Assembly: GCA_047495785.1 (NCBI GenBank) | Contig: JBLDXI010000031.1 | Location: 248,001-312,000, forward strand | Direction of reading: 5' to 3' | DNA from: Lepidodermella squamata | Lineage: Eukaryota; Animalia; Gastrotricha | Length of the DNA: 64,000 nt | Part shown: positions 1 to 64,000 of the stretch, in pieces | How positions within the stretch are numbered: position 1 is the stretch's first letter | How the letters are laid out: every line of letters starts with the position of its first letter | Translations under genes and position numbers: made by a program | The notes under the pieces: model-generated | Database searches by the model: none | What the model was told of the DNA's origin: nothing | What the model saw: the letters and a program-made list of their open reading frames with translations, nothing else

Positions 1-622
1 ATCACTAGCTATATTGTTAATTTGGCTTGTTAACGCGCTTGGCGCCAATGGTGCATGGAGCGTTAAACGATCAAGCTCCTTAGCAGAAAACGCTCTGCCT
101 CTGCAAATCGGCCCAGTCTCCACAGCAGTCTACGATGGCAAGGTCAATCTCGCGAGATTGTTCGCGACAGCCGAGTTGTTGAAGCAAAAGATACTTCGGC
201 AACTTACCGGCCGTGTAGATTGGATAAACGACGCGCAAGTCATTGCATTCCTCGACCGGGCAGTTCTGCTCATCCAGACCAGCGATGGCTACGAGGGGAT
301 TCGACTGCGTCAAGAAATCCGGCCGAATGACATGTCATACGTCGTGATTATCAGCGTCGTATCATCTCTGGACGCAAGCGGCATTATTCATGTTGAGGTT
401 GCTGCTCTTGAAGCTAAGGCTTCGGTCACGGCGAAGAGCAATATTATCCAGACGAATGTCAAGAAGCATCCGTGGTGGAAGGGTCGCAAGCCAACTATAA
501 CGCACGACATAGTGGGACAACATGATCGTGGTATCACCGATGCTGAGTTTCTGCATGTTCAGAACACGCTGCTCGCAGCACTGCGAAGCCATCCATTTTA
601 TCAAGCGATTAGCTCTTCGTGA
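1..622 (+). CDS. 5'-truncated ORF, probably a secreted protein of unknown function
   Basis: Frame is open from base 2 (SLAILLIWLVNALG, signal-peptide-like) to TGA at 620-622; composition looks globular; no family recognised. Confidence 0.55.
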   Translation, partial: SLAILLIWLVNALGANGAWSVKRSSSLAENALPLQIGPVSTAVYDGKVNLARLFATAELLKQKILRQLTGRVDWINDAQVIAFLDRAVLLIQTSDGYEGIRLRQEIRPNDMSYVVIISVVSSLDASGIIHVEVAALEAKASVTAKSNIIQTNVKKHPWWKGRKPTITHDIVGQHDRGITDAEFLHVQNTLLAALRSHPFYQAISSS

Positions 623-1864
623 CGAAACGAAGCGAAAATCTTTCTATTTGTCCTTAACTTTCCTTCACATTTTTTGGCAATAATTAAGGAGCAACGAACA
701 GCATTATATCCATCAAAAAGAAAAATCTGACGTAGAGAATGTATCCAGTGAAAATAGCTGCTTAATTTGTAAATATTGTTTATTATCTCGCCTTTCTCGC
801 GCCTTCCTTCCATGTTGAATAGAATAGATATTCGCTCCAGCATTACAACCTGCAACTGCCTAAGAATAAACTCGCAAAATGCATTGCTCTGTCTTTATTT
901 CACAATTTGAGAGGAATAACGTTATGGAGACTCCACTCTCCACTCAAGGAGAATGCTGTTAACGCAAACACGAAAATCGATAATTTACGATCGAGGCAAA
1001 AAATGTGCAAAAATGGTCGCTCACACAAATTAAATCACCATTTGTCAGCTAACCGACATTACGCACTAGAAAATGGCCGGTCGAAGGTAAACTTTGGCGA
1101 TTTTCACCTTTTAGGCTCGTCTTATTTCAAATCTAAATACATATTCAGAGAGATTAGGTCAGCGGGATGGCATCGGCCGAAAAAAACATGTAATCACTAT
1201 GTCGTAAGGCAATCTAATTATTGTTGAATGCCTATTTCTCTGTATTTTGCAAGTCGTTTACGATAATCGGCAGATTTTAAATACATTATAATACATTATA
1301 ATAATGTAAATTATACATATTATATACCAGCACTTCGAACAAAAAAAATCGCTTTTTTTCCGGGCAGTTTCTGGGAGAGAAATTCGTCAATGTTAAAGGC
1401 TTAAAGGTTGAACGATCCAACGAATAGTGTTAGGTTATTGCTTGTTTTTACATTGTGGCTTAATTTCTGTTTGAAAAGGTTTCATGTGTTAGGTAGTAAC
1501 GCCAGAATAAAACATTACCGGGCTTTCTATGGAAATAATCATCTCTAATGTGAAGAAATTACGTACGCAATACAGATCCACGTTCTGAGTCGCTTCAAGT
1601 CGCTTTCAAAAATAACCACGCCGCGGTCATAACTTGGTTATTCCGCCAACAGTGATCTATATAGGTCGTAGCGTCTTAGCAAAAAATTATCAAGAGCCGT
1701 CGCGCATGTTCGACACATAATAAGTATTAGATTACACATTCAAGAGCTAATATGCAGGCGGATACAGGTCAATATTGCGGAGAGAGTAAAATCAATTTTT
1801 AGCTCGTAACTTCGCTACTTCTATCACTTCTATCCTGATATCTGCTCCTCATAATTTCACTCTG

Positions 1865-4474
1865 ATGATACACCTGTTTTTGTTGTTCCAACTGCTGATT
1901 TCAGGACTCGAAGCGATAGAGAAGCCATATAAGCTGCAATTGTTGGTTCAAAGTCGTATTACGGGGTCTGAGCCCGTCCTGCTAACGGCCTGTCGCCTAG
2001 CATCAGACTTTGCTGCAGATCGAGCGAATAAGCAAAGCAACTACCTTCCTGATTACAACATTGAAACAATTCATACCGACGACAAAATTCTCAGCTTGAA
2101 CGCCCCTAGAGCTCTTCTCACATTTTATCAAAATTATGAAGTTTCTAAAGAGGAATTGGATGAAAAAAGGACGTACCCCTCACCAATTTCAGTCGGACCA
2201 TGGGTTTCAAACGGTTGCAGAGCAATCGGCCGATTCCTTCATCATATCAACCACATTTCAATAGCAACATTATGCACAGCTTCAATTCTGACTGATCGGA
2301 AGCAATTTCCTAATTTGTACCTATCATCCTCAACTTCAAACCCGAAAAATTACGGATACGCTAAATTCATTAAATATATCGGCAAATGGTCTCGAGTAGC
2401 ACTCTTAACATTCGCAGATTATGTCAACGATTTCAATGCCGCTTTCAACTTTCATCAAATCGCGGTTGAACACGGCGTTGAAGTGCCATGGTTCAACGCT
2501 GTTATTGATTTCGACATGGAAACGGCCCAATCTTTGCTGGAAAGCGAGGCTAGGATTATTTTGGTTTTCACTTCATCTTTAGTTAACATGAACTCATTTT
2601 ACTGCAATGCCTACCAAGTTGGGATGAAAGGGCCGAAATACGCATTTTTCGGCTTCGATGCCGGAATGCCGCGACCTGAAAGCTTATCCCCTGCATCTAT
2701 CCCTCAGAATTGTTCTCGGAAGATTGTTGAGGACCAGCTGAACCAAACCTTTGCGTTAGAGATAACTGAGGGAGATTCCGACCCTAAGGCAAAGACAGCT
2801 TTTGGCTACACGAATGTCGAATTTGATCGAATGTTTGTAGCTTATACGAACAGCGCTAACGTAAGTGGGGATCATGAATTCCGATACGTCTGTCATGACA
2901 GTGTACTACAAGCTATAATACTTCTGGATAAAGCGGAACGTGCTTTGATAGCAAGAAACATGTCGCTGCGTGACTATGTAAATGCAAGACCAGAAGTTAT
3001 TAGTGTTATCAAAGCTCAGGTGCCTACTCTCGATTTTACTGGATTGAGATCTTCGAGAATTCGGTACAGCTCCAATGGACTCCAATACGGCTTACCCTAC
3101 TATATTTCACATTGGTCAGCCAATTCGCCAACGAAGAAGCTAGTCCAGATATCAAAGTCGTTGGATAATGTAACCGATGAATATGAAGGAACCATTGTAA
3201 AACAGATTGCTGATAGAATTCCTTGGGTAACAAAAGACGGAAAGCCTCCTAACGACCGGAAAATTCTGAAAACTGTGATTCTTGAACCTTCGAATACTCA
3301 GTTCATTGTTATCATATCTATTTCTGCGGTTGCAATGTTCTTGGAAGCTTTGGGCGCTCTATTAATCATTACTCAAAGGACTGAGGCTGATTTAGAATTT
3401 ACCTTGCCTCATCTCAAGTTTCTAGGAATGATTGGTTGCATCATTCTCGCAGCTTCAGCAGTTACCTTTGCCGTTAAAACAGGTTCGGAGGAAAGTGGGG
3501 TCAGAATATGGATTGCGAGATTATTTCTATTAATTTACTCCGTGAATTTGATAACTTCAGTACTCTGCATCAGAATTATGTGCTTATTTCGGCGGATCAA
3601 AATTCAATTAAGCACTGTGGTATTCCCGAGAGCTTCTCGAGCAACAATAATTCACAACAAATTTCAAATCGGTGGAATGATGCAAGCGATTGATTTTACA
3701 GATGCAAGTACTGTTGGAATCTATGGCGGTCCTATCAGAAGAGTCGAACAAAAACGGGTCCGTTTCCGCCAAACCACTCTACCAAACCGGCACAATTTCA
3801 CTGAGAATAATGGCCACCCTATTCAAACTAATGCAATGTATCCGAACGAGCAGCCGGAGGAAGGTCCGATTATCCCACCGTTGGAAAAGGACAAAGTTCA
3901 AGCAGCAGAGAAAATAGCGGTACTAGTCGTTCTAGCTTGGTCAACTTTCGTCTTGCTCTCGCTTATCGTCTGGCTTTTCGGGCCTGATAAGCTGCAATGT
4001 TACCATACAATCGCTGGGAAAGGTGTTTACAGCGAAGAGACCGATGTCTTGACTCAGAAAAGTGTAACTCTTTGCTTCTCCTGGTACCAATATGCTTGGC
4101 TTGGAGCAATTTTTGGCGTGGACGTTGTTTTAATCCTCCTAGCAATATTAACTGCTGTAAATTTGAAGCTGTCAAGAGGGGCCGCATCGATATTCCCATT
4201 TTTCGACGAGACCCTCGGAGCTTTGTCAAATCTTGTTACTATCATGCTAGCGACGATTCTTATTCTCAGAATTTTGAATGACGATACACTAAACCAAATG
4301 CTGACAGTTTCTGTTTCGGCCCTGCTTCTTTCAATCGCAACTGGATCAGCTCTGCTTTATTCGACTTTTCAAGGCCTGTTGAAAATCCCTGAGGAGATGT
4401 ATGTATATGACGATCATTACGAGCGTACTGCTCCGCCGGTTCGGCGAAATAATACCTACTCAACATTAGCATGA
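1865..4474 (+). CDS. Class C GPCR, GABA-B-like (Venus-flytrap domain plus 7TM, no Cys-rich domain), intronless
   Basis: 869 aa. Signal peptide; ANF-receptor-like motifs (LPDYNIE, VGPWVSNGC, LTDRKQFPNLY, WSRVALL, ARIILVF, CNAYQVGMKGPKYAFF); PPND linker; seven hydrophobic segments. Confidence 0.85.
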   Translation: MIHLFLLFQLLISGLEAIEKPYKLQLLVQSRITGSEPVLLTACRLASDFAADRANKQSNYLPDYNIETIHTDDKILSLNAPRALLTFYQNYEVSKEELDEKRTYPSPISVGPWVSNGCRAIGRFLHHINHISIATLCTASILTDRKQFPNLYLSSSTSNPKNYGYAKFIKYIGKWSRVALLTFADYVNDFNAAFNFHQIAVEHGVEVPWFNAVIDFDMETAQSLLESEARIILVFTSSLVNMNSFYCNAYQVGMKGPKYAFFGFDAGMPRPESLSPASIPQNCSRKIVEDQLNQTFALEITEGDSDPKAKTAFGYTNVEFDRMFVAYTNSANVSGDHEFRYVCHDSVLQAIILLDKAERALIARNMSLRDYVNARPEVISVIKAQVPTLDFTGLRSSRIRYSSNGLQYGLPYYISHWSANSPTKKLVQISKSLDNVTDEYEGTIVKQIADRIPWVTKDGKPPNDRKILKTVILEPSNTQFIVIISISAVAMFLEALGALLIITQRTEADLEFTLPHLKFLGMIGCIILAASAVTFAVKTGSEESGVRIWIARLFLLIYSVNLITSVLCIRIMCLFRRIKIQLSTVVFPRASRATIIHNKFQIGGMMQAIDFTDASTVGIYGGPIRRVEQKRVRFRQTTLPNRHNFTENNGHPIQTNAMYPNEQPEEGPIIPPLEKDKVQAAEKIAVLVVLAWSTFVLLSLIVWLFGPDKLQCYHTIAGKGVYSEETDVLTQKSVTLCFSWYQYAWLGAIFGVDVVLILLAILTAVNLKLSRGAASIFPFFDETLGALSNLVTIMLATILILRILNDDTLNQMLTVSVSALLLSIATGSALLYSTFQGLLKIPEEMYVYDDHYERTAPPVRRNNTYSTLA

Positions 4475-4679
4475 TATTAGTGTGATTGGATGTAGCATTA
4501 TAATGCCATTAAAAAGTGTCATAATCCGGAACGTGAGGGTGTCTGATGAACTGAGGAATTTTATGTTTGCGCACTAATTGGCTAGCTGGGTGACTTTACG
4601 GCTGCAAAAGCCTACGCTTCATTTTCGAGTAAGAGCAAGGTATAAGTTATACATATCACTAATGTGACTTAATAAAAAG

Positions 4680-7166
4680 ATGATTTTCTTACTGATCTTG
4701 TTTTCAGCCTCGCTTGTTTTTTCGCAGAAGCCGTACAAACTTCAAATGCTGGTCCAAACTCGAATTACTGGGACAGAACCAGCTATTCCTCGAGATTGCC
4801 GTCTCGCTTCGAAGTTCGCTGCAGATAGAGCCAATGAGCAATCAGAATTCTTACCAGACTATGAAATCGAACTGATCTACGGCGACGAAAAGCTGTTTGG
4901 AAACAACTCCCCCAACGTGACGATGAACTTTGCCAGATCTTCTGTGGTTAGTGGAAATGTGTATCCCTCCCCTATTACTGTTGGTCCATGGAACACGAAT
5001 GGCTGTAAAGGGATGGGATCTTTCCTTCATCACATCAATTACGTGGCTTATTCGACTTTGTGTTCCGGATCAGTATTATCAGACCGGAAAAAGTTCCCTA
5101 ATCTCTACCTGTCATCAGCTACAACAGACCCGAAAAACTACGGCTACGTGAAATTCATGAAAGACATCGGAAATTGGAGCCGGATAGGGATTGTTACTTA
5201 CGCTGATAATCTCAATGACTTCAACGGGGCTTTTCATCTTCATAAAGTTGCAATTGAGAACAAAATCGAGGTTCCTTGGTTTGATTCAGTGTATCAATTC
5301 GATCAGGAGGCTGCGAGATCTCTAAAGGACAGCGATGTCAGAATTATCGTTTTCTTCGCATCTGGAATCAATCGGCTAATTTCGTTTTACTGCCAAGCTT
5401 ATCAAGTAGGAATAACTGGATCGAGATATGTTTTCATGACTTTAGACGGGTCTATTCCTAACATTGATTTCTACCCGAATTCGTCCATGCCCTCGAATTG
5501 CAATATGTCAATTGTTGCGAAACAAATCAGATCAACTTTAGCTCTAGAGGTCGCTGATGGCGATGGCGAGATGACTCATAAGACCCCATTTGGCTACAAC
5601 AGGCAAGATTTCGATAGAATGTTCGTGAATTACACAGGAGGGACGCCGGCTAGTGACTATGACTTTCGACACGTTTGCCACGACAGTGTGATGCAGGCTG
5701 TACTAGCCTTAGACAAGACAGAGCGTGCGCTGCGTATGCAAGGAAACTCTACACTTCGCAATTTTCCTGATAGCCCGGAACAAATAATCAATATTATCAA
5801 TAACGTGACTATGTCCCTCGACTTCCCCGCCCTCAGATCATCAAGAGTTAGATTCAACTCAAATGGGGAAATAGTGAGTCTACCATTTTTCATATCTTAC
5901 CGATGTGAAAATGGGTCCATTAAGCGTCTAACTGAGATAAACCGATTGAATGAGAAAATCGATGATATCAACAGCTATTCGATCAGACAGGTTGTTGCGA
6001 ATTTTCCATGGCAGACTGCGTCCGGTTTGAGTCCAAGAGACCAGATGCAAGTCGTGAAAATCACTGAAGAAACTTCTAAACTCGAATTCTACATCATTTC
6101 GACGATTTCGGGGCTGTTATTCGCTATTCAAGTATCAGGTATCATTCTGACGGTCTTGAAGAGAGATCATGTTCATCTTATCGACTCGATGCCAATTTTG
6201 AAGTGCTTCTGTTTAGCTGGATGCTTGATTTTGGACTTTGCATCGTTTTCCTTCGTTCTCAAGCCCGGTCTAATTGCGACTCAAGTTATCTCCTGGTATA
6301 TTCGGCTTTTCCTCCTTGTAACTGGCCTCGGTCTTGTTGTATCACTAGCATCTTTCAGGATTATCCACGTATTTCTAAAATCAAGATTCAAGCAAATGAA
6401 TCTGAGAAACTTCCATCGGGAGATTTTAAATTGTTCTAACGTCAAAGAGACAATTCCTAAAACAGCGCCCGCTACTGGAAGCACCGAGGTATCCGTTACT
6501 CGAATCGCCTTTGAACCTCCCCGTAACAACGTTTACAAACTTCATAATTTGAATTCTTCTAGAATCAAAGACTCAGAGAGAAATGCTCTGATATCTAGCT
6601 TAGTATTTTCTATTATCGTCTTCCTATTTCTCTCGATATGGCTATTCGGTGTCGACCCGCTGATTTGCTCTACCTTCATTTCCGATCATGGAGTCTACAA
6701 CGAAGCTACGGATACTTTGGTAGAGACTCACGTAACCATTTGCTACTCCCAGCATCAATCTGCTTTGGTAGCTTTTTCAACCTCAATCGCATTGTTTTTA
6801 CTGCTAATCTCCGGCTTTATATGCATTTATTTGCGATTTTCGAGACCTGATCTAGATTATTTCCCAGACTTTGACGCGTCCGTAGCAACGGTAGCTAACC
6901 TAAATTCAGTTTTCATCGGATCCATCCTGATTTTGTTGGTGATGTCCAGGGATGTCATGATGCTATGCTTAGCGACTGCCATTCTTTTACTTGTAATTTC
7001 TGCCGCGACAAGTGCAACTTTACTAATCTCAACTTATCGATGTGTTTTCAATCGGGAACCTGTTGTAGACCCTGCAGATTTCTTTCGCGGTCACAGCAAT
7101 GTCTTCACTCTGCGATCGTCCACAGTCACGCATGTTATTCCTTCCATAACTGTTACCGAGGCTTGA
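4680..7166 (+). CDS. Class C GPCR, GABA-B-like, tandem paralog, intronless
   Basis: 828 aa, collinear with the previous ORF (KPYKLQ.LVQ.RITG, LSDRKKFPNLYLSS, VRIIVFF, VCHDSV.QA, seven TM segments); 205-bp intergenic gap. Confidence 0.85.
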   Translation: MIFLLILFSASLVFSQKPYKLQMLVQTRITGTEPAIPRDCRLASKFAADRANEQSEFLPDYEIELIYGDEKLFGNNSPNVTMNFARSSVVSGNVYPSPITVGPWNTNGCKGMGSFLHHINYVAYSTLCSGSVLSDRKKFPNLYLSSATTDPKNYGYVKFMKDIGNWSRIGIVTYADNLNDFNGAFHLHKVAIENKIEVPWFDSVYQFDQEAARSLKDSDVRIIVFFASGINRLISFYCQAYQVGITGSRYVFMTLDGSIPNIDFYPNSSMPSNCNMSIVAKQIRSTLALEVADGDGEMTHKTPFGYNRQDFDRMFVNYTGGTPASDYDFRHVCHDSVMQAVLALDKTERALRMQGNSTLRNFPDSPEQIINIINNVTMSLDFPALRSSRVRFNSNGEIVSLPFFISYRCENGSIKRLTEINRLNEKIDDINSYSIRQVVANFPWQTASGLSPRDQMQVVKITEETSKLEFYIISTISGLLFAIQVSGIILTVLKRDHVHLIDSMPILKCFCLAGCLILDFASFSFVLKPGLIATQVISWYIRLFLLVTGLGLVVSLASFRIIHVFLKSRFKQMNLRNFHREILNCSNVKETIPKTAPATGSTEVSVTRIAFEPPRNNVYKLHNLNSSRIKDSERNALISSLVFSIIVFLFLSIWLFGVDPLICSTFISDHGVYNEATDTLVETHVTICYSQHQSALVAFSTSIALFLLLISGFICIYLRFSRPDLDYFPDFDASVATVANLNSVFIGSILILLVMSRDVMMLCLATAILLLVISAATSATLLISTYRCVFNREPVVDPADFFRGHSNVFTLRSSTVTHVIPSITVTEA

Positions 7167-8903
7167 GAAATAAAACCGATGAACATAGAATAGCTTGTCG
7201 ATTTATATATCAGCACCTCCCCAAACATACAATGAAAAGCAGAAATCAGGTAGAAAGATGATGGTTGATAAGGCCTGTTAGTTTCAGCCGGATCAGAGAG
7301 AGCTAGGCAGTTTCTTTTCCCAGCGGTTTTAGCTACTACTTGTCCTGAATTAAATCGATCTATATAGGACTCACTGTACCTTGTTGACCGCACAGAAGGC
7401 TGCACTGACCTCGATGACTTTTTTCCCCGCAAAAACACAATAACACTTCGGCTTTGCAAGATAGGCTAACAAACACGTTGTTGTATATAGCGGAGCTCAG
7501 GTATTGCCATCTATATTTCGTCCGTTCAATGGTTTAAATAATTAACACCAAATGAGGCGCCTCTTTTTCGCGGCCGCCCCGCACAGCCTCATTTTTGGCG
7601 CCGTGCCGCGCGCCATGTCTATTTATTGTTGTGGCCATTTTTCTCGCCGCAAGGTGTCCTGTAAAATATGCGCTGTTGGCGAGTGGGCGCGCGCGGACAC
7701 AACAGCGTGTTTTATTAATGACGCGCACACGCGCATGAATGCAATCGATATAGCCGAAAAACTGCGCATGGCCACGCTTCGGCGAAAATATTTTTTATTA
7801 CGCGGAGGACGAGCAACACGGCCGTGTTGACACAAACAAAGTGCGCGCGCTCGCGCGTAATATCCGGTGTATTTACGGCATCGATGTCCCCTAACGTGAA
7901 TACCCCTTTCGATCATCAGTCATGCCTAATGCTATCTAATAGCCTTGATTTTATCTAGAACATGAAATATGCATTTAAAAGCATTTCTCACCAGTCTCTA
8001 ATGTAAGGAAGACAAGCCAACCCACCCAGTTTTCCAAAATGGTTCTTTAAGCCATGGTATCTTCCAAAGAGACTCTTCTCCATTATTATTCCTATCAACA
8101 GTTTTTGAATAACTTTTTCTGTGACCCCAAACTGCGCTGTTCTGGCTAAGATAGTACGAAATTGTTAATAAATAGCGTGTTATGTCTTACATTTCTTTAA
8201 AAATACTTTACTTCGTGCGGCAACCCGACCCCAAGACCCAAACAGGTAGATGGTATTTCGTATTTCAAGCTTATTTTGGTGTGGATTTCGGCAAAAATCC
8301 TGCCTCCATTGAGATATCGGATATCGCACTTTCCGAGATACCGTTTAATGACCATCGCACATATGGAAGGAAAATGAGGACCTTTTTCCCTTTTCAATTA
8401 AAATATGCCACCCGCCTCAGTAGAGCCTTGTCGCGCTAAAGCTAAGGCATATTCTTAGCAAATAAAAATGCTTTAATCATTTTCATGAGTTTTCGAATGC
8501 TGATCTAATATGTTATGATTGTTGATTCACATCCTTACCAATTCTTGTCTTTCCTTTCCTAATAAGGAAATTAGGAAACGAAATTAAGGGACATAACTAA
8601 AGCATGTCCAAAATACGGATCGTGGAAGATTTGCTTCATTTTCAGCAGTTCATTAAATTTTATTTAAAAAAATTGGAAGTATTATACCTACCTTAACTGC
8701 GCCACTATGTTCGGTGGATCAAGGTTCAAAGTCTCTCCAGGCTCGAGATTTTCATGACTAGGAGACAATGATCCATTATTGCGCGGATCATTGCCATCTT
8801 TCAATGGCATGTAAACGATTATTTGAAAACAATGAAGAAATTGCTTTTCTTTAGATGCTTAACACATTCTTAAACATCCCATCGCACTGATCATCGGTAT
8901 CAA

Positions 8904-11894
8904 ATGGTTGCAACACTTATAAAACTAGCCGTCATAACAGCCATATTGCGCAGCGTTTCTTCCCAATGCACTGATAACAACGACATCCCTTATGCAGGCA
9001 CTTGCTATCAATTCGTGCAGAACTCGAGCATTGGAACTTATGACGATGCCGAGGCGTACTGTACAGCCCGGTCCAAGCAATTAGCTCTCATTTCCAACAC
9101 AGGGCAAATGGCTTTCATCGCTCGAACAATGCGGGCCAAGATGTGGGATAACATTCTGGTCGGGCTTCGCTACGTTCGGACTGGTTGGAACTGGGCCGAT
9201 TCGAATCTGCCGCTAAGAGGCCAGGGATGTTCCGAAACTGCGTTTTACGACTCAAGTGGTCTGCCTAATGTTATTTCAAAACGAATGACCGTTGAACGAT
9301 GCATGATCTACTGCTCAACGAAAGACCAATTATACGCGTCGGTACAGCAGGGTTTCTTCTGTTACTGCTCAACTTCATTCATCTGGCCGTCAGTTGCGAG
9401 AAATTGCTCGATGCCATGCAGCGGGGCGTCCGACCAGAAGTGTGGCGGATATTTGACTAGCCTGACGTTTTTCAGTGGAGAGGATGCGTATGACAATTGG
9501 CTGGAAGGAAGACCAAGTGTTCACGGGGTATGCTCTGTGATTCAAGTTGATCGAGTTACGAATTCATGGCTGGATTACGGCTGCAATATGGTCCAACCTT
9601 TCCTCTGCAAATTAGGTAAGCTTTGACGATTATCAATAATTGTTGAAAGGAAACTAAATCCTTATCAAGTTTTCTTCAAATCAGAGAAATGAAGAGAGCA
9701 TAAAATTCAAAAAGAAAAAATTTCAACAATTTGCATGAGAAAAAATAGGGAACCTCGAATTTCGCTGTAAACAAAATTCAAGTTTCAAGATTTTTCTACA
9801 ATTTTGCATCTTTCGGCGATTAAATAAGATTCAAAGTACAAACGTTTTAGCTGCTTTTGCTTTTCAGATGATTCGAATCCCAGTTCAAATGCCTCGACAC
9901 TCATCGACATAGCGGAGACATACGCATGCGGGAATGGTGTGTGCTATTTCCTCATCAGCAGCGTAATGAGAACGTGGTTCAACGCCGATCGTTTCTGCGT
10001 TAGTCGAGGCGGTCGAATTGCTTCTATCGAGAACGCGCAGCGCCAAGATGCAGTTAACAGCCTGTTATTCCGATCAAACCTCGCGAGTGGCACTTTGATC
10101 TGGATAGGAGCCGTTAATTATCAATGGTTCCAGCGGGATAACGACGGGACATTCCAACCTATACCTTTCGACGTCTGGGCATCATCGAATGAACCAGTCG
10201 CCCCGGAGACGTATCCATGTGCTGTTGCTGCAATGAAACCGAATGGAAATTACGGCTTGCAAACCCGAAGATGCGATTTCTTATCAGATGTCCAAAACCG
10301 ATTTATCTGCTCCACTAAATCTACAGTTTCGAGTTCTCGACAGGGTGGTTTTCACAAGAAATTCGCTAACAAAAGGCTTTCATCTGATATAAAATCGCCG
10401 TTTGAAGGTGAACTAAACGAAAGGATTGAAGACAGTGGCTTGGTCATGCCTAAGAAAGTTCCGAAACGGACGGGACCTTCGAACGATTCTACTCGGTCTA
10501 GATCAAGGGGGCTAAGAAAAGATTTGAGTTCAGAGAATTCGACTGCGGAATCTTGGACTGCTTTCTTCCTATCAGACGATACGCTTAATGTAACAGGATT
10601 TAACTGGAATCTCACTTCAACCTATATACTGGATATCCCGCCGGTATCTATTAACGTTACTTCTCCACCTTCAAAATCCTCGGCATCGAATCTGGTTACT
10701 GGACTTCAGGCTCGAAGTGCTAGAAACTTGACTAGGCTAGAGGTGGTTCTTCGCGATTTACTGAGCCCTAAGATTGAGCTGGAGAACCAGTTTAATGCAA
10801 CATCGGTGCCTATGTCAAATTTCACGAAACCACGCTCTATCTCGCCAACTGTCGCTACGAGGAAATTGTCGCAGCCTCAAGTCTTTATCAAATATAATGC
10901 AACAGAGAATTCCACAAACAAAACTTCTGAGAAATCTGTTGTTAGGAAGCTATCAAACCCTCAAGTTTTCATCATTTCCAATGCCACCGCTATGAATGAA
11001 TCGGTTATCACCAACGTTACGGCTAATGAAAGCACAACTCGGTCTTATCCATCAACTCGTTTAGCTACAGACATAACTCTGACCTGGTATTATTCGACGA
11101 TTAATGATCGGAAGGCTACAACAGCACGGCCTTCATCTGCGACTACAGAGATTTTCGATATGACTAGCCACACATTGACAAGTTTGCTGAGTGCCAAACA
11201 TGGGACGACATTGCTGGTAACTTCTTTTGAGGATGACGAAAAAGATGTACCTGTCGCAGCTCCGGAGCCTTCTTTTGATCGTAAATCCAAGCTTTCGGAA
11301 GTATCAACTACGCTAAAGCCTGTGATATCAACCTATTCAGTATTCAAAGCTCGAACCTTTCCTACAACAACCCACAGGTCTTATGTTACAGCAAAAATTG
11401 ACCTGAAACTGATTAACAGTACCCAGATTTGCAATGCAACATGCGGGAATCGAATTATTCCTATGAAGGACCCGGAAGATGGACCGAAAATTCAGTCATT
11501 GGTCTGCTACCGGAAGCTTGATTCTGCGACGGATCATATCGCTCTGCTTGTTGTAAGTCATAAAGATATTGCGAATTGGTACGATGCTGAAATGCCTTGC
11601 TCGGCTCTGAACGATCCACCTCCGTTTCCTACTGAAGCGGCAGAGGTGAATAAACTGGATTCTGTCTTAAAGGACGTCAAAGGTGTGTCATGGTGGGCGA
11701 TTCTTCTGGTTGTGATATCGGTAAATGCGACGCTGACAGCCATTTTCGCAACATTATTCTTTTACGTGAAGCGGCAATTGAAAAATCGAAGTTTAAGGCG
11801 TAACTCGATTGAAGAAGCGAGAGAGAAACTTCAATCGGTGCCGCATACTAGTCATAACCAAATACAACCAGTGGACGCGACTGCTGCGTCATGA
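8904..11894 (+). CDS. Type I membrane protein: CTLD with nested WSC, second CTLD, mucin-like stalk, TM; exons 8904-9615 and 9868-11894 (about 912 aa)
   Basis: CYQF...YC...LA.I...VGL...W.W CTLD start; WSC core MTVERC..YC...YASVQQG..CYC...C.MPCSG....CGG; CTLD end NW...P...C...WLD.GC...PFLC. Phase-1 GT-AG intron 9616-9867 restores the frame. TM segment WWAILLVVISV... Confidence 0.85.
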
Positions 11895-12267
11895 AGCTGA
11901 ATGTGATGGATTTTTTTACGTTATTTCTTGATTTTTCCAAAAGCCTCCTGATTTGTAGAGATCGAATCGTTGAGTTTCGCTATATTCATTCTTGAATTCT
12001 TGACTTTGCAACCGTTGCCTAATAAAGCGATATTAATTTTTCTAACCATGTAATTATCTCTCGAAACTTTTATTCATTCTTTCAACATCTTGAATTTCAG
12101 GTTTCATGTTCATGTTTCTAATTCCGCACGCGGTGGTATTGCGTAGCCCGGCAAGAAAGCTCATAAAAACCACAGGAGACACTTTGGTTAGATAAATTCG
12201 GGGCTGAAAATACCAAAGCGTTCCATCCAAAATCAAGGATCTATTAAGATGACATCAAAAATAGATA

Positions 12268-12668
12268 CCGTAAACTACAGTATAGAGGCCGCGGCGATTA
12301 ATTTTCCTGATTTTTAGAAAGGGGTGAAAAATGCGGCGATTATTCGAGTGCGGCCTTTATTTTCTTGAATTTTCAGCCGTCACGCTGAACTAGCAGTTTG
12401 TTCAATACTAACGGATGTAAAAGGTGCGCCAGAGGCCGGATTTCACTGTAATCAAGATCTGCAGCTAGCGCGATGAGTTTACATATTCGCTAAGAAGTGC
12501 GGATAATCCGTCTACTCGGAGTCGCCCCAGGTGTTTCATTGAGGGTGACTGCTAATCGCTGTTGAGTGCGGCGATTATTCGCGCGTGGCCTTTATTATTG
12601 CCAAATTGTTGAAAATGGGGTGTTTTGCGGCGATTATTCGGGTGCGGCCTTTATACTGTAGTTTACGG
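12268..12668. mobile_element. MITE, Tc1/mariner-pogo type (CCGTA termini)
   Basis: 25-bp TIR CCGTAAACTACAGTATAGAGGCCGC with one mismatch; flanks TA and TG; internal GCGGCGATTATTCG..TGCGGCCTTTAT repeats. Confidence 0.8.
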
Positions 12669-12723
12669 TGTGCAGCATGGTAATGAAATCATGATATTGT
12701 TCATGATTTAACAAGCATACTTA

Positions 12724-13205
12724 CCGTAAAAACCGAAATTGGGTCCTAGGTCTATAATAGTGCCTCGCCTGGTATAAGCCCCCAGTTTGAGCGATGATTG
12801 AACTAATAATATCTCAGGCCTAAATTAGTGTCTAGGTTTCTTAATACATTTTTGAAAATTATCAATTGCATTTCCGAATCCGATTTAACAAAATTCAATT
12901 AAATTGATGCGAAGCGAAGCTCTGATCTGGTTAGTATAAATGCCTGAGATGAATTGTCATCATTTCCCGGTGTTGTTGATAACCGAGGGAGATGCCGAGG
13001 GGATTGAAGAAACATGAAAACGATCTCTGCGAAGAGAACATATAACTGTTTTTTCATGTTAGACGCTTTTCCAAATTAATTTTTCATCTCATGAAGATAG
13101 ATAAATAATACCATAGCCTACAATTGTACCTCGCCTGCAATAAACCCTCCCTTTTCTCTTGGTTTGAAACTATAAAAACACGGCACCCAATTTCGGTTTT
13201 TACGG
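12724..13205. mobile_element. MITE, Tc1/mariner-pogo type (CCGTA termini)
   Basis: 21-bp perfect TIR CCGTAAAAACCGAAATTGGGT with TA duplication on both sides. Confidence 0.85.
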
Positions 13206-13469
13206 TATTTTTTAGTTATGACAGACATATTGGGCTTAAGAAAATTCAAGAGTAAACGTAGCAGCATATAACATACAAGTAGCATATAAGTAACTCGTAA
13301 CTATTTGCGAGCTGAAATTAAGCCGAAATTTGAGCTAGTAGATTAATTAAACAGAACATCCGTATTCCAGACAAGCAGTAACCCCTCACTAAATTAATCA
13401 GCATTCGGATCACAGCCATCAGCCTTTATAACACCATGCTGTTTACCGCCGTGGGAGGTAGTAGTAAAA

Positions 13470-13985
13470 ATGACGAGTCTTGCTTTATTCGCTTTTATTA
13501 GCTTCAGCATTTATGCGCCTACTTTCATCGAATGTGATGTGCTTGTAGGAGGTTGGAGTCAACCAGAACCAGCGATAACTGCCCCTGCCTACGCTCTAGC
13601 TGCGCTCTATGGAGGAAAGACCATAACTGACCTGTCACAGAGAACAGTCATCGCCGAAGAGAATCTCATGAAATCATTCCTGCCGCTTTACTACTCACAG
13701 CAGATTGTCGCCGGTATTAATTACAAATTCTTGGTACGCTACTGGAAACTAATTTAATTCAGACGCCGCAGATATATAACTTCTATTATGAATTTCATAT
13801 TTTTGATCAGTTAACGTGGCGATTGTTCTGAATAAGTTTTTTATCATTAGGTCATAATCTCACCGGATGAATGCGCTCACGTCACGCTATCCCAGCATTT
13901 TTCGAAGACTGGCAGTGACATGGATTTCACTAAATTTAAGCGTGGAGTGCCCTGCAACAAGGAAGGCATTGTAGCAGACAACTAA
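13470..13985 (+). CDS. Secreted cystatin-like cysteine protease inhibitor; exons 13470-13733 and 13851-13985 (132 aa)
   Basis: Signal peptide, N-terminal LVGGW, QIVAG (QxVxG) followed by INYKFLV. Phase-0 intron 13734-13850 gives exon 2 VIISPDECAHVTLSQHF...ADN*. Confidence 0.8.
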
Positions 13986-14559
13986 GCAGCTCGATTAGAT
14001 TTTCATCTCCCACGTTTCCGGTAAAAACGCAAATTATCGACCACGGAATATTTTGCTAAGATAGACTCACTGCATAGAAAAAGCTTTGTTGCATTGCATA
14101 TCGGATAATATTTGAAATGCGTTAATAATAATGAATGCCCCTTGATGAATGCTTCTATTTCCTGTAATATTTTTGGTCCAAAAGTAATTTGAGTTATTGA
14201 TGCTGAGATGAAAAGAGGACTTTCAGCTTGAGAAATGGCTCCAATTCGGGCCAAATTGTCAAAATCGCAAAACCCAATTCCAAATCAGGGCACACGACCA
14301 ACCTGCACCATCAACCACCACAAGATCAAGCTGGAGGCGCGTGAAGCACCAAGAGACATACTAACAATTTGGCGCATGCTAGCGATCACAAAGGCGCGGA
14401 ACAAAATTCCGAAGGAGAGCTTTCCTGATATTGTCGATATAACAATTTTTAAAGAAAGAATGAACGCTCCAGGCAGTCGGTATTAATAACATTAATAACT
14501 TGGCCGAAGAGCTGATAATTCACAGATTTCAGCGTTATACTGATTTCAGGCCAGATTTG

Positions 14560-14740
14560 CAGAGTCAAAGTCCAACCACTTGTTGGATGGTCGATTTGAT
14601 AGAATCAAAGGAGCTTGGCAGCAGATTGGCGAGCAGATTCTTTCAATTGATTATTATGGAGTAAAAAAATCTCACCCTCCAACCCCACCAGCCCCGCTAC
14701 CGCGACCGAGCCAGCAACAAGTAGTTGGACTTTGACACTG
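14560..14740. mobile_element. Small hAT-like MITE
   Basis: TIR CAGWGTCAAAGTCCAACYACTTGTTG at both ends; the 8-bp flanks match only 5/8 (CAGATTTG vs CAGAACAG). Confidence 0.55.
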
Positions 14741-15036
14741 CAGAACAGGGCTAGAATGTGCCATAGTCTCTACACCGGATTCTCCTTATACTGTAACTAT
14801 GTACAGGGCGGGCGTTCGGACAAAAACCTCCATCAAAGAAACTAGAGAAGAAGAAAGTTTAACTCTAGATGTTTATTGCCTTTTTACATAGAAGATGTAT
14901 ACCTCATTTTTTAGTTGAGCAAAGAGGCTGATAAACATACATCAAGTGCTCAACTTTAACCACAAGTCTACTATTTTCTTTGACTATTTTTGATCGATTT
15001 TCCGCTATCGTGAAACGGTTTTTTATTCATGAGTTT

Positions 15037-15876
15037 TTAATCGTCAAGAAATTCAGTGTTATTCAGCAAATATTTAACCTCAAACTCGCAATAAGACAAA
15101 TCAGAAAATTGATTCCAGCCCTGTGTGTAGATTGTGCCATTGACCCTATTATGCTCCAGGATTCCGTCGTAATTCCTGCGGAAAATCAAATAACGTCTGC
15201 GTTCTTCGATCTCATTTGCATATTTCGGATTAAATTCAGCCTTCCATTTTAGCCAATCGCTATCTTTCGTAAAATCGACTTTTGAATCTAAAGACTCATC
15301 ATTCCCGAGATTTTGAGTTTCGAACTCGCACCACGTCATATCAGAAAATTGATTCAGGCCTTGTGTATAACCATGCTCTGCAGCGCGCTCGTTATGTGCT
15401 CGGATTTCGGCAAGATTCTGGCGGAAAATGCCATAGCGAAGGCGCTCTTCTGCCTCATTAGCGTAGGTACGATTATTTTCTTTCTTCCACGACTCCCAAA
15501 CTTCTTTGTCATTGGTTATGCGCCCACTTGCCTTTGCGATTCTGGCTGAGATAGGGACCTCAGGTAGAAGCACTTGCGATTGAAACTCCTCCCACGTCAT
15601 GTCGGAGAACTGGTTCAAGCCTTGCGTGTAGCCGTTCGGTCCAGCCTCGCTGTTGTGTTTCTCGATATCAGCCAAGTTCTTGTTGAAAATCTCATGGCGC
15701 CGTTGCTCCTCAGCTGAGCTGTTGTATGTTGCGTTGAATTGAATTTTCCAGTCCTCCCATTCCTTGTCGAAAGCTCCGACTGCTTATCATGATAAAAAGT
15801 ACGTGGGATAAAAAAAATCATGATCCAACTTACCACCGGTTATTAACGTTAAAGCTAAAAAAACTGCTATCATCAT
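15037..15876 (-). CDS. Secreted cysteine protease inhibitor made of three tandem I29 (cathepsin propeptide-like) domains; exons 15876-15834 and 15782(or 15779)-15037
   Basis: Signal exon MMIAVFLALTLITG with GTAAGT donor; three repeats of W..WK....Y....EE..R..IF..N...I..HN...YTQG.NQFSD....EF (ERFNIN/GNFD); stop codon follows with no papain catalytic domain. Confidence 0.9.
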
Positions 15877-16234
15877 TGATGTTAGAAAAATTGGAAAGTC
15901 AATGCCTCAATCATGATGGTTACTTGGCAATTTATGTGCAACATGGGGCGTCTGGGCGTGAATAAATTTCAAAGAAATGGGATGTGTGCTGAATATATCA
16001 CCAAATACTCATAAGCATAGGTTATCGAATGAATGTCATCGTTTCACTTCTTGTTTCTTGATTGAGGTTCGCAGCAAAAATATGCTTAAATAGGGAAAAT
16101 GGGGGAAATACCAAAACATGGAAGAACTTTTTTCTATTACGGAATTGAATCAGCTTTACTTTTGGGAATGTAGCAAAACCAGACGTGTCCGAGGTAGAGA
16201 GTTGAGTTCAAAAGTTTAGAAACCTGGCTGTAGT

Positions 16235-16759
16235 CAGAGACTTTGATTTGATTTTATTCGATTGGGATTTGATTTGATTTAGGCCATTTTTTGATGATTT
16301 GATTTGATTTTTATTTGGCCCTCTTGATTTACTGCTGATTTAGAGGAATCAGAACTCTCGCAATTCCCCCGGTATCTAAACATGAGAACTCACATTTGTC
16401 TTGAAAACACCTGTTTTCCATAGCTTGGATCTATTCATCCCCTTTTAGACTTATTCTGCCAAAACCAAGGTTAATATTTGAAAGAATTTCCAGAAATGCA
16501 CCATTATACTCATGTTTTCCTATGCGAAAGATTTGATTTGATTTGATTAAAACTGGCCTAATAATTTGATTGATTTACCATAGACTTTTGCGGGATTTGA
16601 TTTGAAATGATATATTTACGAAGACCTGTGATTTACCGAAGAAATCAAATCAAATCCCGCAAAAGTCTATGGTAAATCAATCAAATTATTAGGCCAGTTT
16701 TAATCAAATCAAATCAAATCTTTCGCATAGGAAATCAAATCATCAAAATCAAGTCACCG
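16235..16759. mobile_element. hAT-like MITE rich in GATTT repeats
   Basis: 8-bp TSD GCTGTAGT (16227-16234 and 16760-16767); imperfect TIR CAGAGACTTTGATT / AATCAAGTCACCG. Confidence 0.7.
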
Positions 16760-17143
16760 GCTGTAGTTGTGCACCTTGCGATATACAATGCATCCCAAAG
16801 CAACCTTCAAAAAGATTTTTTATTAGAAATAAGTGATCTGAAACCAAAATCTGCAGTGTTTTGGCTATTTTAGATTCATGTCCACCATTAAGGGTCAAAT
16901 TATCACCTAAAATGCGCATTATGATACCAGTATGACTTGCCAGCTTAGTTACCTCCAATTAAGTGTCAAACGCTCGTAGCCTCGCAACACATTAATCGAT
17001 CAGTCTAGCAAGCCGCACTTCATAATTGAATGGCGGCGCATCGATGGAAACGCACGAGTCATTAAGTATTCAAACACATGCCTCATTGAGGCACACCAAG
17101 CTACACTGCACATTATTGTCACACACTATCTTTCAGCACAAAA

Positions 17144-19164
17144 ATGACAAACCTTATTTCCGCACTAAAGGCTGCGGCCTACTTCCTATCTTTTTTAAAT
17201 CTGCTAACCGCTGAAACCTTCTCGCCATGTGCTGATCCAAGCGACATTTACGACGATGGCTTTTGTTATGAATTCGTTGAAATGAAGAATATTACTAACT
17301 ACGACCAAGCGACAAGTTACTGCCATTCACAAAGCAAACTACTCGCTAATATCCGATCTCAAGAACAAATGCAATTCGTCGCGCAGTTGATGCAGAAAAT
17401 GTCGTGGAGTCAAGCATTCATCGGTCTTCGGTTCATCCGAACTGGTTGGAAGTGGGTTGAGTCGAATAAGCCACTTCGAGGTCAGGGATGCTCTGAAACA
17501 GCGTATTCAGACGAATCCGGGCTTCCTAACATGGTCTCGTCCAGTTTGACAATTGAAGGCTGCCTGAATTTCTGCTCGTTCAATCGGCAGTTGTATGCAG
17601 CTGTTCAACAGGGACAGTTTTGCTACTGCTCCCAGTACTACATCTGGCCGCAATCTGCCTCCAGCTGCAACGTTCCATGCGCTGGGTCGAATGATCAGAA
17701 TTGCGGGGGTTACTTGAGCAGTTTGAGTTTCTTCACGGCTGATGGATCCTACGATAACTGGAAAGAGGGCAATCCTGGTCTGAACGGCATTTGTGGAGCT
17801 ATCAAGTTCGACAGAAATATCAACGCTTGGATCGATCTCGGCTGTAACGTTGCGCTTCCATTCATCTGCCAAACCAGTGAGTCTGAAATTTCAAAAAGTG
17901 AGCCAATTTTCTTTTGAAACTTCCATTTTTGTGTAGATTCTGTTAATTTGGCTTCGAAAATGAGCGATGCCGATGGCTTCGCTTGTGGCAGCAACGTCTG
18001 CTTTTACATCTACGCCGTAAGACAGCTCAATTGGTACAATGCTGACAGATTCTGCACGGCAAGAGGGGGTCGGCTCGCCGCTATTGATAACATGGAACGG
18101 CAGGATATCATCGACCGCCTTCTGTTCCCAATCACCCTGCCCATCAATAGCAATATATGGGTAGGGGCTGTGAATTACCAATGGTTTCAACAGGGCACGA
18201 TAAATAGTACTACGACATATCGAACAAGGCTATCATTCGATGCTTGGATAACTGCAAGTGAACCAGTCGCCCCTGAGACATACCCCTGCGCTGCTGTGGT
18301 CTCAATTCCTAAAGAGAACAAATTTGGCATGAAAAGCGCGAAATGTAACGATCTAGCTGATGGTTCCAATCGTTTTATTTGCACTACACGATCGTTGTAC
18401 ATCTACGCTCCGAATGGAACTATAGTTCCGAATCCTAATACTGACGAGACTGATTCGTTGGGGCAACAAGATGAATGGACCACCCCTGCGCCTCGGGAAA
18501 GATCGACGCGGCCAAGCACTTCAACATCAGGTAAATTTTGAGATTATGAACCTTTTATTTGATAAAGGAGTGATTTTATCCCTAATTTTCGCCCCGATTT
18601 CTAGCTTCAACGGTAACAACCACTAGCCCCCCGCCCCGTGTTGATAGCACTACAACTGCTGGTACTACAACCACAAATTTTACAACTGCCTCGTATGAAT
18701 CTTCTGTTACCACAGAAACGCAACCAACCTCCGCCACTACTTCGATCGCAATTTGCGATGCTTATTGTCTGAATGAAACCTCAAAGTTAGACTGTAGGTG
18801 GTCTATAGGTGGGGAAAATGGGACATGGGTAAGGCGCAAGGTCCCATGCTCTGACCTACCCTCAACCACGCCCATAGCCGCGACCCCTCAGGCCCAGCAA
18901 GTCAAAACTTCGGACCGAGGGGATGATTCCTCGAAAGCCTTATCTTGGTGGGCTATCTTATTGATAGCAGTGGGTGGCGCGGCTTTCTTAGCTGTGATCA
19001 TAGCCGTTATAGTAGTTGGTGTGAAAGCAGCGAAACGACGGGCTGCTACCGGGGCGAATAGAGGTGCTAGTGGGAACAAGGTTTCAGACAATAAGCCTTT
19101 AGCAAGTGCGTCGAATAAAGTAGGTTCGCTCGACACCGATCTTGAAGATGCTTTTGAGAAATGA
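17144..19164 (+). CDS. Paralogous CTLD(WSC)-CTLD-stalk-TM protein; exons 17144-17876, 17937-18530, 18605-19164 (about 628 aa)
   Basis: Collinear with the 8904 gene (PLRGQGCSETA, EPVAPETYPCA, SWWAILL); two phase-1 GT-AG introns (60 and 74 bp) join three ORFs in frame. Confidence 0.85.
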
Positions 19165-19534
19165 TAATTTGTTGTAGAACATTTTTTTAATTCAGTTTTG
19201 GAAACTTATTTTTTGCTGATGATTTGTATGGTTTTGTAGATTTTATAGCCGGGTTTGAAATTCACGAGAGGCGGAGAATATTGATAATCTAACCCTAAAT
19301 TAGGCTAACATGTTTCGCCTCTCGTGGACAAATTACATGTGGATGTGATTGCTCAGGTTGACTCAGCTTGCATACTAAGTTTAACCCATCTTCCTGTTTA
19401 TTATTTGATAGCTTTTGTACGCGCCAATAATAACTTGACACCTGTGATTGAAAAAACGATCAATAAATGATGACATTGTATATCTTAGAGACTTATTTAT
19501 TTAGACAAGAAACTAACGAAATCACAGGAGTAAC

Positions 19535-21112
19535 TTATCTCTTCATTGTATCAGAATCTGACGCGAAAAACTCATCGTCATAGCAATCCGGGTAACACAG
19601 AGGTAAGGCTAGATTCAAAGTCGAATAGGCACGTAACGTTCTATTTGGGTAATGAGAAATCATCCGCTCATCCAACCGACCAGGCTGGTTGAACATAACA
19701 CTTAAATAGTCATCAACCGGCATCATTCGACCCACCGGCTTCTCGTGGACCAGCTTCTTCGCTCCTTTCAACGAAAGTGCATACGCTAGGGTCCAGCTCG
19801 ATGCTTTTGGGTAGAATAAAGTTCCATAGGCATAACCAACCCATTCGACTTCATCATCATTATCATCCTCTCTCGCTCCTCTTGAGAAGTAGAGCAAGTC
19901 CCAGTCGGGTTTGAGTCGATCGAGTAACCTCACAGCATCCATCGCTTCGAATCCGAACCTAGGATTAAGCCAGATATCATCCTCGAAAATCAGGATCTGC
20001 TCGTAGCCTTTCTCAATCGCATCCTGCCAGATCTGGTAGTGGCTTAGAAAGCAGCCTATCTCACCAGGCGTTAACTCAGTCGCGTTAAATCTGCTTCTAT
20101 AGTCCTCAACTTGTTTCACCCCCAGGTTTTCAAGATCGGAAGGTTGTAGCTTAGATCCATCTACAGCCTCCCATCGAATGAATTCGAGACCATAGATTGA
20201 AAGAAGTCGCCGCACCACTTCCCATCTATCCGTTCGCCTCGCGAGATTGATGACGTAGATTTGGTCGAATCCCAATTTTGACTCCAGCGGTCTGAATTGA
20301 GGTACATATCCTTCAAAAGGTAACGGGAGAAGCTCGGGCCATCGATTTTTTACAGCTTGCTGTAAAACGGGCCGCGATGTCACGACTTCGAGCCAGCTCA
20401 TATGGAAATTCCTTCTCGATACGTCTGACCTTGTTGCGAATCCGAAAAAAAGACCTGCAGCAACGAATTCCTGCAAGTCGGATCGATCTCCCATCAAATA
20501 GTCCTTCACGCCAGGCCAATTAAGGTCGTAAAGAATTGCCGACGATGATCGAGGGAGATAACTAAGCCTTTTAACATCGATTTTCCTTGTCATGTTCAAA
20601 ATTGGGCCAACAATCGGCTTTTGCAGGCTCATGAGGTCGTAAATTGTCGTATTTTCCGCTAAGACAACATCTTGGTTAAGGTGGAAAAGGTAATCCGCAT
20701 CAAGTTTTTTAGATTTTAGGTAAATCAATGCATTTTGTGTGAAATTGCTCGGATTCGCCGTCTGCTGGACAATGAAACGTTCGTATTTCGCCGAATTCAG
20801 CCGCATCCATTCTTCCAGAACTGGGTGACTTTGATGAACCTTCGTTGAGAAATAGATAATTAGGTCATCTTTTGGGTAATTGAGTCGTTCCAAAGATCCT
20901 AGGAAGAATGGCAGACTTTCATACTTGGCCTCGTCTAAAGGAATGGCAATGCAAATCACTGGCCGTGGTTCAATGTACTCGTCGATATTTTGCTTCGAGT
21001 TGGCCTTCGGTGTATCGGCCAAATGGTCACTAATCAGAAGTGATAAGATGAGGAAAAGCGGCTCGAGGCTGCATTTGACAGTAATTGAATTAGCACGCAT
21101 GTTAATACACAA
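19535..21112 (-). CDS. GT25-family glycosyltransferase, procollagen galactosyltransferase (COLGALT)-like, intronless
   Basis: LPFFLGSLERLNYPK; KLGFDQIYVINLARRTDR; AVDG; LTPGEIGCFLSHYQIW; IFEDD; WDLLY; WTLAYALS..GAKKL; MPVDDYL. Confidence 0.85.
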   Translation of the reverse strand: MCINMRANSITVKCSLEPLFLILSLLISDHLADTPKANSKQNIDEYIEPRPVICIAIPLDEAKYESLPFFLGSLERLNYPKDDLIIYFSTKVHQSHPVLEEWMRLNSAKYERFIVQQTANPSNFTQNALIYLKSKKLDADYLFHLNQDVVLAENTTIYDLMSLQKPIVGPILNMTRKIDVKRLSYLPRSSSAILYDLNWPGVKDYLMGDRSDLQEFVAAGLFFGFATRSDVSRRNFHMSWLEVVTSRPVLQQAVKNRWPELLPLPFEGYVPQFRPLESKLGFDQIYVINLARRTDRWEVVRRLLSIYGLEFIRWEAVDGSKLQPSDLENLGVKQVEDYRSRFNATELTPGEIGCFLSHYQIWQDAIEKGYEQILIFEDDIWLNPRFGFEAMDAVRLLDRLKPDWDLLYFSRGAREDDNDDEVEWVGYAYGTLFYPKASSWTLAYALSLKGAKKLVHEKPVGRMMPVDDYLSVMFNQPGRLDERMISHYPNRTLRAYSTLNLALPLCYPDCYDDEFFASDSDTMKR

Positions 21113-21681
21113 GCTAAATACCTGGTGAAGCGTGACCGGTCACGGCACATGCTTATATAACTCTACATTAGATGTTTGAGAAATTTCACAGCTTTATATG
21201 CCAAATGTCAACTAGCCATCGCCCAGACGAGCTAACGTGTGTAAAATCCTCTTATCTATTACGCGACCGGCTTTTTCACAAGGGTTGTTGTTGTTATGTC
21301 TACCTGTAATTGGGGTCAAAGGCAACACAGGCAACACATATATGCTTGCATGTTTGTTATGCGTAAAGCATTGCATTCGCATGCGGAAGCTCGAAACATC
21401 GAAGAAAGATGTCAATACGTAGAAAATTGATAAAAAAAAGAAAAATAAGATTCTCTGAATTCAAGCAATCTCCCCTAAATCGTGGAAGATCAACCGAACA
21501 GTGCTGACCATCGAAAATTGGTAGATATACAGTATTTAACATGGAATTCTGGATTAATGCATCACTGTTCAAATTTGAGTTGGCTATAGTTAGGGAATGG
21601 GTAACTTTTTCAATAGTTGCGGAATTTATTTATTTTTATAATTTCAACTCGTCTGAAAGCTGAAAGCAACAAAGTTTCCAT

Positions 21682-23288
21682 TTACTCGTAATTTAATTTC
21701 GCCTCAACATGAATAGCGATCATTGGGTTGTCATCTTTCGCTCTGATCGCAAAGTTGGCTTTTCCATCATTTTCAACTGTTACAGCCATTCCAGTACAGC
21801 TTCGTTTATCCGCTGATATGTCCCCAGAAATCACATCACAATATCGACCAGCCGGCAGACTGGTGTACAGAGTGGTATTCAAATTTTTGAAACTTGAAGC
21901 ATTAATGACGTAGAAGGCCTTCTGGCCTCGGGAGAAAGCGATCTGGTTATCGCCGTCGTCCCACCAGTTTTGCATCGCCTCAGAACCAGCGACATTTCGG
22001 AATCTAGCCATGTTGTAGATCTGGCGCCAACGGTGCTCGCAGACCCAGTCATTGCCACAAGAGCCATCAGGATTGATGATGATATTCTTGATGTTGAAGT
22101 TCTCGTCCGATGGAGGTCCAGCCCAATCATTCTTCCATTTGTAGCTGCTCGTAACTCGGGGGATACCATAAGGCCAAGCCAGCATGTAGGAAACACACAT
22201 TTTGTACAATCTGGGTTCCAAAAATGTCGCAACGTTGCCGCCGCCACCATGGCCCCTTTGAATATCGTGGTTGTCAATGAAAACAAAAGCGCTGCCTTCT
22301 GGCATCAAGTAACCAAAGCCTCGGCCGAAGTTTTTCAGACTTTTCAATTGCCTGCCGCCTGAGCCTCGGAAGTACTCGGAAACGTACTTTCCGTAATTGA
22401 ACTCGTCAACACGACCGACGTAGTAATACTCCGCTGACTTGACAGGTTCGCCACCGTAATCGATAACTTCTTGGTAGAGGAATGGTCTAAGACCTGAGGC
22501 AAACCATGGGAACGCTAGGTTATTGACTTTGCTGTGAATAGCCATAATATCGCCAGGCCACATGTGTTTAGCCCCGTCCATATGAAACCCAGCTATGATG
22601 ATAGAAATATTAAATTTATAAGGCAAAATGTGAAATACTTACCAACTCCCGCCTTGACCAATCGGTTGAGCCACTCGACGATTCTGTCTCGAACATTCGC
22701 ACGCCCTTGGTTCAGGTCCAACAGGCCAGAGACTCTGCAATTTCTAACCTGATCAGTTACTCGGTAATCCTCAACATCTCCGCTTTTCGAAGGGCACGGG
22801 TAAGGCGTGGATGTTTTAGAGTTGAAATCTTCCGCTGTGTATGGAACCCCGGGGAAAGACTGGTTGGTTGTATCAAACTCCGAACCTGCTGTCCCAACAC
22901 CTTTCCCAGTGCTGTCCGCAAGCATATGGTTGATAACAATATCAACGTAGATGCGAACTCCAACATTGTTGCATCGATTTACCATGTCATTGAAAGCAGC
23001 TTCATCTCCAGATCTGGAGTAGGTTTTGTAAGAAACAGGCTGGTACCTCTCCCACCATGGCCGTTGATGATATTGGTCCATTATTGTTAAGTATTCGTTA
23101 GGCGGGGACACTTGAACTCCGCAATAGCCTTTCGGTCCCAGGAAACGCTCGCATTCAGCTGCAATGTCATCCCAGCGCCATTCGAATAGGTTAACGATCG
23201 TGGTTCGCCCTTCTGCGCAGTTAGGAATCCATTGTGCAGCAATAGTAGACAAAATGGCTGCAAGACAGACCAGAATACTGTTTTGCAT
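21682..23288 (-). CDS. Alpha-amylase (animal-type GH13), divergent paralog; exons 23288-22643 and 22592-21682 (518 aa)
   Basis: [57 protein letters not shown]; 50-bp phase-1 intron. Confidence 0.92.
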
Positions 23289-23884
23289 TATTATTACTCG
23301 CAGAAAAAGTAACGCTTGTTCCTTGACGTGATTAGACGTTTATATTAAGGTGTAGGAAATGAGTGTAACTTTTATCCAAAAAAGCTCCTTTCGCGGAATA
23401 AAGGGCGTTCTCTTATCTAATTTCTCACGGCAGTTTGCTCGCAAAGCTTCGACAGTTCATGATGCTTCAACCTGGAAAATTTCGGAATAATAGGGCAAGC
23501 ATAGTGCGAAGCATAGAGAATTGCGTAACAGGGACTGCGCTCAATAAACAAACGAGGTGCGAGGTGAAAATTACAATTTTTTTCTATGCCGAACTAATTT
23601 TCTCAATCATTCCTTGGCATGAAAAATCGTTACTTCTCAAGAATTCGACCGCTGAATACCAGAACCACTGATTGTGAAGTAACAGCTCCAATATTTAGTA
23701 TTTCAAATTTCAACCTCTCATTCGTGTTTCGTGTTCGCTACTCAGCCTGTACTGTTCGTGATATTGAGGCCTGCTAAAATATTCCGCTAGGAGTTTACTT
23801 CAAAACCGATCATACTGGGATACACTGTATCCATCACGAATTTTTCAAATCGTTATGTTAAGATTGTTTTAAATTCCGAAGTTT

Positions 23885-25639
<1,755 letters not shown>

Positions 25640-25924
25640 TCATTTTACAGCCACTTCCGAGTGCGAATGTTATTGCTGATAAACCACGCCTATTTTGGCT
25701 GGTTTCCTAATGAGCTTCTATTGCTGCTTCAAAATTTATGCGTGAGATAAGGTCTGGAATTCCGCTGAAGGTCAAAGTGCATGGTGTCGAATGCGACTAC
25801 ATGTCCTATAAATTAGGCCAATTGCTAATCAAGAGCCGGGATAACGAGAATGAAACGAAAGTATATCACATAATAACTTTATTGAACTTTATTCAATTAT
25901 CTTATCAGCTGTTTCAGCAAAATT

Positions 25925-27550
25925 TCACATAGTATCCGAGGAAACTTCAGAGAATTCAGGGTTGTAGCAATCAGGATAGCAAATGGGAGCCGCCATATCC
26001 GGGACTATAGCCAACGCCTTCAAAGACCTATCCGGGAAGGACCTCTCCACGTCAAGGCCCTTCGGTGGTTTGTTGTACATAACCGTGAGATAATCATCCA
26101 CCGGAATCATTTTCCCCAGTGGTTTATCATCAACCAGTTTCTTCGCGCCTTCATACGATAAAATGTAGCCGACAGTCCAGGCTGAGGCACTAGGGTAAAC
26201 GATGTGCCTAGCATATTCGCTGTGGACGTAATCTTCAGGAATTTCGACATCATGCCGTCCACGACCGACGTAGATCAAATGCCAATCTTTCGCATATTGC
26301 CCAGCCTCGACTAGAGCTTCCAGCATGATTCGGACGAAATTAGGCCTAGGGGCGATGTCATCCTCCATGATGAAGACCTTTTCGTACCTTTTCTCCACAA
26401 CTTCCTGCCAAATGTTGTAATGGCTCAGGAAACAAGCGATTTCTCCAATTGTTAAATTTTTCCCTGAATTCCGATTGATATAACCCTCCAGCTGCCGAAC
26501 TCCCATGTTCGTGAGATCTTCTAACGTCAATTTGGAACCATCGACAGAATCGAAACGCCTGAATTCCAGTCCAAAAAGTTCGAAAAGCTTGTTCATCACT
26601 AATAGTCGATCGGGCCGCTTCGCAAGATTGACCATGTAAATTTCATCAAAGCCAAGTTTAGTCCTGGAAATCTCAAAGCCATGAAAAGCATTTGGCAAAA
26701 CTTCGAGTTGTTTTCGGTAAAAAGCGTGTTTAAAAACGTGTCTCGAAGTTAAGGACATAAGCCAGGTTTCTTGATAGCTCATATCCTCATTTGCTGGTCC
26801 AGTTGCATAGCCGAAAAAGTCATCGTTAACAATATATTTCTGTCCCATAATCTCACCGCCTGATAGAATGCTGTCGATAAAATTTATTTTGCTGATTTGT
26901 AACAAAAGTGCCGTGGATTGCTTCGAGAGATTCCGAACTTGAAAGATGCCCTGAATGTGACGGAGTCTTGCCAATCCAGTTTCCTCTTTCGAATTAAGCT
27001 CAAAATTCGTGTAGAAATTGCTCGAATTCAACATTGGTGACGTAATAGGCAAATTCAGCTCGATAAGCCGTGAAAGAGTGGCATTGTTGACCAATGTAAC
27101 ATCTTCGTCCAGCCGGAATAGATAATCAGCTTCGACTTCGTTTTCCAACAGGTATTTCAAAGCTTGTCGCTCGATGCCGTTGTTCAAAACAAAGTTGCCA
27201 TGTGATTGAATTTTCACCGATCGATATTTCCCGCGATTTGCCTCGAACCAAAATTTAAAAATTTCTGATTCAGACCCGGCTGATAGGCAGAGAAATAGAA
27301 TGATTCTAGACTTTGGGTAGTTGAGCCTCTCTAGGGCGCCGAGGAAATATGGCAAGCTAGCTGTTCGGTCGTTAGAAAGTGATGTAGCAATGCATACGAC
27401 TGGGTGAAAAGACTTTTGCAGAATTAGCCTCTCGAGCTGGCTGTTATCGTACGAATCAAGATTGCGATCGGCTGCCAATAAAATGATTAGTGAAAGCAAC
27501 GCCAGCAAGTTGATGGTTGCCGCTAATATTTGATAACGACGACTGATCAT
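25925..27550 (-). CDS. GT25-family glycosyltransferase, COLGALT-like paralog, intronless
   Basis: N-terminal hydrophobic anchor; LPYFLGALERLNYPK; ADYLFRLDEDV; KLGFDEIYMVNLAKRPDR; GEIACFLSHY; MEDD; IPVDDYL. Confidence 0.85.
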   Translation of the reverse strand: MISRRYQILAATINLLALLSLIILLAADRNLDSYDNSQLERLILQKSFHPVVCIATSLSNDRTASLPYFLGALERLNYPKSRIILFLCLSAGSESEIFKFWFEANRGKYRSVKIQSHGNFVLNNGIERQALKYLLENEVEADYLFRLDEDVTLVNNATLSRLIELNLPITSPMLNSSNFYTNFELNSKEETGLARLRHIQGIFQVRNLSKQSTALLLQISKINFIDSILSGGEIMGQKYIVNDDFFGYATGPANEDMSYQETWLMSLTSRHVFKHAFYRKQLEVLPNAFHGFEISRTKLGFDEIYMVNLAKRPDRLLVMNKLFELFGLEFRRFDSVDGSKLTLEDLTNMGVRQLEGYINRNSGKNLTIGEIACFLSHYNIWQEVVEKRYEKVFIMEDDIAPRPNFVRIMLEALVEAGQYAKDWHLIYVGRGRHDVEIPEDYVHSEYARHIVYPSASAWTVGYILSYEGAKKLVDDKPLGKMIPVDDYLTVMYNKPPKGLDVERSFPDRSLKALAIVPDMAAPICYPDCYNPEFSEVSSDTM

Positions 27551-28183
27551 TGTAAAATTAAGGAGGCTTCAAGTAAAAAAGAAAATTCACCAGGAGACTA
27601 TTTATTATTGAGGTTTTTTCAATGAATTAATGATAGTGATAATATGCGTGGCTCGTGCTTACTCTCATTGAGCAGTATTTTTTTAGTGGAATATTTTGTT
27701 GTAAATATCTCTGCCTGTTAAAGTACGAAATCAAATTTTCAAAAATAATATTTCCCGAGTGGACCTCAAACCCTATATATAATTTTAAACTGTTATTGTT
27801 ATTGTAATCGGGTTAGTGTTAGGTGTTATAGTTGCCTGCCCTTCTAACCCTGAAAGTAAATACAAATACAAATAATAATAATATAATAATAATAATAACA
27901 ACAATAATGATTTTGTTCTCCTCGATACATCTCTTCGATACTTCTATACCGTTTCCGATTTTGGAGAGAGCGAAGGCAGGCGAAAGATGGAAATCACCCA
28001 CCCTCACAGTTGAGTACCTTATTTGTGCCAAGAATTCGTTTTTTCAAGGGAGTTGACAGGCATGCGCCTTTCGTCTCGGTCAAACGATAGTAATTCAATC
28101 AATTGAAAATCAGAAATAATTTTAATTTGCAAATGCTGTTTTCAACCGGGTTTTCCTTTTTACCCCGTTCATCTCTTTTTGAT

Positions 28184-29515
28184 GCACATTTACGGATCCG
28201 CGGTGGTTTCCTCCGGTCACTAAAAAGCCTTGAAATGCTAGTTTTCTCTAACAATTAATTGCTCGCACGCTATTGGTCGATTCAAAAATGAGCGCGGGAG
28301 TCGCATTAATGCCGCTGCGAAACAAAATAGCCGTCGACTTCACAGATTCATGGTTAGTAGTGCTTAAAATAGGATTTTTTGTGAAAATGATTGGAACAAA
28401 TAAAAAAATTCAAAAAACCCAAATTCCAGTGAAATCAATAATTGAAAAAATGAGCAAAGGCTGTGTTTTTTCACCCTAATGTTAACATTTCGCCTTTAAC
28501 TCCTAACTGAAAATTAGAATTAGGTAATTGACAAAAACCACCCAAATCGATCGCCAAAAAATTCAACGAAAATTGTCAATGGAACGCGCGAAAAAACTGG
28601 ACCCAAAATTCAGCTGATCTTGCTGATGAAATAAAAAAGACTAAATTGTTTTCACCGCCCTTATCTTGAACACAGCTTTTTGTTGTTTTCAGGTGAACTG
28701 CGAATTTCGAATATCAATAATTGTTTCATAATTCGAGATTCAGTTTTTTCGTTGTTCAAGGGCGAGGTTGTCATTTCAAGTCATTACAGTATGGCAGTTC
28801 ACGTTCATTCGCGCTTTCTTGGCAATAGTTTTTTCCCTGCAGTGGTAATACCACATAGCAATAAAACTTGCTCACGCTATTTTTTGCAACACACACACAC
28901 AATAATTAATTAGGTCACTACAACATGAATTTATGAATGGCTTGCAGTCATCAGCTCAGAGTACATTGCGATCATCTTACCGTTATTTCGAGAAAAATGA
29001 ACGATAAAACTGAGCCTTGGAAATGAAAAAAATAGGGCTAGCACTTTACGCCGTTCAATTGAAAATTTAAACTAATGTGGAGACTATCGATCAGTAAATG
29101 GAAATTAGGTAATTATTTATGATTTTGCAAAATGCCGTGACATTTTTTGCATCAAAGTGGTTTAAATTGCTTGCAAATCGAAGCCTTATTTTCTCCAATA
29201 ATTTATTGCTAAATTTTCGAATTTCTTTCGAAATTTATTTTTTATTTCTTTGTGAAGTAATTCTCACAAAACTAATTTTTTTCAGTTGTGAGAATGTGGC
29301 TCTTACCACGTAATATTTGCGTCGGTCTTGACTATTAGCCACAAGCCACAAATCTGTTAAGTCGACTGTTATTTTGTTTCACAGTGGCATTAGTGCGACT
29401 CCCGCGCTAATTTTTGAATCGGCCAATCGCGTGCGAGAAAATAATTGTTATGGGAAACTAGCCTTTCCTGATCTTTTAGTGGCCGGAGGAAACCACCGCG
29501 GATCCGTAAATGTGC
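28184..29515. mobile_element. Non-autonomous Mutator/MULE-like DNA transposon
   Basis: About 42-bp TIR GCACATTTACGGATCCGCGGTGGTTTCCTCCGG(T/C)CACTAAAA; perfect 9-bp TSD CTTTTTGAT (28175-28183 and 29516-29524); no transposase. Confidence 0.85.
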
Positions 29516-31308
29516 CTTTTTGATTTGTGGGTTAGGTACGTTTTTCTTCGGCGATAACTTCCATAACAATGCAATGTGTAGACTTCTTTTGGTCCAATCT
29601 ATCCCGAACAAAACTGTGCACACTGTTGAAGAGTTTTTTGGGTTCGCATTATTTTTTACGGTTTTTGTGGCTATTTTTTCATAGCCAATAGCCAACGATG
29701 ATTCATTCAATCATTGGGAGGTTTCATTTCTGTTATTGGAGTATTTGTAAATTAAGTAGGGGTAATAAAAATTTCAGTGTGATTTTTCACCGACAGGGAC
29801 TTCGAGGCACTTGGGAGGTCGTCCGCGTTTTCGAGGCGTCTTTGACAATGACCCGCACTTTCGCAGCAACAGGCTGCAGTTCGCATTTTAGCGCGGCCTC
29901 AACTAACTTCAAATTCGCATCCTCGCAAAATGACCAATAAAGCGATTTTTTGGGTGCATTCTTATGGCAGGTTTTGCAGACGCCCGGTGGTAGTTTCATG
30001 TTCTAGAACAAAAGCAAAAAAATAACGAAGCAAAATTACCAAAAAAAATTAATAATAAAATTAAAATCATTAAGTATTAAAAAATGCTGAAAAAAGTGTA
30101 GCCGTTTGCAAGTACAGGGTGTTTCATAAAAAACCGAACTCCTATAAAAATGTACTGCTGCTGCGCGTTATCGATTTTTTGCGCTAGCGCATTTTTTTCT
30201 TCAAAATTGCACCAAAACCGCACGGTCACCGCAAATTTTACGCATTTCTCCGAGAGAAAGCCATGCGGTAGCGGCAACCAAAATAGCGGTGTTTCAGGCT
30301 CATTTTCTGTTATAGTGTGAGATTTACACGGTGAAATCAAAATTCCTCCGGTGAATTTGTAAATTTTTTCACAATCTACATTTTCAGCTAAGGTCTTACG
30401 GCTTTTATCCCAGGTCTTACGGTTACGAAAATTCGTTAGTGACATTTCGTTAGGAGCTTCTCTGTTACCAAAAATTCAATTTTTGTATCAAAATCAGCTG
30501 ATAAACTGCCATTTTTTATTGATCTCATGGCCCCTTTCAAACACACCGCGACGAAGTCTGAAATCTGACCTTTCGCCCTGGGCATCGATCCCGACTGGGA
30601 AGCAGACTGAAGCCTGTCCGCGCCGGGGTCTGCCCGGATTACGCTAAATCGAATTCGAACAAATATCGCAAGAGTGGATAGAGTGGATACAGGCAAGGGC
30701 AGTGTCAACCCGAGTGCGGCGGAGAGAAAAATAGGTAGGTCAGTGTATTTTTGTGCACGTCTAACTCCGCCGGGCTCGGGCATCGGGCATAGGACAGTCC
30801 AAGTACGGCGAGAACCCAACGTTTTCGCCGTGCTCGGGCCGATACCTCCACTGGCACGTGTGCAGTTTTTCCTAAATCATTGTGCACGACATCGCGAGCT
30901 TTGCCATCGTAATAAGCTCTAACGGTGTCAAGAAAATACCGTAATTGGCATAACTCTTGAGGCCCAGCGCATACATCACCCTGAACAAGTCGTCTAATAG
31001 TGGAAATGGAGTCGTTAAACATTAAAGCAAGGGCTATGCAGAGATGCTGCGCGGCTCGCTTATTGACACCACGCAGCGCTGTCGTGCTTCTCCGGCCTGT
31101 TCACCAAAAGTCATGCCATTGTAAGACCAAGAATCATGAGCCGTTGCATGTTTGGACGAGATTCTGAAAAATGAACCCCCAGATCGAAACGAGGAAATTA
31201 TATCCCGAAAAAGGGATTTCAAATTATTGAAGCGTCTTAGATCTTTTTTATGATTCAAGATCGTCTTCAGCTCAGCAGAAGAGGCTGAAAAACTCAGGAC
31301 TGCCGGAA

Positions 31309-32559
31309 GGGTGTTTTTTTTTATTCGACCCGGCTTGCCCGCGCCCGCACTGCCCGCACACGTTCATTTATTCCGCCCAGACCGCCCGAACAACCACGGG
31401 CGCCCGAACACATTTTTTTATTAGCCCGGCTTGCCCGCACTCTACACATCGCCCATAACGCCCGGCCTCTCAAGACCGGGCAGCTGCGGGAAAATGATCA
31501 CGCACGCGATTCGAAGCAGCAAAAAATTGCAAAAAACACTTAATATGAGTGATAAAGCAGTGCAAGTGATTTTATTTCTGCTGCTGAATAATAATTCAGG
31601 AAACCATAAAATAAATAATGCAAATAATTTAAAAATAATTATGGTCAATAAGAAGTACGGAAAAATCGCAGCGATTGATCGATCGCAGCGCGGGTGGGTA
31701 TTTCACCTCAATTTATCTCAAATGGCCCCGCATTAGAATTGCTTTAAATTATTTTTCCTTTCCGGTATCGAACCGAGAGATGTGAAATTTAGATCGATTT
31801 TCATCGTAGATTCGGGCATCGAATCACAATAGCAGTGATAGAAGAATACCAAAAGTCTAAACCCGTATTAATTATCAAATTTTAATAATGCTGCATTTAA
31901 AAGCCTTTAATTAATGTTAATTAATGTAATTTTGAATTCAAAATTCCAGCCTCCGTTCAAAATTTTACAAAATTTCATGACAAATTTAGAACATTGTTGA
32001 ATGATTGAGAATCATATGAGATCGAATTTATCCAGATCCGAAGCGAGTTGGACACCTGAATTAAACTATGCGTGGCGAATGACCTTGACCAGGTTGACCA
32101 GGCCTGTTTCAGAAAATTTAAATTGCTGAAGAATGGCAATTTGCGATCAGAAATATCATATGAAATCAACTGTACTCGGTCACATTTCATTAAATAATCC
32201 TGTAGATTTTATCCTTCCTAATTAAGCAAGAGAATAATTTTCTCCCTTGGTTTGTGAACATAAGCATGAATCAGCAATCGCAGTAAGAAATCGCCAAAAT
32301 AAGTGTTATTAGCTCTAGAGCCCGATGACGTTTTTTTACTCGCCCGTGTTTCCCAGCTCGCCCGCGTAGAAGTTGTATTGATAAAAAAATGTTTTCGGGC
32401 CGCCCGCACAGCCCGGATTTTTTTATTCACGTCGCCCGGAAGAAAAATCCGGGGAATAAAAAAATGTACACGCGCCCGCAAAGCCCGGATTTTTTTATTG
32501 CTCGCCCGTACAATCCGCCGGATCTCCCCGGGCGCAGTGGGGAATAAAAAAAAACACCC
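31309..32559. mobile_element. Non-autonomous PIF/Harbinger-like element
   Basis: 18-bp TIR GGGTGTTTTTTTTTATTC; 3-bp TSD GAA; GCCCG subterminal repeats at both ends. Confidence 0.75.
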
Positions 32560-32590
32560 GAAGGGTAGCTATAGGCCCCTGCATCAACAA

Positions 32591-33142
32591 ATGTACAATC
32601 TCATGTCCGAGTCACACAAAGCATCCCACGATGCTTTGTGTGACAAGGTTGGAACCATATCGTCGAAAATTGCCCGGTGTCAGCCAGGCTGGGTAAAAAT
32701 GCAGGACCACCAGAGGAACTGAATAAACTGAGAATCTGCGCCAAATGCGGCGAAAAGGCCACCACAACAAAGAGCGCTGTGTTGATACATTTCGTTGCGC
32801 AAATTGCGGTAGCTTTTGCTAGGCGACTATTCAGGTGAAATACACTTGAAATATGGTTTATCGCATATGTACAATCTCATGTCCGAGTCACACAAAGCAT
32901 CCCACGATGCTTTGTGTGACAAGGTTGGAACCATATCGTCGAAAATTGCCCGGTGTCAGCCAGGCTGGGTAAAAATGCAGGACCACCAGAGGAACTGAAT
33001 AAACTGAGAATCTGCGCCAAATGCGGCGAAAAGGCCACCACAACAAAGAGCGCTGTGTTGATACATTTCGTTGCGCAAATTGCGGTAGCTTTTGCTAGGC
33101 GACTATTCAGGTGAAATACACTTGAAATATGGTTTATCGCAT
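32591..33142. repeat. Direct tandem duplication, 2 x 276 bp
   Basis: 32591-32866 and 32867-33142 read identical (ATGTACAATCTC...GTTTATCGCAT). Confidence 0.9.
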
Positions 33143-34040
33143 AGAGAATAGAGTTACCAGAGATGAAACTCCTATTGGAAACTTGAAGTTTTAATTCTTT
33201 TGCCGATTTCGTAAATTTTCATTATGGCGGATCTTTTTTAAACTCACGCATGCATGTTTACATGTAAAAAAGGGTGTTTTTCAACGCGCTATACCCACTA
33301 TCCCCCATCATAGAATTTTTATTTTTTTATTTTAATCGAAGGGGATCGGTTTCAACTTCAACCAGTTCAAAGGAATCGGCTGGGAAATGAATGGTTTTGA
33401 CGCCATAGCGGTTTTCCCGAAGGTCACTTTTTGTGGGTTCAAAAATAGGTGTTTTCGGCTTGGCCCCACGGCCACATCCTTGATCGGACCATCGTTTTCT
33501 TTGGTGGAAATGATAGACTTGAGTCCATATTATCACCATGTGAAATGAGTTGTTTACCAAAGCCGCCGTTCAAAAATTATTCATGGGTTTCAGAAGCATT
33601 TTTTCGGAATTCTGTTATTGAATATATGGCAAAGTGCAGAGGCTGAAATCGATGCTAAGTTTTTTTTCAAATTTTTTGAAAGCAACCTACGAAATTTCTC
33701 AATTTTTTTTAATACGAAGCGCGAACGCGTTTTCACATGCGGAATGACGTCTGGAATGACGGCTGGGTGGTTTAGGTATAAGCATGTAAACCAAAAAAAT
33801 GCTTCTGAAACCCATGAATAATTTTTGAACGGCGGCTTTGGTAAACAACTCATTTCACATGGTGATAATATGGACTCAAGTCTATCATTTCCACCAAAGA
33901 AAACGATGGTCCGATCAAGGATGTGGCCGTGGGGCCAAGCCGAAAACACCTATTTTTGAACCCACAAAAAGTAAAAAAATAAAAAAATAAAAATTCTATG
34001 ATGGGGGATAGTGGGTATAGCGGTAACTCTATTCTCTATG
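33140..34040. mobile_element. P-element/hAT-like foldback MITE
   Basis: 19-bp TIR CATAGAGAATAGAGTTACC; 8-bp TSD GTTTATCG; internal inverted arms of about 179 bp (33426-33604 and 33794-33972). Confidence 0.85.
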
Positions 34041-35374
34041 GTTTATCGTTTGTGAAAAAATTGTGGCTTATTGTGGCAAAAAAGTGGAACATTTTGGTTT
34101 GAAATGAAATGGAGATTCGCTTAATTATTTTTTTGACTGAAATTTATTTATTTTATTATTTATTTATTTAGAAGCTATTACACCCAAAGAGGGAAGCTTG
34201 ACAAAGTATAAGGAAAACAACATATAATTGCAGGACAGGATCACATTTAGGACAAGAAAGGTGTTGTAGAAGAAACAAAGTTATAGAATTAGGATTAGAA
34301 ATACACATCAATGTGTATATATAATATTGATAGGTAATAGTAAAACTCGCAACAATTTCGGCATTTCAGCAGTATAAAAATAAAGTGTATTCAGTCAGGT
34401 CCATTTCAGTATCAGGAATTAAAGTAAAGAATCACAACAAAGTGTATCAAAATTAAATCAGAACAAAAATGATGATCACTGGGATAATTTAGCGGCCTTC
34501 ATTCCGTAGAAGTACTGGTAAACTACCTCGCGACAATTCTTGGCCGTTTCAGATTGCTGTGCCTCAAGAGGAAGTTGGTTCCATAAATTGGGTCCTCGAT
34601 AACTTAGACTCAAAGTACCGCGCAGAGAATCGTAAGTCGGTTTGAACATTGGTTCGAAGTTGCGCATGTCGTATTGGGTCGGTTCGTTCAGTTTGCCTGC
34701 ATCGCTGTTGGCGCTTGTCCGTTAACACATTTGCAGACGAAAGTCGCCAGATGAATCGCGTGCTTTTGGTGCACCGTTACCCATCCGAGGCGATGCCGAA
34801 GCGGTTCAGGATCCGCGAGTTGGTTGGCACCACAAATAATCTTCACCGCTTTATCCTGGGTCGACTGAAGTCTGCTAAGCGTTGTTGGCACAGCCTGGCC
34901 TAGTGTAATATCGTTCGTGTTGCGACGTAAGAGACCTCGTTAGGCAGTACTTTCATGCTGTTTGTAATAAAATACTTGGTACTGGTATAGCTACTTTTTA
35001 TTTGCCGGTAATAGCATCATTATTGCGGCGCATCCGATACCGAGCGGTTAAAACGCCTACCAGAATGCGTACTGCACACAAACGCTTCAGACAATTTCTC
35101 CGTTATCATGGCTAAATTCTTAAGATCAACCCAATTTATCTCTATCTTCCTTATTTCATAATCGTTCCGTTGGAGCGTAGTCTAGGATAATTCCATCAAT
35201 TTTTCTCAAAATCCATAGGCTAAATTCATAGGGTAAACTCTCTCTCTCTCTCTCTTATGTTCCACTTATTTTTCAAACATGACCAGAGTCTGCGTTTGAA
35301 TGGGCATACTTTCATAGTTTCCCATTCCCGGAGAATTTCCCAGGAATTATGGACCAGCTGAGCCAATGTTTCTA

Positions 35375-35845
35375 CTGATTCTGATTCTGATTCTGATTTT
35401 ATTATGCATTTTGTTTCACAACAGTTAGCAATAGGTTAGTTCTCGGCGCCTCGCCTCAGAGGTCGTAAAATCCACTAGTTCATCTGACTTAGATTTAAGA
35501 TATCGCAGAAACACAGTATGAGAATTATTGACAATACTTGAGGGCAGCCGGTTCCACGCTGCGCGTACACGCCTTGTAAAGCTGAACTGAGAGCTCGGAT
35601 GTTCAAATCGTTTCATCACAACAGCATGAGCTGGTAAACGGGGATTTGAAGATATTTTGAAGAATGTAGAAAAGCTAGCATCCACACAGCCTAGGTACAT
35701 TTTATGGCATAGCGCAAGGTCATGTTGAAAGCGTCTGATTTCAAGAGGACACAGTCCTAGTTTTTTACATCTTTCATAATACGAGGCACCGTCAATCGAT
35801 GAATAGTAGTCACTTCTATACAAAAGGCGTTTAGTGAACCGGGCT
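35375..35845 (-). mobile_element. 5'-truncated CR1-like LINE 3' end
   Basis: YYERCKKLGLCPLEIRRFQHDL...FSFTRRVRAAWNRLP C-terminal motif; (TCAGAA)n tail. Confidence 0.8.
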
Positions 35846-36759
35846 ACTATTCAGCCCTTAAATCATGAAACTGCTAAGAAAGGACTTTTTACGCTATTGG
35901 TTTTAATATAATTTGCGGTTATCCTTCTCCATTATCTCGCATTTTGATATCCTTCTTAAATTTTTCGCTTGAAAAAGCGGTCACATCTTTTTCTGATCAA
36001 TCGAATTTCATGTTTATCAAATATGAGCAGTTGATCTGTTGCAACAAACTGAACTAAAACCTTGCCCGAAGCTCGCGGAATCGCTGAGATTTGCAGCTAC
36101 ACGAGGTCAATAGTAGAATCACACAAAGTTAACGAAGTTGGTAGCATTCAAGAATTGCTAGGATGACTTGTATTCCTGCATCCTAAGAAAGATAGCGGAT
36201 TGTCTTGATAATGTGATCTGGTTAGCAATTAGCAACGAAACCGCCGTATTTGAGGAATGCTTGACATGCAACTCGCTTGACATTATTCGTATACGACAAA
36301 ACGTGATCCACCATTCCAGTTTGGGTTTCACGATTTTTGCGCGGACTTCTTACGGAAATACTACGTCACATTTATTCCGATGGTGCCGTCATCGATTCTT
36401 GAAAATTACTAGTTCATTTCGGTTTTAAGTGATACATTTTCAGAAATCTTTACAGACCGCTTGTTTCCTAATTGCGAAACTTCAAAGATTTATCCGCTAA
36501 AGCTTCCATGGACGAGATCTACTTCCAGTAATATTACGTGTTCACAAATATCATTCTATAATTTATCGTAGAATCAAAGGAGTTTTTTTAGAATGGCTCA
36601 TTCTAAAATAGCTAATAATGATTCATTACTATCTTATTCCAATATCTCCCGAAGCTATCTAATTGTACATCTAATAGTACAGTAATATTACATCCAATTA
36701 GCTGTATTAAATTTTAATTTCTACATTGTTGATAGGATTATTTTACTTAACCGAACCAC

Positions 36760-37680
36760 TAATGATCGACGCTAACAATCCCGCCCTCCAACCCGGCGAA
36801 ATCATCAAATATTGGGGAACCGATTTCTCGGCCCTGATCGACTTCGATACCGCATCGGCTATCAGCAATCTGAATAAGAACTTGAATAAACTTGTCGCAT
36901 GCACCTGGTTTCGCGGAGATCAAAAGCTCACGCGGCTGAACCAGTAAGTTTGGCCAACCCTCGTGTACCCTCTACAAACCGCACCGCTGAACAAGCTGCC
37001 GCGATCATGCCTGGAGAATGTGGACAAGATAGTCAGATCAGCCGTGAAGGGAGTGCTACTCCTGCCAACCCCGACACCCGACGCATTCCTTTACGCCGCC
37101 AGGCGCTGCCGCGGACTCGCAATCAGGCGAGCATCGTGGGAGGCGTTCATCCAACACTACGCTATTTGCATGAAGCTTGCCTCGATCAACAACGACCAAC
37201 TCGAGAAAGCTGACCCTACCCGACGACCGCCAGGCAACGAGCCGCGATCTCAGGAAACCGAAACGCGATTCGTGTTTTAAGGAGTGGTGTTCGAAACCCA
37301 CAGGTGAGGGCGCTGTGTTGTTCATGGAATATCGCGCGGGTAACAACCTGATCCTGAATAAAACCGGCCTCTCGTCGAGCGAGTACACCTGCGCAATTAA
37401 GATGACGGCGAGATCTGTGTCAGTGAGAAGCAGTAAGTTTGCTGCAAGCGACGGGACCACCACTGCGGCGCTGAGAAAGAAACTCTTGGTCATGTCCTCG
37501 GCGCTTGTCATTTCAACTCGCTGATGATCACCAGTCGTCATGATAAAATCCGCTCGATGATCGCTACGGCACTACGGAAGAACGGGATGAAAGTGCACGA
37601 GGTAAGTCGCGGTAAAGGAGACAGACGGCGCGTGGAGACGAGTCGACATCATCGCGTACGATCCGAGGACGAAGGAGGGA
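36760..37680 (+). mobile_element. Degenerate R2/NeSL-superfamily (restriction-like endonuclease) non-LTR retrotransposon fragment
   Basis: IKYWG; QKL..LNQ; TPDAFLYA..RCRGLAI; across frameshifts CG.EKETLGHVLGAC (CCHC knuckle), RHDKIR and RVDIIAYD. Confidence 0.8.
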
Positions 37681-40445
37681 AAATTAGCGAAATTCCGGCA
37701 AAAGGTCGCTACTATACTATTGCTGAGTGTTCCGATATTATTCAACCTGTTATCGCCATTTCTGTTGAAACAAAGTGTGATAAATTATTCTCTTGGTTTC
37801 ATTTCATTTCTTCATTTTCAATTGTTTCGCTGCGTTGAAAATAAAGATGGACGGCACCGGGTCACGGATAATAATACTTTTTCATTGGTCTCGGCAGCTC
37901 GTTTTTGCTAACTGTATAATTTTCAATCGAAGAATTGCAGAAAAGCGCGAGAAAACTTTGAAGAATTATGGGAAGGATAAGCGAAGAAGATGAATTTATC
38001 TTCTTTTATCTTCAAGAGTCCAAGAACGCAAGATAGCAATCGCAGCTAATGGCAATTTTATAGCCCTTGAACCGAAGATAGTAATTTGGGATGCAACCGC
38101 AATATAGCCGTATAATGATATATAGAAATATGCGCTAGCACTGGCGGTCTCTTACGTCGCAACACGAACGATATCGCCGTAGTTCAAATGGCTGAACACC
38201 AAGCCATTCGCCATCATTATCGCTGTCCTCCTGTCAACCAATTTTGCAGCCAGCTTTAAAGCAAACAAGCCTTTTCGGGCATTACTTTTGGCGCCGGCGA
38301 TATGTTTTTTAAACGATAGTTGGTTGTCAATCGTAAAGCCCAAAATAACCATGACGTTTGCAGGCTTAATAGCCGTACCAGCAATCGTCAGTGAGAAGTC
38401 AGGCGCTGATGGCATGGCACCTTTGAGCAACATGAATTGAGATTTTTTACCATTCACTAACAGAGAGTTGCTTTTCAACCACGAGCAGACGACGTTCATC
38501 TACTGCTGTAAGTCTGAATGAAGCTCGTTGATATTTCTGCTTGCGAAGTAAATTGTGATGTCGTCCGCGTACTGCTTAATTCTGCAGCGTGTGGTCACTA
38601 AGGCCAATTCGTTCACATAAACGGTAAACATCAACGGCCCAAGCACCGATCCCTGCGGTACTCCGTGATTGATTTCTTCAAATTCAGAAAGTTCGTTGTT
38701 TATCTTCGTTGCTTGTCGGCGGTGGTGCAGATAGTTGTTTACGAGTCTGAGAGAAAATGTGAAAGACCGGCGCTTTTGAAAGACTCGATAATTCCGTCGT
38801 GGTTCAGCGTGTCAAACGCCTGTGACAAGTCTACTGAGACGGCACCGACAACCTTCCCGTCACACATCCATTGACGCCAATCTTCGGTAAACTCCGCGAC
38901 GCATGTGTCGGTAGAATTCTTTTCTCGGAAGCCATGCTGGGCTGATGTCCAGAACTTACGTAGGTGTGCTTTTAACTGGAAGGCCAAGCATCGTTCGAAA
39001 GTGCTCGCGATTGCAGATGTGATAGAGATGGGTCGATAGTTGCCAACATCCGCTGTGCTCCCAGATTTGTGAAGAGGAGTAACGATTGAAACCTTCCAAT
39101 CATCAACAAACTTTCCTTCCTTAATTCCCATGTTGAACAGTATTACCAAATATGGGGCGATTGTGGACTTCGTCATCTTCACGACGCATTCAGGAATTCC
39201 ATCAAACCCTGTGGTCTGTTTGTACGACAATTTTTCGATTGCTGCCTCAACTTCCGAGTTAGAAACAGAGCGAAAATCGAATTTCGGATAGTCACCACGG
39301 CGCCTGACGAAGCTGAGGCTTGCTGCAAGAGCTTGAGCGACCTTCGAACCAGCTTGCGCAAAAAACACATTAAAAGCGTTTGCCTTTTCGAGCGAGGCTT
39401 GTTTGCCGAAGTCTTGAAAGTTTCCACCGCGTTTGGACTTTGGTCTGAAGTCGCTAATTACTCGCCAAAGTTTGCGAGGATCTCGTCCAGCTTCACTAAT
39501 ACGCTTGCGATAATTTTCACGGCGTACTTTTCGTCGTAGTCTCTGTCTGTCGCGTCGAGATAACGTTGTGTCAATTACTGTTCTTCGTCGTTGTCGACGT
39601 TGATTCGGCTTCTTTACGATCATAGGAGCTTTTTCATTGATCGCATCCATAAGGCATGTTTTGATCGATTGCCAGTAGCTTTCGCAGTCATGAAACGAAT
39701 TATCATCGAATTTTTCTAATTTCGCTTTCAAGACACGGTTCAGTCGTTCACCATCGACATCAAATTATTTTCCTTGAATATAAGATATGAATATACGAAT
39801 ATACGAACAATGACGAACAAATTGGCATGAAAAACAGCCGAACAAGTCAGTAGAATTCGATTTCACCCCTTTGTTCGGCAAAAACCTTTGTGTTCGGCGT
39901 TGTTCTGCAGCGCAGATGGCGGACTGGGTCATTTTAGTCATTTGTCGCGGCCGATACCGAAAGATAAACTAACCTGATTCGCTTAAATTGTGCAATCATG
40001 CCAAAATGAAATTAGCGCCTTAAAAAGAAGTATCGCATGGAGCTCTTTATGCGCAAATGATACATTGCTGATGCTTTGTGTCAGTCAGAACTACTTGGTT
40101 TTATTTACACGCGGCAATTCATTTTTTTATTTTAGGCCACATAACTTACACCACTAACATATTTCGTATTCACTCGAAAAATTACACAAAATTATTAAAG
40201 CATTAATTCTAAAATATGTATACGGACTGATAGCCATTGGCAGAAAATTAATACCCCAAACATTGTTTTGGAAAGCCAGGATGCCTGTGTCTCCAGTAAT
40301 TGCATGCAAAAACTTTCATATATTTAAAATCGTGAATGGTAGCTCAAGCAAAGTATGTCTGACATGATGCACAGCAGCTGTTTATTCCCGGCAGATTGGA
40401 CCTGAAGCAAAATTATATTTCTCTTGCTGGTTAATAAGTCTTAAG

Positions 40446-41375
40446 ATGGCTTACCTTACTCTGGCGATTATCGCTGTATCCTGTGCCGCAGTCACAGCTT
40501 GCCCTCCGTCGACGACGACAACTCCGTGTCCAACAGGCAGCGCTGGTTGCCCCTCAGGTCAAACATGCGCAGCGTCAACTAGTACTTGTGATACTAGCGC
40601 CAATAATTGTATTTCTAAAAGCGCCACCCAATGCCCCACTGGACAGTCTTGCGCAGCTGCGGTAATTTGCAATATCCCTCATACTTTTAATCAAGGTGAT
40701 TCCTCTATATATCTCACAGACACTTTACCAAATGTGCTCAATGACAACCCAGGGGTCGCCCACAACTGCACAGGTTGCTCAAAGTGTTAAATTTTGCCAC
40801 AACGAAGCTGGAACCGGAGCCTCAATGTGTACCAAGTATCTGACAGGATCTGCTGCTGTGGTATTTTTTCGATTTCGCAACGAAACACAATATATGATCA
40901 AATGATATGGCTAGATTGCTACTGATGCCACCAACACTTTCTCCACATTTTCTGCTTGCTGTCAAGCCACAACTGCTACAAATACCAATATCAAATATGA
41001 AGTCATACCGCAGGCAGCCACTACCGCTGGAATTTTGACTTGCATTGGAGCAGTCGATTCGACTCCATACAAAGTAACAGCCCCTACTGCAGCTGTCACC
41101 GCTGGGGCCTTCGCGTATTGTGTCCGTTTCCCCCACACTTCTAACGTTGCCAACGGTCAGCTAGTAACTGGTGGAGTGGTAAGCATGCGTTTTGTTGTTC
41201 ATATCTATACATTGTATTATACACCTTACAGGCAGGAGTTTCGACATATGCTTTCGCTACGTACACAGCGTGCTGCTATGCTATCGGTGGAGCGACTTCT
41301 AAACCACCGGGTATCGCCACTAATACCATTTATGGAGTGGCGAATATGGAAATCTGCGGGGCTACCGGTGCGTAA
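40446..41375 (+). CDS. Orphan secreted Cys/Thr/Ala-rich protein; exons 40446-40661, 40720-40860, 40915-41178, 41232-41375 (254 aa)
   Basis: Signal peptide; three phase-0 GT-AG introns (58, 54, 53 bp) give a stop-free ORF; AATAAA near 41490. Confidence 0.8.
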
Positions 41376-41626
41376 TCGATTTACCCGAACATTTGCGACG
41401 TTAATCGTACAGTGCTGTATCTACTTAACGTTCGCGCATATTACCATTGAGCCGATGATTTTCAGTTTCTGTTTTTAACTCGGCTAATGAAATAAATTTA
41501 TCAAATAATCAATACTCTGAAAGGGCAATTGTTCATGATGTTACTTTACATCAATTGTACAACGATGAATAACACATGTTTAAACGGTATAAAGTCCGGG
41601 CATAAAGTCATTATCAATAATATATA

Positions 41627-43458
41627 ACTTTCGGTCCAGCACTCGGGCAGGATAAGGCTGGATGAGTGCTGGATGGTGCTGGATGAGTGCTGGACAGTGC
41701 TGGATGAGTGCTGGACAGTGCTGGATAGCATCCAGCACAAGTGGTGCTGGGTGTTACTATAAATAGAAATTTAATCCAGCACCACCATCCAGCACATCCG
41801 GCACAGGCTGATTGCTGATCAAAAAACTGTCCAGCACCGACAACATAGTCATCCGGCACCGCGAAAACCATACCCACGCACTATCCAGCAGATGTTCCGG
41901 TTGGTGCTGGATAGATGCAGCGGGATGTTTCATTCAGCCGAAATCGCGATTTCAAGACCCGATTTCGACCCGATCGGCGGCGAATTAGGACAGCGGCCCG
42001 TGACAGTTTGTTTAGAATTTCACGGGCTATCTAATGATATAAAATTTACTGAACGGCGATGCTGGGTTCGGTCTGAAATTGCGATCAAAGTCGGCCGATT
42101 TGGCGTGCGGCCAAGGCCAAAATCGCGATTTCAAGACCCGATTTCGACCCGATCGGCGGCGAATTAGGACAGCGGCCGTTGATAGTTTGTTTAGAATTTC
42201 AAGGGCTATCTAATGATATAAAATTTACCGAACGGCGATGCTGGGTTCGGTCTGAAATTGCGATCAAAGTCGGCCGATTTGGCGTGCGGCCAAGGCCAAA
42301 ATCGCGATTTCAAGACCCGATTTCGACCCGATCGGCGGCGAATTAGGACAGCGGCCGTTGATAGTTTGTTTAGAATTTCAAGGGCTATCTAATGATATAA
42401 AATTTACCGAACGGCGATGCTGGGTTCGGTCTGAAATTGCGATCAAAGTCGGCCGATTTGGCGTGCGGCCAAGGCCATAATTGCGATTTCAAGACCCGAT
42501 TTCGACCCGATCGGCGGCGAATTAGGACAGCGGCCCGTGACAGTTTGTTTAGAATTTCACGGGCTATCTAATGATATAAAATTTACTGAACGGCGATGCT
42601 GGGTTCGGTCTGAAATTGCGATCAAAGTCGGCCGATTTGGCATGCGGCCAAGGCCATAATTGCGATTTCAAGACCCGATTTCGACCCGATCGGCGGCGAA
42701 TTAGGACAGCGGCCCGTGACAGTTTGTTTAGAATTTCACGGGCTATCTAATGATATAAAATTTACTGAACGGCGATGCTGGGTTCGGTCTGAAATTGCGA
42801 TCAAAGTCGGCCGATTTGGCGTGCGGCCAAGGCCATAATTGCGATTTCAAGACCCGATTTCGACCCGATCGGCGGCGAATTAGGACAGCGGCCGTTGATA
42901 GTTTGTTTAGAATTTCAAGGGCTATCTAATGATATAAAATTTACCGAACGGCGATGCTGGGTTCGGTCTGAAATTGCGATCAAAGTCGGCCGATTTGGCG
43001 TCGAGTCATAATCAGACATTATGGCGGCTTAGTGCTGCCAAAAACGCCATGTTGAGCTTTATTTACTGACTCATAAACGTTGTAATTACGCATTTGTTAT
43101 AGATCAAATAGAGAAGCGAGTGTGGCGTAGTTGCGTAGTAGCTCCTCAAAACTTCCACTCGAGTTCCACTCAAAACTTCCACTGAAGATCTCGAGTTCGG
43201 TTCCACGCGTCGCCGTTTTTTTTCACGCAAAATCATCCGATTCAGTGCTGGACAGATGGTGGACGGGTGCTGGATGGCGGCGGGGATGAGGCAGGATGAA
43301 GGGCTGGCTATCCAGCACCGTCCAGCACTCATCATGGGATATCGGGCCGCCGAGTATTTTCATGGCTTCACGCCAATCCAGCACCGTCCGGCACTGTGCT
43401 GGATGGGTGCTGGACAGGTGCTGGACAAAATGGTGCTGGATGGTGCTGGAGCAAAAGT
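41627..43458. mobile_element. Non-autonomous relative of the tyrosine-recombinase element, carrying a 179-bp satellite
   Basis: Ends TA-ACTTTCGGTCCAGCAC and GTGCTGGAGCAAAAGT-TA; CCAGCAC/GTGCTGG subterminal arrays; same terminal layout as 46809-59550. Confidence 0.75.
41942..43001. repeat. Tandem satellite, 179-bp unit, about 5.9 copies
   Basis: Unit starts at 41942, 42121, 42300, 42479, 42658 and 42837 (AATCGCGATTTCAAGACCCG...). Confidence 0.95.
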
Positions 43459-43618
43459 TAATGCTATGATTTCAGTGAAATGACTCGCTTGAGTTCATAG
43501 CTGTGAGGTATTTCTGGCTATTTCACGCAACAACAACTATTATTTGCCTCATTTCATTCAAATTTGAAGAGTCCAATGTTTTAAAACATGTTTACGTCAC
43601 CTGAGCGTTGTTCTGAGA

Positions 43619-44670
43619 TGTTTTATTGCTTTATTGCTGAGCAAAACGATAACGATACGCAACATTGATATTTATTAAACAGGAAATAACCAGAGTAAAG
43701 ATCCATGGTACAAACGTGTGCTTATAACGACAATGATTACAAATCAATGACTGCGCAATAGAAGCGTATCACGATAACGAGAACAACATCGAAATATTAC
43801 AAGTGCTACTGTTACACTATACCCTCCTTCAGGGGGAGCGTTGCTTCGACGTGAACGTGTGACATGGGCCCGGCTTCCTGGGATACTCCGCGTGAAATTT
43901 CGCAACTAGCTCCGAAGAATTTTGAACATTTGAAGCAGGTTCCCAAGTCTGTTCCTCCGGGCCGTAGCCACGCCACTCCACCAAATACTTCAATTTTCAA
44001 CGTTCGAACTTGGAGTCAACGATAAATTCGCCTTCGAACTCTTTCTCGCCATCAACTTCCAATCATCAACTTCGATGTCATTAGCGATGAAAGGTTCCAA
44101 CAAAGAAGCATGAACAACCGGATTTTCATTAAAGCAGGGAGTTGAAGCTTGAAGCGTGAAATGGAGTAATTCGAACCAGTTATCATGTTGATAAGAACAG
44201 TTATTTTTTTATTTTATTTATATTTGACTTGCAATTATCGCACTTGCGATTGTAGCAAACAGTAAAACAGAAAAAGAAAGATAATTGTTCACGTATTACG
44301 GCGCCTCATTGACGACTGACGACACAAGATGTAGCTGCGTAGATATTGTTCGAGGCAAGAATTGACACGTTCCGTTTGCCCGTCAGTTTCGGGGCGAAAC
44401 GCCGTCGACATTTTGACTTGGCAATTGAGTAATTCGAGGAGTCTTCTCAAGAAATGCGACGAAAATTGTGTTCCGCGGTCACTGATGGTATCCTCCGGCA
44501 GGCCATTGAGACGAAAACCTTGATGCAAAACAGCTTGCGCCGTTTGCTCAGCAGTCGGTAGTCCCGGAAATGCAATAAAATGAACCATTTTAGTTAAACG
44601 ATCAACAAAATTCAAAATACAGGTCATACCGTTAGATGGCAGAAGTTCAACAACAAAATCCATTGAAATC
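43619..44670 (-). mobile_element. Degenerate Ty3/Gypsy 3' fragment: integrase, chromodomain, PPT, 3' LTR (about 43816-43619)
   Basis: SISMDFVV...VDRLTKMVHF...ISDRGTQF...PETDGQTERVN; WRGYGPEEQTWEP chromodomain remnant; purine tract GAAGGAGGG before TGTAAC; LTR ends AATAAAACA. Confidence 0.85.
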
Positions 44671-44997
44671 GAAGACCAAGGCACAACTGCGAGATACTAT
44701 CGCTCCGCATACTGGTCCCGCGATAGTCCCGCACCAGGCGTCAGCATTTCAAAAAACGAGACGGAATGTGAGCGTTGAACCAGTGGCCACTAACCCAACA
44801 CCCGCAATCGAATCGATTGCACCACTGGTTCCTCATGAATAACAGTCACAAATATCGTCGATTTACAATGATTTTTTGGCGATTTTGCCATTTATGCAGT
44901 CGGCTGCCTTGTCGGCTCTGGCAGTTTTTATCGATTTGCCGCCAATGCACCAGTCGAAATTAAAAATATTTTTAAATAAAATTAAAAATTAAAGAAA

Positions 44998-45065
44998 TTG
45001 GATGCAGACGGGAATCGAACCAGTGGCCACTAACCCAACACGAATCGATTGCACCACTGGTTCCT
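44998..45065 (-). other. tRNA-like pol III promoter remnant (SINE head or pseudo-tRNA); a more decayed copy lies at about 44760-44853
   Basis: A-box-like TGGTGCAATCG and B-box GGTTCGATTCC, ending CCA; acceptor stem does not pair. Confidence 0.4.
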
Positions 45066-45254
45066 CATGAATAACAGTCACAAATAAATCGATTCACTAT
45101 AAACCATTATAAAACGATTAGTAGGCAAAACAAGAGTGTGAATTTAGTGAGTTCAATTGAAATTGCTGTGAATGAACTTACTCAGCCTGCTTGAAATTTC
45201 GCGGTTTTCTTAATGGCGAGAAACATGCTTTGTGAAATTTGTTTATTTTTCATG

Positions 45255-45471
45255 ATGTCGCACCCGTCACCAGCATGTTGCTTTCCCGCATCACTGCGGG
45301 ATATACGCTGCGGGTCTGTCCCGCACCCCGCAGCAGTTTATCCCTTACTCATCCCGCACTCTTATCACAGTCATCCTGCACCGCCTTGGCACTTGTCCCG
45401 CACTAGTCCCGCACTAGTCCCGAACTCATACCGCATCGACCCGCACTTGTGCGGGGAGATGGACGATATTT
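45255..45471. mobile_element. Solo right-end fragment of a CCCGCA-family element
   Basis: CCCGCA repeats; terminal hairpin CCGCACTTGTGCGG; GTGCGGG-N10-ATATTT exactly as at 59535-59557. Confidence 0.6.
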
Positions 45472-46440
45472 GGATGCATTAAACCTTTGCCGCCACTCAT
45501 GGGCCCACGTTGATACCCGGTCGATCTCATTCTGGGTAGCACGCTCAGCTTCTGGAAAATCCACCCCTTCAACGACAGCTGTTAGGTCATCAGCATAGGC
45601 ATCGATATAACACCCCGGGGCAGTCGGCGCGGTCAGCAGATCGAAAGTGTAGACGATATAGAGCAGCGGTGAGAGCGGTGAGCCTTGCGGTACGCCGCAT
45701 TTGACGGTAACTTGTCGACTAAGGAAGCCCGCAACACGAGCCTGCAAGTTGCGATCCAGTGTGCGATCTTCGATCCCGGAGCTGCCAGGGATGGAAAAAT
45801 TTGTTTTGCTGTTTCTGCCAAAATTACTAGTTGTTTCGGCGAATAACCGAGCGAATCGAGAAAATATTGAAGATTTTCCACTAAATCACGCTCCAGAACC
45901 TTTCAAAATTGACGAAATAGCGGGATAAATTCTCATTTTGTCGTCTGGCCCGGCCGAGCTGGGGGGGATGATCCCCCCCATCCCCCCCTGAAAGTCGCAC
46001 ACTGTTGCGATCGCGAAGGAAATCGGTCAGCCACCCAGCGAGGTTTCGAGGAAGCGCAGTTTAGCAAGCTTGAACGCCAGGCCAGCACTCCACACGGAAT
46101 CGTAAGCCACCTGGACGTCCATACCAACAGCTATCACTTTTCGGTGTCGAGAGCGGGCAAGATGAACGGTGTGGGCGACTCGTAGAGGGACATCAAGTGC
46201 AGAGTGGTGCGCGCGGAACGCATACTGGTTGTCGGGCAGTGCGTGGTGGCTCTCCAGAAGCTCGCCCTACCAATGCGCCAACCAAATCCAGGCCCAACAT
46301 TTTCGCTTGAACCAAACTTCACATTAGCCAAGATCAGCGAGGAAAGTAGCACCAGGGACGCCAGGGACGATGAGGGTAGTACCAGGGACGCGTACCTGGT
46401 AGGTTTGAAGGTCCAAGCGTCCTCGCCAGGGACGCTGAGA
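45472..46440 (-). mobile_element. Degenerate GC-rich LINE fragment (RT)
   Basis: CGVPQGSPLSPLLYIVYT, AYADDL, WAHEWRQRFNASK; upstream part scrambled. Confidence 0.8.
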
Positions 46441-47409
46441 TCCCCGGTAGGTTGGCTGCTAGAGCTTAGTTCTATCGCAAAATGAGTGTAGCCAAGGCTA
46501 TTTTCAGCCTTACTTACAGCAAAATATCTTAGCTTTGCTCGCTTCGCTCGCTATAATCATAGGGAGTGCTAATTTGAAATTTGCCCTCGACTTTCAGCGA
46601 AGAACAGAAGCATTAATTTGAGGTGAAAACTTAATTCGTAACCAACTTGGATAAATATATTTTATTTAACACAAGGTGATAAGTTTCAAGTCCTTTATAG
46701 GTGAATTAAGGTCAATTTTGTTTTTTTTTATTTTTGAAATGTTACGAGATTTTGAGCATTTTCAGGCCATTCTCGCTGCAAAACCTCTAAAAATTGCTCG
46801 CCAGTTTAACTTTGCATCCCGCACCAAGTGCGGGAAGCTGCGGGACGCGTTGTGTTGGTCTCATCCCGCAGCATCCCGCAGTTGCTCCCGCAGTCCATCC
46901 CGCCTGTCCCGCAGTTCATCCCGCAGTTCATCCCGCTTGTCCCGCTGCCCGACCCGCAGCCCATCCCGCACGTCCCGCAGTCCATCCCGCACCAAAATAT
47001 TCTGGCCGGCGGCATCCCGCAGTTTCATCCCGCACGTCCCGCAGCCCATCCCGCACTCTATCCCGCATTTCCCACTGGTTATCCGCACCTAAAAATTCCA
47101 AATATTGCAGGTGCCGGTTGAAGATTTCAGATTAAGTCATATCAACAAAACTTTTTAAAGGAAGATCGTTTTATTCATCACTTGTTGTTATTTTCTAGCT
47201 TTCTCACAGATTATTGCCTTTGATTGTATTGAGGAGTACCGAATTAAATGAAATTCATCAAAAAATCACCAGCGCTAATAAAGAAATGTCAGAGATATGC
47301 TTGCAATCCGCTAGGCTGCTTTAGATTCCAATTCCCTTATTGCCATTTTCGAACATTCTGATCTAGTATAAAAAACTCGTCAAATTGCAAACCAATAAGA
47401 ACGAAAGGC

Positions 47410-47850
47410 TTACAGTTTTTCGTCCAGCGTTGATGGCAAGTTTAAATTCGACTTTTTAACTGGGTCATTGAGATCTCCTTCGTCCTCGACCTCCGACCTC
47501 GGACGCTTCGCCGTCTGCCGGTTTTCGGCGTGATCAGAGTCGGAAGAGCTCAATTGGCTTTCATTCGAGTGACGATTAGTAAACCGATAAGAACCATTGC
47601 GATTAGCCACAACGAGAAGAACAGGCGGTCCATCTGAATTGAAGAGGCGGTTTATTTCAGCCAAATTCATCACGTCATTGTCACTGTCGATGAGTATTCT
47701 ATTGTTCCCGAATTGGTAGAAAATTCTGGATACGACGGCTTGGCCTATTTTGGCGATACTTCTTCGTAAAGAGCTGAAATTTAGGTCAGTCTTAACATCA
47801 ACAAAGCGACATACGTCAGGTTCGAATGAAAACTTGGATAAAAATAGCAT
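47410..47850 (-). CDS. PB1/ubiquitin-fold-like ORF inside the YR element
   Basis: 146 aa; FSSLRRSI...RIFYQFGNNRILIDSDNDV parallels FAQLKSSL...QIFHQFSSLSILISNDNDV of the 58975 exon; acidic/basic tail. Confidence 0.5.
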   Translation of the reverse strand: MLFLSKFSFEPDVCRFVDVKTDLNFSSLRRSIAKIGQAVVSRIFYQFGNNRILIDSDNDVMNLAEINRLFNSDGPPVLLVVANRNGSYRFTNRHSNESQLSSSDSDHAENRQTAKRPRSEVEDEGDLNDPVKKSNLNLPSTLDEKL

Positions 47851-48298
47851 ATTAAATCCCTAAACAAAAAGACATATGAATAGATGCTGCAATAAACCCA
47901 TATCGCAATCGAGCGATTCTTTCACTTCTGCCACTGCGAGTTGAATATTTCCCCTAGTATTTGCGCCGAGGGCGACAATATTTCTCCGAATCCGGTTTTC
48001 TGAAATTAAATGGTCAGAAATGCCGAATCCAGCACCGAAATGACTTACTTAGCAAGCAGTTCTCTGGCCATGGGGCTCAAATTCGGACAGCTTTGTTTGT
48101 CTAGCTTCGCAATTAAAACACGCGGAGTTACTCTAAAAAATCATAATAGATTATATAGAAAAATCAGCTGAATTTTTTACTTTTTTCTCCTTCTTCGGCG
48201 AACTCTTTTTCGGTGTTGCAAAGCTTGTCGAGGTGCTCGGCTGACTGCGAAAAATCCAACAGTTATACTCACAATAATATGCCAAATATCATTTATAC

Positions 48299-51200
48299 CT
48301 GTCGGCTGGAATGTTCAAACTTCGAATCTTATCAAAAAACATGAGTGCACCGTTGTGGTTCATCAGCTCATAATGTGCCATAGCAGTAGACGGCCTAAAA
48401 CGGCAATATATCCGAATTATGTGAACAAATTTAACAACTAGCAAAATTACTTGTGCCCAGCACCCTTCGCGAAATTCGCATCCCCGAAACCATTAGTGTT
48501 GGCGTATTGGGAATGCGCGGACTTGCGGACGAGCGTGAAGCCAAATTTTTTCGGCGGAAGAGATGCTTCCTCACGCCAGCGGTCCCACCGCTTTTCCAAA
48601 ATGCGGTCGAGGTCAGAACTGTCCAATGGCTCCCCATCGATACTTAGTAAAAAGTAATTCGGCGGCTTGGGCTCCGTCGTCAGAAAATAATCTTTATTTT
48701 TCGCGAACAGCGACGGCCGCCAGTGTATCAAATACTTATCACAAATCCTCCATGTCTCTTCGTGGAAAATAACGAATCCCGCATTAGTAGTTTCTGCCTT
48801 GCACGCTACAAATAAACGAAAAATTATAACATATTAAATGGGATATAAAAAGACGAACCAAAAATGCGGACGAGGTAGACCAGCCGCCCCTCTTTCGTCG
48901 TTCGAGGTATCGCGGCCTCAAATTCTTCCACGGTCATTCGCCAGAAGCTGCTGGGTCGAATGATCGTTGTTTCGATCAGCGAGCTCGATACACACGAGGT
49001 GAAAATCAGCAGCGATTCACGGGTCGGACGACGCGAAAAATCGCCGAGTTGCATTGCCTCGTAGCGAGAAAACTCGGAGATCTCTCCGATACTCGGGAAA
49101 AGCCCCTTCTCGTACGAGTCTTCGTCGAGTTTTCGCTTGACGGCTCGCTCCTTGACTAGGCCATACTGAAGGGCTTCGCGAGCCTTATCCCACCGATCGA
49201 TCGCCTTGTCGACAAGCAGCTTCTCTTCAACAGAAGCTTCTTCGTTGACATACAGGGTGTTTCAGAACTCGCGCACTATACGAATCGCATGCGGCAAATG
49301 CGCGCGCATTGTTATGCATTGTTATGCGCCTATAGAGTTATACGCGTATACTACTTTACCTATAAAAGTACTACGCACTACTGTAATAAGCATATAAAAT
49401 ATGCGTAAAACACAAATGTACAGCATACATAATAGCACTGCCGAGCTATTTTCTGGCGGGAACGTTCGAGCCTCGATAAATTTGAACTGAGTTTCATTAA
49501 ATATCTTTTTTATTTCGAGGATGATGTCATGGTTTTCTGAAACATGCTGATTGATTGGACTCTGAAGCAAGAGGTTTCGAAACAATTTCTCAATTTCCGT
49601 GGCTAGATATTTCAGAAACTGATGATTTCTGAGAAAATTCTGATTTTACTTGATTTTAAATTCGTCGAAAAATTGATGATTGATTAGTTTCCTGCCTTTG
49701 CATCATTATTATTTTCACGTTGCGTGAATACTAGACTCCGACTGCACAAGTTTAGAAAAAATGACGTAGTTTGAACCACTGGCTTGAGTTCTACATCGAG
49801 TAAAGAACGAAAATCAAGATTTCCAGTTCATTACGTCGAATAAACGCAGCGATTCCATTTCGTGGATAACTAATCAAAATTGTCACAAAATAACAACCAA
49901 GAACATTAGGAGAAAATGATGTACGGTAAAGACCAAAATACTCATGGCTAGAATTTTCATGATCTCCCGAAAACCCAAGAAAAAGTAAAAAATTGATGTT
50001 TTCCAGACTTTAAGCTACTGCATCTCCGAAAGACCGAGGGTGACAATTGCATTTTTTCATATCACAAGGAAGCCAAAGATGTCCTCTACATGGCTGTTTG
50101 GTCGCGCTGAAATTCTATCCACAGGGTTCGCAAGGAATCGCATGTCAAATGTCACGAAAATCGTCGTAGTTGGGCCGTTTTCGGCCGCAAACGGGTCATC
50201 TTTGCGACCCTCCAGTTCGAGAACCCGTGGATGAATTTTTGATTTCTTGACATCGTTAGATAGCTGAAGACCTGGTCTACAAGGCTGGCGGGTCGCGCCA
50301 AAAGTCTATCCACATGGTTCGCAAGGAATCGCATGTCAAATGTCACAAAAATCGTCGTAGTTGGGCCGTTTTGAGCCGCAAACGGGTCATCCTTACCTCC
50401 CTCCAGTTCGAGAACCCGTGGATGAATTTTTGATTTCTTGACATCGTTAGATAGCTGAAGACCTGGTCTACAAGGCTGGCGGGTCGCGCCAAAAGTCTAT
50501 CCACATGGTTCGCAAGGAATCGCATGTCAAATGTCACAAAAATCGTCGTAGTTGGGCCGTTTTGAGCCGCAAACGGGTCATCCTTACCTCCCTCCCGTTC
50601 GAGAACCCGTGGATGAATTTTTGATTTCTTGACATCGTTAGATAGCTGAAGAGCAGGTCTACAAGGCTGGCGGGTCGCGCCGAAAATCTATCCACAGGAT
50701 TCGCAAGGAATCGCATGTCAAATGTCACGAAAATCGTCGTAGTTGGGCCGTTTTCGGCCGCAAACGGGTCATCTTTGCGACCCTCCCATTCAAGAACCCG
50801 TGGATGGAATTTCGATTTCTTGGTATCGCTAGATAGCTAAGCACCCGGTCTACAAGGCTGGTTGGTCGCGCCAAAAGTCTATCCACATGGTTCGCAAGGA
50901 ATCGCATGTCAAATGTCACGAAAATCGTCGTAGTTGGGCCGTTTTCGGCCGCAAACGGGTCATCTTTGCGACCCTCCCATTCAAGAACCCGTGGATGGAA
51001 TTTCGATTTCTTGGTATCGCTAGATAGCTAAGCACCCGGTCTACAAGGCTGGTTGGTCGCGCCAAAAGTCTATCCACATGGTTCGCAAGGAATCGCATGT
51101 CAAATGTCACAAAAATCGTCGTAGTTGGGCCGTTTTGAGCCGCAAACGGGTCATCTTTGCGACCCTCCCATTCAAGAACCCGTGGATGGAATTTCGATTT

Positions 51201-54200
51201 CTTGGTATCGCTAGATAGCTAAGCACCCGGTCTACAAGGCTGGTTGGTCGCGCCAAAAGTCTATCCACATGGTTCGCAAGGAATCGCATGTCAAATGTCA
51301 CGAAAATCGTCGTAGTTGGGCCGTTTTCGGCCGCAAACGGGTCATCTTTGCGACCCTCCCATTCAAGAACCCGTGGATGGAATTTCGATTTCTTGGTATC
51401 GCTAGATAGCTAAGCACCCGGTCTACAAGGCTGGTTGGTCGCGCCAAAAGTCTATCCACATGGTTCGCAAGGAATCGCATGTCAAATGTCACAAAAATCG
51501 TCGTAGTTGGGCCGTTTTGAGCCGCAAACGGGTCATCCTTACCTCCCTCCCGTTCGAGAACCCGCGGATGAATTTTTGATTTCTTGACATCGTTAGATAG
51601 CTGAAGAGCAGGTCTACAAGGCTGGCGGGTCGCGCCGAAAATCTATCCACAGGATTCGCAAGGAATCGCATGTCAAATGTCACAAAAATCGTCGTAGTTG
51701 GGCCGTTTTGAGCCGCAAACGGGTCATCCTTACCTCCCTCCCGTTCGAGAACCCGTGGATGAATTTTTGATTTCTTGACATCGTTAGATAGCTGAAGAGC
51801 AGGTCTACAAGGCTGGCGGGTCGCGCCGAAAATCTATCCACATGGTTCGCAAGGAATCGCATGTCAAATGTCACAAAAATCGTCGTAGTTGGGCCGTTTT
51901 GAGCCGCAAACGGGTCATCCTTACCTCCCTCCAGTTCGAGAACCCGTGGATGAATTTTTGATTTCTTGACATCGTTAGATAGCTGAAGACCTGGTCTACA
52001 AGGCTGGCGGGTCGCGCCAAAAGTCTATCCACATGGTTCGCAAGGAATCGCATGTCAAATGTCACAAAAATCGTCGTAGTTGGGCCGTTTTGAGCCGCAA
52101 ACGGGTCATCCTTACCTCCCTCCCGTTCGAGAACCCGTGGATGAATTTTTGATTTCTTGACATCGTTAGATAGCTGAAGAGCAGGTCTACAAGGCTGGCG
52201 GGTCGCGCCGAAAATCTATCCACAGGATTCGCAAGGAATCGCATGTCAAATGTCACGAAAATCGTCGTAGTTGGGCCGTTTTCGGCCGCAAACGGGTCAT
52301 CTTTGCGACCCTCCCATTCAAGAACCCGTGGATGGAATTTCGATTTCTTGGTATCGCTAGATAGCTAAGCACCCGGTCTACAAGGCTGGTTGGTCGCGCC
52401 AAAAGTCTATCCACATGGTTCGCAAGGAATCGCATGTCAAATGTCACAAAAATCGTCGTAGTTGGGCCGTTTTGAGCCGCAAACGGGTCATCCTTACCTC
52501 CCTCCAGTTCGAGAACCCGTGGATGAATTTTTGATTTCTTGACATCGTTAGATAGCTGAAGACCTGGTCTACAAGGCTGGCGGGTCGCGCCAAAAGTCTA
52601 TCCACATGGTTCGCAAGGAATCGCATGTCAAATGTCACAAAAATCGTCGTAGTTGGGCCGTTTTGAGCCGCAAACGGGTCATCCTTACCTCCCTCCAGTT
52701 CGAGAACCCGTGGATGAATTTTTGATTTCTTGGTATCGCTAGATAGCTAAGCACCCGGTCTACAAGGCTGGTTGGTCGCGCCAAAAGTCTATCCACATGG
52801 TTCGCAAGGAATCGCATGTCAAATGTCACAAAAATCGTCGTAGTTGGGCCGTTTTGAGCCGCAAACGGGTCATCCTTACCTCCCTCCCGTTCGAGAACCC
52901 GCGGATGAATTTTTGATTTCTTGACATCGTTAGATAGCTGAAGAGCAGGTCTACAAGGCTGGCGGGTCGCGCCGAAAATCTATCCACAGGATTCGCAAGG
53001 AATCGCATGTCAAATGTCACAAAAATCGTCGTAGTTGGGCCGTTTTGAGCCGCAAACGGGTCATCCTTACCTCCCTCCCGTTCGAGAACCCGTGGATGAA
53101 TTTTTGATTTCTTGACATCGTTAGATAGCTGAAGAGCAGGTCTACAAGGCTGGCGGGTCGCGCCGAAAATCTATCCACATGGTTCGCAAGGAATCGCATG
53201 TCAAATGTCACAAAAATCGTCGTAGTTGGGCCGTTTTGAGCCGCAAACGGGTCATCCTTACCTCCCTCCAGTTCGAGAACCCGTGGATGAATTTTTGATT
53301 TCTTGACATCGTTAGATAGCTGAAGACCTGGTCTACAAGGCTGGCGGGTCGCGCCAAAAGTCTATCCACATGGTTCGCAAGGAATCGCATGTCAAATGTC
53401 ACAAAAATCGTCGTAGTTGGGCCGTTTTGAGCCGCAAACGGGTCATCCTTACCTCCCTCCAGTTCGAGAACCCGTGGATGAATTTTTGATTTCTTGACAT
53501 CGTTAGATAGCTGAAGACCTGGTCTACAAGGCTGGCGGGTCGCGCCAAAAGTCTATCCACATGGTTCGCAAGGAATCGCATGTCAAATGTCACAAAAATC
53601 GTCGTAGTTGGGCCGTTTTGAGCCGCAAACGGGTCATCCTTACCTCCCTCCCGTTCGAGAACCCGTGGATGAATTTTTGATTTCTTGACATCGTTAGATA
53701 GCTGAAGAGCAGGTCTACAAGGCTGGCGGGTCGCGCCGAAAATCTATCCACAGGATTCGCAAGGAATCGCATGTCAAATGTCACGAAAATCGTCGTAGTT
53801 GGGCCGTTTTCGGCCGCAAACGGGTCATCCTTACCTCCCTCCAGTTCGAGAACCCGTGGATGAATTTTTGATTTCTTGGTATCGCTAGATAGCTAAGCAC
53901 CCGGTCTACAAGGCTGGTTGGTCGCGCCAAAAGTCTATCCACATGGTTCGCAAGGAATCGCATGTCAAATGTCACAAAAATCGTCGTAGTTGGGCCGTTT
54001 TGAGCCGCAAACGGGTCATCCTTACCTCCCTCCAGTTCGAGAACCCGTGGATGAATTTTTGATTTCTTGACATCGTTAGATAGCTGAAGACCTGGTCTAC
54101 AAGGCTGGCGGGTCGCGCCAAAAGTCTATCCACATGGTTCGCAAGGAATCGCATGTCAAATGTCACAAAAATCGTCGTAGTTGGGCCGTTTTGAGCCGCA

Positions 54201-57200
54201 AACGGGTCATCCTTACCTCCCTCCAGTTCGAGAACCCGTGGATGAATTTTTGATTTCTTGACATCGTTAGATAGCTGAAGAGCAGGTCTACAAGGCTGGC
54301 GGGTCGCGCCGAAAATCTATCCACATGGTTCGCAAGGAATCGCATGTCAAATGTCACAAAAATCGTCGTAGTTGGGCCGTTTTGAGCCGCAAACGGGTCA
54401 TCCTTACCTCCCTCCAGTTCGAGAACCCGTGGATGAATTTTTGATTTCTTGACATCGTTAGATAGCTGAAGACCTGGTCTACAAGGCTGGCGGGTCGCGC
54501 CAAAAGTCTATCCACATGGTTCGCAAGGAATCGCATGTCAAATGTCACAAAAATCGTCGTAGTTGGGCCGTTTTGAGCCGCAAACGGGTCATCCTTACCT
54601 CCCTCCAGTTCGAGAACCCGTGGATGAATTTTTGATTTCTTGACATCGTTAGATAGCTGAAGACCTGGTCTACAAGGCTGGCGGGTCGCGCCAAAAGTCT
54701 ATCCACATGGTTCGCAAGGAATCGCATGTCAAATGTCACAAAAATCGTCGTAGTTGGGCCGTTTTGAGCCGCAAACGGGTCATCTTTGCGACCCTCCCAT
54801 TCAAGAACCCGTGGATGGAATTTCGATTTCTTGACATCGTTAGATAGCTGAAGAGCAGGTCTACAAGGCTGGCGGGTCGCGCCGAAAATCTATCCACAGG
54901 ATTCGCAAGGAATCGCATGTCAAATGTCACGAAAATCGTCGTAGTTGGGCCGTTTTCGGCCGCAAACGGGTCATCTTTGCGACCCTCCCATTCAAGAACC
55001 CGTGGATGGAATTTCGATTTCTTGGTATCGCTAGATAGCTAAGCACCCGGTCTACAAGGCTGGTTGGTCGCGCCAAAAGTCTATCCACATGGTTCGCAAG
55101 GAATCGCATGTCAAATGTCACAAAAATCGTCGTAGTTGGGCCGTTTTGAGCCGCAAACGGGTCATCCTTACCTCCCTCCAGTTCGAGAACCCGTGGATGA
55201 ATTTTTGATTTCTTGACATCGTTAGATAGCTGAAGACCTGGTCTACAAGGCTGGCGGGTCGCGCCAAAAGTCTATCCACATGGTTCGCAAGGAATCGCAT
55301 GTCAAATGTCACAAAAATCGTCGTAGTTGGGCCGTTTTGAGCCGCAAACGGGTCATCCTTACCTCCCTCCAGTTCGAGAACCCGTGGATGAATTTTTGAT
55401 TTCTTGGTATCGCTAGATAGCTAAGCACCCGGTCTACAAGGCTGGTTGGTCGCGCCAAAAGTCTATCCACATGGTTCGCAAGGAATCGCATGTCAAATGT
55501 CACAAAAATCGTCGTAGTTGGGCCGTTTTGAGCCGCAAACGGGTCATCCTTACCTCCCTCCCGTTCGAGAACCCGCGGATGAATTTTTGATTTCTTGACA
55601 TCGTTAGATAGCTGAAGAGCAGGTCTACAAGGCTGGCGGGTCGCGCCGAAAATCTATCCACAGGATTCGCAAGGAATCGCATGTCAAATGTCACAAAAAT
55701 CGTCGTAGTTGGGCCGTTTTGAGCCGCAAACGGGTCATCCTTACCTCCCTCCCGTTCGAGATCCCGCGGAAGGATTTTCGATTTCTTGATATCGTTAGAA
55801 AGCCCAAGAGCTGTTCTACCTGGCTGGTTGGTCGCGCAAAAAGTCTACCCACGGGTTTTGCATGGAATCGCATATCAAATGTCGCAAAATTCGTCGTGGA
55901 GAGGCTGTTTAAGGTAACGTCAATGTTTTTTCGTTTATTCTTATGCAAAAGGTAAACGACGTTTTCCTGTGGAAGCGACCAAGTTTTTGCTCACAAATTT
56001 AGCTCACAGAAATTTTTAAACTCAATCAGAGTGTTGCAACATTTTACCTTTTTCAGTTCTTCTCAATTTTTACTGCTTTTTCAAGAGTGAATGAACGTGA
56101 AATCAAATTCATGGAATGAAACAACAGCAACAACGTAAAAATCACATCATCTGGAATAAATTTTATTATATTTGTATTTAAAACTCGAAATGTATTCATA
56201 GCCGCATTAAGGATCTGTCCTATTGGAGAATTCTTCATTGGGAAATCGGCAAATTTCCAGATATTTTGCAAGAGCAAGTCTTATTTCTTAGCGGTATCCC
56301 CATTACTGCAGCAGCGTTACGGTATATACGCGTTCGATTTGCGCATTTTATAATGCGCGCATACCGCTTGTACGCCGTTTCGGCGTATAACGCCAACTAC
56401 ATAGCATGTGCGCATTACACGCATAACCGTTTGCGCTAGCCGCGCTTTATAATATGCTGTGCAAGAATATAAACATATGTGCGCGGAATGTATGCACAGC
56501 GCGCGCACGTTTACTCTGGATACCAAGGCAACCATTTGCCGCAGGTTATTCTGATGCGCAAGTTCTGAAACACCCTGTAATACCCAAGCAGATCGATGAT
56601 GGCCTGCACATACTTGTATTTGCTGCCATCCTGTACTTTGAATGCAACGATCACATCAAGAATTCGATCCATTTCTTCTTTGTCGATCAGTTGATCGACA
56701 GAGTTTAACTTCGCCGAAGTCGTTAGTCGTTCCAAGATAGATTTCTTCGCCTTTTTTGTAACTTCCTTGTGAGCGAAATTCTTCCCACTAAATCGAGAAG
56801 ATTCGGAAAATCGAACGTATCTTTTGATCAGCAGTGCCAGATGATTAACAGTAATCGAGGCGATGGATGTTGTCGAGGTAGTAGCCGATGACACGGAAAC
56901 AACAGATACCACTGACGTCGAAATCGTCGAGGCATCGCTCATGATCGACTCAGTATCAGATCGTGTATCAGATCGCCCCGAAGTCTACATCAAAATGAAA
57001 AATAGATTAAAAAAGCAGATTCCACAAAAAATACCTTCAAATTTGCGTAATAAACATCTACTGATCTTTTCAACTCCTCGTTGCTTTTGCCCTGCTCCTT
57101 CGCCTTGGTACAATGTCTCTCGACATGTCGGCGAAATTCTCCGCTTTCGTAGTCATTACGACAAAACATACATATATGCCTCTGCCTCTCGCGTGATCTG

Positions 57201-57700
57201 CCGTTCCCAGCAAAACGGCCCAGCTCATCGCGAGTTCTTTGATTACCAGTCAACGCCGGTAGTTTAACAAGTTTTTCGACGTAATTTCCCGAATCACTGA
57301 ACTGGTTTTGCCATGAATCAAGCAAAAAATCCACTGTCTCCGAAACAGCATTCACAGCAGAGCATGGTCCAGTCAACTCAATGCCGCGCTTGCCAATTGA
57401 AACAGTAACATTCTTCGGCTCGCAGAGCTTCTCCACTTCCGCCTTTAATTCGTCTGTTACGACATAGCGGTATTCGATCACAGCCTTCTTAATGGAAGCT
57501 GCTGCGCGTTCCATAACGACGAGTCGGACTTGCGCCATCTCCTTGGCCTTCGCAAGCCGCACAGGTTCACCAGATAAGACAAGCGTGTTACCAGCAATAT
57601 CAACGCCATCTAGCTGAAATCGCTCAGCGATGTCTCGGAAGCCAGCGCAATTCACCTGATTGGCAATTGAATCAGGAATGTTAATTAAAGCCTTAGGCAT
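48299..57700 (-). CDS. Spliced tyrosine recombinase (KH-like x2, C2HC finger, Ser/Thr linker, core-binding domain, catalytic domain), disrupted by a MITE; exons 57700-57035, 56984-56578 joined to 49250-48859, 48805-48451, 48394-48299; a short 3' tail to about 47954 is uncertain
   Basis: IIRPSSFWRMTVEEF (R 48956-58), ACKAET (K 48798-800), YLIHWRP, FLLSIDGEPL, TLVRKS (R 48525-27), AKGAGHKPSTAMAHY (H 48453-55, Y 48370-72); introns of 50, 53 and 56 bp all phase-compatible. Confidence 0.8.
49253..56577. mobile_element. Tc1/mariner-type non-autonomous element carrying a 191-bp satellite array
   Basis: TIR CAGGGTGTTTCAGAACT.GCGCA; TA duplication at 49251-49252 and 56578-56579; excision restores LLGYY-VNEEAS. 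Confidence 0.92.
50040..55900. repeat. Tandem satellite, 191-bp unit, about 30 copies, several mosaic variants, decayed edge units
   Basis: Exact 191-bp period (repeated ORF starts 50346 to 55694); anchor GCAAGGAATCGCATGTCAAATGTCAC. Confidence 0.98.
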
Positions 57701-57866
57701 TCTATGGGAAAAAAGATAGCGTTCAATTGAAGATTTTCTGACAGCTATGAAAACTGTATTGATGAACGATGAAAAAATGTTAACAAGCTTCGTCGGGCTT
57801 TTAGCAATCGAAGATCTGAATTTTCTTCAGCCGCAATGCGGGAGGAAAATTGAATGCGAAAAAAAG

Positions 57867-58975
57867 TCACGCATTGCCACTAGATCCTAGTTTGATAATT
57901 TTGTCCAATAAATTTCTTTCTTCACGAGAGCCAAATGTAGAGTTGTAGTCTATATTCAGATCTTTGATTGCTGTTGAAATGGAAGTAACAGTTGGCGGCA
58001 GGCCTTTGTTTACTATGTGCCACGAAATGATTCGAAGAGTTGAAAGCTCGTTCTCTGTGTATTCAGAACCCTTTTTAGGTCCTCTGCGAGATGACGCCAT
58101 TTTTGCTGAAACAAAAAGTCTGCGAAGAGTAATCAAGAAAATCACTCCAACTCAGGCTAACATACTTAAATGGATCACTCCCGGTAGCCGAGGGTTCATT
58201 TAGATAAGCTTGGGTGATTGGTGCGTGACCGTGATTAGGAAACAAGGCAGGAAAATTCCGTTGGGATGCGGGCACCGATGGGACAACACATGAATTATCC
58301 ACAGCCAATGATGCCCCGCAGCATTGTTTTGAGTGATGATGGATATCGCGATTGAAGGCAACGGGCGAAGAAGGTGCAACAACTGCACGATTGGATGATC
58401 GATGAGCTTTGCTAATATTGAAATAATCCTTAGAATGCAAGAACCAGAGAACTTCAAATGATTATTACAGTATAGGGCGAGACGACTCTATGTAACGCGG
58501 TCTTTCCGGCAATAGACGATTCGGCTCGGCAATATCACTGACACAAGGAGAGCAAAAATCATCGAATTTAAAATGAGTAGCCCACGGCAAACCTGTCTGA
58601 AGATTCTTCCTCTCTTTCCACCGCATCGTCATCAAAGTCTACCAGTAAATCGCGGCGGCGTCTCTTTTTGTTAGAGCGAGGATCAGATGCGTGTTTTCTT
58701 TTCAAAGAATCTGCCGTGGAGCATACAAGTTCAATAATGCAAGGGCTTGGAGCGCCGGAACGTTGCATAGCGAACATAGTCTTGACATCATTGTCATTTG
58801 AGATCAGGATACTCAGGCTACTGAACTGGTGAAAAATCTGAAATGAATTAGCGAGACCAAAAGCTGCGGACAAGCTTGATTTCAGCTGAGCGAATGTAAT
58901 ATCCTCGTGATCAGGCAACCGGAAGTATCGATGGCCTGCATTGCCGGGCATCTTAACAACAATGCTTCGATCCAT
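57867..58975 (-). CDS. Upstream spliced ORF of the YR element: PB1-like, basic/acidic linker, Myb/SANT-like; exons 58975-58593, 58537-58469, 58411-58166, 58119-57871 (or stop at 57867)
   Basis: Three phase-2 GT-AG introns (55, 57, 46 bp) link four ORFs without stops; KRKH...KKRRRR NLS-like stretch; YTENELSTL...REERNLLDKIIKL. A phase-2 intron 57870-57702 would fuse it in frame to the recombinase. Confidence 0.6.
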
Positions 58976-59552
58976 CAAAATGTTAAACTGGAGTAGTGGG
59001 TAGTAGTTAACAATAGGATGGGGTGATTCGTGATTTAGTTGAAAACTATTTTACACCTTACATCTGAATCAGGCAAGTTTTAGGTTTCAGCGGGAACCTC
59101 TCTGAAAAACATGGAACTCGCGCTTGTTCGCCGCCTTTCCCATACATAGAAATCGAGCAAAAAAAATTAAAATCCATACAATTTTTTTTAGAAATGTAAT
59201 GAAAATTATTTCGGAATTTAATAAAATCTAGCCTCATTTGCGACAAGGTCAAGCCGCGTGATTATTGAATTTATTATCAGAGGTTCGGGTGCGCTGATTC
59301 ATGAGTTTAAGCTAGACGGCTTGACGGGTCGGCTAAACGAGTATACATACGGAGTAGTCAAGACTTCATCCCGCAGGTCATCCCGCAGGCCATCCCGCAG
59401 ACCATCCCGCACTTCGGCGGAAAGCTGCTGGACACTTGCGGGATGAAGTGCGGGACGTCCCGCAGCATGTGCAGGATACATCCCGCAGCATGTGCGGGAT
59501 ACATCCCGCAGTTCATCCCGCACGTCCCGCACTGGTGCGGGATGCAAAGTTA

Positions 59553-60900
59553 TATTTAGAAGATTACCATCGACTCCAATAGCTTTAAGTTTTATTAAGA
59601 GTTTCCGATGGCACACAATGTCGAAGGCCTTAGCAAGATCTAGGTAGACTATATCAGCAAATTTCATGCATTCAAAGGCAAAGGTCCAGTCAAGTACGCA
59701 TTCAAGCATTTGAGTAGCGGGTGATTTAAGTCGCATGAATCCATGTTGATCAGCAGAAATAATGCTGTGATATAAGAGGAAGTCGAGGATTTTATTTCGA
59801 ATTATGGTTTCGAGAATTCTACTAGGCGTGCAGGTGAGAGATATAGGGCGATAGTCAACAGGATTTTTCGAATTTCCCTTCTTTGGAATCGGAGATACAT
59901 GTGCTCTTTTCCAAGAGTCGGGTACCTTTCCACTGGTAAGAGAAAGCTTGAAAATATGACGAAGAGGTGCAATTAAGGGATTTTTTTTAATTTTTTGAAG
60001 AAAATCGTAGGAAGCCCATCAGGACATATAGCATAAGAATTCGAGAGATTAGTTAGAGCTTCATCCAAGTCGTTATCATCGAAGGTAATTTTTGAGATTT
60101 TATCATCAAGAAGAGGAGACGTTTGAGGAGTAATTAAGTCGTCTAAGGTAAAAACTGAGGAAAATTGTTTGTTAAGAGCTTCAGCCTTCTTAGCATCATC
60201 AAAACAGAGTACACTCCTTGTCTAGTAACGCAGGAATTTTCGAAGTGTTTCGGAGTTTCGAGTTAACATAATTGTAAAATTTTGACACGTCATTTGAGGC
60301 GATCATATTTTTTACATTTTCGTTCTCAAAGTTGTCTACGGCCTTTTTGTAATCAGCAGCGAGTCTGTTAAAATTAGAGAGCAACCTATCATAGTTTGGC
60401 GATTTAAAGGCAGTTTTTCGAAGTTTACTTTAGATACAGTTTCATCAAACCAGGTTTCAACGACTATGATAATGTCATATACATCAGAATCTAATAATAA
60501 GAGAAATTCAAAGAAATTCAGGCTCCGGGCATTGCAGTAGTACACTTTGTAGCGGCGGGTTGGCGAAGAGCCTGCGGTAACCTAGTTGATCTTCTTAGCT
60601 TTCGTAGACAAGGGAGCCGCGATCGGGTCTTTTTCGAGCGTTTTAGTCAGGAAGTTGTATGTGAAGCTGGCATTTGCAGTAATAAGTTGAAAGCCATCCT
60701 TACCCCACGAGATTTTTTGGTTATTCTTCGTGGCCTTGATTTCCTCGATTTTTTCACGAATAAGTTTGCTAGCAGTTTTTGACGGAAAAATCCAGAGGGT
60801 TTCCATCTCCTTTCTGTTTGTGATTTTGGACACACTCCTTGATAATATCCTCGGCGTTCAATGTTCAAAAATAACCGGTCGAGGTTTCGGCTCCATTAAA
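59553..60900 (-). mobile_element. Degenerate CR1-like LINE (ORF1 end, endonuclease start, 5' half of RT), cut at the YR-element end
   Basis: YYCNARSL, DIIIVVETW, KFYNYVNSK, DYRPISLT, QHGF, DIVYLDLAKAFDIVCHRKLLIKL; many frameshifts. Confidence 0.88.
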
Positions 60901-61351
60901 ATAAAAGTAACGACTGTAAATAGTCAATTTCAGGAGGGTGTGGAAACCTTTTTACCGAAACAAAATCGAAAAATTTCTCGCTACGCACGTTTCATGGGTT
61001 AAAATCATAGCTAACTTTCCCCCATGCCGAGCAAACGTTACTGATTTCGTGAGCGAGCGTAGCGAGCGAGCGCAATTTTTGTGTTGCTCAATATTAGGAA
61101 CACACCAGCTCGAAAATCCTACTTCGCACACTGCTCGGAAAATACAGATTCGCTTGTCTAGTCTGACGAAGGATCTTGCAGAACAAATTCTTAAATAAGA
61201 TATCGATTTTTCTAATTAAAAATTCGGATGGGTCCATCAAAGTTCGAAATTTCGAAATTGATTACTTATTGATTGTATTTTGAAAATATACCGGATAAGC
61301 GGAATTTTATACCGAAATTTCGATTTCATGATCTTCTAAGAAATATTCTAA

Positions 61352-62099
61352 AGTATGCGTAATATTTTTTTTGCATCGCATTTTTTCAATAACTTTTCAA
61401 CCATGAGGAATGTTTTAAAGTGGTTTTCACCAGTCGATAGATCTAGTCTGCGGTAAACTTTCCTCAAATTTTCATTTGAATTGGGTGCGAGAGAAAAAAT
61501 TGGTGACGAAAATTCTGTCCGCGATTTTTATTGAAAATTCTCATTTTTGAAAAATGGCATTTTACAGGATTTGAGGTTGGAAGACATCATCCTGTTGAAC
61601 GGCTTTATCGGAATTTTTTTTAGCAGGGAATTAGGTCAATAACGCGCTGTCAACAAGGAAATTCGACTTAGCGGCCACAAAGAAGGTCTTATCCACCAAC
61701 CGCGATCCGAAATGAATTTTCGGAATTTTGTGAATGATTTGTGCCAATTTTATGAAGCCTTCAGTTTTGGATGGTTGTACAATGTTTTTTCAGGAATCGG
61801 TGACGTAGATCCATTACGGACCATCCTCTCAAAAAAACTTGAAGCCTCTGGCAAGAGAGACCATCAATTCAGACCAAATAAGATGCAAAAATAGCATTTT
61901 TCAAAAATGAGAATTTTCAATAAAAATCGCGGACAGAATTTTCGTCACCAATTTTTTCTCTCGCACCCAATTCAAATGAAAATTTGAGGAAAGTTTACCG
62001 CAGACTAGATCTATCGACTGGTGAAAACCACTTTAAAACATTCCTCATGGTTGAAAAGTTATTGAAAAAATGCGATGCAAAAAAAATATTACGCATACT
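61352..62099. mobile_element. Kolobok-like MITE with long TIRs
   Basis: 205-bp inverted arms 61352-61556 and 61895-62099; AG...CT termini; flanks CTAA and TTAA. Confidence 0.75.
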
Positions 62100-62713
62100 T
62101 TAAATGGGCGTAGTGATCGACGGTATTTAGGCTAAGAAATTTTATCTCCACTAAATTATATTTATCGGTAAAATTAATTTTATTTTAAGAGTTAGAGATA
62201 AAAATAATTTTATTCTAGACTTCTGACCCCATTCCGATTGTTGCGTTGCCTGAAAATGTCCCTTTTTAACCCGGATTGTCCTGGTTTCGAGTTCAGATCA
62301 ATACAAAACAAAACTAATATTTTTATTTTATTCTCTGGGAGGTTCAAGCTAAAAATATTTTGCGAAGCTCCAGAATTAGCCATAAATGCCGGTTTTGTTA
62401 AAATTACTAAAGGGGAATATTAGGTTGAATAAAATTTAGCAGCTAAAATTTGATAAAAAATCAAGTTAAATTAAAAAAACGTGTCAGGTTTTTGATTTGC
62501 TACTGTTGCGTCACAATAATGTGAACTTTGGACTCATTTTGAATTTTGAAGAGGACATTCAATCGGGTTATTCATTTTCGAAAAGCAAGCGAAAATGAAG
62601 CTCTTCAACCCTTTAGCTACCATCACGTCGTAACACGTGATCCGGGTATCTGTTACCGGTCCGGTCAAAAATTCACTTCTTTGCATAACATGAACAAACA
62701 CGTTACACTTGAC

Positions 62714-63703
62714 CATAGACATAATATCAGTATAGACTGTCTACTCATGAGAAAGGGGGTGTAACGCCATGGGCGCCAGATGGCCTGCTGATTCATGAAT
62801 TTCTTGGAGGCCAAAAATCGGAAAATTCAAAATTTCCTCCATTGATTTCTTGGCGATGAAAGGTGGCATTAGAAAGAACCAAATGCCTGATAGATCTCTT
62901 CAAGAGGAACACAGTGATATTTTTTACTTAATTTTAAAAATGAAGGAACTGATCAAAAATGAGGAAATATTATTTTGTTTTCGGAAATAACCCATGACAA
63001 CGGCTTCAAAAAAAGTTGAATTGAACGACTTTTTGAGGAAAATAGACTCTTCATAGCAAGAGCTACCTTTTGATACTTGGAGCGACCTTGGATAATTTTT
63101 TCCTGATTTTCAGGGAATTTCGAAAATCTCCAGCAGTGGTATTTGCATTGATTCTTAAGATTGACCCTGCGCTGAATTATTTCCAACTGCGCCATGTGCT
63201 TCCGTCACACGTGCTCACACAAAGGTTCAGGGTAGAATCTTCAGTTATTTTTCGTAATTTTTGCATTGTTTTTTCTGGTCTGAATTCTTTAAAATTCCCA
63301 GAAAATCAGTAAAAAATCATCCAAGATCGCTCCAAGTATCAAAGTGTGGATCTCAATTTAACCTATTTGGACCATGCAAAAACTGGTTCAATTTCGACCT
63401 AAATAATGGAATTAATTGCTTTTATATGAAACGCCGAGTCCATTTTTTTCAAGATTAGAGTAAGTTACTAAGCTGTGAAAAATTCGAAAAAATAACAGTT
63501 GTGTTCAGCGTAATTTAAACTATTTCGAACCATCAACCAATCGTTCGGAAAAATCAAAAGGGCCCTGGAACCAAGAAGAAAAGAATCGAATATTTTCGAT
63601 TTTTGGCCTCCAAGAAATTGATGAATCAGCAGGCCATCTGGCGCCCATGGCGTTACACCCCCTTTCTCGAGAGTAGACAGTCTATACTGATATTATGTCT
63701 ATG
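62714..63703. mobile_element. P-element/hAT-like MITE
   Basis: About 105-bp TIR beginning CATAGACATAATATCAG; perfect 8-bp TSD CACTTGAC (62706-62713 and 63704-63711); inner inverted repeat near 63072 and 63292. Confidence 0.88.
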
Positions 63704-64000
63704 CACTTGACCCGTGTTCACGCTAAATGTCATCTGTTAACCCCGTTATTTATTCGAAAAATGGGTCCAAAGATCACTCGCAAAACATGTGTCAAGTTTA
63801 GGCCTCTTTTACATAATTTATAGAAAATCAAGGTGAGCTCATAAAGATTGATGAAAAAATACAGGTAGCCGCTGGATACTAATATGAAGCCCCAGGAATT
63901 TCCCTGGAATTTTCAAAGTTCACCTTGATTTTTGAAAAAATTCTGAAAATCGGCCTCGTTTGTCGACCGTGAGTAATCAAGTGATTTGTGGTAGCTACCA

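Follow-up and report, generated by a model that had tools for sequence, protein, structure and literature searches.

A tyrosine-recombinase gene between perfect inverted repeats: a probable DNA transposon in the gastrotrich Lepidodermella squamata

Few DNA transposons of eukaryotes that use a tyrosine recombinase are known, namely Cryptons and Starships, and their mechanism has hardly been tested. Both groups are hard to annotate because their ends are poorly defined. Cryptons (Goodwin 2003; Kojima and Jurka 2011, PMC3212892) are described as elements without terminal inverted repeats (TIRs) in the literature that we searched (PMC3212892, PMC13465315). A composite element from Fusarium, MarCry-1_FO, consists of a Crypton fused with a mariner element and has 16-bp TIRs and TA duplications (PMC3212892), both of which are due to the mariner DDE transposase that it kept.

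Here we analyzed a 64-kb stretch of DNA (the window) from contig JBLDXI010000031.1 of the gastrotrich animal Lepidodermella squamata. It had been proposed from the letters of the sequence (the original prediction) that the window contains a TIR-bounded unit encoding a spliced tyrosine recombinase instead of a DDE transposase; the termini, the arrays, the reading frame and the fold of a homologue all agree with this claim. According to our best explanation, to which we assign a probability of roughly 70%, positions 46809-59554 are one copy of a DNA transposon of ~5.4 kb (without a nested insert), the sole enzyme of which is a tyrosine recombinase; in the recombinase, two KH-like domains and a CCHC zinc finger precede the core-binding and catalytic domains, one or two PB1-like proteins are encoded alongside, and this copy was disabled by a TA-targeting, satellite-carrying insertion in recombinase exon 2. 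Direct support comes from the anatomy of the element, the recombinase fold of a homologue, the catalytic residues, the absence of reverse transcriptase (RT) and DDE domains, the presence of more than one copy, and related ends beside related genes; we infer that the recombinase itself drives the mobility of the element. The ends of the element have the following features:

46809-46826, plus strand: left terminal inverted repeat, 18 bp (20 bp from 46807), 100% complementary to the right repeat
46817-46835, no strand: left terminal palindrome TCCCGCAC-CAA-GTGCGGGA, DNA fold -12.9 kcal/mol, z -3.8
46862-47070, plus strand: left subterminal array, 17 direct TCCCGC-type motifs at a spacing of 9 or 12 nt
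59367-59532, plus strand: right subterminal array, 12 TCCCGC-type motifs, mostly oriented as in the left array
59525-59542, no strand: right terminal palindrome TCCCGCAC-TG-GTGCGGGA, read from the sequence
59533-59550, minus strand: right terminal inverted repeat, 18 bp (20 bp to 59552)

The two ends are 100% complementary across 20 nt (46807-46826 versus 59533-59552), and the matching 18-bp termini that had been noticed earlier are this repeat minus the outer TA. With up to three mismatches allowed, the terminal repeat pattern was found at just these two sites, compared to 0 expected by chance. Terminal hairpins, also predicted, were recovered at both ends, with folds of -12.9 kcal/mol (z -3.8) on the left and -11.7 kcal/mol (z -3.2) on the right; the minimum-energy fold of the right end pairs GTGCGGGATG with the neighbouring CATCCCGCAC, not the palindrome. 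The motif CATCCCGCA occurs 19 times in the window versus 0.5 expected, and 18 of the 19 copies are at the two ends; for the 5-mer CCCGC, 33 of the 123 window copies are packed into 415 bp at the element ends (20 in 46818-47062 and 13 in 59370-59537), with a spacing of 9 or 12 nt. The subterminal arrays have the same orientation at both ends, and the inversion is confined to the outer ~40 nt. The arrays noted in the original prediction are real but not inverted.

The recombinase gene is on the minus strand and is interrupted by the nested insert:

57035-57700, minus strand: exon 1, two KH-like domains and CCHC zinc finger (alignment, model)
56985-57034, minus strand: intron A, 50 nt, AAG-GTATTT...GATGTAG-ACT
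56580-56984, minus strand: exon 2, proximal part, start of the core-binding domain (tblastn, P0008 residues 277-370; alignment A1)
49251-56579, no strand: nested non-autonomous element with TA duplication, 25-bp inverted ends and 191-bp satellite
48859-49250, minus strand: exon 2, distal part, end of the core-binding domain and the Arg of IIRPSSF (tblastn, P0008 residues 351-491; alignment)
48806-48858, minus strand: intron B, 53 nt, G-GTTCG...TTGTAG-CG; homologues are continuous here
48451-48805, minus strand: exon 3, with the CKA Lys, TLVR and GAGH (phmmer matches to seven proteins; tblastn)
48395-48450, minus strand: intron C, 56 nt, GT..AG; the homologues P0008 and L001 share the GAGH(R) / PSTAM(S/E)TY join
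48289-48394, minus strand: exon 4, PSTAMAHY..., catalytic Tyr and stop (tblastn, P0008 residues 612-638; splice AA-GTAATT...TTTTAG-G)

The exon joining and the gene boundaries are predicted from homology and splice signals. All three introns (50, 53 and 56 nt) are GT..AG, and the spliced reading has 641 codons without a stop, very close to the stop-free frame of ~640 aa with three introns of 50-56 bp that had been proposed; the frame was read with X at the break caused by the nested element. Compared to the 670-aa homologue P0008, the spliced product shows 36% identity over 591 residues, and the window exons align to P0008 along their whole length. In exon 1, the zinc-finger residues C177, C180, H192 and C197 are invariant (alignment A2); in its structure model (pLDDT 77.7), residues 1-69 resemble KH type I domains, with Z of 8-9.4 and rmsd of ~2 Å.

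The nested element has 25-bp inverted ends (CAGGGTG...CACCCTG) with TA on each side and contains 30 copies of the 191-bp satellite (50027-55872); its contig depth is ~2400-2500, compared to ~45 for single-copy sequence. The frame (...LLGYY VNEEAS...) is recovered once the insert and one TA are removed, and the homologues are continuous across this point. The 7.3-kb insert had been described as a MITE that entered a previously intact element. A TA-flanked insertion that breaks an otherwise whole recombinase frame is what we found; the MITE label does not hold, because the insert is too long and is instead a satellite-carrying non-autonomous element.

The fold was tested on the homologue because the catalytic domain of the window's own protein is split. 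The model of P0008 residues 265-655 (pLDDT 80.4) has two domains, i.e., a helical core-binding domain and a catalytic domain, and the best 50 Foldseek matches of this model in the PDB are all tyrosine recombinases. In VIA comparisons, the P0008 model had Z of 13.5 with XerH (283 residues), 13.4 with the Tn1549 integrase and 13.3 with Cre (268-283 residues), and 12.1 with lambda Int. The expected tyrosine-recombinase fold was found in this way for P0008 (Z 13.5), and the modeled homologue supports assignment of the gene product to the tyrosine-recombinase family by fold. The relationship is visible only by fold comparison, since the family profile had no match among PDB sequences at E up to 10. 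The Pfam model Phage_integrase (PF00589) matched P0008 residues 400-655 below threshold (14.3 bits and E of 0.035, versus a cut-off of 27.1), and a Pfam search with the window's own recombinase exons gave no match, as did a word-indexed homology search with the distal part of exon 2, in which a length filter removes full-length kin; the language-model features of exon 3 pointed to Phage_integrase clusters, with a score of 0.93.

The segments IIRPSSFWRMT, CKA, TLVRK and GHK/PSTAMAHY (the last split by intron C) are present and are kept in the homologues. The order R-K-HxxR-H-Y that had been proposed is recovered apart from the first His, with R in IIRPSS, K in CKA, R in TLVR, H in GAGH and Y in AHY. 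These R, K, R, H and Y residues are conserved across the family, with a spacing of 24 residues for R-H and 9 residues for H-Y; in Cre (R292, W315, Y324), the corresponding spacing is 23 and 9. The first His of HxxR is replaced by T or N in 8/8 sequences covering the position, i.e., the TLVR that had been read in the window is a family-wide trait. Topoisomerase IB and telomere resolvases also do without the first His, and by analogy recombinase activity is assumed here despite its loss.

The lack of the first His in telomere resolvases also counts for a different reading, a hairpin-forming, protelomerase-like resolvase that acts on palindromic ends, so that the mobile form would be linear and closed-ended, not a circle. 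Perfect palindromes 10-30 nt from each end would suit such an enzyme, and the language-model features of the distal part of exon 2 listed a ResT/TelK cluster (0.86); this value is only a lead and is within the chance range of the tool. We consider a resolvase very improbable, as the structural matches are Xer, Cre, lambda and Tn1549 integrases, not TelK or ResT, and the palindromes do not lie where the element joins the flank but farther inside.

Three small open reading frames (ORFs) accompany the tyrosine recombinase:

58568-58978, minus strand: upstream PB1-like ORF, 136 aa (Pfam PB1, E 0.0026, below cut-off)
57867-58145, minus strand: small ORF, 92 aa, putative Myb/SANT-like protein according to the original prediction (weak LexA_DNA_bind, E 0.13)
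47410-47850, minus strand: second PB1-like ORF, 146 aa, downstream of the recombinase (weak Pfam PB1, E 0.021)

The upstream PB1-like ORF has tblastn matches in the related sequences L004, L005 and L006 (E of 6e-12 to 2e-11, 31% identity), and the two PB1-like ORFs are 34% identical to each other; L007 likewise has a PB1-like ORF downstream of the recombinase, and L004 has an ORF at the position equivalent to that of the 92-aa ORF. The 92-aa ORF could possibly be spliced in frame to both neighbouring ORFs, and one long gene from PB1 to the recombinase is possible, as in-frame GT..AG joins exist (candidate introns of 473 nt and ~170 nt). Of the 5.4 kb, ~3.0 kb is occupied by the recombinase and the three small ORFs; other ORFs of at least 50 aa either overlap these on the opposite strand or match nothing. 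In domain searches, no ORF inside the element matched RT or DDE families, which agrees with the absence of the RT that DIRS elements need; the flanking LINE, not the element, accounts for a weak RT match at 59299-59736.

The recombinase family is rare, with about 10 proteins, all of them metagenomic. Among 1.84 billion representative proteins, a HMMER search with exon 3 found seven at E <= 0.001, six of which are kin, all unnamed sequences from metagenome contigs; the family profile added one further fragment from 5.8 billion proteins and gave no bridge to named Crypton proteins. The proteins fit no Pfam family; no matches to DUF3504 (CryptonA) or DUF3435 (CryptonF) were found at E up to 10, and the phmmer and profile searches return the family only, without any Crypton-type protein. 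By Pfam, sequence searches and published descriptions of Cryptons, the family appears to be set apart from them. A genuine recombinase transposon of an already catalogued family, e.g., a Repbase entry for a Crypton, in which case the novelty alone would fall, is unlikely in view of these results (unnamed kin, neither DUF3504 nor DUF3435, and Phage_integrase below threshold at best). Pfam models may also miss CryptonI and some CryptonA proteins, and Cryptons are flanked by direct repeats of 4-6 bp, as this element may be; however, papers up to 2026 still call Cryptons TIR-less, and we found no published description of such an element in the literature searched.

Related ends beside related genes were found in three lineages. 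In L004, with a recombinase that is ~30% identical, a unit that extends from PB1 to the recombinase has a 26-nt imperfect inverted repeat at its ends and GTGCTGA/GTGCTGG arrays at both ends; in L009, a CCGCA(C) array follows the recombinase gene. The motif family beside the gene in the window, L004 and L009 is YC[C/A]GCAC, and each lineage has its own variant (n=3), which argues for co-evolution of the ends with the gene rather than for a single capture. No arrays were found in L001 and L003, the contigs of which end short of the 3' end. A gene-less relative is present in the window itself (element 2, 41623-43458); it shares the termini TATA-ACTTT...AAAGT, with the same TATA adjoining ACTTT at 41623-41626, and its arrays consist of TCCAGCAC, one base off TCCCGCAC. 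The TAAT repeats that flank element 2 agree only with a one-base offset. In contigs of run X1, probably from the source sample, depth relative to single-copy sequence is 2-3 times for the gene-bearing part and 8-20 times for the right terminus; more than one copy is present, one of them ~90% alike, and a second-copy contig joins the region upstream of the gene (to 59110) with the terminal arrays (from 59350). Terminal sequences thus co-occur with the gene elsewhere, as the original prediction implied: on the upstream side of the gene in this second copy, as inverted ends and arrays in L004, and as an array in L009.

Host genes derived from Cryptons are common in animals (PMC3212892), and the gene could in principle be a domesticated one with unrelated repeats around it. 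This is extremely improbable for a gene that has more than one copy (one ~90% alike), keeps the full catalytic set except for the first His, was destroyed here by an insertion, and belongs to a unit with perfect inverted repeats at both ends that has broken up a LINE.

The borders of the element in this LINE are as follows:

46805-46808, no strand: left flanking direct repeat TTTA (TAAA in gene orientation), the same four nucleotides as at 59555-59558
59551-59554, no strand: TATA between the right inverted repeat and the flanking direct repeat, at one end only
59555-59558, no strand: right flanking direct repeat TTTA (sequence; LINE comparison)

A LINE consensus contig has a single TAAA between CTTC and CTGGC, and TAAA is present on both sides of the element; the flanking direct repeat could be 2, 3 or 4 nt. 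Homology of the left flank to the LINE extends for 9 nt (TAAACTGGC) and is then lost, which makes the empty-site argument thin. A contig was considered as a paralogous empty site, but this reading was rejected, as beyond the junction the contig follows the LINE consensus (GNLLNWLSSYLTNR) and does not continue into the left flank of the window. What the contig supports is the target sequence and the duplication of TAAA; an empty version of this locus it is not. Two other contigs match the element through 59557 and then diverge. Neither a circle junction nor an allelic empty site turned up among the contigs examined. A TTAA duplication of the piggyBac/Kolobok type is ruled out by the borders TTTAAC, GTTATA, TATAAC and GTTAAT. 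It should be noted that a 4-bp duplication beside inverted ends is also the outcome expected of a DDE transposase.

Arrays of short subterminal motifs are typical of several DDE superfamilies. Together with the perfect inverted ends, the outermost bases TA and a possible duplication of up to 4 bp, they would fit a non-autonomous inverted-repeat element that is moved in trans by a DDE transposase and has merely captured a recombinase gene, and MarCry-1_FO is a precedent for a composite (PMC3212892). We regard such a capture as quite improbable. The element has no DDE domain; three divergent recombinase lineages (the window, L004 and L009) each have their own motif variant beside the gene; the ends are asymmetric, with the extra TATA at one end only in both elements of the window; and the arrays are co-oriented at both ends, for which a symmetric transposase synapse has no need.

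If the element is moved by its own recombinase, as we prefer, the enzyme would cut and rejoin DNA at the short AT-rich repeat beside each end (TAAA in gene orientation), and a circle would be released in which the inverted termini abut as ...GGGATGCAAAGT-TATATTTA-ACTTTGCATCCC... This joined-end site would resemble lox or FRT, i.e., two perfect 18-nt inverted arms around an AT-rich spacer of 8 nt. The ~33 TCCCGCA motifs of the same orientation that flank the site on both sides would have the role that arm-type sites play in phage lambda attP, with the accessory nucleic-acid-binding modules attached to them. Recombination of the circle with a TAA(A/T) target would then account for the short direct repeat and for an extra TATA at just one of the ends. 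We infer the circle, the crossover point and the array-binding protein. A broader proposal is that the element represents a separate, undescribed animal lineage of superfamily level with attP-like organization, in which the joined termini form a lox-like core, dozens of co-oriented arm-type motifs are read by the KH-like, zinc-finger and PB1-linked modules, the first His is absent throughout, and the YC[C/A]GCAC motifs and the gene diversified together in at least three lineages; taken jointly, we put this forward tentatively, as somewhat less probable than an even chance. Because the ends are sharp, with a predicted recombination site and candidate arm-type sites, the circle-and-crossover model is directly testable. 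Pipelines that assign inverted-repeat elements to DDE superfamilies would misfile this element, and builders of site-specific recombination tools could take an interest in a eukaryotic recombinase that is compact and has a long, defined site.

Among known systems, a tyrosine recombinase is also found in DIRS, Ngaro and VIPER elements, of which DIRS has inverted terminal repeats; however, these elements depend on RT and RNase H and contain an internal complementary region or split direct repeats, and no such feature is found here. MarCry-1_FO likewise has a recombinase gene between inverted repeats and TA at the borders, but it keeps the mariner DDE transposase, whereas our element has no DDE gene. 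Starships (PMC11162782) are recombinase-driven DNA elements with short direct repeats, a recombinase gene near one end and, in some families, TIRs; in contrast to the 5.4-kb animal element, which has dense subterminal arrays, no cargo and no DUF3435 match, they are fungal, tens to hundreds of kb long and cargo-bearing, with DUF3435 captains and occasional, asymmetric TIRs. The presumed way of working resembles that of bacterial Tn916/Tn1549-type transposons and phage lambda attP, without membership in these groups: inverted ends, imperfect or perfect, would abut in the excised circle around a short spacer, and an additional DNA-binding domain at the N terminus would recognise the repeated arm-type sites on either side of the core. 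In structure, Tn1549 integrase (Z 13.4) and lambda Int (Z 12.1) rank among the best matches, with sequence identity of just 11-14%; unlike these systems, the element is eukaryotic and intron-bearing, has KH-like and CCHC modules instead of the lambda arm-binding fold, and contains no recognised Xis-like partner.

Cryptons share with the element the status of a eukaryotic DNA element with a tyrosine recombinase as sole enzyme, introns, gene-less derivatives and no RT. A short direct repeat (up to 4 bp) at both borders, readable as a crossover site, is a possible further likeness; the counterpart here of the Crypton-type repeats of 4-6 bp may be TTTA at 46805-46808 and 59555-59558, possibly of 2-4 nt, with one copy in the LINE consensus and left LINE homology of just 9 nt. 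The differences are that Cryptons, as described, lack both inverted and long terminal repeats, whereas the element has perfect inverted termini of 18-20 bp, terminal palindromes and motif arrays of 170-250 bp, T or N in place of the first catalytic His, and extra KH-like, CCHC and PB1-like modules. The lack of inverted repeats, which the original prediction also gave as the classic description of Cryptons and which the literature searched still repeats (PMC3212892, PMC13465315), does not apply to every animal element of the tyrosine-recombinase class.

The decisive test of tyrosine recombinase identity is the predicted fold of a homologue of the gene encoded on the minus strand of the main element. 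A Pfam search of the window's recombinase exons gave no match, and a HMMER search with exon 3 against 1.84 billion representative proteins returned only seven at E <= 0.001. Additional searches brought the family to about ten proteins, which are unnamed, lack Pfam domains and all derive from a small number of ENA metagenome assemblies. For exon 3, language-model features pointed to Phage_integrase clusters (score 0.93, 26 of 40 matches). Residues 265-655 of P0008, a metagenome homologue, were modelled with the family alignment (pLDDT 80.4), and the best 50 Foldseek matches in the PDB were all tyrosine recombinases (XerA, XerH, Cre, lambda Int, Tn1549 Int), as the original prediction of a YR fold required. 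The VIA-align matches of the model span the core-binding and catalytic domains (Z 13.5 to XerH over 283 residues, 13.4 to Tn1549 Int and 13.3 to Cre). The proposed order R-K-HxxR-H-Y, with TLVR at HxxR in the window's gene, holds across the family alignment except for the first His; R (IIRPSS), K (CKA), R (T/N-x-x-R), H (GAGH) and Y are kept. The spacing is 24 residues from R to H and 9 from H to Y, the same layout as in Cre, where the H/W position lies 23 residues after R and Y a further 9. T or N replaces the first His of HxxR in every family member; the change is a lineage trait rather than damage to this copy. Pfam scored the catalytic domain highest against Phage_integrase, at 14.3 bits versus a cut-off of 27.1, and the same domain had no Pfam match to DUF3504 or DUF3435. 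In the ESM Atlas, the nearest clusters in shape and features comprise unnamed chordate proteins of 375 and 397 aa and a chordate SET-domain cluster of 613 aa; these may be kin or domesticated vertebrate relatives.

The exon model is based on splice signals and alignment to homologues, and the three introns are therefore putative.

Features of the main element and its gene-less relative (window coordinates)
57700-57035, minus strand: exon 1
57034-56985: putative intron A, 50 nt, AAG/GTATTT...TGTAG/
56984-56580, break, 49250-48859, minus strand: exon 2, split by the nested element
48858-48806: putative intron B, 53 nt
48805-48451, minus strand: exon 3
48450-48395: putative intron C, 56 nt
48394-48289, minus strand: exon 4
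49251-56579: nested element, 25-bp inverted ends CAGGGTG...CACCCTG, TA on each side, 30 copies of a 191-bp satellite
58568-58978: PB1-like ORF upstream of the recombinase, Pfam E 0.0026, below cut-off
57867-58145: small ORF upstream of the recombinase
47410-47850: second PB1-like ORF downstream of the recombinase, 34% identical to the first
41623-43458, opposite orientation to the main element: gene-less relative with shared-type termini and arrays

P0008 runs continuously across the intron B position, and the intron C join, GAGH(R)/PSTAM..Y, is the same in P0008 and in another metagenome relative, L001; the introns are supported because homologues are continuous or identically joined at these sites. 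The minus-strand frame is cut by the nested element and continues once the insert and one TA are taken out (...IIDLLGYY VNEEASVEEK...), as had been proposed, and the homologues are uninterrupted at the break (EAIIDFLNYVKLEKQ...). With X at the break, the spliced recombinase has 641 codons, without stops or frameshifts, compared to the predicted stop-free frame of about 640 aa; aligned over 591 residues, it shares 36% identity with the 670-aa P0008. This copy was therefore intact until the nested insertion, as originally suggested. The 191-bp satellite makes up most of the nested element's 7.3 kb, and a contig depth of ~2400-2500, versus ~45 for single-copy sequence, shows that the nested element is abundant genome-wide. 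Satellite expansion inside non-autonomous elements may be common in this genome, because the gene-less relative at 41623-43458 also has an internal satellite.

The exon 1 product has two alpha/beta domains plus a zinc finger with an invariant CxxC...H....C pattern. In the window's own exon 1 model (pLDDT 77.7), residues 1-69 match KH type I domains (Z 8-9.4, rmsd ~2 A), which suggests, with moderate confidence, a KH-like domain. The PB1-like ORF is kept upstream of the recombinase in the metagenome contigs L004, L005 and L006 (E 6e-12 to 2e-11) and stands downstream of it in L007; the small and PB1-like ORFs may be exons of the recombinase gene or genes of their own, and candidate in-frame GT..AG joins to it are present. 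Positions 2595-3727 of L007 carry both the PB1-like and the small ORF downstream of the recombinase, whereas both are upstream in the window and L004; these lineages differ by a circular permutation of gene order. No ORF inside the main element matched a reverse transcriptase (RT), in agreement with the claimed absence of RT, or a DDE transposase. A weak RT match at 59299-59736 was rejected as the flanking LINE read into the terminus.

The main element is bounded, as predicted, by a perfect inverted repeat (46807-46826 and 59533-59552), and this 20-mer has no other site in the window at <=3 mismatches, the chance expectation being none as well. Directly inside are palindromes, the left one being TCCCGCAC-CAA-GTGCGGGA and the right one TCCCGCAC-TG-GTGCGGGA, and the termini fold well above shuffled controls (z -3.8 left, -3.2 right); that the recombinase acts on such ends in a hairpin-resolvase mode is, in our judgement, very improbable. 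Dense single-motif arrays (CATCCCGCAG repeats) come next. There are 19 copies of CATCCCGCA in the window versus 0.5 expected, 18 of them at the two ends of the main element; of the CCCGC core there are 20 copies in 46818-47062 and 13 in 59370-59537, at a spacing of 9 or 12 nt. The arrays stand at both ends, as in the original prediction; in a departure from it, their orientation is identical at both ends, the outer ~40 nt excepted. A degenerate TCCCGCA-type motif cluster with two small palindromes (TCCCGCA-TCAC-TGCGGGA and CCCGCAC-TT-GTGCGGG), located 1.4 kb left of the main element at 45275-45460, possibly represents an old solo end.

Read in the direction of the gene, the borders are ...CTTC TAAA / TATA-ACTTTGC ... 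GCAAAGT / TAAA CTGGC... A high-depth contig contains the uninterrupted LINE, CTTC-TAAA-CTGGC-TATCTTCC, translating to GNLLNWLSSYLTNR; hence, the target has a single TAAA, whereas the main element has one on either side. The left flank in the window matches this LINE for nine bases only (TAAACTGGC) and then diverges, so that the direct repeat is no longer than 4 bp, and perhaps only 2-3; the remainder of the LINE was not found in the window. The extra TATA is at one end only. In the gene-less relative, the same TATA adjoins ACTTT, with TAAT on both sides at a one-base offset, and two more contigs match the element through TATA+TTT and then diverge. The right flank (59555-60545) is a minus-strand non-LTR retrotransposon with an endonuclease-like part (...DIIIVVETW...) followed by RT (...KLKAIGVDGNLLN); it ends 5 nt past the element's left border, its 3' part is absent from the window, and depth gives an estimate of about six copies. 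Several long ORFs at 1865-27550 (869, 828, 651, 541 and 525 aa) are probably other mobile elements.

Related termini were found beside related genes elsewhere. In L004, whose recombinase is ~30% identical in exon 3, the unit from PB1 to recombinase has a 26-nt imperfect inverted repeat at its borders (520-545 / 5201-5226), and GTGCTGA/GTGCTGG motifs are clustered at both ends in the order of the main element, one at the tip followed by opposite-sense motifs. A third lineage, L009, has nine CCGCA(C) motifs and palindromes in the 130 nt after the gene. The gene-less relative has the termini TATA-ACTTTCGGTCCAGCAC (TATA-ACTTT) and, on the other strand, ACTTTTGCTCCAGCAC (AAAGT); each end carries GTGCTGGA/TCCAGCAC arrays, a 179-bp satellite lies inside in six copies (41937-43131), and the motif is one base off that of the main element (TCCAGCAC versus TCCCGCAC). 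In sequencing run X1, which is probably the source sample, depth is ~45 for single-copy sequence, 80-120 for the gene-bearing part, which has one extra copy ~90% alike, and 350-960 for the right terminus; one contig of another copy links the region upstream of the genes (to 59110) with the terminal arrays (from 59350). Because of these observations in L004, L009, the gene-less relative and run X1, sequence comparison indicates that the ends do belong to the recombinase gene. That the gene is a host gene is, in our judgement, highly improbable. The motif family YC(C/A)GCAC appears to have diversified together with the gene, which speaks against a single capture event involving a foreign transposon. 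It is unlikely that a DDE transposase acts on the main element in trans, given this joint diversification and the DDE-free ORFs of the element. In L001, the region upstream of the recombinase (281-4659) is a 4.4-kb unit whose inverted ends are 26 nt long (TACAGGGGGGGCCAGAATAATTGTCC); one of its ORFs resembles a mariner-type transposase, and the unit is probably an insertion of unrelated origin.

Most likely, we infer, the main element works by a circle route with joined ends. The crossover would take place at the short AT-rich repeat and set free a circle with abutting termini (GGGATGCAAAGT-TATATTTA-ACTTTGCATCCC), giving 18-nt perfect inverted arms and an 8-nt spacer, a predicted site with the arm/spacer layout of loxP or FRT. 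The joined core would lie between two arrays of one orientation, comparable to the arm-type sites of lambda attP, with the KH-like, zinc-finger and PB1-linked modules as candidate binders. Insertion of the circle at a TAA(A/T) target would yield the borders seen here, with TATA on one side only. Inverted core arms serve in this way in Tn916/Tn1549 and lambda, whose integrases rank among the best structural matches of P0008.

The observation of inverted termini around a putatively spliced tyrosine recombinase gene is confirmed, and the interpretation of the main element as a eukaryotic tyrosine-recombinase DNA transposon is supported. None of the literature searched describes a recombinase transposon of animals that combines inverted termini with motif arrays, though a Repbase or Dfam entry may exist. 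Starships can have inverted repeats, but are giant fungal elements with DUF3435 captains (PMC11162782), whereas the catalytic domain here has no such match. Cryptons, which are thought to move by such a recombination route, were described without inverted or long terminal repeats, and animal Cryptons without any terminal repeats (PMC3212892), as restated in a 2026 paper (PMC13465315). The main element would work like a Crypton, with a terminal structure and a protein family that lie outside the Crypton definition.

Follow-up and report, generated by a model that had tools for sequence, protein, structure and literature searches.

A probable Crypton-like tyrosine recombinase transposon in Lepidodermella squamata with terminal inverted repeats, subterminal arrays, and additional protein modules

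Cryptons (CryptonA/F/S/I) are eukaryotic DNA elements in which a tyrosine recombinase (YR) is the sole catalytic protein and reverse transcriptase is lacking. They have been described as having no terminal inverted repeats (TIRs) and as showing 4-6 bp direct repeats, the animal ones encoding only a YR/DUF3504 protein (Kojima and Jurka 2011, PMC3212892; Glomhopper 2026, PMC13465315). The minus-strand element at positions 46809-59550 of the window, i.e., of the whole 64-kb stretch of Lepidodermella squamata DNA that was analysed, also encodes a YR but differs from Cryptons by perfect 18-bp TIRs, subterminal arrays of a 9-bp motif, a KH-KH-finger N-terminus of its recombinase, additional PB1-like ORFs, and a YR without Pfam match to DUF3504, Phage_integrase, or DUF3435. 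Heterobivalent YRs of the lambda Int, Tn916, and Tn1549 type are among the top fold matches of this recombinase; their extra N-terminal DNA-binding part reads 'arm' sites away from the crossover, to which the arrays lying under the TIRs may be analogous. They differ, however, in being prokaryotic, in using another arm-binding fold, and in having no KH, PB1, or C2HC domains, and identity is 11-15%. Starship elements with their 'Captain' (DUF3435) recombinases are YR-mobilised DNA transposons as well, some of them with TIRs, but they are giant fungal cargo carriers and their recombinase family is without a match here. The YR retrotransposons DIRS, Ngaro, and VIPER are likewise eukaryotic, and DIRS has inverted termini, but they possess reverse transcriptase, RNase H, and split direct repeats, none of which occurs inside the element; in particular, no reverse transcriptase ORF is found between the TIRs when a nested insertion is left out. 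Judging from the sequence, region 56985-58975 is most likely the 5' coding part of a YR-mobilised DNA transposon, and overall the element may be described as a Crypton-like YR transposon that is set apart by its TIRs, arrays, and extra domains.

The element is about 5.4 kb long once the nested insertion of 7.3 kb is subtracted (Table 1). Its TIR sequence occurs at two sites in the whole window, compared with 0.04 expected, and TA alone flanks either end. The 5' array comprises 13 sites (at most one mismatch) at 59367-59544, the last of them within the 5' TIR, the 3' array has periods of 12, 21, and 33 (Tandem Repeats Finder), and window-wide the motif is found at 53 sites where 12.6 are expected. 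One relative, L004, has inverted repeats of its own together with GTGCTG arrays. The nested element carries a 191-bp satellite and splits a recombinase exon, parting the recombinase core (49250-48289) from 56984-56578. Since it interrupts ORF2, the present copy should be inactive; apart from this insertion, no exon is disrupted.

Table 1. Features of the element in window coordinates, from its 5' to its 3' end.
Feature	Position	Strand	Remarks
5' TIR, ACTTTGCATCCCGCACCA	59533..59550	-	inverted match 18/18 to 46809-46826
5' subterminal array, TGCGGGATG / CATCCCGCA motifs	59367..59532	.	
ORF1 exon 1, PB1-like domain	58703..58975	-	ATG 58975; Pfam PB1 E 0.001
ORF1 exon 1 linker, basic (KKRRRR) then acidic	58593..58702	-	sequence reading; donor ACAG/GTTTGC at end
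Candidate intron 1	58120..58592	-	473 nt, GT..AG, phase 2
Conserved module of ~60 aa in ORF1 exon 2	57888..58067	-	pattern S-x-Y-x3-E ... F-G-x-R
ORF1-ORF2 gap, or 169-nt intron of the original prediction	57702..57870	-	GT..AG, phase-compatible
ORF2 KH-fold repeat 1	57497..57700	-	AlphaFold2 pLDDT ~90, beta-(alpha)alpha-beta-beta-alpha; begins at family-conserved Met
ORF2 KH-fold repeat 2	57296..57496	-	AlphaFold2 and Foldseek; weak KH Pfam matches in relatives
ORF2 C2HC beta-beta-alpha zinc finger	57095..57187	-	pattern H-x-C-x-F-C-x5-S-x3-R-x-H-x4-C
Intron 3	56985..57034	-	50 nt, phase 0, AAG/GTATTT..TGTAG/ACT
ORF2 exon 2a, Ser/Thr-rich linker and start of recombinase N-terminal (core-binding) domain	56578..56984	-	
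Nested TA-flanked inverted-repeat element (CAGGGTG...CACCCTG)	49253..56577	.	frame continuous across both TA-flanked edges
ORF2 exon 2b, recombinase with candidate first catalytic Arg (IIRPSS)	48859..49250	-	fold and profile matches
Intron 4	48858-48806		
ORF2 exon 3, catalytic domain: CKA Lys, FTLVRK Arg, GAGH His	48451..48805	-	
Intron 5	48450-48395		
ORF2 last exon, candidate catalytic Tyr (AHYEL)	48289..48394	-	Tyr codon 48372-48370; stop TGA 48291-48289
ORF3, second PB1-like ORF (PB1b), PB1 then basic and acidic tail	47410..47850	-	
3' subterminal TGCGGGATG array	46827..47067	.	16 sites
3' TIR	46809..46826	+	perfect 18-bp partner of 5' TIR

The peptides, ORFs, and 169-nt GT..AG gap on which the original prediction was built are all present on the minus strand where it had placed them. 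The PB1-like ORF at 58978-58568 reads IVVK..RYFRL..ITFAQLK..ILISNDNDV, the 'Myb-like' ORF at 58145-57867 reads YTENELSTL..REERNLLDK, and an ORF of 236 aa at 57700-56990 carries LVLSGEPVRLAKAKE, IELTGPCSAVNAVSE, and CMFC..FRRHVERHC. Searching 1.84 billion representative proteins with the 236-aa ORF gave six matches, five of which are relatives (E 1.8e-12 to 8e-4), and public data contain very few members of the family, some 10 protein clusters whose contigs are without exception metagenomic and unannotated. The metagenomic relatives, at 21-42% identity, possess identical modules in identical order, and in P0001, P0012, P0016, and P0018 the KH repeats, finger, linker, and YR lie in a single ORF colinear with the exons of the window. 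The KH repeats and the finger thus belong to the recombinase polypeptide, as had been predicted. The best E-value of the 236-aa ORF, that of the PB1-like domain of ORF1 (PB1a) against a relative's locus (4e-11), and leave-one-out HMMs, for which the 'Myb-like' ORF was the top non-self match (E 1.8e-6, 6.2e-7, and 7e-3 among 2304 six-frame ORFs), place these ORFs beyond chance. The modules are real, and their order is conserved across distant relatives.

Both the predicted fold and sequence comparisons support the C-terminal part of ORF2 as a two-domain tyrosine recombinase. The YR fold was modelled on the relative P0018, which is 40-49% identical to the YR exons of the window, and Foldseek matched this AlphaFold2 model to XerA, lambda Int, Tn1549 Int, Cre, and XerH (E 1.3e-5 to 1e-3, probability 1.0). 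Foldseek TM-scores for the models, here and for the KH/finger ORF below, stay at 0.2-0.6, a low level due to the several domains in each model and to shallow underlying alignments of 9-14 rows. XerA is also the top PDB match of the family profile (E 9.7e-4). Pfam YR families give no match with the family members at E up to 1, and DUF3504, Phage_integrase, and DUF3435 are without a match in any of them. By alignment and by eye, the family shares a set of candidate catalytic residues, namely R in IIRPSS, K in CKA, R in LVRK, H in GAGH, and Y in AHYEL, but every member has Thr or Asn in place of the His of the catalytic H-x-x-R, a departure from the YR motif. The last exon with its HYEL is kept in P0018, L001, L003, and L006 (E about 1e-7) and also in L004, exon 2a is colinear with P0001 and P0018 at 29-33% identity, and in relatives one ORF reads through the point at which intron 3 is placed.

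For the two repeats at the N-terminus of ORF2, the predicted structure supports a type I KH fold (beta-alpha-alpha-beta-beta-alpha), so that the tandem KH-like call made by eye holds at the level of the fold. The AlphaFold2 model of the 236-aa ORF of the window reaches a pLDDT of about 90 over residues 1-130, and its best 18 Foldseek matches are the tandem-KH proteins Pno1/Dim2 or Krr1, followed by KH di-domains of IMP2/3, FMRP, and KSRP. When both repeats are aligned together, the best structural matches are Pno1/Dim2, Krr1, IMP1-3, FMRP, and KSRP, with about 155-160 aligned columns and a probability of 1.0, but sequence identity to these di-domains is 9-16%, and KH sequence profiles give weak matches only (E 0.1-1). 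The GXXG loop is absent from all 16 of the 16 aligned repeats, including both of the element, which makes canonical nucleic-acid binding by the KH repeats doubtful. Pno1 and Krr1, too, are not known to have GXXG in their first KH-like domain. A literature search found no report of a KH domain on a recombinase.

The finger that follows the repeats is supported as a classical-type C2HC zinc finger by its model, a beta hairpin plus helix with pLDDT 80-89, which together with four invariant ligands bears out the original assignment. Its spacing C-x2-C-x11-H-x4-C (ligands C177, C180, H192, and C197) is invariant, the invariant columns being H175, C177, F179, C180, S186, R190, H192, and C197; in P0016 the penultimate His of the finger is lost and the Cys retained. 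Matches to zf-Di19 are obtained for seven of nine members (best E 9.9e-5), and the CCHC finger of CCHFV Gn matches the family finger with E 0.016.

Sequence profiles also support a PB1-like domain in the N-terminal part of ORF1, in agreement with the earlier call. Pfam PB1 (PF00564) is the top family for five of five family members (best E 3e-5), although all scores are sub-threshold, PB1a of the window reaching 19.4 bits against a gathering cutoff of 23.6, and in the PDB the best profile matches are the PB1 domains of Cdc24 and MEKK3. The PB1 domains of Cdc24/Bem1, MEKK3, p62, and Par6 are its best sequence matches, and the conserved S-D-x-D-V aligns with their acidic OPCA-like segment. Unlike them, the PB1-like part of the element has lost most acidic residues of the OPCA region, where only S-(D/N)-x-D-(V/L) is retained, with D64 invariant; the first-strand Lys is found in three of four full members. 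PB1b, encoded by ORF3, is 34% identical to PB1a (E 1e-7; Pfam PB1 E 0.021), and the basic-then-acidic layout that follows PB1a is present in PB1b and in L004 as well. The basic motif of ORF1 resembles a nuclear localisation signal. An intron with the same position and phase as candidate intron 1 exists in L004 (CG/GTTTGT..TCATAG/A), and in L007 this intron is absent, the ORF being continuous there. Candidate intron 1 may conceal a further linker exon.

Exon 2 of ORF1 (58119-57870, stop TGA at 57869-57867) contains the module of about 60 aa, which is conserved in four lineages (HMM tests, E 1.8e-6 to 2e-7). It had been taken for a Myb/SANT-like domain, an identity that our comparisons do not support, although the module itself is real and conserved. 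With the copies from the window, L002, L004, and L007, Pfam returned no Myb/SANT family at E up to 10, and a PDB profile search with the module returned no Myb/SANT structure and only Nse1 (E 0.035), which together with LexA_DNA_bind (E 0.09) constitutes a weak hint of a winged helix. The conserved aromatic triad of Myb/SANT is absent: the only invariant aromatics are Y9 and F51, 42 residues apart, and Trp occurs in the window copy alone. On these comparisons, the module is not demonstrably Myb/SANT.

The 169-nt gap had been proposed as an intron that fuses everything into one long recombinase of more than 950 aa, with the PB1-like domain and the module N-terminal to the KH repeats, finger, and YR. 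The window itself would permit this: the gap is phase-compatible (donor GC/GTGACT, overlapping the ORF1 stop; acceptor ..CCCATAG/A ATG), contains a good pyrimidine tract, and allows an in-frame fusion, and the acceptor lies 1 nt upstream of the ATG in the window, L002, and L005. However, by coordinates the fusion would measure about 850 aa, and the relatives argue against it, given that three of four lineages have a stop at the end of the PB1-plus-module ORF, just upstream of the conserved Met with which the KH-finger-recombinase ORF begins. In L007 and L008, ORF1 is uninterrupted and stops 33-40 nt upstream of the ORF2 ATG, and splicing at the sole GT..AG pair after the module would lead to an in-frame TAA. 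The module ORF of L002 and L004 also stops, and no GT donor there would spare the conserved helix. The start Met of KH1 is conserved in all members with KH repeats (8/8) and is preceded by a pyrimidine tract and AG in six of seven loci. A single fused protein is unlikely on these grounds, and the PB1-like domain and the module probably constitute a separate upstream protein.

The explanation that we favour overall, with a probability of roughly 0.6, is a YR transposon with two main proteins plus ORF3, for which array binding and PB1-mediated pairing are proposed. ORF1 (exons 58975-58593 and 58119-57870) would encode a protein of about 211 aa comprising the PB1-like domain, the basic/acidic linker, and the module, and ORF2 (ATG at 57700) one of about 641 aa comprising two KH repeats, the C2HC finger, the Ser/Thr-rich linker, and the two-domain YR, while the small PB1-like ORF3 close to the 3' end of the element would supply a third protein. 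We infer that the TGCGGGATG arrays (CCCGCA) under each TIR would serve as accessory 'arm-type' sites for the finger and possibly also for the ORF1 module, and that the YR core would work at the TIR tips. PB1-PB1 contacts between the ORF1 and ORF3 proteins might assist in joining the two ends, and the non-canonical KH pair might act as a protein scaffold or single-strand binder.

ORF1 and ORF3 could instead have a role in regulation or in contacts with the host, their products acting for instance as chromatin tether, inhibitor, or import adaptor, in which case YR and finger alone would handle the DNA. Such a role would suit an ORF1 that is separate from the recombinase and carries a nuclear-localisation-like basic motif, a module that hints only at Nse1 or LexA-type winged helices (E 0.035-0.09), and the P0001 subfamily, which has a different upstream ORF and in which neither PB1 nor module is detectable as far upstream as its short contigs reach; yet no positive evidence speaks for it, ORF1 stays adjacent to ORF2 in four divergent lineages, and we consider it quite improbable. 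A further reading, in which the upstream modules have no function in the element and are either pieces of captured host genes or ORFs that arose by chance, has nothing in its favour except the lack of above-threshold Pfam matches and is highly improbable, given relatives that keep modules and order at only 21-42% identity, intact exons outside the nested insertion, and significant HMM and BLAST cross-matches.

Going beyond the favoured two-protein transposon, the element might represent an undescribed superfamily of eukaryotic YR transposons with TIRs, lineage-specific arrays, two to three cistrons, a lambda-Int-like KH-KH-finger recombinase, and polymerising PB1 proteins that hold the ends, a proposal that is tentative and against which the odds still stand. 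To our knowledge, Cryptons are poorly understood and no biochemical study of any of them exists. An element whose ends are clear, whose candidate binding sites are repeated, and whose accessory modules can be separated would offer a tractable system for how such YRs find and pair their ends. A literature search found no report of KH or PB1 domains on transposases, so that their presence here would add to the range of domains known from these enzymes.

In the related metagenomic proteins P0001, P0012, P0016, and P0018, a KH-like region, a zinc finger, a Ser-rich linker, and the tyrosine recombinase are encoded by a single ORF that is colinear with the exons of the window at 21-42% identity, and therefore both the finger and the KH-like repeats are part of the recombinase polypeptide (ORF2, ATG at 57700). 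A word search with the 236-aa ORF for the KH-like repeats and the finger (window 57700-56990, minus strand) gave no match and a profile word search gave 4 proteins only, while an exhaustive search of 1.84 billion representatives recovered five genuine relatives (E 1.8e-12 to 8e-4), each an unnamed ORF on an ENA metagenome contig. P0005, a repeat protein of 1429 aa, was discarded as a spurious low-complexity match. Searches with the family alignment in viral contigs, prokaryotic genomes, and JGI metagenomes identified no related loci.

The model of the 236-aa ORF, obtained with a 9-row alignment, contains two β-(α)α-β-β-α units within residues 1-130 (pLDDT ~90). Its best 18 Foldseek matches are tandem-KH proteins, i.e., the pre-ribosomal Pno1/Dim2 and Krr1 as well as archaeal Dim2p 2e3u, 3aev, and 1tua, followed by IMP3 KH1-2, IMP2 KH3-4, FMRP KH1-2, and KSRP KH2-3, with E-values from 2.6e-4 and ~155-160 aligned columns spanning both repeats. 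At the sequence level, weak support comes from PARP14-KH6 (E 5.6e-4) and a vigilin KH (E 0.022), and a single-repeat KH profile compared with the PDB gave non-significant matches to uL6 and to KH proteins (the latter at E 0.1-1) only. The GXXG loop is absent from 16 of 16 aligned repeats. The tandem KH-like region of the original prediction thus stands at the level of the fold, but canonical nucleic-acid binding is not implied. In the finger, the pattern H-x-C-x-F-C-x5-S-x3-R-x-H-x4-C is invariant among nine sequences, with P0016 departing at the penultimate His; as P0016 lacks this His and retains the Cys, the ligand set is C2HC. Together with a modelled β hairpin and helix (pLDDT 80-89), the invariant ligand set bears out the C2HC finger that had been proposed. 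In Pfam, weak matches to zf-Di19 are obtained with seven of nine members (best E 9.9e-5); in the PDB, the finger scores best against the CCHC finger in the Gn tail of CCHFV (E 0.016).

P0018 was modelled with AlphaFold2 from a 14-row alignment (mean pLDDT 74), and the structures matched by the model are XerA, lambda integrase, Tn1549 integrase, Cre, and XerH, at E-values from 1.3e-5 and a probability of 1.0. Independently of this fold match, XerA is the best PDB match of the family sequence profile (E 9.7e-4). No Pfam recombinase family is matched by family members and in the H-x-x-R box the whole family has Thr or Asn instead of His, which argues for a very divergent recombinase lineage. The last exon, RPSTAMAHYEL (48394-48289), is kept in P0018 and at the related metagenomic loci L001, L003, L004, and L006 and provides a candidate catalytic tyrosine. 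Direct Pfam and PDB searches with single exons were uninformative for the Myb-like, KH, and recombinase pieces. Past the recombinase stop, a series of ~50-nt GT..AG intervals (48298-48047) could contribute further small exons, encoding a basic Ser/Pro/Lys tail and a C-x2-C piece, if use were made of the donor ACAG|GTATAA, which overlaps the last codons of the recombinase ORF.

Features of the element on the window
Feature	Position	Strand	Remarks
PB1-like open stretch	59050-58571	-	stop-to-stop
PB1a	58975-58703	-	PB1-like copy 1
'Myb-like' open stretch	58151-57870	-	stop-to-stop
KH-like and finger open stretch	57826-56993	-	stop-to-stop
Ser/Thr-rich, then helical open stretch	56984-56514	-	stop-to-stop
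Nested element	49253-56577		inverted repeats CAGGGTG...CACCCTG (CAGGGTGTTTCAGAAC... ends); TA on both sides
Recombinase core open stretch	49261-48292	-	stop-to-stop; ~7 kb beyond the other four stretches
PB1b (ORF3)	47850-47410	-	inside element, downstream of recombinase stop; PB1, basic, acidic layout as PB1a

Each of the five scanned sequences has PB1 as its highest-ranking Pfam family (best E 3e-5), which favours the PB1-like assignment, but with 19.4 bits the window copy falls under the Pfam threshold of 23.6 bits. In the PDB, the PB1 profile scores best against Cdc24 (E 0.08) and MEKK3, in each case against the PB1 domain. PB1a and PB1b are paralogous (34% identical, E 1e-7); L002 possesses one PB1-like copy and L004 two, both of which are located upstream, unlike PB1b of the window. 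A weak PB1-like HMM match (E 0.005) at a contig edge, L005 2-460 (minus strand), lies upstream of, and on the strand opposite to, the array and recombinase gene. For the adjoining part of ORF1, leave-one-out HMMs recovered the third member as top non-self match (E 1.8e-6, 6.2e-7, and 7e-3 among 2304 six-frame ORFs), and the three-sequence HMM picks up a fourth lineage, L007/L008 (E 2e-7). Judged by these sequence comparisons, this part is a genuine conserved module. Its proposed Myb/SANT nature is not sustained: there is no Pfam Myb/SANT match, the invariant aromatic residues are Y9 and F51 only, and the only signals are weak ones to LexA_DNA_bind (E 0.09) and to the Nse1 winged-helix region (E 0.035).

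Stop-to-stop reading of the minus strand gives five open stretches in order, and the peptides quoted in the original prediction all lie where it had placed them. Intron 1 (58592-58120, phase 2) has a counterpart of matching position and phase in L004, and in L007 an N-terminal domain, which occupies the place of PB1 in other lineages but gives no match to PB1 with Pfam or with the PB1 HMM, forms one unbroken 181-aa ORF with the module. Because of this intron match and this unbroken ORF, the PB1-like domain and the module most likely constitute one protein, ORF1. A single fused protein of more than 950 aa had been predicted, and the gap at 57870-57702 is indeed a frame-keeping GT..AG interval of 169 nt; the fusion-permitting donor, GC|GTGACT, which overlaps the ORF1 stop, occurs in the window only. 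In L007 and L008, ORF1 stops 33-40 nt ahead of the KH-finger-recombinase ATG and the sole GT..AG pair there leads into an in-frame TAA. The module ORF of L002 and that of L004 end at a stop as well, and no donor spares the conserved last helix; inspection by eye of L002, L004, and L008 gave no productive donor-acceptor pair for splicing of ORF1 to ORF2. The Met at the start of KH1 is kept in all eight members with KH repeats, and at six of seven loci a pyrimidine tract and AG lie 0-10 nt before it. Since the relatives have stops without usable donors, the KH1 Met is conserved, and the permissive donor is confined to the window, two proteins, ORF1 of ~211 aa and ORF2 of ~641 aa (counted from coordinates), are favoured over the fusion. 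A pyrimidine tract with AG is found 0-12 nt upstream of the ATG of all three window ORFs (58987-58979, 57710-57701, and 47868-47860) and of ORF2 in L001-L003, L005, and L006. This arrangement would be compatible with introns in the 5' UTR or with an operon-like transcript that is trans-spliced to a spliced leader.

The element is delimited by a perfect 18-bp inverted repeat, ACTTTGCATCCCGCACCA, at 59550-59533 and 46809-46826 (0.04 matches expected by chance). Inside both ends are arrays of the TGCGGGATG motif, the one at 46815-47067 with 16 sites and the one at 59367-59544 with 13; the whole window contains 53 sites versus 12.6 expected. The flanks do not establish that a LINE reverse transcriptase is interrupted by the element: on the 5' side, a reverse transcriptase fragment is severed at the boundary, but on the 3' side there is no clear continuation of it. 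The nested element, Tc1/mariner-like judging from its ends, consists in its interior almost wholly of a 191-bp satellite (30.4 copies, 50085-55897). As it is inserted in a recombinase exon, this copy of the transposon is inactive; the recombinase reading frame is unbroken across both edges of the insertion and all exons outside it are intact. At 41646-41914 and 43242-43455, arrays of TGCTGGATG, one base off TGCGGGATG and similar to the L004 arrays GTGCTGGAA / GTGCTGAA, bracket a 179-bp satellite (41937-43001) and may represent with it a non-autonomous relative of the same family. Five TGCGGGATG-like sites form a small cluster of their own at 45295-45435, next to a LINE reverse transcriptase fragment, and could represent a lone or damaged end of an element.

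The window resembles an invertebrate-type eukaryotic genome in having ~50-nt introns, satellites, fragments of LINE and gypsy elements, and genes in tandem pairs. At 1865-7166, 8904-18541, and 19535-27550, the host genes are arranged in pairs, either tandem or segmental, comprising receptor-like ORFs (869 and 828 aa), glycosyltransferase-like ORFs (525 and 541 aa), two lectin-like gene pairs, and two amylase-like genes. A 276-bp tandem repeat is present in two copies of 100% identity at 32591-33143.

L004 has its own inverted repeats at about 511-545 and 5201-5226, subterminal GTGCTG arrays, and the order PB1, PB1, module, finger, recombinase. In place of the KH pair, it encodes a small Cys-rich N-terminus (2514-2651; C-x2-C-x-C ... 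C-x2-C-x-H ... H) without Pfam match, and therefore the N-terminal module of the recombinase appears to be exchangeable. Smaller arrays of other heptamers are present in L002 and L005. The layout is kept across lineages while the array motif varies by lineage.

Cryptons are described as devoid of terminal inverted repeats and, in animals, as encoding the recombinase alone (PMC3212892, PMC13465315). Although the element is Crypton-like in a broad sense, it differs from Cryptons in terminal structure and in sequence-family membership. Recombinases of Starship elements are DUF3435, and DIRS and Ngaro elements carry a reverse transcriptase. Full-text literature searches identified no transposon paper joining a tyrosine recombinase with a KH or a PB1 domain.

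Among the fold matches of the recombinase, lambda Int and Tn1549 Int are heterobivalent integrases, and by analogy with them the subterminal arrays probably serve as accessory sites for binding. They would be read by an additional DNA-binding part while the recombinase core would work at the tips of the inverted repeats, the invariant finger being the best candidate for the array reader and the ORF1 module the second. As PB1 domains usually associate in a front-to-back manner, the two ends of the element could be bridged, or assembly regulated, by ORF1 and ORF3.
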